Below are positions 1 through 64,000 of a stretch of DNA of 64,000 nt, piece by piece. Under the pieces are notes generated by a model. That model was given only the letters and a program-made list of their open reading frames with translations. It was not told where the DNA came from and searched no databases. Position 1 is the stretch's first letter, and the number at the start of each line of letters is the position of its first letter. The stretch is taken from positions 4,411 through 68,410 of the forward strand of contig JBIOKR010000002.1 of assembly GCA_044451945.1 (NCBI GenBank), written 5' to 3'. The DNA comes from Candidatus Lutacidiplasmatales archaeon. GTDB lineage: Archaea; Thermoplasmatota; Thermoplasmata; Lutacidiplasmatales; UBA184. A program made the translations under genes and the position numbers.

Positions 1-558
1 AACTGGAGCGGTCTACCGGGGGGTTGCACCGGGACCATCCAACTTAGGCTGCTCTGCCTTCCGCCCTCCCCCGGATGGTTCAACATCAGCGCGAGCGCGA
101 CCGACGCCGCCGGTTTCAAGGTGACCCATGCGGCGCTCACGCTCCACGTCTTCACGGCGATCTCGGTCGCCCTGACGGCGAGCCCGGTGAACTCGACGTA
201 CGGGGACACCGTGACGTTCGTCGCGACGATCACCGGCGGCAGCGGTTCGCCGACGGTCGTCTGGCTCAACATGCCGCCCGGCTGCGGTGTGAACAACCAG
301 AGCACCTCGAGTTGCATCCCGGGGACGACCGGTACCTTCGAGGCGGGCGTCTACGTCTCCGACGCGGGAGGCGGCCATTCGGAGGTCAACGTCACCGTGA
401 CGATCTCCTATGCGCCCCAGGGAGGGAGCGGGGTCTCCGGCAACGGCTCGCTTTTCATCGTCGTGCTCGGCGTCGGAGCGCTCGCGGCGGCCGGCGTGGT
501 CCTCTTCCTCCGTCGCCGCCGCGCGGCACCCCCGGCTGACGCCGGGGAATCGACGTAG
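1..558 (+). CDS. Partial CDS (5' end outside window): C-terminal part of a cell-surface protein with Ig/PKD-like repeats, Gly/Ser linker and C-terminal TM anchor followed by RRRR
   Basis: Frame 1 is open from nt 1 to the stop at 558. The C-terminus reads ...GSLFIVVLGVGALAAAGVVLFLRRRR, a hydrophobic anchor plus basic tail typical of archaeal surface proteins. N-X-S/T sequons are present. Confidence 0.5.
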   Translation, partial: NWSGLPGGCTGTIQLRLLCLPPSPGWFNISASATDAAGFKVTHAALTLHVFTAISVALTASPVNSTYGDTVTFVATITGGSGSPTVVWLNMPPGCGVNNQSTSSCIPGTTGTFEAGVYVSDAGGGHSEVNVTVTISYAPQGGSGVSGNGSLFIVVLGVGALAAAGVVLFLRRRRAAPPADAGEST

Positions 559-606
559 TCGACCGCCCCCGGCACCCCCGAAGGTCGGCCGGGTGGACCG
601 AGGGGC

Positions 607-999
607 TCAGCCGGAAGGCGAGAGGGAGAACTCGTTACCATCCGGGTCGGCGAAGATGCAGTACCAGCCCCACTCCATCTTCTCCGGAGGATTGGGGAAC
701 TTGACGCCACGCTTCTTCAGGGCCGCGTACGCCTTCGGCATCGAGGTATCGACCTGGAATAAAATCCCGGTGTTTCCGGGCTCGAGCTTTCCTTTCGGGT
801 CGTACTCGCTGACCTGACAGAGATGGATGGCGAAGCCGCCGTGCCTGCGTCCGACGACCGTCCAGTGTTCGTCCTCCGTGAGGACCTTGAGCCCGAGCTT
901 CTGCGTGTACCAGCGCTTCGCCCTCTGTCGGTTCGAGACGACGACAGCGACCGTCTTCGGCGTGAGCTTCATCGAACGGCCAAGAAGCCGTTCGTACAA
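607..999 (-). CDS. VOC/glyoxalase-bleomycin resistance family protein
   Basis: 130-aa ORF with a glyoxalase-like fold signature (HGGFAIHL, DPDGNEF near the C-terminus). Confidence 0.75.
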   Translation of the reverse strand: MYERLLGRSMKLTPKTVAVVVSNRQRAKRWYTQKLGLKVLTEDEHWTVVGRRHGGFAIHLCQVSEYDPKGKLEPGNTGILFQVDTSMPKAYAALKKRGVKFPNPPEKMEWGWYCIFADPDGNEFSLSPSG

Positions 1000-1146
1000 A
1001 GGGCTTGGCGGGCGGGAAGTTGGGCCCGAGCCTACCTCGAGAGGGTCGAGCGACGATCCCGGAGCGACTCCGGCCCAGGGGAGCCCGGGGAGAGGTCGGC
1101 CACCCGCCGTGCTCCCTGTGGGGAGGTAACCCTCCTGCCCCAGAGG

Positions 1147-1154
1147 CCTTTAAT
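1147..1154 (+). promoter_or_regulatory. TATA-like box (cctttaat) for a leaderless ribA transcript
   Basis: Located 23-30 nt upstream of ATG 1177. Confidence 0.4.
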
Positions 1155-1176
1155 CGGGTGCCCGGGTGGGAATCCC

Positions 1177-1890
1177 ATGCGCCTCCCCTCCGAGACGGTC
1201 CGCCAGCTCCTCAAGGAGAACGAGGAGCACTCCTGCCCGGATTCCCCCGAGATCTGCGTCCGGCTGATGGCGCTCGCCGACCTGCCGTCTCGCTTCGGGG
1301 AGTTCCAGATCGCCTCGTTCTGGAACAACTTTGACAAGAAGGAGCATGCCGCCGTCATCCACGGCAACATCCTCGACCGGGAGGACGTCGCGGTCCGCAT
1401 CCACTCCGAATGCCTCACGGGGGATGCGCTCGGCTCGCTGCGCTGCGACTGCCGAGACCAGCTTATCGAGTCGCTCGAAAGGATCGGCCGGATGGACCAC
1501 GGCCTCGTGCTCTACCTTCGGCAGGAGGGCCGTGGCATCGGCTTCACGAACAAGATCCGCGCCTACCAGCTTCAGGACGCCGGCTTTGACACCGTCCAAG
1601 CGAACGAACTGCTCGGCTTCAAGCCGGACGAGCGGGACTACGGGATCGCGGCGCACATCCTCGCTTCGCTGCACGTGAAGTCGATCCAGATCCTGACGAA
1701 CAACCCGGACAAGATCCGGGACCTCCAGTCGCACGGTGTGAAGATCAACGGGAGGATCCCGGTCGTCGTCCCGCCGAACCAGCACGACCGGCCGTACCTC
1801 GAGACGAAGGCGCGCAAGATGGGCCACCTGCTCGAGCTCGAGCAGCAGGACGATCTTTTCGTCCCGTCGGCAAAGAAGGCGAGCTCCTAG
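1177..1890 (+). CDS. ribA: GTP cyclohydrolase II (riboflavin biosynthesis)
   Basis: RIHSECLTGDALGSLRCDCRDQL matches the RibA zinc/GTP motif (E. coli VHSECLTGDA..SLRCDCG.QL). ATG at 1177 chosen inside ORF 823..1890. A TATA-like 'cctttaat' lies about 25 nt upstream, consistent with a leaderless transcript. Confidence 0.8.
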   Translation: MRLPSETVRQLLKENEEHSCPDSPEICVRLMALADLPSRFGEFQIASFWNNFDKKEHAAVIHGNILDREDVAVRIHSECLTGDALGSLRCDCRDQLIESLERIGRMDHGLVLYLRQEGRGIGFTNKIRAYQLQDAGFDTVQANELLGFKPDERDYGIAAHILASLHVKSIQILTNNPDKIRDLQSHGVKINGRIPVVVPPNQHDRPYLETKARKMGHLLELEQQDDLFVPSAKKASS

Positions 1891-1940
1891 GCCGCCTGAG
1901 GGTCGGCGAGGCTCGGGCGACCACTCTCGGGAAGCTCTTC

Positions 1941-2786
1941 ATGCGCGCGGTGGACCGTTCCCGGATGCGGGCGAACCTCGGGAAGTGGGACGAGAGCGTA
2001 CCCCACCACGTCGCTTCCCGGCTCTACCAGGTGCCCGCATTCCGACGCGGGCGCGACACGCTCAACTCGATCGAGGTGGCCGCGGTCGGCCCGGTGCGCG
2101 GCCTCTCCCTCCTCCACCTGCAATGCCACTTCGGCCTCGACACGCTCTCCTGGGCCCGCCGCGGCGCGAAGGTGACGGGAGTCGATTTCTCCCCGACGGC
2201 GGTCGTGACCGCCCGGACCCTCGCCCAGGAGACCGGGATCCCTGCCCGCTTTGTCGAGTCGAACATCTACGATCTTCCGAAGCGTCTCAAGGGAAGCTTC
2301 GACGTCGTCTACACGGCGAAGGGGGCGCTCTGCTGGCTCCCGGACCTCGACGCGTGGGGGCGAGTGGTGGCCCACTTCCTCAAGCCGGGCGGCCGGTTCT
2401 TCGTGCTGGACGACCATTCGGCCGCGGACATCTACCGCAACGAGCGGGAGACCCGCGCCTGGGAGCTCGAGGGCTCGTACTTCTCCCGGGAGCCGTTCCG
2501 CGAGGAGTCCGACGGGACGTACGCCGTCGCCCACGCGCCGTTCAAAAACAAGGTGAGCTACAGCTGGGTGCACCCGGTCTCGGAGGTCATCACGGCCCTC
2601 CTCCGGGCGGGGCTCGTCCTCGAGGAGTTCCGGGAGTTCCCCTACTCGTACTGGAAGAAGTTCTCCTTCATGCGGAAGGGCGCCGACGGATACTACCACC
2701 TCACCCTGGAGGAGGGGCGGGCGCCCCTCATGTTCTCCGTGACGGCGGTTCGTCCCGGCGGGCGGATGCGGGCCGGCCGCCGCTAG
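1941..2786 (+). CDS. Class I SAM-dependent methyltransferase
   Basis: Rossmann-type methyltransferase architecture (GAKVTGVDFSP; FDVVYTAKGALCWLPDLDAWGRVVAHFLKPGGRFFV). Confidence 0.7.
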   Translation: MRAVDRSRMRANLGKWDESVPHHVASRLYQVPAFRRGRDTLNSIEVAAVGPVRGLSLLHLQCHFGLDTLSWARRGAKVTGVDFSPTAVVTARTLAQETGIPARFVESNIYDLPKRLKGSFDVVYTAKGALCWLPDLDAWGRVVAHFLKPGGRFFVLDDHSAADIYRNERETRAWELEGSYFSREPFREESDGTYAVAHAPFKNKVSYSWVHPVSEVITALLRAGLVLEEFREFPYSYWKKFSFMRKGADGYYHLTLEEGRAPLMFSVTAVRPGGRMRAGRR

Positions 2787-2823
2787 CGGCCGGGGTATTG
2801 CGCCCCGCGGCCCCTTGGGCGGC

Positions 2824-3483
2824 CTAGAATCCGAGGTTCTCCTTCACCAGGACCATCGTGATCCGTCCCGGCTGGAACTCCTTTCCGATCACGAGCAGTT
2901 TCGCCAGCGCGCTGCCTCGGCCGTACGCCTTCTGGGCCCTGGCATCCTCCCGGGGGAACGTGTACTCCTGCACCCGGCGGACCCCCGTTTCAAGGTCCGG
3001 GACGATCTTCTGCGTGCCGACCACCCAGATCACCTTGCCCGCCCCGTAAACGTACGGGCCGAGCTGGCTTCCCGAAGCGGAGGCGACGACGACCTGCCCA
3101 TGCTCGGTGACCGCGTGGACGCTTCCGACAACGAACGCCGGCGCTGCGCCGATCTTTCTCTGCTCGTCCATCTTTCCTTCCTGGTAGAGCTTCATCAGGC
3201 GCGGACGAACCGCGTCGAACCTCGCCACATCGGAAAGGTCGGCGGATAGGCCGACGGCCTCGAGCGTCTGGGAGGAGGCGGCGAGCACCTCGGCACCCTT
3301 CGGCAGCAGCTCCAGGACGACGGTGCGCGCCGCCGCCCGGTCGGGGACGACGATCGCGTGGATGCCGTTCGCCTCCAACGCCTGAATGGTGCGCTCGACC
3401 TGCTCCTGCGAGGCGAGCTCCCCAAACGCGGCAGTTGGGCTCTCCGGGGCGGGAGGGGTGAGCGCGATCGGTCCGAGGCGCAT
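2824..3483 (-). CDS. LUD-domain (LutC-like, DUF162) protein
   Basis: 220 aa resembling the lactate-utilisation LutC/YkgG family. Start taken at MRLGPIAL; the ORF itself extends to 3513. Confidence 0.6.
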   Translation of the reverse strand: MRLGPIALTPPAPESPTAAFGELASQEQVERTIQALEANGIHAIVVPDRAAARTVVLELLPKGAEVLAASSQTLEAVGLSADLSDVARFDAVRPRLMKLYQEGKMDEQRKIGAAPAFVVGSVHAVTEHGQVVVASASGSQLGPYVYGAGKVIWVVGTQKIVPDLETGVRRVQEYTFPREDARAQKAYGRGSALAKLLVIGKEFQPGRITMVLVKENLGF

Positions 3484-3650
3484 GGGTCCGGGTCGAGAGG
3501 AAGCCGCTGACATCGTTCATTGCTATACATTTGGAAGTATTTATGTGGCCAGTAACGGCGACGTACGTCGCTTCCATGATCGGTAGCGACCTCCGGTCAA
3601 TGGCAATCCGTCCGGTCGGAATGGAAAGTTAAAATGCTATCAATGGTATA

Positions 3651-4082
3651 GTGTCAGGTGGGGTAACGATGTCGAGCCCGTCGAGCCCGGCGGCCCGCCG
3701 GGGCGTGGGAGGATCCCTGCCCGGCTCGCCCGCTGGCTGCCCGGTAGGCGAACTGTTCGCCATGCTCGGCCAGCCCCACATGCTGAGGATCCTGCACACC
3801 TTCGGCGAGCAGGGCGGACGTCCGGTCCGGTTCCGGGAACTCGAAACGAAGCTCTCCCTCTCTCCGAGAACTCTGAGCGGGCGGCTTCGGACGCTGGTCG
3901 AGGCCGGCTTGCTGACGCGGACCGCCTACGGTGAGGTCCCGCCGCGGGTCGAGTACGCCCTCACGCCCAAGGCGATCGACCTCGGTCACCTCTTCGACGA
4001 AATGGAGGCGTGGGCGCGCCGCAACACGCTCACGGCCGTCTCCTCGATCACCCGCACCGGCCCGACGAAGGCGAGCGCCTGA
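3651..4082 (+). CDS. HxlR-family winged-helix transcriptional regulator
   Basis: HMLRILHTFGEQGGRPVRFRELETKLSLSPRTLSGRLRTLVEAGLLTRTAYGEVPPRVEYALTPKA is the HxlR wHTH core. Transcribed divergently from the LUD gene across an AT-rich spacer. Confidence 0.75.
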   Translation: MSGGVTMSSPSSPAARRGVGGSLPGSPAGCPVGELFAMLGQPHMLRILHTFGEQGGRPVRFRELETKLSLSPRTLSGRLRTLVEAGLLTRTAYGEVPPRVEYALTPKAIDLGHLFDEMEAWARRNTLTAVSSITRTGPTKASA

Positions 4083-4295
4083 CGAGGTCGCGCCCCGCCA
4101 CGCCCCGACTCGGGTGGGGCCGGACGCAGGACTCCTCGCTTTCGCCCTGCCGGAAGGGACGGAGTCACCGTGGACCCACGGGGCCACCGGGAACTCGGGT
4201 ATCTGCATCTTATCATCATGGATTCCCTCTCCCCACGGACGGCCGGGCCGGGAGCCTAGAGAATGGGATGCCCGTGCTGGCCGGGGAGAAACAGT

Positions 4296-5165
4296 ATGGG
4301 AGGAACCACGGGCATGGGACGAGAGAGGACCGGCAACCGATTCTGGGGTCGGGCGGGGCTGACCGGAGGCACCTTGGCGGTCGTCGTCGTCATGGCACTC
4401 GGCTTTTCCGGCGTCGCGGCCGCGCACGCCCACCCAGCGTTCACCGCCCCCTACAAGGGGACGGTATCGGCTTCGAACACGCTGGGAACCAACGGATGCG
4501 CGAGCGCGAAGGTCGTCCAGGGGGCCCACTTCAAGCTCTTGACGGGAGTCGGCGGGTTTGAGGACTCCGCCAAGGCGAACTGGTGTTCCGCGGCGGCGAT
4601 CCCACCCATCACGGAGAGCTTCGCGGAGGCGGTCAGCGAGTTCCAGGTCGGCCTGAAGGTCGTCGCGCCGACGACCGGCGCCCACTCGGTCGCGGCGAAG
4701 CTGTCGTTCAAGGATTCGTGGAGCCAGTCGTTGACGGTCTCCGCCTGCGCCTCCACGACGGTCTACTCGGCCTGCTACCAGATCGCGGAGGTGTACGCTT
4801 CCGCGTGCGGTCAGCTCTACGACCTCACGAACGGGAGCATCATTTCCGCGTCGTACTGCTCGTTCTATCAGCTGAACATGACGTACAACTACAGCGACTG
4901 CTTCAACAACACCTGCTCCGCCTACGGCGGAGGGGGTGCGGGCAGTGGTTCCGGTATCACCTCCGGTGTGATCATGGTCAACGGCACGCTGATCTCAACC
5001 CACGTCTACGTTCTCGAGCTGCAGGTCTACGGTTTCGCCGCCGTCGAATCGTACTCCTACAACACGACGATGGTCGGCACGTCCTCGGGGGCCGCCGTCA
5101 TCAACTTCAACACGAACTCGCCGCCGGGAAACTACGCGAAGCTCGCGTCGGTCACCGTCACGTAG
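4296..5165 (+). CDS. Secreted cysteine-rich protein with signal peptide and multiple N-glycosylation sequons; paralog of 56129..57187
   Basis: N-terminus ...GGTLAVVVVMALGFSGVAAAHA is a signal peptide. There are more than 10 Cys and many N-X-S/T sites. It shares the PYxG...GCA(S/T)xK...A.F pattern with the 56129 protein. The start could also be 4263 or 4314. Confidence 0.55.
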   Translation: MGGTTGMGRERTGNRFWGRAGLTGGTLAVVVVMALGFSGVAAAHAHPAFTAPYKGTVSASNTLGTNGCASAKVVQGAHFKLLTGVGGFEDSAKANWCSAAAIPPITESFAEAVSEFQVGLKVVAPTTGAHSVAAKLSFKDSWSQSLTVSACASTTVYSACYQIAEVYASACGQLYDLTNGSIISASYCSFYQLNMTYNYSDCFNNTCSAYGGGGAGSGSGITSGVIMVNGTLISTHVYVLELQVYGFAAVESYSYNTTMVGTSSGAAVINFNTNSPPGNYAKLASVTVT

Positions 5166-5307
5166 GCGACCGACCGCCGGGCGGGGGTCCGACCCCTCGC
5201 CCGGCGAACCCATTCGCCCCGGTCGGGCCCGCGCCCGAGCCCTGATTCCGGCCTTATTTACCCCGCCAGCGTGCGGTGGCTCCCGCGGCCCACGCCGTAA
5301 ATCTCAC

Positions 5308-6981
5308 ATGAATCCTGCGGAGGAGACACCCCAGTCGGAGGTCGTAGGGTCGCCTCCCCGGCGCCCGGGGAGTGCTCGCCGACGGCCTGCGGGCCGTACG
5401 GGAGCGCGGTGGGGCCCGTTCCTGATGGCCGTCGCGGTTGCCGGCCTGCTGGCTGCATCGGCCCTAGCGTACCCGGGCGAATCACCCCGTCCCCGACCTG
5501 CCTCCCCACGTTCCGTTCTCACCGCCGCTCCGGCCGCATCCGGCGATCTTCTGACGGGCGGGCCGCTCGTGGCGGTGACTCCGAGCACCTTTTGGTCGAC
5601 CGACCTCAAGACGAACAACTCGAGCGGGATCTGGACCGACCCGCACGTCGGGGCGTTCCTCAACCAGACGCCGTTCGACTGGTCGCGCTACGGCACCTGG
5701 ACCGAGGAGTGCAACATCTCCTCCGACATCCAATACGGGCCGAACGGTTCCCAGCGGATTCCGTGCGCCTACAATCTGACCGCCTTCAAGCTCTGGTGCC
5801 TCTCGAGGAGCCCCCGGTGCCACGTGATCATGCCCCTCCCCGGGGAGAACAACAACTCCCGTGAGGACGCATCCATCGCGAAATTCATCGTGAAGACCCT
5901 CGGGTTCCAGCCGGACTACTTCTCCGTGGGGAACGAGCCCGACCTCTGGAAGCACTACGGCATCCCGTGGGCGAACTGGTCGTACCTCGACCACCGGCGC
6001 CCCACCCCTCTCGCCTACGCGATCGACCTCAGGAACGCCATCGGGGCGGTGCGCGCCGTCGACCCATCCGCCCGATTCGTCGGGATCGAGGCGACCTGCT
6101 CGTGCGACAGCTACCAGATCGGCCAGGTCCTGCATGTCGACGGTCCGAACATCTCAGCGGTCGCCTACCACTCCTACCCGTACCGGTCCACCGTCACCCC
6201 CACCCTCCAGAAGTTCCTCGACCCCCTCGTGGGCGCCGGGAACGTCACGAGCACCTACCAGCACGTCCGGGCGGCGGTGAACCGGCAGTGCCCGAGCTGC
6301 TCGGGCCTCCCGGTCTTCTTGAACGAGTTCAACGCAGGCCCCGGATGGACCCCCTCGGTGTTCAACGGGACGTACGCGAACGCGCTGTTCCTGGCCGCCT
6401 CGTCGATCCAGGCGCTCCGGGCAAACGTGAGCCAGTTCACGATCTTCAGCCTGCAGAGCAACCAGACGAGCTTCGGCTACTCGATGATGAACGGGACGAG
6501 CTCGGTGGGCCCGACCGGCCTGCTGTTCAGCCGCCTCATCGACCACCTGGCGATGGGGAGCGTCTATGCGACGCACATCGTCACGAACGTCCCGAGCGTC
6601 TGGTCGGTCCTGACGGAGAACTCGAGCAAGGCGAGCCTGTTCGTGGTGAACGCCAACCTCACTCGGACCGTCCACCTCCATCTTTCGCCCCTGATCCTGA
6701 ATGGGACGACCGGTGACGTCTACACGTGGGACCCCGGGAACGCATCGCCCAAGGTCGTCCACGGAAAGATCGCCGGGAGCTACGACGTTCCCCCGGAAGG
6801 CATGCTCCTCGTGCTGGTTTCACCGAAGGCGATCCATGGGCCCTCGCCCCACCCGGCGGCGACGATCGCCGTCAACCCCGTGCCCGCGGTCGACCGCGAA
6901 CCCCGGAGCCCGACTGGGAACGGCCCGCCGCGGGCGGCGCTCCCCCCCTTCGCGAGGACCGCACGGATGGAAGACCCCTAG
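5308..6981 (+). CDS. Secreted clan GH-A glycoside hydrolase-like glycoprotein
   Basis: Hydrophobic signal region (FLMAVAVAGLLAASALA). FSVGNEPDLW is a GH-A 'NEP' acid/base motif and LNEFN is a candidate nucleophile region. About 20 N-X-S/T sequons. Confidence 0.55.
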   Translation: MNPAEETPQSEVVGSPPRRPGSARRRPAGRTGARWGPFLMAVAVAGLLAASALAYPGESPRPRPASPRSVLTAAPAASGDLLTGGPLVAVTPSTFWSTDLKTNNSSGIWTDPHVGAFLNQTPFDWSRYGTWTEECNISSDIQYGPNGSQRIPCAYNLTAFKLWCLSRSPRCHVIMPLPGENNNSREDASIAKFIVKTLGFQPDYFSVGNEPDLWKHYGIPWANWSYLDHRRPTPLAYAIDLRNAIGAVRAVDPSARFVGIEATCSCDSYQIGQVLHVDGPNISAVAYHSYPYRSTVTPTLQKFLDPLVGAGNVTSTYQHVRAAVNRQCPSCSGLPVFLNEFNAGPGWTPSVFNGTYANALFLAASSIQALRANVSQFTIFSLQSNQTSFGYSMMNGTSSVGPTGLLFSRLIDHLAMGSVYATHIVTNVPSVWSVLTENSSKASLFVVNANLTRTVHLHLSPLILNGTTGDVYTWDPGNASPKVVHGKIAGSYDVPPEGMLLVLVSPKAIHGPSPHPAATIAVNPVPAVDREPRSPTGNGPPRAALPPFARTARMEDP

Positions 6982-7032
6982 GGCTCCACCGACCGAATCG
7001 ACGATCTGCTTGGGTAAGCGGGTGCGAACCGC

Positions 7033-8145
7033 CTACGCACGGCTGGGGCGCCGGGCGAGGAGCACCCGGCCGCCGGTCGGGGCGGTCGTCTCCGGTTCCA
7101 CCGCCCGATTGACGGTGGTCTCGTTGATCACCACGAGCAGCGCGTGCCCGGTACCGAGCTCGGATAGGATCCGCTGGAATCGGGCCGCGTTCTCCCGGTC
7201 TCGGGAGCGTCCGATGAGCGAGCCGGAGAGCTCCGCGAGCTCCTGGGTCGCCGCGTGGACCCCCTCGAGGGCGTCGTCGGCCTCGCTCGCCGAGTTCGAG
7301 CTGAAAGCGCGCATCGTCGCCGTGAGCGTCGAGCTGAACCGGACGAGGAGTTGGCGGATCTCCTCGGCGTCCTTTCCCCGGGGGAGCTCGGCCGCCAGCT
7401 CCCGCCCGATCTTGGCGATCAGGTCCGCGATCACCTCGAGCATCTTGGCGACGAGCCGGTAGCCCATCTGGTAGTGGTGGCTCTGGACCCCGATCTCCCG
7501 TGCGATCTCGTGATCGTTGGCGGCCAGGAGGAGCTGGCGGGCCATCAGGAGGTAGAACCGGTCGACCTCCTCCTCGATGTTCGGGAGTTGACCGAGTAGC
7601 TGGGGGTCTGCGGTCTCGAGAGAGCGGGAGCAGACCTCGAGCTCGAGCTCGATCATGCGGACGACGCGGCTCTGCAGGCTCGAGAGCCGATGCTTGCTCG
7701 CATCGAGGAAGACCCGCACCTCGAGACGACGGGGCTCCTCCTCCACGAGGCTCATGCCGAGGATGCGGTGGGCGACCTCGGCGACCTTGGCGCGGACCTC
7801 GGGGGAGAGGTCGCTGCGGGCGGTGATCAGGATGCGGTCGTTGCCGGTGATGTACGCCCCGATGAGGAGTCTCGGAAGCAAGCTGGGCGTCGCGTCGCTC
7901 GCGTCGATCTGAAGGATCTTGAGATGCTCGGGGGAAGTGGCGCGCCCGGTCGCGATGGACAGCTCGAGGCGACCGTCGCCCAGGTCCCTGAGCTCGATCG
8001 GAGTCCCGGTCACTACCCCATGAGAACCGGTCCACGCCTTCGGGAGGGTGACGGCAAGCGAAGTGCGGCCGGTCCTCTGCACCCTTCGGACGTTCGTCTC
8101 TTGTTCCTTCGAAGGGAGCTCCGCGGCTTCGCTGGCGAGCATCAC
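7033..8145 (-). CDS. AbrB/SpoVT-PhoU fusion regulator (phosphate uptake regulator-like), paralog 1
   Basis: N-terminal swapped-hairpin motif RRVQRTGRTSLAVTLPKAW, followed by two PhoU-like helical repeats. Confidence 0.8.
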   Translation of the reverse strand: MMLASEAAELPSKEQETNVRRVQRTGRTSLAVTLPKAWTGSHGVVTGTPIELRDLGDGRLELSIATGRATSPEHLKILQIDASDATPSLLPRLLIGAYITGNDRILITARSDLSPEVRAKVAEVAHRILGMSLVEEEPRRLEVRVFLDASKHRLSSLQSRVVRMIELELEVCSRSLETADPQLLGQLPNIEEEVDRFYLLMARQLLLAANDHEIAREIGVQSHHYQMGYRLVAKMLEVIADLIAKIGRELAAELPRGKDAEEIRQLLVRFSSTLTATMRAFSSNSASEADDALEGVHAATQELAELSGSLIGRSRDRENAARFQRILSELGTGHALLVVINETTVNRAVEPETTAPTGGRVLLARRPSRA

Positions 8146-8376
8146 GGGGAACTTCCCGGTCCAGAGAATAAGGAGCAGGTCAGGCGGAGTTGACGAGGTG
8201 GTTACTCCCTGGGCTCCTTGCGCTCCTTACGCCAAGGAGGGTACCCACTTGCCACCCCTCTCCCTAATCCTCCCCAAGGAGGCGACCATGGAGACAACTC
8301 TGAGCCGAGGGGCCGAGACGCAGCCGAACGCACTAGGAGGGGGCCGATAGGCCGACCTTCCGAGGAGAAGAGACCG

Positions 8377-9153
8377 ATGTTTATCGATAACCTCGCCCTG
8401 ACCGAAGCGCTCCTACTCTTCGCCGCCGCCGTGCTCACGTACGTGGGGCTCACCGCCTGGTGGGCGATGCGAAAGAACGATGTCGAAAAGGTGAAGGCGG
8501 CGATCCGAGGCGGCGCGGGCCCCGTCGGGGCGGTCGGCGTCACCGCGGTCGTACTAGGCTTCTGGTCGGAAATGGTGTGGCCGTACCCTTCGGTGATGGG
8601 CGGCTACAACATCCTGTTCAACGACATCACGGTCGTCTTCGGCATCGTGATGGTGTCGTTCGCGGCCGTGGCGTACCTCCACCTACGCCTGCAGTACGTC
8701 GGGGTCCTGGCGTTCATGGCCGGGGCCGTGACCGTGCTCTACGGATGGACCGCCTACGGATTCCACTACACCAAAGAGCCGTTCGACTTCCTCCTCCTCT
8801 ACCTGGGATTCGGAGCCGCGGGGATCTTCTCGCTGCCGGCCACGGCGATCGTGGACCACTACCTCGAGAACGTCTCGAAGAGCGACACCCTCTGGCGCAC
8901 CGACTCGAGCAGCGTTTCGACCCGCCGGTTCCTCGGGATCCGGGCGGTCGCCAAGTTCGCCGGTTCCACCACCTCTAACGACAGCGAGGCTTCGGGAGAC
9001 GGAGGCGCTCCCAAGCTCGCGTTCCGGATGCCGCTGTACTACCACGTGATCCTGCTGGCGTTCCCCCTGTTCATGGCGCTTGCCGGCTTCGCCGCGTGGT
9101 GGTTCCTCGGCACCACGATCCCGGGTCATTTGACCCCGGGACAGACCCCCTGA
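8377..9153 (+). CDS. Multi-pass membrane protein (archaeal DUF981-like), paralog 1
   Basis: ATG 8377 inside ORF 8218..9153. About 6 TM helices. Paralogous to 26973..27707, sharing TAYGFHYT/TAWYGYWGYT and a C-terminal PGHLT motif. The DUF981 family name is recalled, not verified. Confidence 0.65.
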   Translation: MFIDNLALTEALLLFAAAVLTYVGLTAWWAMRKNDVEKVKAAIRGGAGPVGAVGVTAVVLGFWSEMVWPYPSVMGGYNILFNDITVVFGIVMVSFAAVAYLHLRLQYVGVLAFMAGAVTVLYGWTAYGFHYTKEPFDFLLLYLGFGAAGIFSLPATAIVDHYLENVSKSDTLWRTDSSSVSTRRFLGIRAVAKFAGSTTSNDSEASGDGGAPKLAFRMPLYYHVILLAFPLFMALAGFAAWWFLGTTIPGHLTPGQTP

Positions 9154-9297
9154 CCCGCCTCCTCGGCGGTAGCGTCCGGTGGTCCCAGCTGCCGTCAGCC
9201 CACTCTCCCCGGGCCACCCCGGGGGACCTGAGCCGGTCCCCCGGACCCTCCCGGGGAGGGTGGGCGGCCACCAACCATTTCCTTGACCTTGAAACTC

Positions 9298-10194
9298 TCA
9301 ACCCAGGCGGGCCCTCAGGCTCTCGATGTTCGCCCGGAATCGGGAAGGACGGGCCCACGAAGCGTATTCGGTCGGCATCTCGGGCGTCCCGGGGCCTTGG
9401 GCGAGCGCCCGGACGCTCCTGAGGTAGGCCGCCGTCTCCCGGCAGGCGTCGACCGTCGTGACGGGCCCGTGGCCCGGGACGATCTTCCGAGGCGCCGACT
9501 CCTCCATTCGTGCAAGGGCCGTCAGCCAACGATCGACATCCGACGACCCTAGGCTCGGATGGGATCCGACCGTGACGAGATCCCCCGCGAAGTAGACCTC
9601 GGAGTCCGGCACGAAGAGGATGGAGTCGCTCTCGCTGTGGCCCGCCCCTTCGACGAGCATCACGTCGTTCCCCCCGGGATAGACAAAGCGGTCGGTGAAG
9701 AACTCGTCCGGCGGCCGCAGGTTGACCAGGTCGCGCGCGTCGGAGAGATCCCGGCGCGCCGCCGCCTCCTCCTCGAGCTCCTGACGCTCGAGGGGACGCT
9801 GCTCCTCCAGGGCGCGCCGGGCGAGCTGCGCTGTCCCCTGCGACCAGGAGGGGTCGCTGACGGCCGCAGGGATCGACGACCCGCGAGCCACCAGGAGGTC
9901 GTGGGTTCGGCGCGTGCTGCGGATCGTGCACCCGCCGAACACCCGGTTCCCTAGCGTGTGATCGAAGTGCCAGTGGCTGTTCGCCACCTCGAGGGGTTCC
10001 TTTCCGGAGAGGATGCGGGCCGCCACCCGAAGATCCTTGGCGGCCCTCGGGGTCTGGGACGTATCGAAGACCAGGCAGGCCCTCCCCAGGTCGACAATGC
10101 CGCTGTTGCTCATCGCGCTGGAGCCGGCGAGCGGGATCGCGGCCCACACGCCCTCCGCCACCTTCTCGAACCGGTAGACGTCGGAGCGGTGCAT
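9298..10194 (-). CDS. MBL-fold metallo-hydrolase
   Basis: HWHFDH metal-binding motif and a downstream GHG. Start taken at MHRSDVYRF; the ORF extends to 10347 through a low-complexity G/R/P-rich stretch that is probably non-coding. Confidence 0.7.
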   Translation of the reverse strand: MHRSDVYRFEKVAEGVWAAIPLAGSSAMSNSGIVDLGRACLVFDTSQTPRAAKDLRVAARILSGKEPLEVANSHWHFDHTLGNRVFGGCTIRSTRRTHDLLVARGSSIPAAVSDPSWSQGTAQLARRALEEQRPLERQELEEEAAARRDLSDARDLVNLRPPDEFFTDRFVYPGGNDVMLVEGAGHSESDSILFVPDSEVYFAGDLVTVGSHPSLGSSDVDRWLTALARMEESAPRKIVPGHGPVTTVDACRETAAYLRSVRALAQGPGTPEMPTEYASWARPSRFRANIESLRARLG

Positions 10195-10399
10195 CGTGCT
10201 GGTTTCAGCAGTACCCGGCCCCTCGTCTCCCTTGCGGGGGTCCGTGAATCTCGATCCCCGCCCAAGAGGCGGCCTGCGGGAGAGCTGTCCACGGGTACCC
10301 TGGCCCCACCGGCTTCCCCAGCGAACCGGATCCCCTGCGGTGGTCACTACCTTCCACGCGCGGACCGCAGGGTAGTGTGGCCCCCGAACCCCTTCATTG

Positions 10400-10460
10400 T
10401 CTATAGTGGCGCATGTTACTATATACTAACCGGCTGGCCTGCTTAACTACCATATATGCC
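10400..10460. promoter_or_regulatory. AT-rich divergent promoter region with two TATA-like boxes (tactatatact; accatatatg) between the MBL hydrolase and AbrB-PhoU genes
   Basis: Local AT-rich island in a 68% GC background. A TATA box lies about 40 nt upstream of the ATG at 10493. Confidence 0.45.
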
Positions 10461-10492
10461 TCTGAATCGCGCTCCGAATTACGGGAATACCC

Positions 10493-11509
10493 ATGGAGGG
10501 TCGAAAGCTGCAATTGGCGGGAGGTTCGACGTACGTCATCTCGCTGCCCAAACGCTGGGTGACGCACGCCGGGCTCAAGGCGGGCGACACCCTGTTCGTC
10601 GACACCGAGGCGGACGGGGCGATCTCGGTCCGCTCGCAGGCCGCCACGAAACCGGCGGTCCGTCGCAAGGTCTTCGAGGAGAAGGGCGAGGAGGCCCGGG
10701 AGCACCTCCTTCGCAAGCTGATCGGGGCGTACATCTCGGGGTACGGGCTTATCGAGATCCGTTTCTCGGCCGACAGAGGCCCGTTCGTCCGCCGTGTCTC
10801 CCGGGACTTCTGCCGCCTCGTGGTGGGGCCCGAGGTCGTCGAGGAAGGGCCGAACGCCCTCCTGATCCAGGACCTCTCCGATTCCTCCGAGCTCAGCACG
10901 GAGAAGTGTCTGCGCCGGATGCACCTCGTGGTCCGCGCCATGCTCGACGACGCGATCGTCGCGCTGCGGACGGGCCGCGCGGCGCTCGCCCACGACGTGG
11001 TCCAACGGGACCAGGACGTCGACCGCCTCTACTGGATGGTCGCCAAGCAGTACCACCTCACGCACACCGCCCCCGGGCGGGCGACCGACGGGGAGGCCGT
11101 GGCGGCGATCCACGCCCACCGGCTCGTCGCGAAACTGCTCGAGCGGATCGGCGACCACGCCGAGCGCATCGCGGGCACGTTCTCGACGATTGTCGAAGGA
11201 AAGGTGATCGATTCGAAGCTCGGAAAGGACCTGGAGGAGGCGAACGCCTCTGCGATCGCCATTCTCGACAAGGCGTTCCGGGCCCTCGTGACGGGGAACA
11301 TCGACCTCGCCAACGAGGCGATCGACGCCCGGGGCCCGCACCAGAAGCTCATAGACACGCTCTCGCACCGGGTCGCGACCCGCAAGGGCGAGGAGCTGCT
11401 CGCCCTGGGAGCGGTCGTCGACAGCCTCGGACGGACCGCGAGCTATGCCACCGACATCGCCGAGCAAGCGATCAATCTCGCCGTCCTTCAGGACGGAAAG
11501 CCGTCGTAG
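10493..11509 (+). CDS. AbrB/SpoVT-PhoU fusion regulator, paralog 2
   Basis: N-terminal LQLAGGSTYVISLPKRWV (AbrB swapped hairpin), followed by PhoU repeats. TATA-like 'accatatatg' sits about 40 nt upstream. Confidence 0.8.
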   Translation: MEGRKLQLAGGSTYVISLPKRWVTHAGLKAGDTLFVDTEADGAISVRSQAATKPAVRRKVFEEKGEEAREHLLRKLIGAYISGYGLIEIRFSADRGPFVRRVSRDFCRLVVGPEVVEEGPNALLIQDLSDSSELSTEKCLRRMHLVVRAMLDDAIVALRTGRAALAHDVVQRDQDVDRLYWMVAKQYHLTHTAPGRATDGEAVAAIHAHRLVAKLLERIGDHAERIAGTFSTIVEGKVIDSKLGKDLEEANASAIAILDKAFRALVTGNIDLANEAIDARGPHQKLIDTLSHRVATRKGEELLALGAVVDSLGRTASYATDIAEQAINLAVLQDGKPS

Positions 11510-11519
11510 CGCCCGGGGA

Positions 11520-12536
11520 TCAACGCGGGGACGCTTTCGCCCGGATCTCCGGGGTCGCCGGAAGTGAGGCGAGGCTCGGGGGGGCCTGGGGGAGAATCTT
11601 CGGTACGGCGCCCGAAGTGTCGAGCGTCGTCGTGGGGGGTATCGCCGCAGCGACCGTATCGGCGTCCACCCGGTAGGCGCGGTGCTCCACCGCGTATTCG
11701 AGCGCCCGGTCGGCGAGCTCCACGAGGCGTCTCGGGTTGGCCTGAGCGGCCGAGTTCAGCGCCGCCGCCGCATCCCGGTCGTACGGATAGAGCGGGTCGA
11801 GGTTCTGCACGATCCGCTTGGCGAGCAACTTCTTGGCGAGGAGGAGTGCCGCCTCGTCGATCGACAGGGTCGGCAGGAGGAACGTCCGGTTGATCCGGGA
11901 GCTGAGCGCCGGGTAGTTCGCGCCGAGCGTGACGAGAAAGCTCGGGGTGCAGCCGAACATCACGAGCGCCCCGGGCTTGAGCTCATCGCCGAGCTCCTGC
12001 AGGGCCTTGACGAACAGGTCGGAGTCCGGCATCTTCGCGACGTTCTGGAGATCGTTCAGGAGGAGGAACGACGGCGCGTTCATGTTGAGGGCGGCCGCGA
12101 GGACGTGCCCGGCCTGCCCCGGGTCGTACTTGCCGTCCTTCGACTTCTCGAGGGCGGTCAGCTGACGGTACCACGCCGGGGGGTTGAAGATCTTCGCGAA
12201 CCCCTTGAGATTCTTCGCGGCTTGGAACTCGTGGGCCAGGAGGGGCATGGTCAGGCCGGCTTTCTCGGGGACGTCCAGGTAGACGCAGTAGGCGCCCCGG
12301 TCCTTCGCCTGCGCCTGGGCGAGCCGAAGGCGGTGGGTCTTGCCGGTCCCCAGGCTGCCCACCAGCGCCACCAGGGCCTTGTTCTCCTTCTCGAGGACCT
12401 CGTCCTTGATGGTGTTGAGCGACTCGTCGATCTGAAGGTCGACGTGGAAGACCTCGATGTCCTCGAGGCTGTCGCTCGTCAGGTCTCGGAACGGGTTTCC
12501 CGTGAGACCGTATCGCTCGTACGAACCGCCCGGCAT
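11520..12536 (-). CDS. P-loop NTPase (AAA+-like), function unknown, in operon with the KaiC/FlaH-like gene
   Basis: Walker A GSLGTGKT and Walker-B-like LLLNDL. It lies 14 nt downstream of 12551..13180 on the same strand. Confidence 0.55.
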   Translation of the reverse strand: MPGGSYERYGLTGNPFRDLTSDSLEDIEVFHVDLQIDESLNTIKDEVLEKENKALVALVGSLGTGKTHRLRLAQAQAKDRGAYCVYLDVPEKAGLTMPLLAHEFQAAKNLKGFAKIFNPPAWYRQLTALEKSKDGKYDPGQAGHVLAAALNMNAPSFLLLNDLQNVAKMPDSDLFVKALQELGDELKPGALVMFGCTPSFLVTLGANYPALSSRINRTFLLPTLSIDEAALLLAKKLLAKRIVQNLDPLYPYDRDAAAALNSAAQANPRRLVELADRALEYAVEHRAYRVDADTVAAAIPPTTTLDTSGAVPKILPQAPPSLASLPATPEIRAKASPR

Positions 12537-12550
12537 CGAACCACCCGGAC

Positions 12551-13180
12551 CTACAGCACGCGCCGCCGCAGGTCCATCGCCATCCGTGTGCCATCAAAGT
12601 CATAATACACATTTCGGTCGACGAACTGCCCGTCGATCCATTTGGGAATTCGCAGGAAGCGGACGAGCCCCTCGGGCCCCTCCTTCGAGTGGAACTGGAC
12701 CACCCCATCCGAGAGATGGTTGGTCACCGCCTCGGCCCCGGGAGTGTGGATCCCGCGGTCCGTGGCGAGGAGCACCGTGGTCCCGTGCTCCCGGCAGAGG
12801 CCGCGCAGCCTCCGCATGAGACCGGCGAGGTCGGGCGTCTCGAGCTCGAGCGTGAGCATGGTGAACGAATCGAGCGCGAGGACGCCGTCCGAGCCAGCGA
12901 ACCCCTTGAGGTCGCGCAGCTCGTCGCGCTCCGAGATGTTCAGGCGCTGTGCCGCGTCGCCCGAGGGAACGCCCTCCCGCCGGAAGAGCGCCTCGACCTC
13001 GTCCCGCCCGCGGGTGGTGACGAACGAGACGCCCCCGTCCTGCCGCAGCGCGCTCAGGCAGAGCCTTCGCAGGAAGTAACTCTTGGCCGGATCCGGGCCG
13101 CTCTCGGCGACGAGCACCTGGCCCCCCCGGATCGTGGGGATGAGCGTGTCGAGGCCCGGGAGGTCGATCGGGATGTCCAT
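12551..13180 (-). CDS. RecA-superfamily KaiC/FlaH(ArlH)-like protein with degenerate Walker A
   Basis: Layout matches FlaH/KaiC (LDTLIPTIRGGQVLVAESGPDPAKSYF...VLALDSF). The P-loop is ESGPDPAKS rather than GxxGxGKS. Confidence 0.55.
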   Translation of the reverse strand: MDIPIDLPGLDTLIPTIRGGQVLVAESGPDPAKSYFLRRLCLSALRQDGGVSFVTTRGRDEVEALFRREGVPSGDAAQRLNISERDELRDLKGFAGSDGVLALDSFTMLTLELETPDLAGLMRRLRGLCREHGTTVLLATDRGIHTPGAEAVTNHLSDGVVQFHSKEGPEGLVRFLRIPKWIDGQFVDRNVYYDFDGTRMAMDLRRRVL

Positions 13181-13297
13181 CCCCGCCCCACGGGGTCAGC
13201 CGAGCATAACGATGCTATCGGTACACTACGGAAATGCCCCCCCATCTACGGTATCTATAGGGGGAGCGCGTATCCATCCCCCAAGGCTCGCCCCGGC

Positions 13298-14134
13298 ATG
13301 CGCCCGGTCCGTTCGAACCGCCGCGGGCTCTCCGAGATCGTCGGAACGCTCTTTCTCGTCCTCATCGTCGTCGGGGCGGCGACCGCGTTCGCCGCCTTCG
13401 TAGCGGGCTACCAGAAGCAGCTCCAGGCGGAGCAGCAGGCCGCGCACGAGAGGGCCCTCGAATCGATCCGGGTCCTCCACCTCACCCCGACCCCGAACGG
13501 GACTTCCGGGACCTGGGGGTGGCTCAACTTCTCCCTGGCGAGCCTCGACGTCAATCCGATCATCGTGACGAGCATCTCCGTGAACGACAACCCTGTGGCC
13601 AAGTACAACGTGAGTGGCCTCAACCTCTCGACCGGTACCTTCTGGAGCCAGACCGTCCTGGCCGGCGGGTACCTCTCGCTCTACCCCCGCGAGGCGTTCT
13701 CGGTGAACGTCAGCACCGCGAAGGGGCCGGCCCGCTCCGGTTTCTACGACCCCAACCTCACACTTTCTACCTCGAGCTATCTCAAGGTCGAGCTGTTCAC
13801 CTACAACAGCAACGCGTTCACCCAGACGTTCATCCCGCCGTCCGCGGTCGCCTCGATCAACTACCTGCAGACGTACAACGGCACCAACATCACGAACATC
13901 CCGGTGCTCGATGGGAGCAGCTCGTTCCAGCCGGGCAACGCGACGCTCGTCGCCTGGATCTGGACGGTCCATGAGAGCGCCCCCTCCGTCAAAACCTGGG
14001 GGCTCTCCGGGGAGAAGGTCGAGATGAGCAACCTCACCCGGGGCGGCTCGTACACGGTCGGACTCACTGTCGCCAACTCCGACGGGCTGCTCGGCCTGCT
14101 CAACCCGGCGCTATCGTTCGTCTATTCCGGGTGA
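13298..14134 (+). CDS. Class III signal peptide (type IV pilin/FlaF-G-like) secreted protein
   Basis: N-terminus MRPVRSNRRGLSEIVGTLFLVLIVVGAATAFAAFVAG matches the archaeal prepilin-like processing region. A coiled segment and a sequon-rich beta-rich domain follow. Confidence 0.55.
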   Translation: MRPVRSNRRGLSEIVGTLFLVLIVVGAATAFAAFVAGYQKQLQAEQQAAHERALESIRVLHLTPTPNGTSGTWGWLNFSLASLDVNPIIVTSISVNDNPVAKYNVSGLNLSTGTFWSQTVLAGGYLSLYPREAFSVNVSTAKGPARSGFYDPNLTLSTSSYLKVELFTYNSNAFTQTFIPPSAVASINYLQTYNGTNITNIPVLDGSSSFQPGNATLVAWIWTVHESAPSVKTWGLSGEKVEMSNLTRGGSYTVGLTVANSDGLLGLLNPALSFVYSG

Positions 14135-14161
14135 GGAGTCTCCCGCCCCTTCCTTCGCCCC

Positions 14162-15595
14162 TCAGGCGAAGTAGAGGAAGGCAACGATCGTCACGATGAG
14201 AAGCACGATCGAGTGGGTGAGGCCGTACCGGGCCTTCCCCTCGGTGAACGCCCCGATGATGATTCCGGTGCCGATCGAGTTGATCATCATCAGGTCGAAG
14301 AATCGCTGCTCGAGGGTGCCGAACGCCAGCTTCGGGATCGCGGCGGTTCCGCCGCTCTTGATGGAGGAGAGGGGGTTCCCTCCACCCCCCGAGAAGAAGG
14401 TGAGGCTGACGCCCCCCAAGGAAGGGGCGATGCTGAGCAGCGAGAAGAGGACGGCCATGAGCACCCCGAAAGCCACGTAGAGGACGGCGATCGGAAGGAC
14501 GAGCGCGTTTCGGCGCTCGAGGTCGATCTTGATGAAATCGTCCAAGTCCTTCGCCGCCCGATGGATGACCGACGCGGTCTCGCCGCCGATCGTGGAGGCA
14601 TCGGCGATGAGCTCGGCGTAGCGCGTGATGAGCGGGCTCTTCATCGGCACCGCCATGTTGCGGAGCACCTGGTCGAACGGTCGTCCGATGCGGACCCCGT
14701 CGGCCGCCACCTTGAGCGGCTTCTTCAGGATGTCCTGGTGCGTGGTCGACAGCTCGAGCAGGGCCTTGGCCGGGTCGAGCCCGCCCCGCATGGCGTCCGC
14801 CATCTCGAACAGGAATTGGGCGAACGAGCGCTCAAAGGCCCGCAGCCGGGTGAGCTCCCGGTTCGAGTCGACGGTGAACGCCGTGATGGCCACGAAGAAG
14901 CCCGCGATGACGACGTACTCGGGCGCGAGCAGGGGGAGCCCCGGGGTGCGAAGGACGTAGGTGAGTCCAAAGAGGATGACGAACACCGCGATGATCAGCG
15001 GGACGACGAGGACGAGGTACTCCTTGTTGACCGGGTGCGTGGCGAAGTACTTGTAGAACGCGAACCGCCGGGTGCGCTTGATGTAGAGGATGTACCCGCC
15101 GAACGCCCCGAGGCAGACCACGGCGCCGAGCGCGATGTCGATGACCACGCCTTCGAGGTTGAAGGAGAGCAGTGGACCCGAGGAGGAGCCCCCTGCGACG
15201 GTCGCGAACCCGAAAGAGATCTCGTTCGTGTGTCCGCTCGTGTCCGAGACGCTGATGTTGACGGTGTTGTTCCCGGAGCGCAGCTTGAAGATCGACGGGA
15301 CCTGGTAGGAGAGCTCCTTCGCCGAGATCCGCACGCCGTCGAAGCTCGTGACGTTCACGCCGTTGACGACGATGAAGACGCTCCCGGGATCGATGGTGCC
15401 GTTCGCATCGGAGTAGGTCACCGTGATGTTCGGCGTGAGGGTGTCGATCTGGGACCCGGGCAACGGGGAACTCGGCGTGATCGTGATCGGATTGGCGCTC
15501 GACTGCGCACCCCCCCCGGCGGCGATCGGTCCGGCGAGGAGGAGCCCCAGCGCAGCGATCAGCAGGAGGCTCGCGAGCTTCCTCACCGCGCTCAC
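14162..15595 (-). CDS. FlaJ/TadC-like polytopic membrane protein (T2SS-F domain) with an N-terminal signal peptide and ~150-aa extracellular domain
   Basis: Signal peptide LLIAALGLLLAGPIAAGG, then a sequon-rich soluble domain, then TM helices and a T2SSF-like region. Its start overlaps the upstream TadB-like gene by 4 nt. Confidence 0.6.
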   Translation of the reverse strand: MSAVRKLASLLLIAALGLLLAGPIAAGGGAQSSANPITITPSSPLPGSQIDTLTPNITVTYSDANGTIDPGSVFIVVNGVNVTSFDGVRISAKELSYQVPSIFKLRSGNNTVNISVSDTSGHTNEISFGFATVAGGSSSGPLLSFNLEGVVIDIALGAVVCLGAFGGYILYIKRTRRFAFYKYFATHPVNKEYLVLVVPLIIAVFVILFGLTYVLRTPGLPLLAPEYVVIAGFFVAITAFTVDSNRELTRLRAFERSFAQFLFEMADAMRGGLDPAKALLELSTTHQDILKKPLKVAADGVRIGRPFDQVLRNMAVPMKSPLITRYAELIADASTIGGETASVIHRAAKDLDDFIKIDLERRNALVLPIAVLYVAFGVLMAVLFSLLSIAPSLGGVSLTFFSGGGGNPLSSIKSGGTAAIPKLAFGTLEQRFFDLMMINSIGTGIIIGAFTEGKARYGLTHSIVLLIVTIVAFLYFA

Positions 15596-16548
15596 TCCGC
15601 CCTTCCGTAGGCCATCGAGATCGCGATCGAGGTCGCCGCCACGGCGGCCGGCATGAGACCGTACGTGAGGAGCAGGAGGAGCTCGTTCGCGTCGAGGCCG
15701 GCGGCCGTGCTCCCGAATGCGTTCAAGAGGAACGCCGCGACGGCGATCATCAGGACGCCGACCATCACGAGGCTCACGTACATGTCGACGAACGTCTGCA
15801 GGCGGACGATGAACTCCTTCTGGGCGTCGCGCTTGAGCTTGAGGACGTCCCCGGACTTGGTGCGCAGGTACTCGTCGAGGTCGCCCCCCTGGTGGATCAT
15901 GTTGGCGAGGTCCCAGAGCGATTCTCGAAGGGACGGGGAGGGGGACTCCTTCGCCGTCTCGGCGAGCGCGGTGATGAGGTCCTTTCCCTGGATGTCCGTC
16001 TTGTAGACGATCCGCTTGAACTCCCCGGTCATCTGCGGATCGTGGCGGCGGTTGGCCATCCGACGGACAAGCTCGATCGGGGACATGCCGGTGCTCGCCA
16101 GTACGGACAGCTCGCTCAGCGTGAACGGGAGCTCGCGCTCGAGCTGCGTCTTCCGGTTCGCGATGCGGGTGCTGACGATCGACTGGAAGGCGAGGAGCGT
16201 CGCACCGACGCCGACCAGGGTGATCAGCGCGACGTAGCCGTACCAGAAGGAGACGTGGATGAGGACGGTGAACAGGAAGAGCCCGACCGCCAATACGCCG
16301 ATCCCGGCGATCATCGCCGTGATCAGCATCTCGGCGTAGTGGAGGCCGACGGAGATGTTCACCCCGGCCTGCTTGAGCTGCTCGGCGAGCGATTCCGATT
16401 TGATGCGCTTGTCGAGGCGGTCACCTAGGAGCCGGTAGCAAAAGGCGCGGTACGCCTTGACGAACTGGTCCTCGGAGGGGACCTTCGGCTTGGCGATCGT
16501 GGTCCCGGTCGAACTGACCGCTCCGGAGGCTTCGGCGGGCTCGTACAC
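15592..16548 (-). CDS. FlaJ/TadB-like membrane protein (T2SS-F domain), first half of a split PilC/FlaJ
   Basis: Cytoplasmic helical domain plus TM segments typical of GspF/TadB. Starts 7 nt after the ATPase gene. Confidence 0.6.
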   Translation of the reverse strand: MYEPAEASGAVSSTGTTIAKPKVPSEDQFVKAYRAFCYRLLGDRLDKRIKSESLAEQLKQAGVNISVGLHYAEMLITAMIAGIGVLAVGLFLFTVLIHVSFWYGYVALITLVGVGATLLAFQSIVSTRIANRKTQLERELPFTLSELSVLASTGMSPIELVRRMANRRHDPQMTGEFKRIVYKTDIQGKDLITALAETAKESPSPSLRESLWDLANMIHQGGDLDEYLRTKSGDVLKLKRDAQKEFIVRLQTFVDMYVSLVMVGVLMIAVAAFLLNAFGSTAAGLDANELLLLLTYGLMPAAVAATSIAISMAYGRAE

Positions 16549-16554
16549 GCTCCC

Positions 16555-18378
16555 TCAACTGGCCGCGACCCGGTGCTCCAGGTCGCGAATCGCCCCGGCG
16601 GAATCGATGTAGTAAGAGGCGATCGCGCGGCTCACCTCCTTGAAGTACGAAAGATTCAGCTGGTTCATGAGCTCCAGATAGTGGGCCTTACCGTCCATCG
16701 ATTCCCTGAGCTCGGTGGCAGTGCGCCCCGAGGCCTTGGCGACCTTCTCGAGGACGAAGCTGCGGCCGAGCCAGTCGAACGCGTCCCGGACCGGGTCCCA
16801 CCGGAACACCTCGTTCGTCAGGAGCTCGTTCGTCGCCGCGTCGACCTCGAGGACCTCGGTGATCGTGGTGACGCGACGCACCCGGAGGTCCCGGATCGCC
16901 ACCTGGGCGGGGAAGGCGACCGTGTCCAGGGCCTGGAAGAGGACCCGGGGGATGTTCATCGGCTCGTTTTCCACCCGGTGAAGAAGCTCGCCGATCGAGC
17001 CCGCGTGCACGGTCGACATCGACGCGTGGCCCACCGAGATCGCCTGGAAAAGTGTGAACGCCTCCGCGCCCCGGACCTCTCCCACGATCACGTACTCCGG
17101 GCGCTGGCGCAGCGCGGCCACCAGAAGGTCGAACAGGGTGACGCTGCCCGGGGCCTTGAGCGCCGAGGCGCGGCCCGTGATCCCCGAGACACCGGAAGCG
17201 CCGGCGCCCATGCCGTAACCCGACCGGGCGATCGACTGGATCCAGTTCTCATGGTCGATGTGGATCTCCGGGGTGTCCTCGATCGAGACGATCTTGTCCT
17301 CCGGCCGGATGAACATGCTGATGGCGTTCAGGAGCGTCGTCTTGCCGCTCGCCGTTCCCCCCGAGATCAGGATGGAGCGGTGATTCTCGATGAGCGTCCA
17401 GAAGTAGGCGAGCTGCGCGGGGGACATCGAGCCGAAGCGCATCAGGTCGATCGGGGAGACCGGGTCTTGGGCAAACTTCCGGATGCTGAAGGTGGAGCCC
17501 TTGCGCGTCACCTCCGTCCCGAGGGTCAGGTTGACGCGGCTTCCGTCACGCAGCGTCGCGTCAAGGATCGGCTGGTAGATCGATACGTGCTTCCCTGAGA
17601 TCTGGGCGAGCCTCAGTACGTACTTGTTGAGCTCGAACTCGCTTCCGTACTGTACATTGGAACGAATAGAGCCGAAGACCCGGTGAAAGACGTAGAGCGG
17701 CACCTCGGGCCCGAGGCAGCTGATATCCTCGAGGAACGGGTCACGCATCACCGCGTCCGCCCGTCCCATCCCGACGAAATCGCGTTGGAGGTAGTACATC
17801 ATCACCGGGCGCCGACGCGGCGCCACGTCGATGTCGTAGAGGTCGAGGACGGTGAGGAACCGGCTGTCCAGGTACTTCCGAAGCTCCGGGGACTGGTCGA
17901 GCCCGATGCGCCCGACGACGGGGAGCTCCTCCTGCCCCATGATCACCTCCATCTTGTCCCGGATGGCCGAGATTTTGGCGGACTCGCCCTCGTGGAGCGT
18001 CGGTTCGAGGCAGGTGTACATCCACTCTTCCGAATCGGTATCGAAAGCGATGTGCACGAAGGCGTACGGCGGATTGACCGGATAGGTGACGTTCACCTTC
18101 CGACGGTCGCCCAGAAGTTGCCTACGCATGTAGCCGATCTCGGAGGCGACCAGTACCTTCTCCGAGAGCAACGGCCGCCGGGTGTAGAGGGCGTCGAGCT
18201 TCGCCGATTCCTGTAGCAGCGTGGCCCGGTCCTTCGGCAGGAGCTTGCGGCGCACCGAACGGGCTAAGGCGAGGGGGGAGCCCGTCGAACGATGCCCAAT
18301 TGACGCCTTCGAATCGGCACTCCCGGCCACGTCGCCGAGATACCGGAACGCTCGGTTAAGCGGACCCCACGGAATCAC
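16555..18378 (-). CDS. FlaI/PilB/GspE-family secretion ATPase (607 aa)
   Basis: Walker A GGTASGKTT, Asp box VSIEDTPEI, Walker B/His box ...PEYVIVGEVRGAEAF...VGHASMSTVHA. A Gly/Ser-rich insertion (SGYGMGAGASGVSGITGRASALKAPGS) precedes the TLFDLL helix. Confidence 0.85.
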   Translation of the reverse strand: MIPWGPLNRAFRYLGDVAGSADSKASIGHRSTGSPLALARSVRRKLLPKDRATLLQESAKLDALYTRRPLLSEKVLVASEIGYMRRQLLGDRRKVNVTYPVNPPYAFVHIAFDTDSEEWMYTCLEPTLHEGESAKISAIRDKMEVIMGQEELPVVGRIGLDQSPELRKYLDSRFLTVLDLYDIDVAPRRRPVMMYYLQRDFVGMGRADAVMRDPFLEDISCLGPEVPLYVFHRVFGSIRSNVQYGSEFELNKYVLRLAQISGKHVSIYQPILDATLRDGSRVNLTLGTEVTRKGSTFSIRKFAQDPVSPIDLMRFGSMSPAQLAYFWTLIENHRSILISGGTASGKTTLLNAISMFIRPEDKIVSIEDTPEIHIDHENWIQSIARSGYGMGAGASGVSGITGRASALKAPGSVTLFDLLVAALRQRPEYVIVGEVRGAEAFTLFQAISVGHASMSTVHAGSIGELLHRVENEPMNIPRVLFQALDTVAFPAQVAIRDLRVRRVTTITEVLEVDAATNELLTNEVFRWDPVRDAFDWLGRSFVLEKVAKASGRTATELRESMDGKAHYLELMNQLNLSYFKEVSRAIASYYIDSAGAIRDLEHRVAAS

Positions 18379-18558
18379 CGTATTGTCCGTAGCGCACCGT
18401 CCGCGCCGGTTTCCTACGTTGGCCGGACGGCCGTCTACGGCTACTTCGCCGGCTTACCGTTTCTCTTTCGACCCGGGTTATGGGCGACGGGGCGCCTCCC
18501 CCACCGTGGCGCCGCGAGGCGCCGCGAACAGCGAAGGAAGAAGGAGGAAGGAGAGAGA

Positions 18559-19998
18559 ATGAGAGAAGGAAGAATTCGAAAGATCGTCGCGATTCGGCGG
18601 GCCCGCCTTCGGCGGGATGCGCTGGCCGTGTCGCCGGTGGTCGCCACGTTGATCTTGATCCTCGTGGCGGTCGCGGCGGCGGCCGCGCTGTACCTGTGGC
18701 TCGTGGCATGGCAAGGGAACGTGACGAACGGAGTCGGAACCCCGGGCGCCCAGACGACCCTCTACATCGGCGGTAGCTCGTCGGTGTACCCCTGGTCGCA
18801 GAAGGCCGTGGCGTGGTTCGAACAGAACCAGTCGGATGTCGCGATCAGCCTGAACCAGGGCGGAAGCGGCGCCGGTATGGCCGCGGTCTGCTCGGGCCAG
18901 GTTGACATCGGCGCGTCCTCTTCGCCCCAGACGTTCAGCGCCTTGACGGCGCAATACGGTTGCCCGCAGACGGTCGTCCAAGAGACGGTCGCCTACGACG
19001 CGGTCGACGCGATTGTCCCGTCAGGTAACGTCCACGGACTCGTCAGCATCAGCTGGGACACGATGCAGGCCGTCTACGTCGCCGGCGTCGGGGGAGCCCC
19101 CGTCCCGGTCCAGGCACAGACCAACCTTCAGTCCTCGTCCACCTACGCGATGGACGGATCGGCGATCACCGGCTTCGCGGGCTACGCCGCCCCGGCCGCG
19201 AGCGGGTTCGCGTGGGACCAGATCCCCGCGTGCTCGATCCCCACCGTGGCCACTACGTGCGTTGGCACGACCAATGAAGCCGTGAACGCGGGCGGAATCG
19301 CTGCGGGCGTCACCGCCGCATGCGGTGGAACGTACGCCGGTCCGGCCCTCTGCTACACGGTCGCGGGTTCGCCCTGCGGGTTTGTAGTCTGCGCGGGCGG
19401 AACCGGTGCCGGTACCGCCGCGGGCCAGAACGGAGCGACGATCCACGCCTGGCAGCGCCAGGACTCGGGCGGAACGACCCAGTCGTTCACCGCGCGGCTC
19501 CTCGGCGTGGGCACGTCCTCGGCCGCCTCGACCGCCTCGGTCGGGTTCGGCGGATGCGCCCCCACTGGCCAGCTCACGGACTGCGGGATCGCCGGCTCCC
19601 ACCAGGGATTCGGTAACCCCGGCGTGATCTCCGGCGTCTCCGGAGACAAGGACGGTCTGGGCTACGCGTCGGACGGCCTCGTGGTCGCGTCCGGCTCGGG
19701 CGTGGTCGCGGTGGCCTTCCAAGGAATTGGACAGGCGAGCCCGGTCTTCCCGACGGTCGCATCGACCATCGTCGCGGGCATCGTTGCGGGCAACGGCGGA
19801 ACGTACGGGGCCAACACCTACATCGGCTGGCGCCCGTTCATCTACGTCGAGGAGAAGGCCCCGACGGGTGAGGCGCTCCGGTATCTGCAGTACGTCATGC
19901 AGCCGGGCACCAACCAGGACATCGCCCTGGCCTCGAACGAGCTCAGCCCCTTCCAGCCGGGTCTGGCGGGCCACGTGCCGGTGACACCGATTCCGTAA
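18559..19998 (+). CDS. PstS-like phosphate-binding periplasmic-domain protein with an N-terminal archaeal type IV pilin-like (class III signal) segment
   Basis: N-terminus RRDALAVSPVVATLILILVAVAAAAALYLWL resembles pilin_N (AVSPVIGVIL..). It is followed by YIGGSSSVYPWSQKAVAWFEQNQSDVAISLNQGGSGAGMAAVCSGQVDIGASS, which is the PstS signature. A purine-rich 'aaggaggaagg' lies upstream. Confidence 0.65.
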   Translation: MREGRIRKIVAIRRARLRRDALAVSPVVATLILILVAVAAAAALYLWLVAWQGNVTNGVGTPGAQTTLYIGGSSSVYPWSQKAVAWFEQNQSDVAISLNQGGSGAGMAAVCSGQVDIGASSSPQTFSALTAQYGCPQTVVQETVAYDAVDAIVPSGNVHGLVSISWDTMQAVYVAGVGGAPVPVQAQTNLQSSSTYAMDGSAITGFAGYAAPAASGFAWDQIPACSIPTVATTCVGTTNEAVNAGGIAAGVTAACGGTYAGPALCYTVAGSPCGFVVCAGGTGAGTAAGQNGATIHAWQRQDSGGTTQSFTARLLGVGTSSAASTASVGFGGCAPTGQLTDCGIAGSHQGFGNPGVISGVSGDKDGLGYASDGLVVASGSGVVAVAFQGIGQASPVFPTVASTIVAGIVAGNGGTYGANTYIGWRPFIYVEEKAPTGEALRYLQYVMQPGTNQDIALASNELSPFQPGLAGHVPVTPIP

Positions 19999-20139
19999 GG
20001 GCATCGAAGTCGCCCCGCGATAACCCCTTCATTTCCTCCGGGGGAGACCCCCCGGGGGATTCGATTTGTACACGACCGACCTTGCTCTCGAGGCCTCCTT
20101 CTCGGGACAAATCATGTTGACCAACGTCTACATATACTC

Positions 20140-20526
20140 ATGTCGATATGCGTGGACATGGCTACGTCGATCAGGGGTGGGAGGGTGCTCGACGAGCGCC
20201 TGGCCCGGCTCGGCGGAGAAGACGAGCTCTGCTGTGTGCCGGAGTATCGGGGTCTCGCCAGGGCCGTCCGGGAGTCGGAAGGATTCCCCGCGAGCCTGAA
20301 ACGGGCCAAGGCGCTCGCGGACGAGCACCGCCTTCTCGCGGTCGCACTTCTCAAGCGCCGCAAGGAGCTGTGCGCCTGCGAGATTCAGGCCGCTACCGGT
20401 CTCAGCCACGCCACCGTGAGCCACCACATGCGTGTCCTCGTCGATGCGGGCCTCGTAGAGGAACGCCGGCAAGGGAAGTGGATGTACTATCGACTGGCCG
20501 AGGGAGCCAGGGAGAACTTACCATGA
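20140..20526 (+). CDS. arsR: ArsR/SmtB-family metalloregulator
   Basis: ELCACEIQAATGLSHATVSHHMRVLVDAGLV carries the wHTH and metal-binding Cys. The start may instead be 20158. Overlaps arsM by ATGA. Confidence 0.8.
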   Translation: MSICVDMATSIRGGRVLDERLARLGGEDELCCVPEYRGLARAVRESEGFPASLKRAKALADEHRLLAVALLKRRKELCACEIQAATGLSHATVSHHMRVLVDAGLVEERRQGKWMYYRLAEGARENLP

Positions 20527-21317
20527 CGAAGAAGCAGGGAAATCTGGGCATCAACGAGGAGAGGCACGGCGCGGTCCGAGAGCGATACGGCGGCATCGCC
20601 GAAACTGGTGGATGTTGCGGCACCGGCTCCCCGGGCAGCTGCTGCGGGGACGCATCGGTCTCTTCCGAGCTCGGCTATAGCGCGAAGGAGCTCGAGAGCC
20701 TCCCGGAAGGTGCCAACCTGGGCCTGGGCTGCGGCAATCCGACGGCGCTCCTCGCCCTGAAGCCGGGGGAGGTCGTCCTCGACCTCGGGAGCGGCGCGGG
20801 GATCGACTGCTTCCTCGCGGCGAAGAGGGTCGGCGCCAAAGGCCGCGTCATCGGGGTCGACATGACGCCCGAGATGCTCTCGAAGACGCGGGAGAACGCC
20901 CGCAAGGGCGGATACAGGAACGTCGAGTTCCGGCTCGGGGAGATCGAGCACCTGCCGGTCGCCGACGGGTCCGTCGACGTCGTGATATCGAACTGCGTCA
21001 TCAATCTCGCCCCCGAGAAGGGTCCCGTCTACCGGGAGGCGTACCGGGTCCTCCGCGAGGGGGGGCGGTTCGCCGTCTCGGACGTCGTCGCGACTCGGCC
21101 GATCCGGGCCGCCGACCGGGCGAACCCCGCGCTCTGGAGCGCGTGCTCCTCGGGAGCGCTCGAGGTCAAGAAGGTAAAGTCGCTCCTTCGCGAGGCAGGT
21201 TTCGACAAGGTCGAGATCGAGCTCGCCCGGGGCACCGACACCCCGAGCTCCCTCAAGGACCAGGCATCGCTGGGGGTCGTGTCCGCCAGCATTCGCGCCA
21301 CCAAGACCGGGGGGTGA
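20523..21317 (+). CDS. arsM: Arsenite S-adenosylmethionine methyltransferase
   Basis: Cys-rich N-terminus (GGCCGTGSPGSCCGD) and SAM motif VLDLGSGAGID; C-terminal Cys present. Confidence 0.8.
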   Translation: MTKKQGNLGINEERHGAVRERYGGIAETGGCCGTGSPGSCCGDASVSSELGYSAKELESLPEGANLGLGCGNPTALLALKPGEVVLDLGSGAGIDCFLAAKRVGAKGRVIGVDMTPEMLSKTRENARKGGYRNVEFRLGEIEHLPVADGSVDVVISNCVINLAPEKGPVYREAYRVLREGGRFAVSDVVATRPIRAADRANPALWSACSSGALEVKKVKSLLREAGFDKVEIELARGTDTPSSLKDQASLGVVSASIRATKTGG

Positions 21318-21325
21318 GGCGGAAG

Positions 21326-21775
21326 ATGACTCGCACGGTCCTGTTCATTTGCGTCGAGAACGCCGGCCGCTCCCTCATGGCGGAGGCGATGTTCAACGCC
21401 CACCCTCCCGCCGGCTGGCACGCCATCTCGGCGGGGACCCAGCCGGCCTACGCACCGAACCCGAGGACGGCCACGATGCTCCAGGAGATCGGGCTCGAGA
21501 TCCCGGCCCATCCGCCGACCTTGCTCACCAACGATATGATGACCGAGGCAGGGGCCCGGATCACGATGGGCTGCCTCGACAGCGAAAGCTGCCCGGCGAG
21601 GCTCAAGACCCTCGAGGTGACGGACTGGGCGCTTCCCGACCCCGCGAAACTGGACGACGCCGGCTTCCGGGCGGTCCGGGACGACCTCGCCCGGCGGGTC
21701 GAGGGGCTCTCCCGGGATCTCGCCCTGCGCGACCGGATGCGGCCGCAGTTCGGTAGAAGGGAAACTCCGAGTTGA
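21326..21775 (+). CDS. arsC: Arsenate reductase, LMW protein-tyrosine-phosphatase family
   Basis: VLFICVENAGRS is the CX5R P-loop of LMW-PTP-type ArsC. Confidence 0.75.
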   Translation: MTRTVLFICVENAGRSLMAEAMFNAHPPAGWHAISAGTQPAYAPNPRTATMLQEIGLEIPAHPPTLLTNDMMTEAGARITMGCLDSESCPARLKTLEVTDWALPDPAKLDDAGFRAVRDDLARRVEGLSRDLALRDRMRPQFGRRETPS

Positions 21776-22425
21776 CGCGCCCGCTCCTCGAGCGCTGCGC
21801 CGCTGAGGCGGCCGGAACGTTCCTCCTCGTCGGGATAGGGACCGGAGCGATCGTCGCCGCGGCCAACGCCGGGGGCGTGTCCCAGTGGGTGATGGCCATC
21901 GCGTGGTTCGGGGCGGTCGCGCTCCCCGTCCTGGCGTTTGCGTTCGTGAGCGGCTCCCACATCAACCCGGCGGTCACCCTGAGCCTCGTCGCCGCGCGCC
22001 GATTTCCCCCGAGGGAGGCCCTGCCGTACGTCGGGGCGCAGCTCGTCGGTGCCTTTGCGGGCAGCGCCGTAATTTGGCTCGTCCTCGGGAACGCGGCCCA
22101 CCTGGGGGCCACCCTGCCGAGGAACGGGAACCTGCTCGCGACCTTCGCCCTCGAGTTCGCCTTCACCGCCCTGCTCATACTGACCGTGATGTTTCTCAGC
22201 ACCCCCGGAAAGATCCCCTCGCGATGGGAGCTGCTGCTCCCGGCGGGCGCTGTCGGGCTCTCCACATGGCTCATCGGACCCTGGACCGGCAGTTCCCTCA
22301 ATCCGGCGAGGACCGTCGCCCCGGCGGTGCTCTCGGGGGACTACGCCGGGATCTGGGTCTACTTCCTCGCCGTACCTCTGGCGGCGCTCGCCGTCGCCGT
22401 CACGTTCCGCAAGGCGGCGCCGTAG
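21772..22425 (+). CDS. MIP-family aquaglyceroporin (putative arsenite channel, AqpS-like)
   Basis: Two NPA boxes (HINPAV, SLNPAR) and 6 TM helices. TTG start overlaps the arsC stop (TTGA). Confidence 0.8.
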   Translation: MTRPLLERCAAEAAGTFLLVGIGTGAIVAAANAGGVSQWVMAIAWFGAVALPVLAFAFVSGSHINPAVTLSLVAARRFPPREALPYVGAQLVGAFAGSAVIWLVLGNAAHLGATLPRNGNLLATFALEFAFTALLILTVMFLSTPGKIPSRWELLLPAGAVGLSTWLIGPWTGSSLNPARTVAPAVLSGDYAGIWVYFLAVPLAALAVAVTFRKAAP

Positions 22426-22648
22426 CGCACGCGCTCGCCACCTCCGACCGCCGGGGGCCCGTCCCTTCGGGCTGCTTCCCCTGGAACCGGTGCGGACGAG
22501 CACCGCCCCCTTCCGCCGGGGTCCTAGCGTGGGCCCCGCCGCGTTGACGATAGGCCAGCTCTCGGCGAGCGCTGGCTGAAATCGGGTTACCGTCCGGGCC
22601 GGGCCCAACGCTACCTCGAGGTCGACGAGGACGGCCCACCGGCGGGGG

Positions 22649-23356
22649 CTAGTTCACCGCGAGGTTGGGTTTCTCGCCGAAGCCGGTCGCGCTCGGACGT
22701 CCGCTTCCGTTCAGGGAGAACCCTCTCAGGATCAACCATCCGGCGAGCGCCATCTCTTGGACCGCGATGGGCACGGCCAGAGCGTACTGGAAGCTGCCGA
22801 ACAGCCCCGTCAACCCCGCCCCGAACACGAGAACCGCGCCCGCCATCCCCCAGCCCGAGAGCCAGAGGGGAACGAGCCGGCTTCGGAAGAGGAGGTAGTA
22901 GAACAGCACAGCCCCGACCCCGAAGATGAGGGGGTCCGCGACGAACGCCCAGGTCCCGATTCCCTGCAACACGACCCCCGAGGTCGAGTACGATGGATCG
23001 GGTGGGGATCCCGCACCGACGTAGGCCTGACTCAGCGTGACCAGAAGGAGGGTTCCAACGGCACCTACGACCAGGATGACGGCTTCCACGACCCGGACGC
23101 CCAGGTACCCGGCGGCGATCCCTTCGTCATATCGGCGGAGGATGGGGAACAGGAAGGCGGCGATGAGGACAACGGCGAGCGCCGCTGTCAGTTGAAGCAG
23201 GGCGCCGGCCTTGACCTGGTCGGCATGGGCCGCCGCCTGGGTCAGGTAGTTCGAGGAGGTGCTCGGGGCGGTCAGCGAGGTCGCCGCCAGCGATGCGACC
23301 GTCGCGAGGACGAAGAGCCCTCCGACCACGATGGCGGTCTTCCGTGCGGCGTCCAT
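22649..23356 (-). CDS. Hypothetical polytopic membrane protein
   Basis: 235 aa with about 6 hydrophobic helices and no recognisable catalytic motif. Confidence 0.45.
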   Translation of the reverse strand: MDAARKTAIVVGGLFVLATVASLAATSLTAPSTSSNYLTQAAAHADQVKAGALLQLTAALAVVLIAAFLFPILRRYDEGIAAGYLGVRVVEAVILVVGAVGTLLLVTLSQAYVGAGSPPDPSYSTSGVVLQGIGTWAFVADPLIFGVGAVLFYYLLFRSRLVPLWLSGWGMAGAVLVFGAGLTGLFGSFQYALAVPIAVQEMALAGWLILRGFSLNGSGRPSATGFGEKPNLAVN

Positions 23357-23389
23357 GGCGACCTCGACGAGGGATCCCTCGTATCGCGT

Positions 23390-23671
23390 CTACGGGCGCT
23401 GGGCCCAGCCCTTGGCGTAGCTCGGGCCCCACCACATCCAGACCGCGCCCATCGTGCCTCCCAGGACGAGTGCCGAGACGAGGACGATGACCCCGCTCTG
23501 AAACAGCGTGAAGCCGGTGGCCCAGAACGCCACATACAGAAGCGAGAAGCTCAGCCACGCGATCGGAAGAACGATCGAGAACAGGACCCGTCGCCGGAAC
23601 CCTTGAAACCTCTCCCCCCACTCCCAGTCCGCATCGGCGCGCGCTCCGTGTGCGACTCCCGCTTCGGCCAT
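23390..23671 (-). CDS. Small membrane protein (hypothetical)
   Basis: Start taken at MAEAGV. Two to three TM helices (VLFSIVLPIAWLSFSLLYVAFW...). Confidence 0.3.
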   Translation of the reverse strand: MAEAGVAHGARADADWEWGERFQGFRRRVLFSIVLPIAWLSFSLLYVAFWATGFTLFQSGVIVLVSALVLGGTMGAVWMWWGPSYAKGWAQRP

Positions 23672-24047
23672 CGAAACCACCGAGATGGGATGTGAGGTCC
23701 CGCGGATAGGGCTCCCGTCGGTTCGAGTTGACCGACCGACGGTGGGGCACCGGAATGGCAAGGTGAGTGCATGCCGGACTGTGCAGGGAAGAACGGTCGA
23801 ATCCTGATACGGGCGTTTCCCCTGAGCGCTACGAGTCGCTGTCGGTCGGGGTTCGGCAATCCGCGCTTCCCGAGGGATATCCGCCCGAAGCCGCGGAGAC
23901 CGGCGGTTTGCGCCGGGGAATCCCCTCCCACCAGTTCATGCGGGCCGCGGAGGTGAGACCGAGGGAAACACCGGCATCTCGCCCTGTTTCGCCCCCTCTC
24001 TGTTCTCCCTTAAGCCGCGAATCCGGCATCGATGCCTCGACCTACCG

Positions 24048-24935
24048 ATGCTCGATCCTTCTCGCTGGGACGACGGGGCGATCCCGCTCGCTCCGCCGCT
24101 TCCCTCCCCGGAGCTCCTCGAGGAGCCTGACCTATCGGCACCGTCGCCGCCCCCGGAGGAGCTCGCCCGGATTGTCCGCAAGCGGCCGGGGGCGCGCCGA
24201 CGCAACCCGGCGACGCGCATCCTTCCCAGCGAACCGGCGCTCTTCGGCTGGCTCGCCGACCGTTTTTCCCCCGGGGAGGCGACCCTGTGGGCCGGCTCTT
24301 CCGCCGCGATCGAGCCGATGCTCGAGATGCTCTACGCCGGTTGCGCGCTCGCGGACGGGAGGGTCTCGCTGCTCGAGGGAGCGAACCGGTTCCATCCATA
24401 CCGCATCGGCGAGCGGGGCCGCAATCTCGGCGTCGCTCCCGAGGAGGTCCTCGAAAGGGTGCGGCTCGCCCGCGCGTTCACCGCCTACCAGCTGGTGGCG
24501 CTGGTCGACGCCTGGTCGAAGGAGGCCAAACGGAACCGGCCGACGCTGCTCGTCGCCCACGACCTTCCGGCGCTGTTCTTCACCGAGGAGGTCCCCGAGG
24601 CGGAGCGCGCTCCGCTCCTCACCTACGTTGCCGAGCGACTCTCGGAGGTCGTGAGCGAGACCGGTCTTCCGCTCCTCCTGACGCTCTCCGGCCCGCTCTC
24701 GCGCTTTCCCGGGCTCACGGAGAAGGGCCCGAGGTTCTTCGACTGGGTCCGGTTCCTGCCGGCCGGTGAGACCGGGATGAACGTCGAGGCGTTCCGCGAC
24801 GCTTCCCGACTGCGCTTGGTCACCCGGAGCGATGGGCAGCGCGGACTCGAGGAGTTCGCTTCCCAGGAGAATCAGGAGGTGATCATGTGGGGCGTACCGT
24901 CCCGACGTACCGCCAGGCGCTCGAGGAGCGGATGA
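24048..24935 (+). CDS. Hypothetical protein, possibly a RecA-superfamily (KaiC/RadB-like) homolog lacking a P-loop
   Basis: TLWAGSSAAIEPMLEMLYAGCALADGRVSLLE...TLLVAHDLPALFF resembles a RecA core with a degenerate Walker A. Confidence 0.35.
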   Translation: MLDPSRWDDGAIPLAPPLPSPELLEEPDLSAPSPPPEELARIVRKRPGARRRNPATRILPSEPALFGWLADRFSPGEATLWAGSSAAIEPMLEMLYAGCALADGRVSLLEGANRFHPYRIGERGRNLGVAPEEVLERVRLARAFTAYQLVALVDAWSKEAKRNRPTLLVAHDLPALFFTEEVPEAERAPLLTYVAERLSEVVSETGLPLLLTLSGPLSRFPGLTEKGPRFFDWVRFLPAGETGMNVEAFRDASRLRLVTRSDGQRGLEEFASQENQEVIMWGVPSRRTARRSRSG

Positions 24936-25227
24936 AACGGTGGGAGGCGTTCGGCCGGCTCCTCACGACGCCCGAGGAGAAGGAGGCGTTCGCGACGCTC
25001 GTCCAAGGCGCCCGACGCTACGTGGCCCAGGCGACGTACGTGGGGAGCCCGGACCTCCTCGAATCGATCCTCCTCTCCGTCCTCCTGGACATGGCCCGAC
25101 GGTTGCCGGCCGAGAGCCGGAGCGCCGCATGAGCCGCACGGGGGCCCCCGAGGGGACCGTCGCGCCGCGTCAAGCCGGCTTGACGCTCAGTTCATGAGAG
25201 GCCCGACCGCACCCGTGCGGTAGGAGC

Positions 25228-26331
25228 GTGGCCGAAGTGGGGCTGGTCGGAGGGTGGGCAGAGCGGATCCGGGTGCTGTGGACCCGGGACCCGAAGGGGA
25301 TGTCGATCGATCTATTGCGCGTCGGGATGGGGGTGGTGTGGGCGCTCAACCTGATCTTCATCCTCACCCCGAGCAACCAGTACTTCCCGATGTTCCAGTC
25401 GATGGCGAGCGGCTACGACCAGACCACGTTCGGCGGTCCGGGGTTCGCTGACTTCGTCGCCTCGTACCCTGTCTTCTTCGCGTGGGCGATCGCGATCGTC
25501 ACGGGCTATCTCGCGATCGCGTTCCTCGCCGGGTTCACGACCCGGCTCGCGTGCGTGCTGGGAGCGCTCGCGTCGATCGCATTCCTCCTGACGCAGTTCT
25601 ACACGACCTTCGCGCTCGACGGGAGCGGCACCGACGTCGGAGCCCACCCGCTCTACCTGCTCGTCTACGCAATCATGTTCACCGGCGGCGCCGGGCAGTA
25701 CTTCGCGATCGACCACTGGGTGTGGACGAGCGGAAACGCGCGGGTCCCCCGGATCTCCCGGTGGATCGCCGCGCCGCGCGACCTCCCATGCAACGCGAAT
25801 TGTCCGGCCGCAGGGATGCACGAGTCGCCGCGCGCGGCCGCGCCCGAGCCCGCTCGCCCCGTGCCGACCGTCTCCTCCGCCCCCCGGTCGAAGGGCCACT
25901 GGGTGCTCCCGATGGTCTCGGTGGTCGCGGCCCTCGGCCTGGCCTCCGCCGGCATCTTGGCGATGCACGCACCGACCGCCGCGCCGGGAGCCACCGACAT
26001 CTTCGTCCAGGACATCCAGATGACCATCGACTACGCCGGGAACGCGAGCCAAGGGGGGTTCGGCCCCTCGGTGCAGGACGGATGTTGGGCGTGCGCCACC
26101 CACCTGTCGCCCGGCACGACGCTCATCGCGATGGAGATGCTCACCGACAACCACAGCAGCCTTCCGATCACCGTGACCTCGATGGCGGTCGCCTCGCCGT
26201 TCGTGCTCTCGTCGGGTCCGCACTTCCCGAAGACCGTGCCCGCCGGTGCGATGTGGATGTTCGACATCTACCTCCAGGTCCCGACGACGCCGGGCCAGTA
26301 CACCGTCGACCTCGCCTTCACCACCGCGTAG
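25228..26331 (+). CDS. Membrane protein (DoxX-like N-terminal TM domain) with C-terminal extracellular Cys-containing domain
   Basis: Four N-terminal TM helices, a Pro/Ala linker, one more TM helix, then a soluble domain. Confidence 0.5.
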   Translation: MAEVGLVGGWAERIRVLWTRDPKGMSIDLLRVGMGVVWALNLIFILTPSNQYFPMFQSMASGYDQTTFGGPGFADFVASYPVFFAWAIAIVTGYLAIAFLAGFTTRLACVLGALASIAFLLTQFYTTFALDGSGTDVGAHPLYLLVYAIMFTGGAGQYFAIDHWVWTSGNARVPRISRWIAAPRDLPCNANCPAAGMHESPRAAAPEPARPVPTVSSAPRSKGHWVLPMVSVVAALGLASAGILAMHAPTAAPGATDIFVQDIQMTIDYAGNASQGGFGPSVQDGCWACATHLSPGTTLIAMEMLTDNHSSLPITVTSMAVASPFVLSSGPHFPKTVPAGAMWMFDIYLQVPTTPGQYTVDLAFTTA

Positions 26332-26972
26332 CGGGACCGCGCCGGGCCGATCGGTCAACTGCGGTTGAGCGGGGTGCGGCCGCGGGGAAACGCCTGCGGG
26401 GCCGACTCCTCCTGGCACGAGGGGGCCCGCGCAGTGCCGCGTGCCGTCGGGGAGGGCGAGGAGGGGAGGTGACGAGATTCGTGATCTCCGAGTCGGCCGC
26501 GCGGACCCGGGGGGGCTCGCGACCGCGTGGAGCGCGAGGAGCCGAGCCTCGATGCGTGGGAGAGTCCTGTCAGGGCCGAGAGGGTCGTGGCGGCACTGCA
26601 GATGATTCCCGGTGTTGCGCCGGGGTCGACCTCCGTTCGCAGGGAGGTCTGGATTATCGGAGACGAACCTCCTCCGGGGCGGGCGCCCTCCCGGCCGTCC
26701 GAGCACCGGACCGCTGCCTCCCGCTCGGACCGGCACCCTGAGGAACCCCGAATCCCGCCCCGGCAGCATCGAGTCGGGGCGGGCGAACAGCCGGTCGGCA
26801 GTCAGGCGGTGTTCATCGCCGCGATTTTCGACGCGACAGCGCGACGATCGGGATCCCACCGGAGTCTCCACCGTACCGGTGCGGTGGTCGAGCGCGATTG
26901 ACTTCCAGCTTATCCACTGAGTCCCTCCTGCCCGACTCAAGGGGTCCAAGCGGCCCCGAATTGGAGGAGAAC

Positions 26973-27707
26973 ATGGCTTTCACGCCGTTCGTGGACGACT
27001 TGGGCTTCATCGTCGCGCTGATCTTGGCCGCCGCCGGAGTGTTCACCTGGGTCTCGGTCCGGGCGTTCCTCGCGATCTTCCGGAACGACCCGAAGGCGTT
27101 GCGCGGGATCCTCAAGACATCGGCGGTCCCGGTGGGCACCATTGGGGTCACCAGCCTTCTCATGGGGCTCTACACCGAATTCACCTGGCCGTTCCTGCTC
27201 TCGGACGGACTGGGCTCGTATGACATCTTCTTCGGCGACGTCCTGATGATCTTCGCGATGGTGATGATCGTCTACTCGGTCGTCGCCTTCTTCGGCCTCA
27301 AGCTCGAGTACGCCGGCCTCTTCGCCCTCATCGGCGGGACGACCACCGCCTGGTACGGCTACTGGGGGTACACGACCCTCGTCAAGCCCGGCGTCCTCGG
27401 GCTGACGAAGGACCCTCTCGAGACCTTCCTCCTCTACCTCGCCTTCGCGGCCGCGGGCTTCTTCGCGCTCCCGGCCAGCCTCGCGGTCGACTGGTACCTC
27501 GAGCACCCCGGGCCGACCTGGACACCGTTCAGGTTCGCGCTCCGTCCGGTGGCGGAGATGACGGCGCCGGTCGAGGGGAGGTTCAAGCTTCCCATTTCGT
27601 TCTACCTGGCGACCGTCTGGTTCCCCCTCTTCGCCTTCTTGGCGTTCGTCGCAGCGTGGTTCTACATGGGGTCGATCCTTCCGGGTCACCTCACCAGCCC
27701 GCCCTGA
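26973..27707 (+). CDS. Multi-pass membrane protein (DUF981-like), paralog 2
   Basis: ATG 26973 inside ORF 26898..27707. Shares motifs with 8377..9153 (…LPGHLT at the C-terminus). Confidence 0.65.
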   Translation: MAFTPFVDDLGFIVALILAAAGVFTWVSVRAFLAIFRNDPKALRGILKTSAVPVGTIGVTSLLMGLYTEFTWPFLLSDGLGSYDIFFGDVLMIFAMVMIVYSVVAFFGLKLEYAGLFALIGGTTTAWYGYWGYTTLVKPGVLGLTKDPLETFLLYLAFAAAGFFALPASLAVDWYLEHPGPTWTPFRFALRPVAEMTAPVEGRFKLPISFYLATVWFPLFAFLAFVAAWFYMGSILPGHLTSPP

Positions 27708-28555
27708 GGGGAGGGCCTTCCGCGGCGGCTCCCGGGTGCCCCGGCTCCCCCGCCCCCGGAAGCCGTCCCCAGGTTGGGATGGCGCCCACGGCCTGCGTCA
27801 CGGGCCCCGAACATCGGCCGCTGCCCAATGGTCCGGGCCTCCGCCGGCTTCCCGCACCGGCGAGAGATCTCGAGCGACCGCCCCCGTGTCAAGGACAAAC
27901 CGGAGGCGGTCCCTTCCTATGGAATCGTCGGTGGCTACTGTGGGACGGGGGCATGCTCCGAGATCGCCGCGCCGGCGCCCTGTCACGCAGGCGACCCTCC
28001 TTCCGATGGTCCGACGCCGGTGGAGAGCGGATTCGACCCCTCCTACCCCCGGAACTCTCCCACATCCCCGGCGGGCGTCCTCGCGTCGGCGCCCGTCGCG
28101 GCTTGGAGACCTACCCCGAACCCGACGGCCCCTGCGCGGCGCCCTCCCTCGACACCAACGAGCGCTCCCTCGATGGCGTGCGGCTCTCCGAGGACCCCGC
28201 CACCCCGGCGACCGTTCGGTATCTCGAGGTCTCCCAGATGCAGCACCGCCGTTTCCTCCGGCGGCGCAGGCCCGGAAGCCGGAGGCGGCAACCGTTCTCG
28301 GAGAGATTCACTCGCCGAGGAGAGGGGGACGGGGACGGCGGCTAGGCCGGCGCCTCCGGGTATGGCCGTCGCGGGAGCTGCATCGGCAGATCGAGTGCAA
28401 GGCCGGGGAGCGGGGCGTCCCCGTTCTCAAGGGGAACCCCGCGTGCGCGAGGTGAGAACGAGGGAAACGGGAGCCCCTCGTGGCGTTTCGCCGCCTCTCC
28501 TCCCGGCTTCAAGTGGGCGGCCCGGGAATGCCGGTCCCTTCGGGCCCAGCGCTCC

Positions 28556-30871
28556 ATGCCGACCGCCTGCCTACTGGACATCTCCGACCGGCGCGACGGG
28601 ACCGGCGTCGTCCTGTGGGTGAAGGACCGCCGGACCGGAACGGTCACGTCCGAGCCGGTCGACTACCGGCCCCCGATCCTCATCGACGGTCCCCGCGCGC
28701 TGCTCGAGCGGGTCCGCAAGGATCTCGCCGCCTCGGAACGGATCCTCGAGGTCGACTGGACGACCCTCTCCCCCTCGCTCTTCGACCGTCGGCCGCGCCG
28801 GCTCCTCTCGGTCGTCGCCCGGCGCAACTTCGACCGTCGGAGGATCGCGGCGGAGGTCGACCGGGTCGGCGACTACCATCGGCTGACGCTCTACGACGTC
28901 GACCTCTCGGCGCCGCAGCTCTTCCATCTCATGCACGGCGTCTACCCGTTCGCCCCGGTCGTCCGGGAGGGAGGGCGCTGGGTCGCCACGGAGCGGGCCG
29001 AGACGGTCGACTTCGAGTTCCCGACCCTCAAAAGCGCCATGCTCCAGGTGACGCTCCAAGGGTACCGGCGGGGTGGCATCGCTCCCGGCGACCCGCCGAT
29101 CGGCGAGGTCCGGCTCGGGGACGCCACGCTGGCCGGGCCCGAGCGCGATCTCTTCGTGGAGCTGATGCGCGAACTCTCCCGACAGGAGCCGGACGTGCTG
29201 CTCACCGACGGGGGCGACGGCTTCGACGTGCCGCGCCTCTACCATCGGGCGCAGCTGAACGGGCTTTCGGACGAGCAGTTCTACCTGGGGCGGGAGAGCG
29301 CTTCGTTCCGGCCGACACGGCCGGCCCGCTCGTTCGAGACGTACGGGCAGGTCCTGCATCGGGACGCCGCGTTCCCGCTCCCGGGGCGCTTTCACATCGA
29401 CCGGGAGGATTCGTTCCTCTACGGGGACGCCGCCGTCGAGGGGCTCGTCGACGCGGCGCGGCTCTCCAGGCTCTCGTTGCAGACGGTCGCCCGCCAGTCG
29501 CCCGGGACCTGCTTCACCGCGATGGAGATGGCGCACGCCCTGGAGGACGGCGTCCACATCCCGTGGAAGAAGAACGAGCCCGAGCGGTTCAAGTCGGCGC
29601 GACGGCTCGTGGAGGCGGACCGCGGCGGCGTGATCTTCCTGCCGCCGGTCGGCGTGCACGATCTGGTCGACGAGTTCGATTTTGCGAGCCTCTTCCCGCA
29701 CATCATGGTGCGAAAGAACCTCTCGACCGAGACGCTCGACTGCCGGTGCTGTCCGAAAAGCCCGCTCGTCGTCCCGGGGCTCGGCTATCGCTCCTGCACG
29801 AAGCGCATCGGCCTCATCCCGAGGACGCTCGAGCCGCTCATCACCCGGCGCCTCGCGCTCAAGGCCCGCATGAAGGACAAAGGGCTCAGCAGCGAGGAGC
29901 GGGAGCGGGCGCGGCGGCGCGTCAAGATGCTGAAATGGATCCTCGTGACCTCCTTCGGCTACCAGGGATACCGCAACGCGCGGTTCGGCCGGATCGAGTG
30001 CCACGAGTCGATCAATGCCTACGCGCGCGAGCTCATCGCCGACCTCCTCCCGTGCGCGGAAGAAAGCGGGTACCGGGTGCTCCACGGCCTCGTCGACTCG
30101 CTGTGGCTCACGCCGATCGACCGCACGAAGGTCCCCGACGCCGAGGATTTCGCGCGGCGCATGAGCCGGCGCTTCGACATGCCGCTCGGCTACGAGGGGC
30201 GCTACCGGTGGGTCGTCTTCCTGCCGGCGGTCACGCACGGCCTCGGGGTGCCGAACCGGTACTACGGCCTCTACGAGTCGGGGGAGTTCAAGCTGCGCGG
30301 CATCGGATTGCGGCGGCACGACACCCCGACGCTCGTGCGAAGGTTCGAGACGGAGATCCTGAACGCGCTCTCCCGGGCGAAGGACGCGCCCGGGGTCCTC
30401 GAAGCGCTCCCGAAGGTCCTCGCCCGCGCGGACCTCTTTGCACGGGAGGTGAACCATGGCGGGTGGCCGCGGGAGGAGCTTCTGATCTCGCATCGTATCG
30501 GGCAGGACCCGGACGCCTTCGTCACGTTCACCGACAGCGTCGCCGCCATCCGGCAGCTCCAGGCGCTCGGCGCCTCGCGCTCCGCCGGGGAGACGGTGCG
30601 CTACCTCGTCCGGGACCGGCGCTCCCGATCCCTGAGGGACCGCGTCAAGGTCGCCGAGGCGCTCGAGGGAGATGAGTCGTACGACCCCGGTGCCTACCTG
30701 ACGCTGCTCGCCCGCTCGGGCGCCACGCTCCTCGCGCCGCTCGGCGTGAGCGAGGCCGGCCTCTTGGAGCGATGGCAGGTCGCGCCGCCCCCCGAGCGGG
30801 GCAGGTATCATTCTCCCGAACGGATGGGGCAGCGACGTTTGGAGCCCGAAGGAGCCTCGGCGGGGGCGTGA
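28556..30871 (+). CDS. Family B DNA polymerase homolog with degenerate motif C (possibly an inactivated PolB paralog)
   Basis: Exo II-like GGDGFDVPRLYHRA; motif A DFASLFPHIM; motif B KMLKWILVTSFGYQG. Motif C is HGLVDS instead of YGDTDS, so the first catalytic Asp is lost. Confidence 0.7.
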   Translation: MPTACLLDISDRRDGTGVVLWVKDRRTGTVTSEPVDYRPPILIDGPRALLERVRKDLAASERILEVDWTTLSPSLFDRRPRRLLSVVARRNFDRRRIAAEVDRVGDYHRLTLYDVDLSAPQLFHLMHGVYPFAPVVREGGRWVATERAETVDFEFPTLKSAMLQVTLQGYRRGGIAPGDPPIGEVRLGDATLAGPERDLFVELMRELSRQEPDVLLTDGGDGFDVPRLYHRAQLNGLSDEQFYLGRESASFRPTRPARSFETYGQVLHRDAAFPLPGRFHIDREDSFLYGDAAVEGLVDAARLSRLSLQTVARQSPGTCFTAMEMAHALEDGVHIPWKKNEPERFKSARRLVEADRGGVIFLPPVGVHDLVDEFDFASLFPHIMVRKNLSTETLDCRCCPKSPLVVPGLGYRSCTKRIGLIPRTLEPLITRRLALKARMKDKGLSSEERERARRRVKMLKWILVTSFGYQGYRNARFGRIECHESINAYARELIADLLPCAEESGYRVLHGLVDSLWLTPIDRTKVPDAEDFARRMSRRFDMPLGYEGRYRWVVFLPAVTHGLGVPNRYYGLYESGEFKLRGIGLRRHDTPTLVRRFETEILNALSRAKDAPGVLEALPKVLARADLFAREVNHGGWPREELLISHRIGQDPDAFVTFTDSVAAIRQLQALGASRSAGETVRYLVRDRRSRSLRDRVKVAEALEGDESYDPGAYLTLLARSGATLLAPLGVSEAGLLERWQVAPPPERGRYHSPERMGQRRLEPEGASAGA

Positions 30872-30948
30872 CCGACGGGTCGCGCCGGGTCCGGGGCCGC
30901 CGTGCGTTTCGCGTCACCCTCATATCTCTCCGTTCGCCGTAGTGGTTC

Positions 30949-32430
30949 GTGGTTTCACGAGCCAAGGCCAAGCGGGTCGAGTCGCCGCGCCGCCGGGAGA
31001 CGCCCGCGGGGATCCGCGAGCAGCTTCTGGCGATCCGTGCCGTCATGGAGGAAGGTGGCACCGAGGGGACGGACCTCCTGGTGCGCGCGCTCTCCGACGC
31101 GCAGCCGGCGATCCGCCAGGCGGCCGTCATCGCCTTGGGCCACCTCCGGGTGCATGAGCACCGCACCGCCATCGAGGCGTGCCTCGATGACCCGGACCCG
31201 AACGTGAGGGCGAGCGCCGCCGAAGGCCTCGGAGCCCTCGGTCGCACGGAGAGCCGGGAGCGCCTCGAGATCGCCCTTCGGGACCCGGTCGACCGCGTCC
31301 GTGAGCAGGCGGCGTGGGCGCTCTGGTCGATCGGCGACGAGAAGGCCGTGGAGAAGCTGCTTCCGCTGCTCGACGACCCGGCGCCGGGAGTCCGATGGAG
31401 CGGCGCCACGGCGCTCGGTCGCCTTCGCACTCCCGAGGGGTTCGAGCGCCTCATCACGGCCCTCACCGACGAGAACGACCGGGTGCGCCGCGAAGCGATT
31501 CTTGGTCTCGGCCACGCCGGGGATCCCAGGGTCCCCGACCTGGTCCGTCCGTTCCTCTCCGACCCGGCGCGCAGGGTGCGCATCGCCGCCTGCGTGGTCT
31601 TGGGCCAGCATCGAGACCGGGCCTCGACCTCCCAACTCATCGACCGAGTACTCCACGACGACACGTGGGTCCTTCCGGCGGCCCTGGTGGCACTCGGCCG
31701 GATCGGCGACCCTGAGGCGATCCCGACCATCATCACGGCCGCCGACGACCGGGGCTCGTGGGTGCGCGTCTGCGCCCTTCACGCGCTCGGCGAGATGCGG
31801 GCCGCCGAAGGTCGGGAAGTCGCGCGCCGGCGCTTGCTCGATTCCCACTGGTCGGTCCGCGGAGCGGCCGCGGAGGCGCTCGGCCATCTCGGCACGACCG
31901 ACGACCTTTCGCTCCTTCGAGCGATGATCGAGGACCCGCACCCGTGGCCCCGCCGCGGGGCCATTTACGCCATCGCCTACTTAGGACTCAACGAGGCGGC
32001 GCCCCGGATCCGGGAGGAGCTGGGTCACCCTATCGCGGAGGTACGGCTCGCCGCCGCTTGGGCGCTCGGACGCCTGGGAGACGATGGGGCGAAGGAGACG
32101 CTCGCCGTCCTACTGCGGCAGGCGAAGCCGACTGTCGGTGAGCCCCTCTTGCTCGCTCAGGGCGATGGCGCGGTCAAGCTTCAGAGCGACGCGCTCGGGC
32201 GGATGTTCGACACGCTCGTCCAGGCGCTCGGTCGGCTCGCCGAGCGCAGCCCCGACCCGTTCGTCCTTCGCGCCCTCGAGGAGGCGCGCGTGAGGGTTCC
32301 GGAGGAGGAGCTCGATCGCCCCGCGCGCCTCCCGGCCCCCGAGGTCCGAGGCGGGCAGGACGTCCCGACGCTCCGCTCGATCTTCGACGCGGCCCTCGTG
32401 GCGGTCGAAGAAGACGAACTCGGATGCTGA
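30949..32430 (+). CDS. HEAT/PBS-lyase repeat protein
   Basis: More than 10 tandem ~31-aa repeats of the form DPDPNVRASAAEALGALG. GTG start with 'tcatatct' about 25 nt upstream. Confidence 0.7.
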   Translation: MVSRAKAKRVESPRRRETPAGIREQLLAIRAVMEEGGTEGTDLLVRALSDAQPAIRQAAVIALGHLRVHEHRTAIEACLDDPDPNVRASAAEGLGALGRTESRERLEIALRDPVDRVREQAAWALWSIGDEKAVEKLLPLLDDPAPGVRWSGATALGRLRTPEGFERLITALTDENDRVRREAILGLGHAGDPRVPDLVRPFLSDPARRVRIAACVVLGQHRDRASTSQLIDRVLHDDTWVLPAALVALGRIGDPEAIPTIITAADDRGSWVRVCALHALGEMRAAEGREVARRRLLDSHWSVRGAAAEALGHLGTTDDLSLLRAMIEDPHPWPRRGAIYAIAYLGLNEAAPRIREELGHPIAEVRLAAAWALGRLGDDGAKETLAVLLRQAKPTVGEPLLLAQGDGAVKLQSDALGRMFDTLVQALGRLAERSPDPFVLRALEEARVRVPEEELDRPARLPAPEVRGGQDVPTLRSIFDAALVAVEEDELGC

Positions 32431-33368
32431 GGGAGTTTCGCCCCTCGGACGCCGAGGCGTTCTTCCAACTGATGCGCTCCCAGTTCCCCGAGGAGGAGGC
32501 GCTCCTCGGCTCCCGTCCCGAGGGCTTGCGGGACGTCGTCCGCCGGGTCTATCGATGGGACTACCGCCTCGTCCTCGGCCTACTTCGGATCCTGGGCCGC
32601 CCCGTCTTTCGATTCTTCGTCGTGGAGGATTCGGGGAAGCTTGCCGGGGTCGCCCTGCTGACCTACACCCAGGAGGCCGGTTACATCAGCGAGGTCGTCG
32701 TGGATCCGGCGTATCGCCGTCGAGGGCACGCGCGACGCGTGGTGGAGGCATGCCTATCCGGGGCGAAGGCCAGCGGGCGGCGGTACGGAGTCCTCGACGT
32801 CCTTGTGGGGAACGCACCGGCACGGGCTCTCTACGACAAGCTCGGTTTCCAGCCGTTGCGCTCTAAGTCGTACATGGTCAAGGATCTCCCCGCGGGGCGC
32901 CGAGGGGCCGGGGCCGGCCTACCGAGGAACGGCCGAGCGTTCCGACGGGCCGACGCGGCCGCGCTCCAAAAGGTCCTCGAGCGGGACCTTCCGGACCGCG
33001 TCCTCAAGGTGCTGCCGGTCGAGCGGGGCGCATTCTCGGTCCCCCAGGTCGTCGCCTACGGACTCGGGGCGACGACCGACGCATGGGTCATCGATGTCGG
33101 ACGTGGAGCGGAGGCGTTCGTGCGGGCCTCCGTCAGCACGGCGATGGCCGCGGGCAACCTGACGTGCCCGGTCATCGGCCCCGGGGTCTCTGACGAGGGG
33201 GCGCGCCAGATGGTGGAGTATGGCCTCGGATGGATCGCGGAGCGCGGGGCCCCGCGGGTCCTCAGCGAAGTCCCCGATTACGCTCCACGAGCGAAAGCCG
33301 CCCTCGAAGCGGCCGGATTCGTCGCCTCGTACCCCCTCCTCACGCTCTACCGGGACCTTGGTGCCTGA
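32424..33368 (+). CDS. GNAT-family N-acetyltransferase
   Basis: ISEVVVDPAYRRRGHARRVVEACL is the acetyl-CoA binding motif A. Overlaps neighbouring genes at both ends. Confidence 0.75.
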   Translation: MLREFRPSDAEAFFQLMRSQFPEEEALLGSRPEGLRDVVRRVYRWDYRLVLGLLRILGRPVFRFFVVEDSGKLAGVALLTYTQEAGYISEVVVDPAYRRRGHARRVVEACLSGAKASGRRYGVLDVLVGNAPARALYDKLGFQPLRSKSYMVKDLPAGRRGAGAGLPRNGRAFRRADAAALQKVLERDLPDRVLKVLPVERGAFSVPQVVAYGLGATTDAWVIDVGRGAEAFVRASVSTAMAAGNLTCPVIGPGVSDEGARQMVEYGLGWIAERGAPRVLSEVPDYAPRAKAALEAAGFVASYPLLTLYRDLGA

Positions 33369-34692
33369 GCCGACGCCCCGGGGACTCGGGGTCGACGTCT
33401 ACCTGTTCCCCGCGGTCGTGGGGGGAGGCCTCGGGGACATCGAGGAGGTCCTTGCGGCCGGACGGAGCTTGGAACGCGCCGGGTTTCCCGTCACCCTCTA
33501 CCGGTCACCCGGCCGCACCCTTCCCCCTTCGGTCGATGGGCCTTGGGATTGGCCCGTGGGGATCCGACGGACACGTCGGATACGTCCGCGGAACCGAAGG
33601 GCGCTGACGGTCAGCGCCTGGTGGGGGGTTTGCGCGGCCCCCGGACGCGACGAGCCCCTCGGGCGCGCCGGGGCCTGGAGCCTGGAGGCTCGTGCCGTCG
33701 AGGCGACGTACGGGCCGGACGCGGTGATCCACGTGAGCTTCGAGGAGTTCGCCCGGACCCTGATGAGCCGAGAGCAGACCATCGAGCGGTATCGGGAAGG
33801 AGGAGTGCCGATCCGAGAGATCGCACGACGGATGCGCCGCCCTGCCTCACGAAGGGAGGTCGTCCGATTCCACGAAGCCTACCGACGCTTTCGGGGATTC
33901 GACCGGCCGGACGTCCTCCACCTCTTCGCCTCGTTCGCCCCGTCGCCCGGATTCCGCCGCGAATTCCCGGAGGCGGTCCAGACCGGTCCGTTGTGGCCGG
34001 GTCGCAAGCGAACCGTTCGAGCCCATGGGACGAAAGTGGTTCGGCCGAGGGATTGGGTATGGTACGCGTCCCCGTCGAGTTCTGCGCTCCTGATCCCGCA
34101 GGTCCTGACGGGCCTATCGGCGTCACGCCGTACGACTCGCCTCTTCGTCGGACCCCGGATGCCTGCAACTCCCATACCAGAAGGTGGCCGAGTGCGCGTC
34201 GAGCCACTCCCCGTCGAGGCCGCCGCCGATTGGCAGCGACGGTTCGACTCGGCCGACCTGAGGATCGTGACCGGGAGTCGGACCCTGCTCGAAGCGCTAG
34301 AGCACCGGCTGCCGTTCCTCTACTTCAACGGGGTCATCGGGAGGGGGCAGAAGTTGCGTCGACATCGCCCGGAGAAGATCCAGGCATTGCTCGTCGCTTG
34401 GAAGCGGCAGGGTGTCGATCCCCGGTGGCGACGTGACCTTGCCAACTTTGCCTCCGGCCGGCAGGTTAGTGAGATCGTCCGTCGTGCGGCGGAGGACCCG
34501 GCGTGGTGCTCCCGATTCCCTCGGGGCGTGGAGATTACGGGGTATCGAGCTCCCTTCCACGACGCCGGAGAGCTTCTCCCGCAGATCGCCACCCGCTTCG
34601 CGCGTGCTGCCGGTGCGGCACAATTGGTCGCCGATATCCGCTTTGAAGGGCACCGATTCGCGCCGGCCCTTCGCGGGGAGATTTCCCGATAA
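33361..34692 (+). CDS. Hypothetical protein, GT-B glycosyltransferase-like (MurG/PseG-like C-terminal domain)
   Basis: ADLRIVTGSRTLLEALEHRLPFLYF resembles the GT28 C-terminal sugar-nucleotide pocket. GTG/TTG start overlaps the GNAT stop. Confidence 0.4.
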   Translation: MPEPTPRGLGVDVYLFPAVVGGGLGDIEEVLAAGRSLERAGFPVTLYRSPGRTLPPSVDGPWDWPVGIRRTRRIRPRNRRALTVSAWWGVCAAPGRDEPLGRAGAWSLEARAVEATYGPDAVIHVSFEEFARTLMSREQTIERYREGGVPIREIARRMRRPASRREVVRFHEAYRRFRGFDRPDVLHLFASFAPSPGFRREFPEAVQTGPLWPGRKRTVRAHGTKVVRPRDWVWYASPSSSALLIPQVLTGLSASRRTTRLFVGPRMPATPIPEGGRVRVEPLPVEAAADWQRRFDSADLRIVTGSRTLLEALEHRLPFLYFNGVIGRGQKLRRHRPEKIQALLVAWKRQGVDPRWRRDLANFASGRQVSEIVRRAAEDPAWCSRFPRGVEITGYRAPFHDAGELLPQIATRFARAAGAAQLVADIRFEGHRFAPALRGEISR

Positions 34693-34777
34693 ACCGACCC
34701 CGGTCGAGCGCTGCTCTAAGCCCCCCGCCCCATGCCCTATTTCCGCTGGATGAACAATCCCCCCAAGAGGCATTCAA

Positions 34778-35245
34778 TTGACCGCCTTGGGCAAAGTTGT
34801 GGTCTTCGGGCCGGGCGAAGGCAACGAGTTTCGGATCGAGGCGGACCGTTTCACCACCAAGGGCGATGCGTCCCAGCGCTCCGCACTGTTCTCGGTCGTG
34901 GAGTACGAAGGCGCGCCCGGGGTGCCAGGCCCACCCCCCCATGTGCACTGGGCTTTCGAGGAGGCATGGTTCATTCTCGAGGGGGAGGTGACCTTCACCT
35001 CGCAGGGCAAGCAGATCGCTGCGAGGAAGGGGACCTACCTGTTCGTCCCACGGGGCGTTCCGCACACCTTCGAGGTGGCGGGCAAGAAGCCGGCGCACTG
35101 GGTCGGCATCTTCTCCCCCGGGCGGTACGTGGGCTTGGTGGAGGAACTGGGAGCATTTCTCCCGGGGGGAAGACCACCGGAGCTCGAGGGGATCGTTCGG
35201 CTCTTCGCAAAGTACGATTCGGAGATGGTCAGCGGCAAGAGGTGA
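34778..35245 (+). CDS. Cupin-domain protein
   Basis: Two-His cupin motifs (PHVHWAFEEAWFILEGE... and PRGVPHTF). Confidence 0.7.
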   Translation: MTALGKVVVFGPGEGNEFRIEADRFTTKGDASQRSALFSVVEYEGAPGVPGPPPHVHWAFEEAWFILEGEVTFTSQGKQIAARKGTYLFVPRGVPHTFEVAGKKPAHWVGIFSPGRYVGLVEELGAFLPGGRPPELEGIVRLFAKYDSEMVSGKR

Positions 35246-35728
35246 GTTCGCAGGGCGTGCGGCCCCGCGGCCACGCCCGAACGGGGGTCGCGATCTTCGT
35301 GGTGAGACGGAATCCCCGATACCGCCGCCAAGGCGAGGAACCCGCCATCACCTCTCCGGGAAATCTCCCCGAGGTCTACGACATCCTCACCCAGCAGGGA
35401 GACGAGTCGTCCACGGGCAAGTGCCCGGAAGCTCGGTCCCGGGTCGGTCGAGGCTCGACTCGACATGATCCCCAGTGTCACCCGTTTTCGGTCCCTCCCG
35501 CTCGGAGCGAGGGCCGCCGTTTCTCCCGCGTGGATGCGCTCCGATAGGTCCACGCCCGGGAGAACGGATTCCCCCTCACGGACGCCCACGTTCGAGAAGG
35601 TTCCGGACGTGGTGCGTTTCATCCGAAAAGTCGGACGAATCCTGGATCGACCCCGCCGGCGATCGGTCGCGATTATCGACCTCGTTCCCCCTCGGTAACG
35701 TGGGCGGGCGGGGACAATAAGTTTGGCT

Positions 35729-35745
35729 ACCCTAATAATTAGGGT
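35729..35745. promoter_or_regulatory. 17-bp perfect palindrome ACCCTAATAATTAGGGT: candidate DtxR/SirR operator overlapping the BRE/TATA region of the sirR-znuABC promoter
   Basis: The palindrome is immediately followed by tttatatg (35750..35757) and the sirR ATG at 35780 (TATA at -30, leaderless). It resembles the TTAGG..CCTAA half-sites of iron boxes. Confidence 0.5.
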
Positions 35746-35779
35746 GTGGTTTATATGTACGCGTTCCCTCGAAGAATCC

Positions 35780-36202
35780 ATGGAGACGCTTCAGAAGCTC
35801 AGCCGTCGCCAGATCGAGGCGCTCCAGCTCATCGGCCGTGCCGCCACGCCGGAGCGGGGCGTCGCCCTCAATGTGATCGCCGCCGGTCTCGAGGTCCGAT
35901 CACCCTCGGCCTTGGGCCATGTGACGATGCTCGAGAACTTCGGCCTCGTCGTGCGGCACCGGGGCAAGACTCGTCTGACCCAGAAGGGGCAATCGACCCT
36001 GTTGGAGTATCTGCGGCATCACCGGGTCGCGGAGAATCTGTTCAGCAAACTCGGGCTGTCCCCAGACGACGTCTGCGCCGCGGCCCATGAGGTGGACCTT
36101 GCGATCTCCCACAAGACCATCGAGCGTCTATGCGAGGCCGAGAGGCATCCCAGCGTCTGTCCCCACGGGGCGCCCATTCCGCCCTGTTCGAAGGAGATCT
36201 AG
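35780..36202 (+). CDS. DtxR/SirR/MntR-family metal-dependent transcriptional repressor
   Basis: N-terminal HTH (LSRRQIEALQLIGRAA...) and metal-site residues (HEVDLAISHK, C-terminal CPHG). A TATA box lies at -30 and a palindromic operator just upstream. Confidence 0.75.
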   Translation: METLQKLSRRQIEALQLIGRAATPERGVALNVIAAGLEVRSPSALGHVTMLENFGLVVRHRGKTRLTQKGQSTLLEYLRHHRVAENLFSKLGLSPDDVCAAAHEVDLAISHKTIERLCEAERHPSVCPHGAPIPPCSKEI

Positions 36203-36214
36203 CGGACCCGCGCC

Positions 36215-37240
36215 ATGGCTCGGTCGGAGACGCCGGTACCGCCGCCTCGGCACGACCCGCCGATCGCCCGGTCCTCCTCCCCGCCGTGGATCCCGCCGGC
36301 CAAGCCTCTGCCCGTGGGGCGTATCGCGGCGGTGACGGCCGCGATTGTCGTTGTGATGGGCACGCTGGTGGCGGTGCATGCCATCCATCCGGCGAACTTT
36401 CCGGCCAACACCGGGAGCGTCGTGCCAATCGTCGCCGCCGAGAACTTCTGGGGAAGCTTGGTCGCTCAACTGGGCGGCTCGCACGTGAGCGTGCTCAGCA
36501 TCGTGTCGGACCCCAACGCCGACCCGCACGAATACGAGAGCAACACTTCGGACGCCATCGCCGTCTCTGACGCTCGGCTGGTCATCGAGAACGGTGCCGG
36601 CTACGACAACTGGTGCTCCCAGCTGGTCTCCGCCAGCTCCTCCCCGGGTCAGCGGGTGCTCAACGTCGCCGATCTCCTCGGAAAGCCGGCGGGGTCGAAC
36701 CCCCACTTCTGGTACGGCCAATCGTACGTCAACACGACGATCGCCGCAATGTACTCCGACCTGATCGCGATCGACCCCATCGACCAGGCGTACTACCAGC
36801 AACAGTACGCCGCGCTCAACACGTCGCTCGCCCCCGTCTGGTCCGATGAGGCGTACCTCCACGCCCACTGGGGTGGCGGGAAGGCCCAGATCGCCTCGAC
36901 GGAGAGCATCTTTGAGTACATGGCGAACTCGAGCGGGCTCGACCTCGTCTCCCCGGTGGCGTTCATGTCGGCGGTCAGCGAGGGGAACGACCCACCGACC
37001 CAGAGCGTCACCGAGTTCCAGGACCAGCTCGAGAGCGGGAACGTGAGCGTGCTCGTCTACAACAAACAAACGGTAACTCACCTGACCGACCAGATGCAGG
37101 CGATCGCCGCCCAATACAACGTACCGAGCGTCGGCGTGACCGAGACGATAGAGCCCTCGGGCGAGACGTTCGAGTTCTGGATGGCCTCCGAACTGTCCGC
37201 CCTAACGAGCGCGTTGGACCAGAAGGTGCCCGTCTCGTGA
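36215..37240 (+). CDS. Metal (Zn/Mn) ABC transporter substrate-binding protein, TroA/ZnuA family
   Basis: Cluster-9 SBP fold with signal anchor and a DPHEYE metal-binding segment. Confidence 0.75.
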   Translation: MARSETPVPPPRHDPPIARSSSPPWIPPAKPLPVGRIAAVTAAIVVVMGTLVAVHAIHPANFPANTGSVVPIVAAENFWGSLVAQLGGSHVSVLSIVSDPNADPHEYESNTSDAIAVSDARLVIENGAGYDNWCSQLVSASSSPGQRVLNVADLLGKPAGSNPHFWYGQSYVNTTIAAMYSDLIAIDPIDQAYYQQQYAALNTSLAPVWSDEAYLHAHWGGGKAQIASTESIFEYMANSSGLDLVSPVAFMSAVSEGNDPPTQSVTEFQDQLESGNVSVLVYNKQTVTHLTDQMQAIAAQYNVPSVGVTETIEPSGETFEFWMASELSALTSALDQKVPVS

Positions 37241-38139
37241 AGGCCGCCGAAACCCCCCACGAAAGAGCCACCGCCTTCGCTCCCGGCACGGCCGTCATCT
37301 CCGCCGAAGGGGTGGAGGTCGGCTACGAGGGCCGGCCCGTCTGGCGGGACGGAAGCTTCCGCATCGAGCCCGGAGAGTTCGTCGCCGTCATCGGCCCGAA
37401 CGGCGCCGGCAAGACCACGCTCTTCCGTCTCCTGCTCGGGCTCAACCGCCCGGCGGCCGGGCGCCTCACGGTGTTCGGCGACGCGCCGCGCCGGGGCAAC
37501 CCCGACATCGGCTATGTCCCCCAGCGGCACTCGATCGACTACGAGACCCACGTGCGGTGCTTCGAGCTGGTCCGGCTGGGATATTCAGGGCATCGTTGGG
37601 GCTTCCCCCTCTCGACCCGGACGGAGCGGGAAGCGGCCTGGAAGGCGCTCCACGCGGTCGGAGCGACAGCGCTCGCCGACCGGCCCCTGAGCGCGCTCTC
37701 CGGAGGCGAGCTCCAGCGCATCTTCCTCGCGGAAGCGCTCGTGAGCGACCCTAGGTTGCTCCTCCTGGACGAGCCGCTTTCGAACCTCGATCTTCGCCGG
37801 GCGGAGGAGCTCGTCGAGCTCGTCAGCGAGGTCGTCCGGTCTCGGGGTGTCGCCGCCCTCCTCGTGGCCCACGACATCAACCCGCTCATCCCGTACCTCG
37901 ACAAGATCATCTACGTAGCGAACGGCCGCGTCGCCGTGGGGCGGCCGAGCGAAGTGCTCACCTCCGAGCGGTTGACCAAGCTCTACGGGGTGCACGTCGA
38001 GGTCCTCAGGGACTCCCGGGGAAACTTCGTCATCGTCGGCGGCGACGGACACACCGAGGGGGAGATCGGGGGTGGTGAGGACCACCACGAAGGGGAGGTC
38101 CAGGGAGGCACCCTCGGGCGAGGGAGGAGGGGTCCATGA
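37237..38139 (+). CDS. Metal ABC transporter ATP-binding protein (ZnuC-like)
   Basis: Walker A GPNGAGKTT, signature LSGGELQR, Walker B LLLDEP. Confidence 0.85.
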   Translation: MKAAETPHERATAFAPGTAVISAEGVEVGYEGRPVWRDGSFRIEPGEFVAVIGPNGAGKTTLFRLLLGLNRPAAGRLTVFGDAPRRGNPDIGYVPQRHSIDYETHVRCFELVRLGYSGHRWGFPLSTRTEREAAWKALHAVGATALADRPLSALSGGELQRIFLAEALVSDPRLLLLDEPLSNLDLRRAEELVELVSEVVRSRGVAALLVAHDINPLIPYLDKIIYVANGRVAVGRPSEVLTSERLTKLYGVHVEVLRDSRGNFVIVGGDGHTEGEIGGGEDHHEGEVQGGTLGRGRRGP

Positions 38140-39038
38140 GCCCGGACTTCAGCTTCGATATCATCGGTGACGTCCTCGAGATGCTCCGCTACCCGTTCAT
38201 GGTGCACGCCTTCGAGGCGGGAGCGCTCATCGCGATCGTCGCGGGGTTCGTCGGCTACCTGGTGGTCCTGCGCCGCTCGTCGTTCGCCGCGCACGCCCTC
38301 GCCCACACCGGCTTTGCCGGAGGGGCCGCGGCGGTGCTCTTCGGGGTGAATCCGGTGTTCGGACTGCTCGCCTTCACCACGGCGAGCGGCTCCGGGATGG
38401 CCGTCCTCGGCCGGAAGGCTTCTTCCCGCGACATGGAGACCGGCACCGTGCTCGCGTTCATGCTGGGGCTCGGTCTCCTCTTTGTCAACCTGTACAAGGG
38501 GGGGAGCGCGAACGAGGTCTACTCGCTCCTCTTCGGGGAGATCCTCGGCATCAGCACCGCCTCGGTCTTGCTCACCTTCGAGGCGTTCCTGGCGATCCTG
38601 GCGATCTCCGCGCTCGTCTACCGCCCCCTCCTGTTCTCCGCGCTCGACGAGGACGTCGCCGAGGCGAAGGGGATGCCGGTCCTCGGGCTCAATCTGGTGT
38701 TCCTGGTCCTCGTGGCGATCGCGGTCTCGATGGCGATCCAGGTGGTCGGGGTCCTCCTGATCTTCTCTCTGATGGTCACGCCGGCGGCCATCGCCATCCG
38801 GGTCTCGAATCGGCCTCTGTTCGCCGTCCTGGTGGGGGTCGTCGTCGCGGTCTCCGCCACCTGGCTCGGCCTGTTCATCGCCTGGTACGAGCCGTACCCG
38901 GTGAGCTTTTTCATCACGACGCTCACCTTCGGCCTGTATCTCCTCGTCCGACTGACCGGCTGGCTCTCTTCGATCTCCCGCCCCCGACCCGCCGACCCCT
39001 CGGAGTCACCCGCCGTGGCGAATTCGAACTCGGCGTGA
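38136..39038 (+). CDS. Metal ABC transporter permease (ZnuB-like)
   Basis: Polytopic ABC-3 permease. Overlaps the ATPase gene by 4 nt. Confidence 0.8.
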   Translation: MSPDFSFDIIGDVLEMLRYPFMVHAFEAGALIAIVAGFVGYLVVLRRSSFAAHALAHTGFAGGAAAVLFGVNPVFGLLAFTTASGSGMAVLGRKASSRDMETGTVLAFMLGLGLLFVNLYKGGSANEVYSLLFGEILGISTASVLLTFEAFLAILAISALVYRPLLFSALDEDVAEAKGMPVLGLNLVFLVLVAIAVSMAIQVVGVLLIFSLMVTPAAIAIRVSNRPLFAVLVGVVVAVSATWLGLFIAWYEPYPVSFFITTLTFGLYLLVRLTGWLSSISRPRPADPSESPAVANSNSA

Positions 39039-39150
39039 AGAACCCGAAAAGGCACGTCATCGCTCGGCGGAAATGGCGGGAGAGAGCAGCGGTCTCTGCC
39101 GGCCCGACCGTGCCAGAACCCCTTAACAGGGGTCGCTCGTTGAGGGGCAC

Positions 39151-40260
39151 ATGACGCCGGACGACGGGGAGCCGGCCGCCCTCGCCCGGGCGATGCTGGG
39201 AAACGCGGTCGGCGTGAAACGCGGGGAAAACGTCGTCATCGAAACCTGGAACCACACGCTCCCCTACGCGACCGCCTGCGTCGTCGAGGCCCGCCGCCTG
39301 GGCGCCCACCCGATGTTGCTGCTCGAGGACGAGACGGCGTACTGGCGCAGCATGGACGTCGCGCCGGCGATCGGCAGCTGGAGCAAGGTCGGCGATCATG
39401 AGTGGGCGGCGCTCGCCAAGACGCAGGCCTACGTCTTCTTCTCCGGCCCGGCGGACCGGCCGCGGTTCATGGATCTTCCGGACACCCACAAGGCGCAGCT
39501 CGTCAGCTACGGGAGCGAATGGTCGCGACGCGCCCGCGCGGCCCGCGTGCGCGGCGTCCGCTCGATGCTCGGTGAGGCCTCCGAGCAGCAGGCGACCGCC
39601 TGGGGGGTCTCCGGGCCGACCTGGAGAAGCCAGCTCATCCAGTCGGTGGTCGAAGCCGACATGGCGGCGATCCGTCGGGACGCCGAGCGGACCGAGGCGA
39701 AGCTGCGACGCGGAAAGACGCTCAGGATCACGGCGAGCAATGGGACGGATCTCACCCTGAAGCTCAAGGGAAGGGCGCCGTACGTCGACGACGGCGTCGT
39801 CGGCCCGGACGACCTCAAGGTGGGGCACAACATCACCATCTCGCCGCCCGGCTACGTGGCCGTCGCCGTCGAAGAGCACTCGGCGGAGGGAATGGCGATC
39901 GCGAGCCGGCCGAGCTATCTGAGGAGCGGGAAAGTGGAGGGGGGCCAGTGGGAGCTCCACGAAGGGCACCTCGTGAACTTCTGGTACACAGACGGGCAGG
40001 CCACCTTCGAGGCCGCCTACGGAAAGGTCGGGAAGGGCCGGGACGTACTCTCCCTGTTCGGCATCGGGCTCAACGGGGCGCTCGCTCCCGGGGTCCCCCA
40101 GGCGGAGGACCAGGAGGCCGGGGCCGTCACGCTCGGCATCGGCGGAAACTTGCAGTACGGCGGCGCGAACCGGACCCCGTTCTTCTCGTGGATCGTCATC
40201 GGCGAGGCGACCGTCGCGGTCGACGGAAAGCCGCTCGCCGACCGCGGCAAGATCTTCTGA
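39151..40260 (+). CDS. M29-family aminopeptidase (AmpS/PepS-like)
   Basis: 369 aa with the thermophilic metalloprotease M29 layout (…GIGLNGALAPGVPQAEDQEAGAVTLGIGGN…). Confidence 0.7.
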   Translation: MTPDDGEPAALARAMLGNAVGVKRGENVVIETWNHTLPYATACVVEARRLGAHPMLLLEDETAYWRSMDVAPAIGSWSKVGDHEWAALAKTQAYVFFSGPADRPRFMDLPDTHKAQLVSYGSEWSRRARAARVRGVRSMLGEASEQQATAWGVSGPTWRSQLIQSVVEADMAAIRRDAERTEAKLRRGKTLRITASNGTDLTLKLKGRAPYVDDGVVGPDDLKVGHNITISPPGYVAVAVEEHSAEGMAIASRPSYLRSGKVEGGQWELHEGHLVNFWYTDGQATFEAAYGKVGKGRDVLSLFGIGLNGALAPGVPQAEDQEAGAVTLGIGGNLQYGGANRTPFFSWIVIGEATVAVDGKPLADRGKIF

Positions 40261-40859
40261 TGGGCCGACCCCCCCGACCCGCAACGACGGGGCCCGAGGG
40301 AACGCCGGCGGACTGGACGAGGCGCTTTCTCAAGCCTCTACCGGTCCGCTTCTACGACCGCCCCACGGTGGGGGTCGCGCGAGACCTCCTCGGTGTCTAC
40401 CTCCTTCGCAAGGAAGGGAACATGGTCCGGGCGGCCCGGATCGTCGAGACGGAGGCGTATCTCGCCCGAGACCCCGCCAGCCACTCCTTCATCGGGCCGA
40501 CACCGAGGAACCGGTCGATGTTTGGTTCGCCCGGCACGCTCTACGTCTACCGGATCCATCAGTCGCACTGTGCGAACGTGGTGACGCAGCGTGGAGAGGC
40601 GGTGCTCCTGAGGGCTGCCGAGCCGTTGACGAAGGGCCTTACGAGTCTCTCCGGGCCGGGGCGTCTGTGCCGCGGTCTCGGGCTGAGCCGCTCGGAGGAT
40701 GGCGAGAGCCTGACGAGCTCGTCGGTCCGCCTCTGGGGGGGAGGGATACCGGCGGAGAGAATCGTCACCGGACGACGGGTGGGGGTTCGCAAAGCGGTCT
40801 CCCGGCGGCTGCGATTCGCTCTCGCGGGGAACCCGCATGTCTCCCGCCCTCGCCCCTGA
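40260..40859 (+). CDS. DNA-3-methyladenine glycosylase (AAG/Mpg family)
   Basis: LLGVYLLRKEGNMVRAARIVETEAYLARDPASHSF...GTLYVYRIHQSHCANVV is the Mpg family signature. ATG overlaps the aminopeptidase stop. Confidence 0.7.
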   Translation: MGRPPRPATTGPEGTPADWTRRFLKPLPVRFYDRPTVGVARDLLGVYLLRKEGNMVRAARIVETEAYLARDPASHSFIGPTPRNRSMFGSPGTLYVYRIHQSHCANVVTQRGEAVLLRAAEPLTKGLTSLSGPGRLCRGLGLSRSEDGESLTSSSVRLWGGGIPAERIVTGRRVGVRKAVSRRLRFALAGNPHVSRPRP

Positions 40860-40931
40860 GCGGGCCGTGAGCGGCGCCCGCGCAGGATGAGAAGGAGCGT
40901 CTCGGCGTTCTGGCGGGGCCCGTGAGGGGGC

Positions 40932-41096
40932 TCAGTACTTCTGCTTCGCCCAGTTGTAGCTACGCCACCGGGCGGTGTCGCCGAAGCCGCACGACGAGCA
41001 CTTGCCGGCCTGGCGGTGATAGGAGTGCTTGCCGCACCGTCGGCAGCGCTGGTGAACGATCTTTCCGCCGCGTTGAGACGCTGTGCCCTTCGTCAT
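40932..41096 (-). CDS. rpl37e: 50S ribosomal protein L37e
   Basis: Hand translation of the minus strand gives MTKGTASQRGGKIVHQRCRRCGKHSYHRQAGKCSSCGFGDTARWRSYNWAKQKY, a C4 zinc ribbon typical of L37e. At 54 aa it falls below the ORF-track cutoff. Confidence 0.8.
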   Translation of the reverse strand: MTKGTASQRGGKIVHQRCRRCGKHSYHRQAGKCSSCGFGDTARWRSYNWAKQKY

Positions 41097-41115
41097 CCGA
41101 CTTTGCCCTCCAAAC

Positions 41116-41328
41116 CTACGGTGAGATGTAGACGATGCTGTCGCCGCGCAGAAGCGTCACGCCGGCCTTCGGGGTGACCTGGTCGTTGACGACCTCTTCG
41201 GCCCCGGAGAGGACCAGGTTGAGGTGCTGGTCGAAGCCGTCCAGGACCCCCCGGAACGAGTGGCCGCCCCGGAGCTCCACCAAGACTCGCTTGTGGAGGC
41301 TCTGCTGGAGGACGTCGAGGGGCTTCAT
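41116..41328 (-). CDS. Sm-like archaeal protein (LSm)
   Basis: MKPLDVLQQSLHKRVLVELRGGHSFRGVLDGFDQHLNLVLSGAEEV...LLRGDSIVYISP contains Sm1/Sm2 motifs. The Sm/L37e adjacency is conserved in archaea. Confidence 0.8.
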   Translation of the reverse strand: MKPLDVLQQSLHKRVLVELRGGHSFRGVLDGFDQHLNLVLSGAEEVVNDQVTPKAGVTLLRGDSIVYISP

Positions 41329-41423
41329 GAAGGGAACGGCGGGAGACCGGCCTCGCCACATAACAGTTACCGGCGACGGCCGCCGCATCTTCCGAGGAGC
41401 GAGCGGCCCGTGCGCCGGGGTCG

Positions 41424-42128
41424 TCAGGCCATGCCTTTGGCGAGAAGGCCGAGAAGGCGCTCTGCCTCGACCGACCGGCCGCCGACGGTCGGCGGGCGCG
41501 TGCGCACCCGTCGGTCGACCTGCTCGATAAGGCGGTTGAGAGGGGTCGCGGCCGTCAGGACGTGCACCCGCCCGGGCATCGACTCGCGGATCGGGCCCAA
41601 CCAGAGCCGCCGCTCGATCCGTGCCACCGCGGAATGCCTCGCCCTCAGTTGGGGAGGGTGCTTGGCGGGGGCTTCGGCGGCACGGCGGCGGGTGAGGTCA
41701 AGCCCGGCCGATAGGTACACCACGTGTTCCGGAAGCCCCCAGCTCCCTTCGGCGGCGAGGCCGCGCGCCCTGCGAAGGAGCCGATGGAACAGCTCGGGGG
41801 GCACGAGGCGCAGGTAGGCGAGGCCGAAGGTGTAGGTGATCGGGCTCAGAAAACTCGTGTCGGCCACCACCGTCTTGCCCTCTCGAAGCAAGGTCGACGC
41901 CTCGGTGAAGCGCCGGGCCTCCTCATCGAGGAGCCTCGTCTCGACGTCGAACAGCTCGTCGGGCCCGGCCAGCTCCAGGGACGGCCTCGGCTCGAGTCGG
42001 TAGTACGCCTCATCCATGTAGACCGCGTTCACGGCCTGGGCGAGCGCGCGGGAGAGGGTCGTCTTGCCGGCGGCCGATGGACCCTCGAGGGCGACCACCG
42101 TCGCCGGTCGCGGCGTCGCCACGGACAC
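41424..42128 (-). CDS. P-loop NTPase (kinase-like), hypothetical
   Basis: Walker A GPSAAGKTT and a Walker-B-like VVADTSF. Confidence 0.5.
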   Translation of the reverse strand: MSVATPRPATVVALEGPSAAGKTTLSRALAQAVNAVYMDEAYYRLEPRPSLELAGPDELFDVETRLLDEEARRFTEASTLLREGKTVVADTSFLSPITYTFGLAYLRLVPPELFHRLLRRARGLAAEGSWGLPEHVVYLSAGLDLTRRRAAEAPAKHPPQLRARHSAVARIERRLWLGPIRESMPGRVHVLTAATPLNRLIEQVDRRVRTRPPTVGGRSVEAERLLGLLAKGMA

Positions 42129-42269
42129 GGCCCGACAATACCGGCCGGGGTAAGACCTCCACTGGAGCGGAGCGGGTAGGTGAACGGCGGGCGCGGCGGG
42201 AGGGAGGGAACGCAGCGAAGGCAGCGAGGACCGCCTTTATGCCGGTCCGGCCATCCGACCCGGGCCCCC

Positions 42270-43562
42270 ATGACCCCCGCGGACGCTCGCGTCGCCGGTT
42301 CCCGAAGGTTCCGCGCCCGCGTGCTCACGGCGACGACCCCGGGAGAGCTCGCGCGCGAGATCGAGCGGACCGACAGCGACCCCGAGGGGGTCGGGATCAT
42401 GACCCGAAAGGGGAAGATCTACCCGATCCGGCTCGAGGACGTTCCACTGAAGGCGGCGCCCCTGCTCAAGCAGGAGCTCCTCTCGGTAGGAGGCGACGCG
42501 GCGCACGCGCGCGGGGTGGCCGACCTATCGGTCGAGAAGAGCCCGGTCGTGCTGCTCGCCACCGCGGGCCAGTATCGGCGTCTCATCCCGAAGCTCAAGC
42601 GTCAACCGTTCCAGCTCTCCCGGATCGCCGAGGCCATCGACGTCGCCTTGCGCGGATTCACTCTCCACAGCGCACGGACGATCCGGGGGGCGCACCGGTC
42701 GTTCGTGGTCGGCGAGCGCACCCTGGTGATGGGCGTCGTCAACGTGACCCCCGACTCGTTCTCCGACGGGGGCCGATTCCTCGCGCCGCGGGACGCCATC
42801 GCGCAGGCTCTCCGGCTCGAGTCGGAAGGCGCAGACCTGCTCGACATCGGCGGCGAATCGACCCGTCCGGGAGCGAAGTCGGTCGACCCCGAGGAGGAGT
42901 GGAGCCGGATCGCCCCCGTCTTTGAGGCTCTCGACGGGAAGGTCCGGGTTCCGCTCTCGGTCGACACCCGGAACTCCTCGGTCGCCCGGCGGGCGGTCTC
43001 GGCGGGAGCGGATTTGATCAACGACGTGAGCGGCCTCCGTGACCCGGCGATGAGGAAGACGGCCGCGGACACGGGCGCCGGCGTGGTGATCATGCACATG
43101 CGGGGAACTCCGGAGACCATGCAGGAGAACACCGAGTACGGGGACGTCCGCCTCGAAGTGTTCTCGGCCCTCCAGGACGCAACGGCGCTCGCCGTCGACG
43201 ACGGCATCACGACCGACCGGATCCTTATCGACCCCGGGCTCGGTTTCGGCAAGTCGTACGAGCAGAACCTCGAGCTGCTCGGTCACTTGGGCGAACTGAG
43301 GAGCCTCGGGTTTCCGGTGCTCGTCGGTGCCTCCCGCAAGTCGTTCCTCGGCAAGGCGCTCGGCGGGGCGGAACTAGGAGAGCGGCTCGAGGCGGGGATC
43401 GCCGCCGCCGTCATGGCGGCGATCCAGGGTGCGAGCGTCGTGCGGAGCCACGAGGTCGCGGCCACCCGGCGTGCCCTCGCCCTGGTCGACGCGGTTCAGC
43501 AGGCTCGTCCGCGCTCGGAGGTTCCGGTGGTGGCCCCCCCACCTCCGGACCCCGAGGATTGA
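42270..43562 (+). CDS. folP: Dihydropteroate synthase with archaeal-type N-terminal extension domain
   Basis: C-terminal 280 aa is a Pterin_bind/DHPS TIM barrel (VMGVVNVTPDSFSDGG, IDPGLGFGK). The N-terminal ~140 aa is the uncharacterised domain seen fused to DHPS in archaea. Confidence 0.8.
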   Translation: MTPADARVAGSRRFRARVLTATTPGELAREIERTDSDPEGVGIMTRKGKIYPIRLEDVPLKAAPLLKQELLSVGGDAAHARGVADLSVEKSPVVLLATAGQYRRLIPKLKRQPFQLSRIAEAIDVALRGFTLHSARTIRGAHRSFVVGERTLVMGVVNVTPDSFSDGGRFLAPRDAIAQALRLESEGADLLDIGGESTRPGAKSVDPEEEWSRIAPVFEALDGKVRVPLSVDTRNSSVARRAVSAGADLINDVSGLRDPAMRKTAADTGAGVVIMHMRGTPETMQENTEYGDVRLEVFSALQDATALAVDDGITTDRILIDPGLGFGKSYEQNLELLGHLGELRSLGFPVLVGASRKSFLGKALGGAELGERLEAGIAAAVMAAIQGASVVRSHEVAATRRALALVDAVQQARPRSEVPVVAPPPPDPED

Positions 43563-43995
43563 GCGGTGGACGCTGGGGCGGCCGCCCCTCGGAGACGATG
43601 CGGGAGAAGGTCGCCCCGCACCCTCCACCCCGGCAGAGTCCACGCCGAAATCGTCCGGGAGCTTTCCTTCGAACCGGCACCTCCCACCGAGCCGTGCCCG
43701 TGTCGAAACGGTCGGGAAAACATGTCCCGAAGGAGGAGCGGGCCGATGCCGACGAGGTCGTCGTGACCTCATTTCCGGTGGCATGTGCCGGAGAGGCATG
43801 CCATCGACGGACGACGTTCGCGTCGCCCGGGGACGCTCCGTACGAGTCCGGAGCGTTCCTGCGGACGGGTTGGAGGGTGGTGGCGGACGACGGGGCAGAG
43901 CCGGAGCTCGCCGTCCGGTGGGAGGCAGTCCCGGCAACACCCGAGTAAAGGTGCGCTGACGGTGCCCATTTCAAGGGACGGAAAGATGGCCGGCC

Positions 43996-44673
43996 GTGAG
44001 CGAGAGCGTCGTCATCGGGAAGGACGTCTGGAAAGTCTACGGGGCCGGTGAGACGGCCGTTCCAGCGCTCCGGGGGGTCTCGGTCGACATCCACCGGGGC
44101 GAGATGGTCGCGATCATGGGCCCTTCGGGCTGCGGCAAGACCACGCTCCTGAACTGTTTCAGCGGGCTCGACGACATCACCCGGGGGCAGGTGACCCTCG
44201 AGGGGACGGACATCCACGCGATGCCGGACAACCAAAAGAGCGAGTATCGTGCCCGACGGGCGGGGTTCGTCTTCCAATCGTACAATCTCCTGACCATCCT
44301 CACCGCGGCCGAGAACGTCGAGATGCCGCTCTTGGCCTGTGGCTTGAAAGGGGCGGAGGCCCGGGCGAAGTCGGTCGCCATGCTCGAGCAGCTCGGGCTC
44401 GGCGACCGCCTTCACCACCATCCCTCCGAGCTGTCCGGAGGGCAGCAGCAGCGGGTCTCCCTCGCCCGCGCCCTCGTCACCCGACCGGCGATCGTATGGG
44501 CCGATGAACCGACCGGAAACCTCGACAACGAGGGCTCCCGGCAGGTCACCGACCTGCTTCGCCAGCTCAACCGGGAGTTCCAACAGACGATGGTGGTGGT
44601 CACGCACGACTCCGATGTCGCCAAGTCGTGCGACCGGACCCTGAGAATGCGAGATGGGACGTTCGTCGAGTAG
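43996..44673 (+). CDS. ABC transporter ATP-binding protein (MacB/LolD-like)
   Basis: GTG start. Walker A GPSGCGKTT, signature LSGGQQQR, Walker B VWADEPTGNLD. Confidence 0.85.
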   Translation: MSESVVIGKDVWKVYGAGETAVPALRGVSVDIHRGEMVAIMGPSGCGKTTLLNCFSGLDDITRGQVTLEGTDIHAMPDNQKSEYRARRAGFVFQSYNLLTILTAAENVEMPLLACGLKGAEARAKSVAMLEQLGLGDRLHHHPSELSGGQQQRVSLARALVTRPAIVWADEPTGNLDNEGSRQVTDLLRQLNREFQQTMVVVTHDSDVAKSCDRTLRMRDGTFVE

Positions 44674-44688
44674 CGGGGTACTGCATCG

Positions 44689-47628
44689 ATGCCCGACCCG
44701 CTGCTCCTGTTCACCCTCATCGTCCTGGGAGGCGTCGGGCTCGTTTCGGCAGCGCTCGTCGCCCGTTTCCGACTCCCGTTCCGTATCGCGATCCGCAACA
44801 TCCGGCGGGCCCGGACCCGGTCGTTGCTCGTCGTCCTCGGGCTCCTGGTCGGTACCGCGATCATCTCGGGGAGCCTGAGCGTCGGCGACACGGTCAGCGC
44901 CGTCAACCTGCACTACACGAAGCTCGCGTGGGGCTACACTGATGAGGGGATCTTCAGCCTGAGCCCCACCGGAACCTACCAGTACTACCCGGCGTCGATC
45001 GTGAGCCAGGTGGCGAACGCCTCGGCGTCGAACCCCCAGATCGCCGGGATAACGCCCGAGGTCGTCGATACGGTACAGGTCTTCGACCGGGCTACCGGGA
45101 TCCCCCAGACCAACCTGCACCTCGTCGGGGCGGACGTCGGACCGAGCCACGCGCTCGGCTCGTTCACGACGACCGACGGGAGCATTTTGGCAGGGCCGGA
45201 CCCCGGGAAGGTCTTCCTCGACGTGCTGGCGGCGAACGCCCTCAACGCCTCGGCCGGCGACTCCCTCCTCGTTTACGGAGCTCTGCCGGTCCTCGCGAGC
45301 GTGCAGGCGGTCGTCAAGGACGACCTTAGGGGAGCGTTCCTCACGGGGGGGCTCACGGGCGGGACGGTCTTCACCGACCTGGCTACCGCCCAGCGGATCG
45401 AGAACGCCAGCGGGCTCGTGAATTTCGCCGCGGTGACCAACTCGGGCTCCCAGGACCACGGGGTCGGCCTTTCGTCGTCGGTGAGCGCGCAGCTCAACGA
45501 GACGCTCGCGGGGATCCCCGGCGCCTCCCGACTCGGGGCCCATCCGGTCTTCCAGGCTCAGCTCAACGACGCCATCGCCGCCGGCAACGGCCTCGTGACG
45601 ATATTCCTGGTCTTCGGTCTCTTCTCGATGGTCGCCGGGGCGATGCTGATCATCGGGATCTTCACGATGATCGCCGAGGAGCGCAAGGGCGAGATGGGGA
45701 TGCTGCGCGCCATCGGCCTCAAGCGGCGCGACATCGTTCTTTCGTACTACTTCGAAGGACTCGTCTACTCCGCCGGGAGCGCGCTGGCCGGAGTCTTCGT
45801 AGGGGTCGCGACCGGGTACATCCTGCTCTTCGCCTACGTGCAGCTGGTCGGGGCTTCCGAGCCCGGTACCGCCGCCGTGCTCACCTCCTTCACGGTCGCC
45901 AACTCGAGCCTCCTGGTGAGCTACCTCGCCGGATTCCTCCTGACGCTGGGGACCGTGATCGTCGCGAGCGTTCGGGTGAGCCGTCTCAACATCGTCCGCG
46001 CGATCCGGGGAGTCCCCGAGCCGCCTCCCCCGATCCGCACCTACACCTACCTCGCGTATCTGGGCGCGGCCGCGCTCCTCATCGGCCTCATCCTGTTCGC
46101 CACGACCTACCGAGGGACCGGCGACATCTCCGACCCGATGATCGGCGGGGGGCTCCTGATCATCGGCGGGGCGCTCGTTGCCTCGCGCTTCTTCCGCAAT
46201 CGCCCCGTCTTCACGGTCGCGGGGCTCGCCCTGATGGGGTTCGCGGGTTCCGAGGCGCTCCACAGCGTGCTCCTCGGTACCGGACACTCCGGCGGCATCT
46301 TCGTCATCTTCGTGGACGGGATCGAGCTCATCGGCGGGGCGATCCTGGCGTTCGCCTTCAACGCGGCGTCCCTCGCCAACGGCATCGAGCGCGGAGTCTC
46401 GGGCCGGGTGGCGACGGCCCCCGTGGCGAGGATGGGCCTCGCCTACCCGAGCCGCCGGGCCGCCCGGACCGCGATCACCACGACGATCTTCGCGCTCGTC
46501 CTGTTCGTCATCGTCGTGCTCGCCACCTACAGCGCGACCCTGACCGGGAACCTCAACGACTCGATCGGCGACCAGTCCGGGGGCTACACCTTCTTCGGCT
46601 ATTCGACGCAGCCGATCCCCGACCTTCCGGGGACGATCGCGGCGAACTCGACGTTATCGCCGCTCTACTCGGAGGTGGTCCCCCTCGTGCTCGGTATCGG
46701 CCACCTCACGATCCCAGGGTATCCGGCGAAGTTCTTCCGGGACGAGGTCTACTCCGCCCCCACCGGCGGTCCCGCCTCCGCGAACTTCTACGCCACCAAC
46801 GCCTTCTCGTTCCAATCGACCCTGGACGGACGGTCGGCCTCGGCGACGATGGGCATGCTCTCGACCAACGCGAGCGCGGCGATCGTCGACGACTCCTACG
46901 TGGGCGGCGGTTTTTCGACCTCGGGACATCCCCTCCTGACGGTGGGGACCGTCGTGAAGGTCGTGAACCCGGGGACCGGCTCCTCGACGAGCGTCACCGT
47001 CATCGGGGTCCTCAAGACGCTGGTCCTCGGTGGGATCTGGCTCAATCCGACGACCGCGACATCGATGGGGTACAACTCCACGCTCGGCTACCTACTGAAG
47101 ATCCCCGCCGGAATCTCCTCGACGTTCGCCTCCCAGAAGACGAAGGCGGCGTTCTATACGTTCGGTCTCGTCCTCGTCGAGTTCACCGCGATCCTCGCGA
47201 CGACGATCGCGATCATCTCGGGCCAGATCGGCCTCCTCGAGGTGTTCATCGGGCTCGGCCTGGCGGTCGGCATCGCCGCCCTGGGGATCGTCGCCAACCG
47301 CGCGGTCGTCGAACGACGTCGGGAGACGGGGATGCTCCGGGCGACCGGGCTCACCCGGGGGATGATCCTCAAGATGTTCCTGATCGAGTACACCTTCGTC
47401 ACGTTCATGGGAGGGCTCATCGGGGGTGCCACCGGGCTCCTCCTCGTCTACAATCTCGTCATCAGCCCCGGGGCGAGCGCGGCGGACGTCACGAAGCTCT
47501 ACATCCCGTGGGAGAACCTCGGCATCGTCATGCTCGTCACGGGGCTCCTGGCGACCCTCGCCGTGATCAGCCCTTCGCTCAAGGCCTCCCGGCTCCCACC
47601 GGCCGAGGCGATCCGGGCGATGGAGTAG
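44689..47628 (+). CDS. ABC transporter permease with two FtsX/MacB-like domains and large extracellular loops (979 aa)
   Basis: Two 4-TM FtsX-type modules separated by large Gly/Thr/Ser-rich extracellular regions. Confidence 0.8.
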   Translation: MPDPLLLFTLIVLGGVGLVSAALVARFRLPFRIAIRNIRRARTRSLLVVLGLLVGTAIISGSLSVGDTVSAVNLHYTKLAWGYTDEGIFSLSPTGTYQYYPASIVSQVANASASNPQIAGITPEVVDTVQVFDRATGIPQTNLHLVGADVGPSHALGSFTTTDGSILAGPDPGKVFLDVLAANALNASAGDSLLVYGALPVLASVQAVVKDDLRGAFLTGGLTGGTVFTDLATAQRIENASGLVNFAAVTNSGSQDHGVGLSSSVSAQLNETLAGIPGASRLGAHPVFQAQLNDAIAAGNGLVTIFLVFGLFSMVAGAMLIIGIFTMIAEERKGEMGMLRAIGLKRRDIVLSYYFEGLVYSAGSALAGVFVGVATGYILLFAYVQLVGASEPGTAAVLTSFTVANSSLLVSYLAGFLLTLGTVIVASVRVSRLNIVRAIRGVPEPPPPIRTYTYLAYLGAAALLIGLILFATTYRGTGDISDPMIGGGLLIIGGALVASRFFRNRPVFTVAGLALMGFAGSEALHSVLLGTGHSGGIFVIFVDGIELIGGAILAFAFNAASLANGIERGVSGRVATAPVARMGLAYPSRRAARTAITTTIFALVLFVIVVLATYSATLTGNLNDSIGDQSGGYTFFGYSTQPIPDLPGTIAANSTLSPLYSEVVPLVLGIGHLTIPGYPAKFFRDEVYSAPTGGPASANFYATNAFSFQSTLDGRSASATMGMLSTNASAAIVDDSYVGGGFSTSGHPLLTVGTVVKVVNPGTGSSTSVTVIGVLKTLVLGGIWLNPTTATSMGYNSTLGYLLKIPAGISSTFASQKTKAAFYTFGLVLVEFTAILATTIAIISGQIGLLEVFIGLGLAVGIAALGIVANRAVVERRRETGMLRATGLTRGMILKMFLIEYTFVTFMGGLIGGATGLLLVYNLVISPGASAADVTKLYIPWENLGIVMLVTGLLATLAVISPSLKASRLPPAEAIRAME

Positions 47629-47771
47629 GCTCCCCGATACGCGCGGGCATCGGCATGTCGAGGTCGCCACATCCTGCCTCTCCCAAAGCCCCGAGCATCG
47701 CCTCCCCACGCAAGCAAGAGCCTAGGACGCGAGCGGAATACCGCTAAGAGCCGGGCCGCCTGCGCCTCGGC

Positions 47772-48320
47772 ATGGCGGGCCGCATGCACTGTTCGCCGGC
47801 CGATCTGCTCGCCATCGCCGAGTACGATCGGGCCGTATTCGACCGATTCGTCCGCCGTGCCCGCCGCCTCCCGAAGAAGGGCGCCACGCGCCGCCGCGGG
47901 ATCGGCCACGAGTCGCTCTTCGACACCCTCGTCCACATCCTGAACGTCAAGGAGGTCTGGCTCGTCTACATCGTCCGCGGCCGCTCCTCGGAGAAGGAGC
48001 TCGGGGCGCTCTTCGAGCAGACCGGGCGCCATCCTACCGACTGGAAGGGGTTCGACGACTACTCCAAGCGAGTCTGGGCCGGAGTGGGCGAGACGATGAA
48101 AGGCCTCACCCCCCGCGACCTCGAGCGCCGCGTGAAGGTGTTCTGGATGCCCGGACGCTACACGGTCCGGGACGCGTGCCTTCAGACGACGATCGAGGAG
48201 GCCCACCACCTGGGAGAGATCATCGGGGCCCTCTGGCAGGAGGACCGCCGGCCGCCGGAGATGACGTGGATCGACGTGCGGAGAGCGCTCCCCTCGCCTC
48301 GAAAGCCCCGGACCCGGTAG
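47772..48320 (+). CDS. DinB/YfiT-like (DinB_2) four-helix-bundle protein
   Basis: Conserved His triad positions (…HILNVKEVW…EEAHHLGEI). Confidence 0.6.
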   Translation: MAGRMHCSPADLLAIAEYDRAVFDRFVRRARRLPKKGATRRRGIGHESLFDTLVHILNVKEVWLVYIVRGRSSEKELGALFEQTGRHPTDWKGFDDYSKRVWAGVGETMKGLTPRDLERRVKVFWMPGRYTVRDACLQTTIEEAHHLGEIIGALWQEDRRPPEMTWIDVRRALPSPRKPRTR

Positions 48321-48397
48321 GGGCCGAGCGCTCCGAGGCCCCGGGCGAGGCCAGGGAATGAAACCCGCCCGAATCCGATAAGTTGGGTGGCTCCGGG

Positions 48398-48586
48398 TCA
48401 CTCCGTCTTCAACGGCGGTGCCGGCTCGGCTTCGTCGGTCTCGATGACGAACGATCCGATGTAGTCGCAGTCGAGGCAATGGTAGACCTGGCCCATGATG
48501 AGGGCGCCTTCGTAGACGAGATGGTCGGAATTGCACTGCGGGCAGCGCAGTACCCGCTTACCCTTCCTCGGCCGGCGGTGCCGCAT
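48398..48586 (-). CDS. Small zinc-ribbon protein (CPQC…CLDC)
   Basis: 62 aa with two CxxC pairs. Overlaps the gyrA 3' end by 29 nt in another frame; the start is uncertain. Confidence 0.35.
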
Positions 48587-51170
48587 CGTCCTCCGTCTCG
48601 TCCTCGGGCTCTTCCTCGGCGGACCCCTCCGGAGGCTCGTCGGGAGGCGGCGGGCCCGCCGACGGCTCGACCAAGACATCGTGGCCCTCGAGGGAGGAGG
48701 CGAGCACGACGGCGGTCCGGACCTCGTCGCCTTCGTCGAGACGGATCACCCGGACGCCCAGGGTGTTGCGCATCTGCGAGCGGATGCTCTTGACCTCCAT
48801 GCGGATCGTGATGCCCCCCTGGGTGGTGACGAGGATCTCGTCGTCGTCGCGCGTGGGCAGGACCGCGACCACCGAGCCGTTCCTGCCGCCGGTCTTGATC
48901 GTGCGGACCCCGTGCGCGCCGCGCCGGGTCTTCCGGTAGTCGTCGGTCGGGCTCCGCTTGCCGTAGCCGGTCGAGGTGAGCGTCAGGAGGCAGGGATACT
49001 CCTTGCTGACGGGTGCCATGGCGACCACCCGGTCGTCCTTCTCGTCACCCAGCCGGGCCCCGATCACCCCGTAGGTGGCGCGGCCCATCGGGCGGACCTC
49101 GGCGAGCGGGAAGCGCACGAGTTGGCCGGCGTAGGTGGCGAGCGTGATCTCGGTCGTCTCGTCGGTGATCAGCTGGACCCCGATGAGCTCGTCGTGCTCC
49201 TCGAGGAGTATCGCCTGGATCCCGGAGGTCCGGATGTTCTGGAACTGGGAAAGCTCGGTGCGTTTGACGAACCCCTTCTTCGTCGCGAAGAACAGCGAGC
49301 CCTGGCTCTCGAGGTCCTTGAGCGGGAGCAGCGTCTGGACGCGCTCGCCGTCCTTGAGCTTCGGCAGCAGGTTGATCACCGCCTTGCCCTTCGAATGCCG
49401 GCTCCCCTCGGGGAGCTCGTACGCCTTGAGCCGGTAGACCCTTCCCAACGTCGTGAAGAAGAGGACGTCGTCGTGCGTCCGGGTCACGAAGGTCCGGATG
49501 ACGTAGTCCTCCTGCTTCGTCTCCATCTGGATGAGGCCCCGGCCCCCGCGGCGTTGCCGGCGGTACTGGTCGAGCGGCAGGCGCTTGATGTAGCCATCCC
49601 GGGTGACGAGGACGACGACCTCGGTGTCGGGGATCAGGTCCTCGAGCGTGCGTTCGGTGAACGCGGGGACGACGAGCGTCCGGCGCGCGTCGCCAAAGCG
49701 CTTCTTGAGGTCAGTGAGCTCCTCGACGATCAGTCCGTCGAGCTCTTTCGGGGAAGCGAGGATCGCCTTGAGTTGCTGGATCAGCGCCTCCTTCTCCTGG
49801 CGCTCGGTGTCGACCGACTCGCGCTCGAGCGCCGTCAAGCGGGCGAGCCGCATGTCGAGGATCGCCTTCGCCTGCTCCGTCGAGAGGAGGAACTTGCCCA
49901 TCAACGACGCTTCCGCCGCCGGGGCATCCTGAGAGCGCCGGATGATCTTGATCACCTCGTCGATGTGATCGATCGCGGTGAGGAACCCCTCCAGGATGTG
50001 GAGGCGCTCCTCTGCCTTGCGAAGGTCGAATTGGGTGCGTCGGGTGATCGTCGTCCGGCGGTGCGCGATGTGAAGGTGGAGCAGGTCCAGGAGGGGCAGG
50101 ACCTTCGGCTGCCCCTGGACGAGGCACAGGTTGATCACGCCGAAGCTCGTCTCGAGCGGCGTGTGCTCGTAGATCCGGTTGAGGATGATCTCCCCCGGGG
50201 CGTCGCGCCGTAGCTCGAGGACGACCGACGTCCCGTCGCGGTCGGACTCGTCCCTGAGGTCCGTGACCCCGTCGATCCGTTTCGTCTTGACGAGGTCCGC
50301 GATCAGCTGGAGGAGGGCGGACTTGTTGACCTCGTACGGGATCTCGGTGATGACGATCTCGTCCCTCCCGTCGCGCTCCCGGATCTCGGCCTTGCCGCGA
50401 AGGCGCAACGCCCCTCGGCCGGTCTCGTACGCCTCGCGGATGCCGCTCGAGGCGGCGAGATAGCCTCCGCCCGGGAAGTCCGGCGCGGGGAGTACCTGCA
50501 TCACTTCATCGAGGTTCGCCTCGGGTTTCCGAATCAGCAGGAGGAGGGCGTCGACGACCTCGCCCAGGTTGTGGGGCGGCATGTTGGTCGCCATGCCGAC
50601 GGCGATCCCCGCCGAGCCGTTGATCAGAAGGTTCGGGACCTTCGAAGGGAGCAGGAGCGGCTCCTTGAGCGTCCCATCGAAGTTGTCGTTCCAGTTGACC
50701 GTCTCCTTCTCGATGTCGAGGAGCATCTCCTCGGAAAGCGCGGAGAGCCGCGCCTCGGTGTACCGCATGGCCGCGGGCGAATCGCCGTCGATCGAGCCGA
50801 AGTTCCCCTGGCCGTCGATGAACGGATAGCGCAACGAGAACGGCTGCGCCATCCGGACGAGCGCGTCGTAGACCGACATGTCGCCGTGCGGGTGGTACTT
50901 GCCGAGGACGTCTCCGACGGTGCGCGCCGATTTCCGGTACGCCTTGTCGTGCGTCGCCCCGCTCTCCCACATCGACCAGAGGATGCGGCGGTGCACGGGC
51001 TTGAGACCGTCCCGCCCCTCGGGGAGCGCCCTTCCCACGATGACGCTCATCGCGTAATCGAGGTAGGAGGTGTGCATCTCCCGCTCGACGGGCTGGTCGC
51101 GGACCCCATGGTCCTCCTCGAGGACCGGCGGGGGGGGATCGACCGGCGCCTTCTGGGCCGGCGCGCTCAT
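48558..51170 (-). CDS. gyrA: DNA gyrase subunit A
   Basis: Active-site region ...AMRYTEAR..., GyrA-box QRRGGRG, and an acidic C-terminal tail. Start ATG overlaps the stop of the upstream DHH gene (ATGA). Confidence 0.9.
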
Positions 51171-52567
51171 CGGGCGGCCTCCTTCAGGAGGGGCGCGATC
51201 TGGAGAGCGATGATCCGGTTCGCTTCGGCGAGGAAGGCGTCACGGCTACCCGAGGGGATCGTGGCGCCGCTCGCGACGGTGTGGCCGCCTCCCTCTCCGT
51301 GGACGCTCGCGGCGGCGTCCCGCACCGCGCTCGAGAGGTCGAGGCCCTGGTCGACGAGCCATCGGGTTCCGCGCCCCGAGAGCTTGATGTCGTGCTCGCC
51401 GTGGGAGAAGACGAACACGGGGCGTCGCGGGTCGAGAAGGTAGTTCATCGCCAGCCCTGCCTGGGTTCCCGCCAAGGTCGTCTCCGCGCTCTCGAACCAC
51501 TGGAGCGCGCCCAACGAATTAACCCCGTCGTTCTCGATGCGGCGGAGCCCGTTCAAGATGCCCGTGCGCCATTCCTCCTCCGCCCGGCGCGCGCGCTCGA
51601 TCGCCGACCTGTCCCCGAAGCAGATGGCGACTCCGAGCCCGGGCGTGCCGATACGCCCCGTGGCGTTCTGCAGGTTCGAAAGCTCCTCCGCGCCGAGGCC
51701 GACCGACGGCAGCTCCCAGAGGTCACGGGCGACCAGCTCGCAGAACTCCGGCCGGACCCCCTGACGGGCGAGGCGGGCGGTGAGCGCGGTGACGAGCCGA
51801 CGCTCCTCCTCGGGCTCCAAGCGGTCGACCGGTCGGGCCGGGTCGATGCGAAGCTCCTGGAGGAACGACTTAGACTCCTCGGAGCGCCCGGAGAGGCCGG
51901 CGTAGTACGGGTCGATGCTGCGGCCGAGCGCCGCCCCGAGGCTCGGACCGTGAAGCGCGATCCGGTGGGCGCGCACGACCAGCGAGCGGCTGACCGCCTC
52001 CTCGAGGAGCCGCGCATTGAGCCCCCGCATCCCGCCGATATGCTGGCGGTCCGCGATCGCCCCTGAGATCCCCCACGGCGCGTTGTCCCAGTTCTTCGGG
52101 TCGAGAAAGACGGTGAACAGCCAGCTGAGCGTCGCGGCGCACATCTCGCTCATGCCGTCGACGCCCCAGTCGAGCGGGTTGACGAGTGCGACGTGGTCGG
52201 GAAGGGAGGGAGGATTCGGGAAGCCGGGGTACCGGTGGTGGTCGAGGATGATCACCGGTTGCTTGTGCTCGACGTAAAGGTCGAGCCAGCTCGCCCCGGT
52301 ATCCACGACCAGCACAGGTCCGGGCGTCGCCGTGAGGAGCTCCTGCATCCGTCCTCTTTCGACCGCCTTGAGCGGGGTCGTCTGGAACGGGTACCCGAGG
52401 CGCGTGAGGGCGCGGGCGATCGAGCAGGCGCTTGCGATCCCGTCCCCGTCGTAATGGTAGACGATCCGCCAGCGCTTCGGGTGGGCGAGAAGAAGGCCAC
52501 GGGCCTTGGTGAATTCGCTCGAGTAGCTCGGCTGGGTAACGAATCCTTCGGGCCCCGAGGGCATCAC
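51167..52567 (-). CDS. DHH-family phosphoesterase, archaeal RecJ/GAN-like
   Basis: DHH motifs ([15 protein letters not shown]; ILDHH), a DHHA1-like C-terminus with GGGH. Confidence 0.75.
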
Positions 52568-53004
52568 GCCACCTGAAAGCAGGCCGAGATCGAGTCGGCG
52601 TCCGTACGTGTCGACACAGTGTCCCCGGATTCACGCGTTGAGCGATGGGTGTACGACCATTCAACTCTATTTCAGGTCCACGCTACTTCGGCCCCGGCCG
52701 GGGTTGATATCCTCTAACGGAGTCGCTCTGGCGCCAGGACCAAGACGCGACCGCGCCTGAGACGGGGCAGGCCCGATTCCCCAGGAAGGGCCGTCACGAT
52801 CGGCCGGCCGGACGGATCGTCGCGATTCCCCGTGCTCAGAGGGCGGTCTGAGTGGGTCATGGACCGCGAATCCTCCCGTCTCCATTTTCCACGCCGCGCG
52901 ATCGAAATCTGTCGCCCGACTGTCACGGAGTCTCGAGAGCTATGGGGAGGGAAACCGCGAGGGATGCCGTCGAGTTCGTTCGCTCCCATTGACGGCCGGA
53001 TCGG

Positions 53005-53580
53005 TCATCGTACGCGATCGGTCGGACCGAATAGTCGTAGGGTCTCCTTGACTTCCTCAGTTCGAGCTCGGATTCTTTCAGCGATTCCGAAGTGTTTGGC
53101 GACCTCCAAGACGCCCTCAAAGGTGGACTCCGGAACTCCGGCACGGACGTCCCTTCGGATCTTTGCCACGTAGAGCCGCCAGTCGTCGGTGCAAAGCCGC
53201 ATGTACCACACAACCTCCGGCCGAGCCCAACGCACCGCGCCGTGGCGATCGGATCGATACTCGCCCACGTAGGCCACAAACGCATCTCCGCTCTGGGCTC
53301 CCGAAAAGGGGGTACCGACGATGAACTCCACTTCGACCCAACCCGAGCGGACGAGGATCCTCGTCGAGCCTATCGTGCCCGACGGCTCGAAGGGGGCGAC
53401 GTCATTCCGGTCCTCAAATGCGTGTTCGAGAGCATCGAAATCCCCGACGGCGACGAGGAGGTCAACGTCTCCCGTCCCGACCCCGAATCTCCGCTCGAGC
53501 GCTGGCCCTCCGACGACGACGAATTCGACACCGAGCTTCCGGAGCCTCTCTGCGATCAACTCGATATCGTCGGCGTTCAC
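53005..53580 (-). CDS. Nucleotidyltransferase-fold (MNT-like) protein
   Basis: VVVGGPALERRFGVGTGDVDLLV matches the hG[GS]-x(9-13)-DhD Pol-beta superfamily motif. Overlaps the upstream gene by 4 nt. Confidence 0.55.
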   Translation of the reverse strand: MNADDIELIAERLRKLGVEFVVVGGPALERRFGVGTGDVDLLVAVGDFDALEHAFEDRNDVAPFEPSGTIGSTRILVRSGWVEVEFIVGTPFSGAQSGDAFVAYVGEYRSDRHGAVRWARPEVVWYMRLCTDDWRLYVAKIRRDVRAGVPESTFEGVLEVAKHFGIAERIRARTEEVKETLRLFGPTDRVR

Positions 53581-54143
53581 GGAATCACCTGCTTCGGCGA
53601 GTTCTTACGCATCTGGCGCTCTAGGGTCGCCTTGGGAAGGGCATCCCCGACCGCTTCGATAGCCGGAGCGAAGTCTTGGAGTCGTACGAGGGTGGCTGCC
53701 CTCTCCAAGTTCTCCTGGAGAACCCGCTTGAGCAAGTAGGCCGGCCGAAGCTCGGCACGGTTCCTCTCTGCCACCGCACGAGCGGCGAGCTCGTCCAGTT
53801 GGAGCAGCATGACGATCACGTCCTCGATCCGCGGATCTCGGATGGCATCAACAGAGGTTGACGGGAGCTTGCGGAACTGGGTGTCCACGCCGGAGAGCGT
53901 CGGCTCAACGGAGAAGAGAACGGGGGGGAAGTTGATCGGATAGCCCAGCATGATGACCGTCTCCGGGCGCAGGAGATAGACCGGGAGGCCGGCCCGGTGC
54001 GCCTTCTCGGCCCGCTCGGGGGTGTCAATGCGTAGCCGGGTCCGCTGGACGGGTCGATGAAACGGCCGCGTCTCGGGCACGAAGAGATCACGCGGAATCG
54101 CCCTGTCCGACGGGCTTCGGACAAAGGACACGCTCGGCTGCAT
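53577..54143 (-). CDS. Hypothetical protein, partner of the nucleotidyltransferase (possible HEPN-like, Rx4H)
   Basis: 188-aa ORF translationally coupled to the MNT gene. It contains RAEKAH (R-x4-H) but no other recognisable motif. Confidence 0.35.
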   Translation of the reverse strand: MQPSVSFVRSPSDRAIPRDLFVPETRPFHRPVQRTRLRIDTPERAEKAHRAGLPVYLLRPETVIMLGYPINFPPVLFSVEPTLSGVDTQFRKLPSTSVDAIRDPRIEDVIVMLLQLDELAARAVAERNRAELRPAYLLKRVLQENLERAATLVRLQDFAPAIEAVGDALPKATLERQMRKNSPKQVIP

Positions 54144-54199
54144 GCCGTGTATGTGGGTTTGTAAGTATATAAGTAATGTGCGTTAGCAATTGGTATTGC

Positions 54200-54565
54200 G
54201 GCTGAACGCGAGTCGATGCGAGGGGATCGAACCGGTGCCCCGGCCCCTCAGGGCCACCGGCCTCCCGCTCGGCCCTCAGGAAGGGCCCGACATCAAAGAC
54301 CCACCTCAGACGAATCGACGCGGTGACGAACCCCGAAGGAACCTCACGCACCGCGTCAGAGTTCCTGCGCAGGCCGAGGGCCGTTCGGCTCGACCAAGTG
54401 CCGGTCCGAGGTTCTCCTCGTCCGGTATTCGCTAACGCCGGGTGTCGGACACCCTCGAGTCTGGACGTTCGAGCTGAGCACGGGGTGTTCGTGCTGCGAA
54501 CTCGGCCTTTGTAGATCGGCCTAGACCACCCGCGCCAGCGAATCCTGGCGGATTCGTCTCCCCGG
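54200..54565. ncRNA. Structured GC-rich non-coding region (candidate ncRNA or degenerate tRNA/intron remnant), strand undetermined
   Basis: No credible ORF. Several perfect hairpins (cgcggtg...caccgcg; gtctcccc-gggg-gagac; cgccagcgaatcctggcg) and a tRNA T-arm-like GGTTCGATCCCC on the minus strand. A TATATAAG box lies at 54166..54173. Confidence 0.3.
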
Positions 54566-54571
54566 GGGAGA

Positions 54572-55027
54572 CTACTCCACCTGGAGCACCGCGCCGGCGG
54601 ACGTGTACCGCCAGCTCTCCGGGAGGACCTTGCGCTGCCGATAGTAGCGGGCGAGGCGCCGGATCCGGGACTCCATCAGGTGAAGACCACGGCTGTTCGA
54701 GAGGTCCTTAGGATGGGTCAGGAGGTGGCGCTGGAGGTGGACGACGCGCTTGAGCAGCGCCTGGAGGTCTTCGGGGAGGTCGGGGTGGACGCCGTTCTCC
54801 TCGAGAAGCTTCGAAAGGCGCCGCCCGGTGACGGAACGGCTGGAGGGAACGCCGTGCGTGTCGCGTAGGATGGTGCCGACCTGGGCGGAGTTGAGGCCGG
54901 TCTTCGCGAGCTTGACCGCCTCCTCGGCGACCTCCTGGGGGTCGAGGGTCTCCCAGGTGGGTTTGGCAATCGGATAGGGCCGGTGCGAGCCGGCGCGACC
55001 CTTATGCCCGGAGTGGATGCGGGACAC
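54572..55027 (-). CDS. rps15: 30S ribosomal protein S15 (uS15)
   Basis: MSRIHSGHKGRAGSHRPY... N-terminus and a C-terminal S15 helical domain. Confidence 0.85.
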   Translation of the reverse strand: MSRIHSGHKGRAGSHRPYPIAKPTWETLDPQEVAEEAVKLAKTGLNSAQVGTILRDTHGVPSSRSVTGRRLSKLLEENGVHPDLPEDLQALLKRVVHLQRHLLTHPKDLSNSRGLHLMESRIRRLARYYRQRKVLPESWRYTSAGAVLQVE

Positions 55028-55081
55028 GGGAAATCCACCTACGTCGATTACTTAACGCTTCGTCCCGGGGGCCGTTTCCCC

Positions 55082-55423
55082 TCAGCCGATGCGGTCGGAG
55101 TCCTCGATCGACTCGGCGAGGAACCGCTTCCCGGGGGCGGTGATCAGGTAGCGGTGGGTCGACGCCCGCTGGCGCTGGAAGGAGTAGCTGGAGGGCTTCT
55201 GCGCTTCGACCAGGCCGTTGCGAAGCAGCAGGCCGAGCGCGAGAGCCACCTTGACCGATCCCTGCTTGACCGCCCAGAAATCCGTAAGGAGGCCCTCGAT
55301 CTCCTTCAGCTCGAGCGCCTGCTCCTCCGGGTCACCCTCGTGCACCGACGCGGCGTGGTTGAGCTGCTTGAGGATCGCGAGCAGCGTGGCCCGGTTCGGG
55401 TCTCCCTGAGCGGGTCGGGGCAT
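55082..55423 (-). CDS. Small winged-helix (PadR-like) protein, paralog A
   Basis: GLLLRNGLVEAQKP..YSFQRQRASTHRYLITAPGKRFL is a PadR-like wing. The C-terminus IEDSDRIG is shared with paralog B. Confidence 0.5.
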   Translation of the reverse strand: MPRPAQGDPNRATLLAILKQLNHAASVHEGDPEEQALELKEIEGLLTDFWAVKQGSVKVALALGLLLRNGLVEAQKPSSYSFQRQRASTHRYLITAPGKRFLAESIEDSDRIG

Positions 55424-55484
55424 CCGATGGAATCTACGCGGGGTTGTCTTACTTAACCCCCACTGGAACGGGGGGTCGGACGTC

Positions 55485-55853
55485 TCAGCGGATTCGATTC
55501 GAATCCTCGATCTGCCGGTTCAGGTAGTCCTTCCCCAGCGTCGTGATGACGTACCGGCGACCGACCAGGCGCTCCCTGTCCCAGGCGTAGACCTCGTTCG
55601 TCCGCTCCGCGAGCAGGCCATTCTCGACCAGGAGGGCCACGGCGTCCTCGAAGTTCTGGTCGCCGACATGCATCGCCCAAAAGAGTCGCATCGACCGGGC
55701 GAGCTCGATCATCTCGAGCCCCTCGACATCGTCCCGGCGGTCCTCGGCCTCCTTGTTGAGCCGTCGGAGGATCTCCATTAGGATCTCATGGAAGGCCCAG
55801 GCGATCTCTCTGGGCGTCTCGGCACGCACGACACGGTCAGGGAGGGCCCGCAA
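55485..55853 (-). CDS. Small winged-helix (PadR-like) protein, paralog B
   Basis: ALLVENGLLAERTNEVYAWDRERLVGRRYVITTLGKDYL, with C-terminal IEDSNRIR. Confidence 0.5.
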   Translation of the reverse strand: MRALPDRVVRAETPREIAWAFHEILMEILRRLNKEAEDRRDDVEGLEMIELARSMRLFWAMHVGDQNFEDAVALLVENGLLAERTNEVYAWDRERLVGRRYVITTLGKDYLNRQIEDSNRIR

Positions 55854-56128
55854 TAAACCCGCGTGCTCTGGTCATGCAGCCGTGCGGCACGGCAAGGGCT
55901 GAGCACCCCAGCAAGGCAGCCTCTCGGCGTTGGGGAGTTTCTTGCCCGGAGTGAGCGGACTGATTCGGCCCGCCATCGGGAGATCCGCGTTGCTGCGACC
56001 TCGGGCGGGATCCGCCGGCTGCGGTCTTGAAGCTCTACGCCGACGGGAACTCCAGGAATGTCCTTGCGTGACCTTAACAGGGGGGCGGGAGTCCCTTGGT
56101 CCGGTCCTGCGGGCCCGGATGGATAGGA

Positions 56129-57187
56129 ATGACAACCCTGAGAAGGTACAACACCCACTCCGAGGTCGCCCGTCACCGGTCCCTGGCGTGGGGCGGACCG
56201 GTATTCGCCAGCGTGCTCGTGGCGAGCCTGCTCATCGTGTCGCCCCTCGGAAGCGGGGCGGGAAGCGCCAAGCCTCCATACTTCGGCGCGATGAGGACCA
56301 ATTCCCTCCTCCAGGTCGACGGTTGCGCCACTTCGAAGATCCTCAAGGCCCCGGCGTTCAGCTTCAAGACCGGGCGGGGCAACCTGTCCGTCTCCTCCAA
56401 CCTGAGGAAGTGCAACCCGGGGCTCGGTTACGGGACGTACAACCTCTCCTATACGACGGGGGGGATGGTTATCGACATCAATCTTACCCACACCCTCGGA
56501 TTGGGGGGGAAGCAGTCGTTCGCCACGTTCACCAATTTCTCGGTCGGCGTGAGCCTTTCCGCCAGGACGCTTGCGCAAGTCGTCACCACGACCATGTGCC
56601 CCCCCGGTCCGGTGGTGGAGTACATCAGCCCCACGAACGCCAGCTATGATGAGAACACCAGCATGGCGGACTGTGGGGCCACCGCGCAGGCCTTCGAGAT
56701 CTTGACCGCGTTTGTAGTGGACGAGACGAACGACACGAGCTGGGCCGTCAACGGGAGCACGTTGCCCCCATCGTGCTCGTTCCTGAGCGTCTTCTGCTCC
56801 GAAAACCTGAGCGAGTACTACAACTACGAATCCGGAACCGAATTTGGTCCCGGGAACGCGTACGGGTACACTCCCAACGTTTGGGGCTGGACGAACCTCT
56901 CGTCATGGTCCAACTACTCGTATCCGTCTGCGACGGGGTACACGGGGAGCTTCTGGTTCAACTCCACCGACGGGCACTCGATGTGCGCGCCCCACAACAC
57001 GTGCGGCTTCCTGGTTGCACCACCGTATCTCAACGGGTGGAAGTTCAACTCGCACCACATCTACGCACTGCTGCTCTATGTCAATGCGACCGTGGAAGCC
57101 TACGGCTCCGGGTTCGCCGGAACCCGCGCCTCTGCGACGGTGAGCGACCCATCGGGATTTACCATTACCTCGGTGCGACAGTCCTGA
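56129..57187 (+). CDS. Secreted cysteine-rich N-glycosylated protein, paralog of 4296..5165
   Basis: Signal peptide VFASVLVASLLIVSPLGSGAGSA. More than 10 Cys and more than 15 sequons. Shares the PYFG...GCATSKI pattern with the 4296 protein. Confidence 0.55.
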   Translation: MTTLRRYNTHSEVARHRSLAWGGPVFASVLVASLLIVSPLGSGAGSAKPPYFGAMRTNSLLQVDGCATSKILKAPAFSFKTGRGNLSVSSNLRKCNPGLGYGTYNLSYTTGGMVIDINLTHTLGLGGKQSFATFTNFSVGVSLSARTLAQVVTTTMCPPGPVVEYISPTNASYDENTSMADCGATAQAFEILTAFVVDETNDTSWAVNGSTLPPSCSFLSVFCSENLSEYYNYESGTEFGPGNAYGYTPNVWGWTNLSSWSNYSYPSATGYTGSFWFNSTDGHSMCAPHNTCGFLVAPPYLNGWKFNSHHIYALLLYVNATVEAYGSGFAGTRASATVSDPSGFTITSVRQS

Positions 57188-57423
57188 GCCACTGCGGGCC
57201 AAACGAGTAGGAGCTGCCTTCAGGGCGGAGCCCCGGGAGGCCCCTCGCTCTCCCGGTGGCTCGTAATGGGCCGGGCTCCCCCCCGCATCCGCCCCTACCA
57301 TGACCTTGCCGGTCGGCGAGCCAGAAGGGTCGAACCCATCGCCATGAGCCCGGTTTCCGCCGCTCTCGACACACTGCAATTCGGGCCGAGACCTTATGTC
57401 GGGAGCGTCGCTGTATAGACTCG

Positions 57424-57732
57424 ATGGCCTGCACGTGCCGCGCTCCGGCGAGATGTCCGGTATGCAACACCCCCGTCCGGGTCCCGCTTTCCCACCTCGA
57501 GACGTCGAGCGGCGCCGCGGTTCTGGTCGACCGATTTGCCCGTCGCGACTCCTCCTCCAGCCGAGAGGGACTGCGCCGGCTCATCGAGGGCTCCTCCTCC
57601 TGCCCAAGCTGCGCCACCACGATCGTTCACGCCCACAGCCGCTCCTGCGTCGCGGACGCGCTCAGCGCTGCCGGCGTGCCCCTGAGCGAGCGCGAGGCGA
57701 TCCTCGCGAAGATCGTCTTCCCCGAGGGATAG
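57424..57732 (+). CDS. Small Cys-rich ORF (CPVC…CPSC), possible zinc-ribbon protein
   Basis: 102-aa ORF upstream of trpS with two CxxC pairs. GC3 is consistent with coding, but there is no homology signal. Confidence 0.25.
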   Translation: MACTCRAPARCPVCNTPVRVPLSHLETSSGAAVLVDRFARRDSSSSREGLRRLIEGSSSCPSCATTIVHAHSRSCVADALSAAGVPLSEREAILAKIVFPEG

Positions 57733-57749
57733 CCCGCGGGATCGACCGC

Positions 57750-58916
57750 ATGCCGGAAGAGCCGGAGTTCACGGTCACCCCGTACGAGGTCAAGGGCAAG
57801 ATCGACTACGAGCGTCTCCGGGAGCTCTTTGGGACCCAGTCGATCGGCCCGGAGCTCCTCGAGCGACTCGAGCGAGCCGCCGGGGGACCGCTCCCCCCTT
57901 CCTTGCGCCGGGGGATCTACTACTCCCACCGGGACCTTGGCTGGGTGCTGGACGAGTTCGGCAAGCACCACCCATTCTTCCTGTACTCCGGACGCGGTCC
58001 TTCCGGACCGCTCCACACCTCCCACCTGGTGCCGTTCGAGCTCTGCCAATGGTTCCAGGAGCGCTTCCACGTGCCGATGTACATCCAGATCACCGACGAC
58101 GAGAAGTTCTGGTTCCGGCCGAAGCTCACCCGGGAGGAGACGGCGCGCTGGGGAATGGAGAACCTGCTCGACATCCTCGCCGTCGGCTTCGACCCGAAGA
58201 ACACGCGCGTGATGTTCGACACAAGGTCGATCCGGGCCATGTATCCGCTCGCCGTCGAGGTCGCGAAGAAGATCCCCTACTCGACCGCGAAGGCGGTCTT
58301 CGGCTTTCCGCCCAGCACGAACATCGGTCTCGTCTTCTACACCGCCCTCCAGACGGTCCCGTGCTTCTACCCGTCGTGGGAGAGCGGCCGTTCCGTTCCC
58401 TGCCTGATCCCCTGCGGCATCGACCAGGACCCGCATTTCCGCGTTACCCGGGACATCGCCGAAGGGCTCGGCTACAGCAAGCCGGCCCTTCTCCACAGCC
58501 AGATGCTTCCCGGCCTGCTCGGGGAGCGGGTGATGTCGACGATGGGGGACACGAAGGACAACGCGCTCTTCCTGAACGACCCTCCGAAGGACGTGGAGAA
58601 GAAGATCCGCAATGCGTTCACCGGCGGCAGGAGCACGGTGGAAGAACAACGCCGGCTCGGCGCCGTCCCCGAGGTCTGCTCGGTGTGGGCGCTGTGGAGA
58701 TCCAAGTTCGCGCCGACGGACGCGGAGTTCGACGGGATCACCCGGGACTGCCGATCCGGCGCCCTGCTGTGCGGCGAATGCAAGGCCCGCCTCATCCCCA
58801 AGGTGCACGCCTTCTACAGCGAGCACGCGGCCCGACGCGAGAAGGCGAAGGAGTACGCAGAGTCGCTGATTGTGGTCGACGCGAAACGCTCGCCGACTGC
58901 ACCGTCCGCCGGCTAA
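57750..58916 (+). CDS. trpS: Tryptophanyl-tRNA synthetase (archaeal/eukaryotic type)
   Basis: YSGRGPSGPLHTSHL is the HIGH-region equivalent, and VMSTMG is KMSKS-like. ATG 57750 inside ORF 57396..58916. Confidence 0.85.
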   Translation: MPEEPEFTVTPYEVKGKIDYERLRELFGTQSIGPELLERLERAAGGPLPPSLRRGIYYSHRDLGWVLDEFGKHHPFFLYSGRGPSGPLHTSHLVPFELCQWFQERFHVPMYIQITDDEKFWFRPKLTREETARWGMENLLDILAVGFDPKNTRVMFDTRSIRAMYPLAVEVAKKIPYSTAKAVFGFPPSTNIGLVFYTALQTVPCFYPSWESGRSVPCLIPCGIDQDPHFRVTRDIAEGLGYSKPALLHSQMLPGLLGERVMSTMGDTKDNALFLNDPPKDVEKKIRNAFTGGRSTVEEQRRLGAVPEVCSVWALWRSKFAPTDAEFDGITRDCRSGALLCGECKARLIPKVHAFYSEHAARREKAKEYAESLIVVDAKRSPTAPSAG

Positions 58917-59698
58917 CCGACCTCGGGCCTTCGCTCCCTGCGCGAGGGGCCGACGGGGCGAGGGCGGTACGGCTCCTCTGGACCTTCGTCGTCCGGCGCG
59001 CTCGGACCGTCATCGACCGGTGCGCCCGCCGCCGCCGTGACCAGGCCTAGCATCGGCCGGAAAAGTGAGCGTCGAGCCCGTTCGGGGTCGAGATTGAACG
59101 CCCGTTCGTACGCGGACATCGCCTCCTCCTCCTCCCCGAGAGAGAGGAGGGAGAGGGCGAGGTCGATCCAGCTCCTCGCCTCGCGGCCGGTCTCCTTCTC
59201 CCCGGCCTCCTCGAGGTGGGTGTCGAGGTCCCGCCCGCGGATCGGCTCCTCGCTGGGCGACCGGCCGGTCTCCCGTGAGAGGACTAGGGCCCGTTCGAAG
59301 GCGGCGGCGCTCGCCGGTTCATCACCGGATTCCGCGAGGGCGACCCCTAACCGATGCCAGGCGACCATGTCCTCCGGAATGAGTGCGACCGCGTGGCGGT
59401 ACGCCGAGGCGGCCTCGGGCCACTCCTGGCGGAGGGAGCGGGCGATGCCGAGATGGAACCAGGCCTCCCCGTTCTGGGGAGAGATCGCGATCGCCCGCGA
59501 GAGGGCCGCTTCCGCCTCGGCCGCCTGGCCGAGGTGGGAGAGGGCGATCCCGAGGTACGCCCAGGCCCTCGCATGCTGCGGCTCCTCCCTTAGGACGAGC
59601 TGGAGGGCGCGCGCCGCGTGCGCGTAGTCCTTCGAGAGGAAATAGTGGACCCCGATGTCGAACTGCTGCGTCACGGGAGCCGCACCAACGAAGCTCAA
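58913..59698 (-). CDS. TPR-repeat protein
   Basis: About 5 TPR units (ARAWAYLGIALSHLGQAAEAEAALSRAIAISPQNGEAWFHLG...). Confidence 0.7.
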   Translation of the reverse strand: MSFVGAAPVTQQFDIGVHYFLSKDYAHAARALQLVLREEPQHARAWAYLGIALSHLGQAAEAEAALSRAIAISPQNGEAWFHLGIARSLRQEWPEAASAYRHAVALIPEDMVAWHRLGVALAESGDEPASAAAFERALVLSRETGRSPSEEPIRGRDLDTHLEEAGEKETGREARSWIDLALSLLSLGEEEEAMSAYERAFNLDPERARRSLFRPMLGLVTAAAGAPVDDGPSAPDDEGPEEPYRPRPVGPSRRERRPEVG

Positions 59699-59937
59699 GG
59701 TTCGGCGGAGGGAAATAGATGTCCTTCGTACCGAATCACCTGGGGAAGCCGTTCCGTGAGCCGCCTTCGCTCGGCGGGTGAGCGGTTAAATACCCCCCGG
59801 TAACTCACTCGGTAAGGACCCCGAGAGCCTCGCCGTACAGAGCGCCAGCGTCTAAGACGAGAGTTTTGACGTAAGTTAGCTCCGTTCGAACGACGGCCGA
59901 CGGTCCTCCCAAACGCGAAACGCGAAGAGGCGACGAA

Positions 59938-60426
59938 ATGGAGAAACCCCTGACAAAAGTGCGCGACCTGACGCCGAGCTCGAAGCAAGTGAACGTCCAC
60001 GCGAAGGTGACGAACGTGGGCGAGGCCAAGGAGGTCATGGGCAAGTACGGTGACCCCCGGAAGGTAGCCGAGGCCGTGATCGGTGACGAGACCGCAACGA
60101 TCACCCTCTCTCTCTGGAACGAGCAGATCGGGTCGATCGCCAAGGACGACATCATCCTGGTCGACAACGGCTACGTCTCCCTGGTGCGGGGCCACATGCG
60201 GCTCAACGTCGGGCGGTACGGCAACCTCACGAAGTCCGACCAACCGATCACCGAGGTCAACTCCTCGCTCGACATGAGCCAGCAGGAGTTCGAGAGCGAG
60301 CGCCGGTCCTTTGGTGGCGGCGGCGGCGGCCGGTACGGCGGCGGCGGTGGCGGCGGAGGCCGCTACAGCGGCGGTAGCGGTGGCGGCGGTGGCCGCGAGC
60401 GCTCCGACACGTACAAGCGCTACTAG
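59938..60426 (+). CDS. ssb: Single-stranded DNA-binding protein (single OB fold, crenarchaeal/Thermoplasma type) with Gly/Arg-rich RGG tail
   Basis: AEAVIGDETATITLSLWNEQ matches Sulfolobus SSB (EAIVGDETGRVKLTLW). C-terminus reads GGGGGRYGGGGGGGGRYSGGSGGGGGRER. Confidence 0.8.
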   Translation: MEKPLTKVRDLTPSSKQVNVHAKVTNVGEAKEVMGKYGDPRKVAEAVIGDETATITLSLWNEQIGSIAKDDIILVDNGYVSLVRGHMRLNVGRYGNLTKSDQPITEVNSSLDMSQQEFESERRSFGGGGGGRYGGGGGGGGRYSGGSGGGGGRERSDTYKRY

Positions 60427-60439
60427 GCCTGACAACCCT

Positions 60440-60490
60440 GGCGGCCTCCTTCGGGGGGCCGCCTTACCTCTTTTTCCCGGTTTTTCCTTG
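60440..60490 (+). terminator. Hairpin (GGCGGCC-loop-GGCCGCC) followed by T-tracts; intrinsic-like terminator after ssb
   Basis: ggcggcctccttcggggggccgcc, then ttacctctttttcccggtttttcc, 14 nt after the ssb stop. Confidence 0.5.
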
Positions 60491-60627
60491 GCACTTGACA
60501 GCGTGGGGCCAAGCGGCCGACCTACCCGGCGTCGCTCATCGTAGCAGACCATCCGGGGCGGCCCGTTCGTCCTGGGAGTCCCGCTCGCAATTACCTAAAT
60601 AGACCGGTCCCGTGGCGGGGCCACCCC

Positions 60628-61326
60628 ATGGCCGAAGAGAAACCCCGAGAGCTAACGCTCTACGTTCAGAGCAAGAAGGTCGTCACGAGCTTCTACCGGC
60701 CCTCCCAGAGCCGGATGACCGCGGGCACCGGCGGTCCCGTCGCGGCGCCCTCCGGCGTCGCCCAGTTCGAGGCCGGCCGCTCGGGGGATGAAGGCGCCGG
60801 CTCCGGGGAGGAGCACTTCTTCCTTTCCGACGACCAGGCGAGGGCACTTGCGATGGCGGAGGAGCTCGCCGGCAAGAGGGGTTTCAAGATCGACGTCGTG
60901 GACGTGGCGAAAGCCGGGCGCATCGAACGGTTGGTCGCCGAGCGGCTCCGCGGAGTCCAGAACTTCCCGGTGATGATCGACCCGACCGGTCGCCGACTCG
61001 AAGGGGTCGACCAGTTCACCGAGGAGCATCTCTGCGAGATGATGCCCACGGAGATGCGAAGCCTCAGAGCGTTCACCTACCTCAAGGTCCGCGGCGGAGA
61101 CCTCGACCGGATACGCCTGGCCTTGCTGGGATTCTCGGAAGTCCGGGAGCTCCACTTGCTCACCGGCGACTGGGACGTGTTCGTGGTCCTCGAGTTCTCC
61201 GGCCCCGCCACGCGGAAGCGCCAGGTGCTCGACTTCGTGACCGAGCGGATCCGGGGGATCCCCGAGGTGCTCGACACGAGCACCCTAGTCCCCGAGTTCT
61301 CGGTGACGAAGTTCCCGGTCGGCTGA
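60628..61326 (+). CDS. Protein with C-terminal Lrp/AsnC ligand-binding (RAM) domain; N-terminal region unassigned
   Basis: AFTYLKVRGGDLDRIRLALLGFSEVRELHLLTGDWDVFVVLEF is the AsnC_trans_reg fold. No HTH is recognisable in the N-terminal region. Confidence 0.5.
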   Translation: MAEEKPRELTLYVQSKKVVTSFYRPSQSRMTAGTGGPVAAPSGVAQFEAGRSGDEGAGSGEEHFFLSDDQARALAMAEELAGKRGFKIDVVDVAKAGRIERLVAERLRGVQNFPVMIDPTGRRLEGVDQFTEEHLCEMMPTEMRSLRAFTYLKVRGGDLDRIRLALLGFSEVRELHLLTGDWDVFVVLEFSGPATRKRQVLDFVTERIRGIPEVLDTSTLVPEFSVTKFPVG

Positions 61327-61367
61327 CCGGCGAGCGCCTCGCCCGGTGGCCACGGGAGCGCGAGAGC

Positions 61368-62159
61368 TCACGCGGGCGCTGCGGCCGGTAGGATCTCGGC
61401 GTACTGCAGGTAAAGGCACGCGACGACGATCGACGCGATCGCCGAGGCCAAGAGCCCCAGGGAGCCGCCGAGAACCGAGACATCGCTCGGCCCTCCCGAG
61501 AACGGCCCGGTCGTCATCAGCTGCGCCCCGATTCCCCGGAGGTGGTAGACGACCGTCAGGGCACGGATCGGGCCGGCGATCACGGAGACGAACGTCTCCC
61601 AGATGAAACCGAACAGGAGCCCGATCACCAGCGCCTGGCGGGAGAGCAGGCCTAAAAGGAGGAAAAACGCGCCGTAGGTGAGCACCGCGAGGACGGTCAG
61701 GAGGACGACAGTCTCGAGAAGCGCCGGGGAGCCGGTCGTCGGGCCGCTCGTGAATCCGGCGGCGATGCCGATGCCCGACAAGGCCGACGGCAGGACGACG
61801 CTCAACGCCGCCCCGGCAAAACCGACGTACTTCCCGACGACCAGGACGGGGCGGGGAACCGTCCGGTTGAGGGGATAGACGAGCGTGTCGTCCTCGAGCT
61901 CACCGCGGAACGGGCCCACTCCGAGCACCAGGCAGACGAGGAGGAGGATCACCGGCAGAAAGAGCGTGGAAAAAAGCGTCTCGGAGGCCCCGAGCAGGTC
62001 GAGGCCAGAGAAGCCCGCCGCGGCGATCCCCGCCACGATGACCGGATAGACCGCGGCCGCCCCGATGACCCCGTAGCCGGTCGAGCCGGAGAACGAAGCG
62101 CGGAAGGTCGCCCAAGCGACGACCCCTATTCTCGAAAACATCCTCGGCACGTTCGTCAC
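61368..62159 (-). CDS. ABC-2 type transporter permease
   Basis: Six TM helices. Start overlaps the upstream ATPase stop. Confidence 0.6.
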   Translation of the reverse strand: MTNVPRMFSRIGVVAWATFRASFSGSTGYGVIGAAAVYPVIVAGIAAAGFSGLDLLGASETLFSTLFLPVILLLVCLVLGVGPFRGELEDDTLVYPLNRTVPRPVLVVGKYVGFAGAALSVVLPSALSGIGIAAGFTSGPTTGSPALLETVVLLTVLAVLTYGAFFLLLGLLSRQALVIGLLFGFIWETFVSVIAGPIRALTVVYHLRGIGAQLMTTGPFSGGPSDVSVLGGSLGLLASAIASIVVACLYLQYAEILPAAAPA

Positions 62160-63076
62160 TCCGCGAGGTACCGAAAGACCGACTCGAGGTTGTCATCGGG
62201 GCTGCTCATCTCAAGGATCGAGAGCGACTCGTCGGTGACGAGGCGGGGTAGGGCCTGGTAGAATACGTCCGGGGCACGGGTGCGGACCGTAAGCCGGTCC
62301 GGGTCCTGGAATTGAACGCTCAGCACGTGGTCCCACGCCGAGAGGAGCTGGCCGAGCCGACGGGATTCGGCTGTGCGGATCTCGATGGAGTGCGGGTGGG
62401 CGTCCAAGGCGTCCCGGAGCCGGTGCACATTCCCCTCGGCGAGCACCCGTCCGTTGGAGACCATGACGATCTCCTCGGTAAGCCGCTCCACCTCGTAGAG
62501 GACGTGCGAGCTCACGACGAGGTGCCCACCGGAGGCAGCGTACCGCTCGAACAGGTCGAGCAGCCGCACCCGGCCGAGCGGGTCGAGCCCGTTGAGGGGT
62601 TCATCCAAGAGGAGCAGCTTCGGGCGGTGCGCGATCGCCTGGGCGATCTTGACCCGCTGACGCATCCCCTTGCTGTATCCCCTCAAGTGTCGGTGGGCGG
62701 CGTCGGTCAGACCAACTTGCTCGATGGCATCCGCGGTTCGGGCACGGGCCTCCTCCCGGGAGAATCCATCGAGCCGGAGCAGGTACTCAACGAACTCGAA
62801 ACCGGTCATCCAGCCGTAGACCGCAGGATGTTCCGGACAGTAGCCGATCTCGGCGGGATGCGGCGGCCGTCCCCAGGGGTTCTCGCCGAACCGCTGCAAC
62901 ATTCCTCCATCGGCGCGAAGCTGGCCGGTGATCAGTCGGAAGAACGTCGATTTGCCGGCCCCGTTCGGACCGATCAGCGCCGTGATGCCGGGGTTGAACG
63001 TGGCGCTGAAGCCGTTGAGGCCGAGCACCTCCCCGTAGCGCTTGGTGACGTTCTGGGCGACGATCGGCGCCGTCAC
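62156..63076 (-). CDS. ABC transporter ATP-binding protein
   Basis: GTG start at 63074-63076. Walker A GPNGAGKST, signature YSKGMRQR, Walker B LLLLDEP. Overlaps the upstream permease by GTGA. Confidence 0.85.
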   Translation of the reverse strand: MTAPIVAQNVTKRYGEVLGLNGFSATFNPGITALIGPNGAGKSTFFRLITGQLRADGGMLQRFGENPWGRPPHPAEIGYCPEHPAVYGWMTGFEFVEYLLRLDGFSREEARARTADAIEQVGLTDAAHRHLRGYSKGMRQRVKIAQAIAHRPKLLLLDEPLNGLDPLGRVRLLDLFERYAASGGHLVVSSHVLYEVERLTEEIVMVSNGRVLAEGNVHRLRDALDAHPHSIEIRTAESRRLGQLLSAWDHVLSVQFQDPDRLTVRTRAPDVFYQALPRLVTDESLSILEMSSPDDNLESVFRYLAE

Positions 63077-63912
63077 TCGGGCACCACCTCCGCGCCCTCG
63101 AGGCGCCAGTACGCGAGGAAGAATGTGGTCGCCGAGAAGCCGATCAGTATCACGGCCGCCACCCAGGGGCTCAGGGGATCCCCGCCGACCCCGAACGCCC
63201 CGCTCGCGACGGCGATCAGGTTCTCGTCCGGGCTCAGGTACCCGAACGACGGCTGATTCGAGATCGCTGCGAGGAGGACGGCGACGGCCTCCGAGCCGAT
63301 CAGCACGCCGAAGATCCCGGCACCGGCGAGGGCGCTGCGCGAGGAGAGCGACGAGAGGAACACCGAGATCCCGGTGAACGCCGTCACGGCCAGGAGCCCG
63401 ACCGCGAGGTCGCCCCCGAAGCCCTGCAGGGCCAGCGGGAGGGAGGCGTAGCCCAAGGAGAGCACGATGAAGCAGCCGATCGAGGAGGGGATCACCGCGC
63501 CGAAGAATATCCAGGCGGCGACCGCCCCGGATTTGGCCACGAGGTAGTCGAAGCGGGTGATGGGCCGGGCCAGATAGAGCGTGAGCGAGCGGCTGGCCAA
63601 GTCGCGAGAGACGATCCCGGCGCCGACGGAGCTGCTCAGGAGCACGAGCAGGAAGAACCAGACCCCCGTACTGAACGGGATGAAGAACAGCCGGGCGGAG
63701 ACCCCCGGGCCGAAACCACCCCGGAAGAGGGTCGCGATGTAGAACGGGACGACCGTCGACAGGAGCACCGCGGCCGATAGCAGCCCGAGAAGCACGAAGT
63801 TGAGCGCCTTGCCCCGCTCGAGAAGCTGCGACTCCAGGATCGCGCCCCATCGGTCCGGGCGGGGGCGCAGCGCCGGAGGCGGGAGGGAGTACTCGGGGGC
63901 GTGGATGCTCAT
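63073..63912 (-). CDS. ABC-2 type transporter permease
   Basis: Polytopic. ATG at 63912 overlaps the stop of a further upstream gene (ATGA). Confidence 0.6.
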   Translation of the reverse strand: MSIHAPEYSLPPPALRPRPDRWGAILESQLLERGKALNFVLLGLLSAAVLLSTVVPFYIATLFRGGFGPGVSARLFFIPFSTGVWFFLLVLLSSSVGAGIVSRDLASRSLTLYLARPITRFDYLVAKSGAVAAWIFFGAVIPSSIGCFIVLSLGYASLPLALQGFGGDLAVGLLAVTAFTGISVFLSSLSSRSALAGAGIFGVLIGSEAVAVLLAAISNQPSFGYLSPDENLIAVASGAFGVGGDPLSPWVAAVILIGFSATTFFLAYWRLEGAEVVPE

Positions 63913-64000
63913 GACACCGCTCCTTTCGCGCGGGCCTCGAGCAGGCTCAGGAAGAGCTCCTCGACGGTGTGCACGGCCGGCCGGAGATACCGGACCTGTA
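63909..64000 (-). CDS. Partial CDS (start outside window): C-terminus of an ABC transporter ATP-binding protein
   Basis: Minus-strand translation ends ...VHTVEELFLSLLEARAKGAVS*, an ABC-ATPase C-terminal motif. Confidence 0.45.
   Translation of the reverse strand, partial: QVRYLRPAVHTVEELFLSLLEARAKGAVS

Follow-up and report, generated by a model that had tools for sequence, protein, structure and literature searches.

A Dpo2-type PolB2 gene in a Thermoplasmata archaeon, probably parted from its operon by an insertion and preceded by a copy of the operon's putative promoter

DNA polymerases of the PolB2 (Dpo2) type entered the literature as 'inactivated archaeal PolB paralogs' (PMC2527604), and they are recognised by a signature in which motif C reads HxxxD instead of YxDTD, its distal Asp being retained (PMC8764526, PMC2527604). 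Sulfolobus Dpo2, which bears the HxxxD motif, is a robust polymerase that lacks exonuclease activity and acts as a translesion mismatch extender (PMC8764526), and it is damage-inducible and needed for induced mutagenesis (PMC7390963). The PolB2 operon and a modelled pentameric complex have been described (PMC11791011, PMC4104785), as has the MGRT motif of the PolB2 partner PPB2 (PMC11791011); in published models a D(K/R) that comes after a flexible loop, ahead of the PolB2 palm, touches the PPB2 arm, and the segment before it binds the RadA homolog iRadA. The dpo2 genes of Sulfolobus are induced by damage in an Orc1-2-dependent manner, Orc1-2 binding the damage-responsive element 5'-ANTTTC-3' of the Sulfolobales (PMC6061795), and orc1/cdc6 genes are over-represented around polB2 in archaea (PMC11791011). 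The control of damage-tolerance genes outside the Sulfolobales has explicitly been left open in the Orc1-2 literature (PMC6061795).

Here we describe a chromosomal PolB2 locus of a Thermoplasmata archaeon (a Ca. Lutacidiplasmatales MAG) within a 64-kb window, the whole stretch of DNA that was analysed. The ORF at 28556..30871 on the + strand (771 aa), which a sequence-only reading had assigned to a family B polymerase, is real, and its third-position GC stays at 0.88-0.98 along its length (GC3 0.92 overall). The translation matches Pfam DNA_pol_B (PF00136; 4e-16) and scores best against the NCBIfam models NF004418 and NF004416 (395 and 365 bits), the PolB 'DNA polymerase I' NCBIfam models reaching ~110 bits or less, more than 250 bits below the best models. 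HMMER alignment with KOD PolB bears out the motifs recognised in that reading, placing motif A (29678-29707; D375-FASLFPHIM) opposite DFRSLYPSII, motif B (29933-29989; K460-WILVTSFGY) opposite K487-ILANSxYGY and the Exo II-like GDGFDVPRL opposite GDNFDFAYL. Because the same alignment pairs HGLVDS (30083-30100; H510-G-L-V-D514-S) with the KOD Y-S-D-T-D-G, this hexapeptide is the true motif C, its first Asp lost and its distal Asp retained, as had been supposed; a search for an intact YxDTDS elsewhere in the protein found none. H510, G511, D514 and S515 are invariant in 34 PolB2 orthologs, the metal-binding Asp pair (D375 of motif A, D514 of motif C) and K460 of motif B are retained, and an R568-Y569 pair aligns with KxY. 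The pentapeptide A354-D355-R356-G357-G358 is likewise invariant; a loop at 342-348 has pLDDT <50 in the AF2 model, and the match to 253-DK-254 of S. islandicus is by position only. Pfam scans of most of the longer ORFs of the 64-kb window found no canonical PolB or PolD.

The nuclease half of the protein is another matter. In the hhalign alignment with 1TGO, where confidence is low around Exo I, FDIET stands opposite a gap and V143-A144-T145, leaving the Exo I DxE without counterpart, and the same region could not be aligned with KOD by HMMER. N210 of 1TGO (Exo II) faces G219 (Asn to Gly) and Y311 (Exo III) faces F287 (Tyr to Phe), and the aspartates D215 and D315 persist as D224 and D291. Judged from these alignments, the exonuclease site is dead, with Exo I lost and residues of Exo II and Exo III changed. 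The domain itself is complete. The AF2 model (pLDDT 82) superposes over its full length on 9N/KOD PolB with a TM of ~0.7 (Foldseek), and the protein, which had been called short, is no shorter than replicative euryarchaeal PolB, because the Thermococcales enzymes KOD, Tgo and 9N have 773-775 aa.

Orthologs of this PolB2 were found at 277 loci of GTDB species genomes, and sampling of 80 species loci among them, with orthologs 60-69% identical, revealed the contiguous order iRadA-PPB2-PolB2-HEAT-GNAT in ~75. Chromosomal neighbours common to the 80 loci include ATP synthase, DUF72, HEAT, GNAT, LSM and pterin-binding enzyme genes (DUF72 lies in the PolB2 neighbourhood at 70 of 83 related loci). 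In the window, too, PolB2 is accompanied by iRadA, PPB2, HEAT and GNAT genes. Its iRadA (24048..24935, + strand, 295 aa) is a RadA/Rad51 homolog (Pfam Rad51 25.9 bits, cutoff 22) in whose translation the Walker A GK[ST] is absent, and it is 57-64% identical to the gene just 5' of PPB2-PolB2 in the relatives. It lies on the strand of PolB2, 3.6 kb upstream, whereas in relatives it adjoins PolB2. Close to its C-terminus stands a PIP-like QRGLEEF. The arCOG07300-type partner PPB2 (24887..25132, + strand, 81 aa) begins in translation with (V->M)GRTVPTYRQ, the 'MGRT' arm; a local Pfam scan of it gave no match, and it is 89% identical (tblastn) to the PPB2 of a related locus whose gene has a precomputed PF26485 (DUF8156) match. 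Downstream of PolB2 follow, as in most of the 80 related loci, a HEAT-repeat protein (30949-32430) and a GNAT acetyltransferase (32424-33368), both on the + strand and assigned by Pfam. A role of the HEAT neighbour as an AlkD-like DNA glycosylase was considered and is unsupported, the Pfam DNA_alkylation match being marginal and the PDB matches being generic HEAT/alphaRep proteins. Going by its motifs and its partner genes, then, 28556..30871 belongs to the known archaeal PolB2 family and is unremarkable within it. The sequence-only reading, which spoke of an inactivated archaeal PolB paralog, had the family right but the inactivity outdated, Sulfolobus Dpo2 with its HxxxD being active (PMC8764526, PMC7390963).

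What sets this locus apart is the space between PPB2 and PolB2. Across 79 related loci this gap measures 50 nt at the median and, leaving aside one locus (L037) whose 1233 nt are occupied by an IS605 TnpB, never exceeds 103 nt; the window has 3450 nt there. The operon iRadA-PPB2-PolB2 is split here by a 3.4 kb insertion (25133..28555) known from this lineage only and delimited by the gap length and by genes missing from relatives: the inserted genes are missing from all 80 PolB2 loci, and DNA homology with the relatives restarts at the PolB2 ATG. The insert consists of two genes, each followed by a GC-rich stretch. Inserted gene 1 (25228..26331, + strand, 367 aa, GC3 0.93) encodes a predicted membrane protein with no Pfam or NCBIfam match, whose sole relative found is 55% identical and lies on a 3.2 kb metagenome contig. 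It is followed by 641 bp (26332..26972) of flat codon-position GC and no coding signal, with no Pfam match on its ORFs and no Rfam match. Inserted gene 2 (26973..27707, + strand, annotated start ATG 26973, 244 aa) encodes a DUF981 membrane protein (Pfam DUF981, 2.9e-21) with homologs 78% identical in other Thermoplasmata; their neighbourhoods are variable, those of three relatives differing mutually and from the window. We found no convincing direct or inverted repeats flanking the insert, nor any tandem repeats of note, and comparison of the insert with phage and plasmid records gave no similarity.

The remainder of the insert, 27708..28555 (848 bp, GC 73%, flat codon-position GC), had been noted as lacking a credible gene, and this stands: there was no Pfam match on any ORF, no tRNA, and no Rfam match at gathering thresholds or at E<=1. 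When the six translated frames were joined and searched against 5.8 billion proteins, no homolog emerged at E<=1e-3, and phmmer with the 282-aa ORF 27774..28622 against 1.84 billion representatives returned 0 matches. Closer to home, blastx of the interval found no match among the 1646 proteins of 83 related loci, blastx and blastn against the DUF981 neighbourhoods picked up nothing but the DUF981 gene, and tblastn with the relatives' iRadA, PPB2, DUF72 and neighbour proteins, or with the IS605 TnpB of L037, gave nothing in the interval. A tblastx comparison without composition correction produced ~53,000 compositional false matches and was discarded. That such a non-coding interval is unusual holds in part, since low-periodicity segments of at least 300 bp cover ~23% of the window, although the two gaps of the insert are the longest of these and among the most GC-rich. 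The suggestion of a decayed gene or element boundary fared similarly, in that no gene remnant is detectable whereas the interval does form the right-hand end of the 3.4 kb insertion. The interval is not junk, however, because its last ~110 bp are a copy of the operon's own putative promoter/operator; coding, RNA-family and repeat content were undetectable in the part before it (27708..28448).

This copy belongs to a conserved element composed of the inverted repeat GGAAAC-N16-GTTTC and a TATA-like box ~18 nt later. Of 76 related loci, 73 have the element 5' of iRadA; relatives carry one copy per locus, and ~1.6 Mb of flanking DNA contains it nowhere else. The window carries two: P1 (23950..24014, + strand), 5' of iRadA, reads GAGGTGAGACCGAGGGAAAC-N16-GTTTCGCCCCCTCTC, then CTTAAG, and P2 (28449..28513, + strand), 43-107 nt upstream of the PolB2 ATG, reads GAGGTGAGAACGAGGGAAAC-N16-GTTTCGCCGCCTCTC, then CTTCAAG. 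A profile built from 74 relatives only detected exactly two sites in the 64 kb, P1 (23961-23998, E 0.007) and P2 (28461-28497, E 0.0073); these E-values are modest, and the case for P1 and P2 rests also on position and flank identity. The pattern GGAAAC-N8-24-GTTTC likewise occurs in the 64 kb only at P1 and P2 (0.25 occurrences expected), and the two copies match each other by blastn (E 8.7e-5), their arms being identical at 19/20 and 14/15 positions and their 16-nt spacers at 7/16. The DNA 5' of P1 and that 5' of P2 share no similarity beyond the ~65 nt element. CTTCAAG differs from CTTAAG/CTTTAGAG by a one-base insertion, which could weaken the TATA-like box of P2. Loss of a Shine-Dalgarno sequence 5' of PolB2 was also considered as a mark of a first cistron and rejected, SD-like sequences occurring there in the relatives less often than in the background (12 of 73).

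Taken together, we consider it probable that this is a Dpo2-type PolB2 gene whose operon was split by an insertion, with a promoter copy placed before PolB2. An ancestral tight operon iRadA-PPB2-PolB2 would have been entered between PPB2 and PolB2 by the 3.4 kb of 25133..28555, and P2 would allow the stranded PolB2 to be transcribed from a promoter of its own under a regulator shared with iRadA-PPB2. By analogy with Sulfolobus Dpo2, the protein would be catalytically active without proofreading and would extend primer ends that are mismatched or lie opposite a lesion, presumably as part of a complex that also contains iRadA and three PPB2 subunits.

The insertion could instead have cut PolB2 off from operon and promoter for good, the gene being poorly expressed and on its way to a pseudogene, with P2 a non-functional relic. 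The split itself and the altered CTTCAAG would fit this, as would the N-terminus, where residues 3-5 are T-A-C in place of the nearly invariant D-G-W of the orthologs (G4 and W5 thus being replaced), and 7 private changes at otherwise invariant columns, a count among the highest in the set. Most of these changes are conservative, though, and one other ortholog has 8; the 771 codons are intact with a GC3 like that of other genes, all catalytic and family-invariant residues are kept, and the operator arms are nearly identical while the spacer has diverged, which looks like selection on the arms. We regard incipient decay of PolB2 as unlikely. Far less credible still is a diverged family B polymerase from a mobile element (casposon, pipolin, virus or plasmid) with the GC-rich interval as element boundary. 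A long stretch without coding signal does adjoin PolB2, and in L037 the IS605 TnpB occupies the same PPB2|PolB2 junction, but orthologs occur at 277 GTDB loci, and because chromosomal synteny is kept in the 80 species loci examined, the mobile-element origin once proposed for the polymerase is excluded. Nor were an integrase, Cas1, a transposase, terminal inverted repeats or target duplications found around PolB2 or the insert, or any phage or plasmid record similarity; GC content and codon bias fit the rest of the window, and motif C carries the PolB2 signature where an active polymerase would be expected to have an intact YxDTDS.

Two further accounts concern the GC-rich interval alone. It might encode, in 27708..28448, an orphan protein of atypical composition (from the 282-aa ORF, for example, or from a gene with a frameshift) or a structured RNA of a kind not yet described: the three forward frames are all open for 690-850 bp, a weak coding-like pattern runs through 28020-28380 in the PolB2 frame (GC3 0.82-0.90 > GC1 > GC2), and the 73% GC exceeds the 0.60-0.68 typical of intergenic DNA in the window. 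At such GC, long ORFs arise by chance, however, no frame attains the GC3 of a real gene over its length, and the translations are rich in Arg, Pro, Gly and Ala and matched neither Pfam nor anything in the two very large protein searches. The RNA folding z-score is an unexceptional -1.47 on both strands, to which the lack of an Rfam match can be added, and no related sequence occurs in 88 loci. A hidden product is, on this evidence, improbable. A stronger contender, to which we would give slightly less than an even chance, is that the interval holds the fully decayed remnant(s) of one or more genes from the rearrangement that split the operon, such as a tandem duplication with reciprocal loss, and is functionless besides the promoter copy. 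Its GC is as high as in coding DNA with the codon periodicity lost, the insert contains another stretch of this sort (26332..26972), and the order P-iRadA-PPB2-[insert]-P-PolB2 is what duplication and reciprocal deletion would be expected to leave. Against this stand the absence of any remaining resemblance to iRadA, PPB2, DUF72, TnpB or other proteins, and the likeness of P1 and P2 upstream DNA over the ~65 nt element only.

Returning to the split operon with its promoter copy, we tentatively propose, as possible rather than probable, that GGAAAC-N16-GTTTC and the TATA-like box form a DNA-damage-response operator of this Thermoplasmata lineage, read by an Orc1/Cdc6-type or other regulator and akin in logic, perhaps also in a GTTTC half-site, to the ANTTTC/Orc1-2 system of the Sulfolobales. 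The module would have been copied when the operon was split, keeping the mutasome subunits co-regulated, and PolB2 may then be inducible by DNA damage. The window yielded no Orc1/Cdc6 gene. As a protein, this PolB2 offers no novelty, its family being already catalogued in archaea and now held to be an active translesion polymerase, and what is modestly new is the rewired operon with its conserved operator. As an element present at 73/76 loci, the latter offers a handle on the control of damage-tolerance genes outside the Sulfolobales, and with its profile the regulon could be delineated across complete Thermoplasmata genomes. The split operon, together with P2, can moreover be viewed as a natural experiment, which argues that selection maintains co-regulation of the three genes, and not their adjacency or translational coupling.

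Among known systems, the closest solved structures are those of the PolB3-type enzymes of Thermococcus and Pyrococcus (KOD, Tgo, 9N, Pfu), which resemble this PolB2 in length (773-775 aa), in domain order, in whole-chain fold (TM ~0.7) and in the alignment of motifs A, B and the distal motif C Asp (KOD/Tgo/9N). The identity is only ~20-25%, however, PolB3 has YxDTD and the Exo I DxE intact, N491 of its motif B is replaced by Val here, and PolB3 lacks linkage to iRadA/PPB2. The intact YxDTD(S) together with the Exo I/II/III carboxylates that characterise replicative PolB3 and PolB1 is not found in our protein, and neither are the integrase/Cas1/terminal protein, defined ends and patchy distribution of a mobile-element polymerase. 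The E. coli Pol V mutasome (UmuD'2C-RecA) is a functional analogue only, being likewise a multi-subunit, damage-inducible translesion polymerase with a RecA-family partner (models, PMC11791011), but its catalytic subunit belongs to family Y and not B, with no sequence relationship. The upstream element shares with the ANTTTC of the Sulfolobales a short (N)GTTTC-containing sequence placed tens of bases 5' of a PolB2-operon start codon, yet it is an inverted pair upstream of a TATA-like box, its GTTTC is preceded by C or T and not by A, and its spacer is itself conserved as CCGTTCYCGG in many species. The nearest described relative of the whole system remains Dpo2 of Saccharolobus islandicus and S. 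solfataricus (PMC2527604, PMC4104785, PMC8764526, PMC11791011), with which it has in common the family B fold, the HxxxD of motif C, the lost Exo I and a locus that also encodes PPB2 (~85 aa, with an MGRT N-terminus) and a RadA homolog whose ATPase is dead, with DUF72 nearby in relatives; D355-R356 is, going by position only, a candidate counterpart of the conserved D(K/R) after a flexible loop. Sulfolobus Dpo2 is described as the smallest PolB2, with a strongly reduced Exo domain, whereas the 771-aa protein described here has a complete but evidently inactive one; Leu or Ile takes the place of the first motif C Asp, within HG[IL]VDS, and in this genome the polymerase gene stands 3.4 kb away from iRadA-PPB2 behind its own copy of the upstream element.

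The family B DNA polymerase gene at 28556..30871 (+ strand) was recovered exactly as the sequence-only reading had described it, as a 771-aa ORF (Pfam DNA_pol_B, 4e-16) whose GC content at the third codon position is 0.88-0.98 along its full length, as in other genes of the window. When aligned by HMMER to Thermococcales PolBs of solved structure (E 2e-33), all three of the segments recognised in that reading fall on their counterparts: motif A (DFASLFPHIM, with D375 at D404), motif B (K460-WILVTSFGY, with K460, V464 and F467 at K487, N491 and Y494) and the Exo II-like segment (GDGFDVPRL on Exo II). Since H510-G-L-V-D514-S aligns on Y-S-D-T-D-G, HGLVDS is the motif C equivalent, as had been proposed, with the Tyr and the first Asp replaced and the distal metal-binding Asp kept; no YxDTDS occurs elsewhere in the 771-aa protein. 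In an alignment of 34 PolB2 orthologs H510, G511, D514 and S515 are invariant, as are D375, K460, R568-Y569 (which aligns with KxY) and A354-D355-R356-G357-G358.

To inspect the exonuclease site, we aligned the PolB2 family profile to the Tgo PolB sequence (verified to be identical to PDB 1TGO_A). Exo I of PolB2 appears to be without the acidic pair, since Tgo FDIET lies opposite a gap and V143-A144-T145 in an alignment that is of low confidence around Exo I, and HMMER did not align this region with Thermococcales PolB at all. In Exo II, Tgo N210 is replaced by G219 and D215 is retained as D224, while in Exo III Y311 is replaced by F287 and D315 is retained as D291. An AlphaFold2 model (mean pLDDT 82) superposes over its full length on the 9N, KOD, Tgo and Pfu polymerases (TM about 0.7, ~20% identity), with no solved PolB2 structure among the PolB matches. 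Because euryarchaeal replicative PolBs measure 773-775 aa and the model superposes full-length, the remark that this 771-aa protein is short for a replicative archaeal PolB does not hold for the euryarchaeal enzymes.

A conserved clade of archaeal PolBs, "apparently inactivated" in the words of Rogozin et al. (PMC2527604), carries at least two replacements in YGDTD, conserves the distal Asp and has no counterpart of Exo I, and in PolB2 the YxDTD motif "is mutated into HxxxD" (Feng et al., PMC8764526). By its residue pattern, which is precisely the one defined in the literature, the window polymerase is classed as PolB2. The earlier proposal of an inactivated archaeal PolB paralog was thus right about the family and wrong about inactivity, as the family is now known as an active translesion extender: Sulfolobus Dpo2 is a robust polymerase that lacks exonuclease activity and is efficient at extending termini that are mismatched or lie opposite a lesion (PMC8764526), and it is induced by damage and needed for induced mutagenesis (PMC7390963). 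About 940 homologs were found; besides an identical entry from a Ca. Lutacidiplasmatales archaeon MAG, the best share 63-69% identity, measure 765-836 aa and come from Thermoplasmata MAGs. As a protein, the window PolB2 is a further member of a known family and not itself new.

PolB2 genes are known from a predicted operon that also encodes iRadA, a RadA homolog with a dead ATPase, and PPB2 (arCOG07300), a ~90-aa protein with a conserved N-terminal 'MGRT' arm (PMC4104785, PMC11791011). In the window, iRadA (24048..24935, +; Rad51 25.9 bits, no GK[ST]) and PPB2 (24887..25132, +; N-terminus (V)GRTVPTYRQ) overlap by 49 nt (24887-24935), as they do in relatives. Within iRadA (24862-24886), 4 nt ahead of the PPB2 GTG, lies AGGAGGTGAT, a strong Shine-Dalgarno sequence, and iRadA carries a PIP-like QRGLEEF ~25 residues before its C-terminus. 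A scan of GTDB species genomes returned 277 PolB2 loci, the best 80 of which (60-67% identity) all come from Thermoplasmata-type MAGs. One of these, L019 (DAIDCO010000015.1), is titled 'bacterium isolate clean3188' and holds a complete iRadA-PPB2-PolB2-HEAT-GNAT locus of Thermoplasmata type; its label "bacterium" is probably wrong. By tblastn, iRadA, PPB2 and PolB2 are contiguous in nearly all of the best 80 loci, and in most of them PolB2 is followed by genes for a HEAT-repeat protein of ~494 aa and a GNAT acetyltransferase of ~314 aa, as in the window (30949..32430 and 32424..33368, both +). These two genes may form a functional unit with PolB2. A DNA_alkylation assignment of the HEAT neighbour is not supported: the Pfam match is marginal (22.1 bits), and the PDB matches are to generic HEAT/alphaRep proteins. 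In the two closest relatives examined the order is DUF72, a variable gene, Rad51-like (290-295 aa), DUF8156 (84-88 aa), PolB2, a 494-aa protein and GNAT, and DUF72 lies near PolB2 in 70/83 loci.

Since this chromosomal gene context is conserved across the 80 loci and the rest of the window consists of ordinary chromosomal genes (including gyrase A, a class I tRNA synthetase, ABC transporters and pilus genes), a mobile-element origin of PolB2 is excluded. Pfam scans of most of the longer ORFs in the 64 kb found no other DNA polymerase gene; PolB3 and both PolD subunits are expected elsewhere in the genome. Synteny with relatives is also broken beyond the operon, at 21772-24047 and 33369-39150: DUF72, found upstream of iRadA in 70/83 loci, is missing from the entire window, with MIP-channel and DUF4386 genes in its place, and a ZnuABC-type transporter (36215-39038) sits between the GNAT and M29 peptidase genes, near neighbours in relatives. 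Among the related loci, L083 has PPB2 (481-702) and PolB2 (750-3038) with iRadA (6270-5587, minus) and its operator downstream on the opposite strand. L055 lacks iRadA and PPB2 in the 3.8 kb before and the 8.9 kb after PolB2 (3876-6191), and a partial operator-like sequence lies in reverse orientation ~130 nt upstream of that gene. L003 encodes at 1-2651 an A-type ATP synthase catalytic subunit whose intein contains a LAGLIDADG endonuclease (precomputed Pfam Intein_splicing, LAGLIDADG_3).

In 79 related loci, a median of 50 nt and at most 103 nt separate the end of the PPB2 match from the start of PolB2, with L037 (1233 nt) as the one exception; in the window the spacing is 3450 nt. The extra DNA (25133..28555) comprises a gene for a 367-aa membrane protein with no family assignment (25228..26331, +), a stretch of 641 bp that shows no coding signal (26332..26972), a DUF981 gene (26973..27707, +) and, at its right-hand end, 848 bp (27708..28555) in which no credible ORF had been seen. 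Both genes are absent within 10 kb of PolB2 in all 80 loci; DUF981 genes are common in Thermoplasmata (homologs are 78% identical), and their surroundings vary from genome to genome. DNA similarity to relatives picks up again exactly at the PolB2 ATG, and neither target duplications or terminal repeats around the insert nor phage or plasmid similarity within it were found. The insert is lineage-specific and splits the nearly universal three-gene operon. In L037, from another Thermoplasmata species, an IS605-type TnpB gene (OrfB_IS605 plus a Cas12f1-like TNB domain; 8590-10008) occupies the same PPB2/PolB2 junction. A 16-nt palindrome, ACCG[C/T]ACC[C/G]GTGCGGT, lies 7 nt upstream of the membrane protein gene (25206-25221) and 88 nt upstream of the DUF981 ATG (26870-26885), and nowhere else in the window (0.32 chance matches expected) or in any of the 88 loci compared; it may be a shared operator of both inserted genes.

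The 848 bp indeed hold no credible ORF: GC by codon position is flat in 27708..28448, where Pfam, Rfam and tRNA searches gave zero matches and RNA folding is unexceptional, and no homolog was found for the whole interval in six frames among 5.8 billion proteins, or for its 282-aa ORF among 1.84 billion representatives. Of the two origins suggested for it, a decayed gene or an element boundary, the latter stands in the sense that the interval ends a lineage-specific insertion, while protein and DNA searches of 27708..28448 found no remnant of iRadA, PPB2, DUF72, TnpB or neighbouring genes. The GC content (73%, versus 0.60-0.68 in most other low-periodicity stretches of the window) would fit decayed coding DNA. 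As ~23% of the window lies in low-periodicity segments of at least 300 bp, the genome is less compact than had been assumed; further stretches of 0.6-1.4 kb without codon periodicity lie at 26332-26972, 33421-34890 and 52471-53190. These negative results cover the ~740 bp of the interval that precede its final segment.

This final segment matches DNA just upstream of iRadA (28449-28499 to 23950-24000, E 8.7e-5). Both copies read GAGGTGAGA[C/A]CGAGGGAAAC, 16 nt and GTTTCGCC[C/G]CCTCTC, followed after 17-18 nt by a TATA-like box (CTTAAG before iRadA, CTTCAAG before PolB2) and by the start codon 34 nt (iRadA) or 43 nt (PolB2) downstream. Relatives carry [GT]G[AG]AAC-N14-18-GTTTC upstream of iRadA and, ~18 nt on, CTTTAGAG or CTTAAG; the loose pattern (up to 2 mismatches) is present in 73 of the 76 loci that include upstream sequence, with striking similarity among them. 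A profile built from 74 relatives only detected one site per locus in relatives and, on either strand, exactly two in the 64-kb window (23961-23998 and 28461-28497, equal scores, E 0.007), the only positions at which GGAAAC-N8-24-GTTTC occurs in the window (0.25 expected). On the strength of the self-match, the relatives' architecture and these two sites, we take the final ~110 bp of the interval to be a duplicate of the operon's operator-promoter module, predicted to serve the stranded PolB2 now. Arms are conserved (19/20 and 14/15 identical) and the spacer has diverged (7/16), which suggests selection on both copies. No second copy lies upstream of PolB2 in L037.

Two routes could have produced the second copy: a tandem duplication of the region with reciprocal loss afterwards, or an insertion and then ectopic copying of about 65-100 bp; either route would yield the observed order of genes and operators. 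It is improbable that the split has left PolB2 decaying. In favour of decay are residues 3-5, T-A-C where orthologs have D-G-W, and a one-base insertion in the TATA-like box ahead of the gene; against it, the ORF is unbroken, no family-invariant residue has been lost, and the 7 private substitutions at otherwise invariant columns are mostly conservative, with 0-8 in other orthologs. The gene itself thus looks sound.

New here, if modestly so, are the conserved operator and its duplication. In Sulfolobales, Orc1-2 binds the damage-response element ANTTTC that controls dpo2 (PMC6061795); no Orc1/Cdc6 gene was found in the window. The GTTTC half-site of the window operator recalls this ANTTTC element (PMC6061795), and a possible kinship with the Orc1-2 damage response is offered as a lead.
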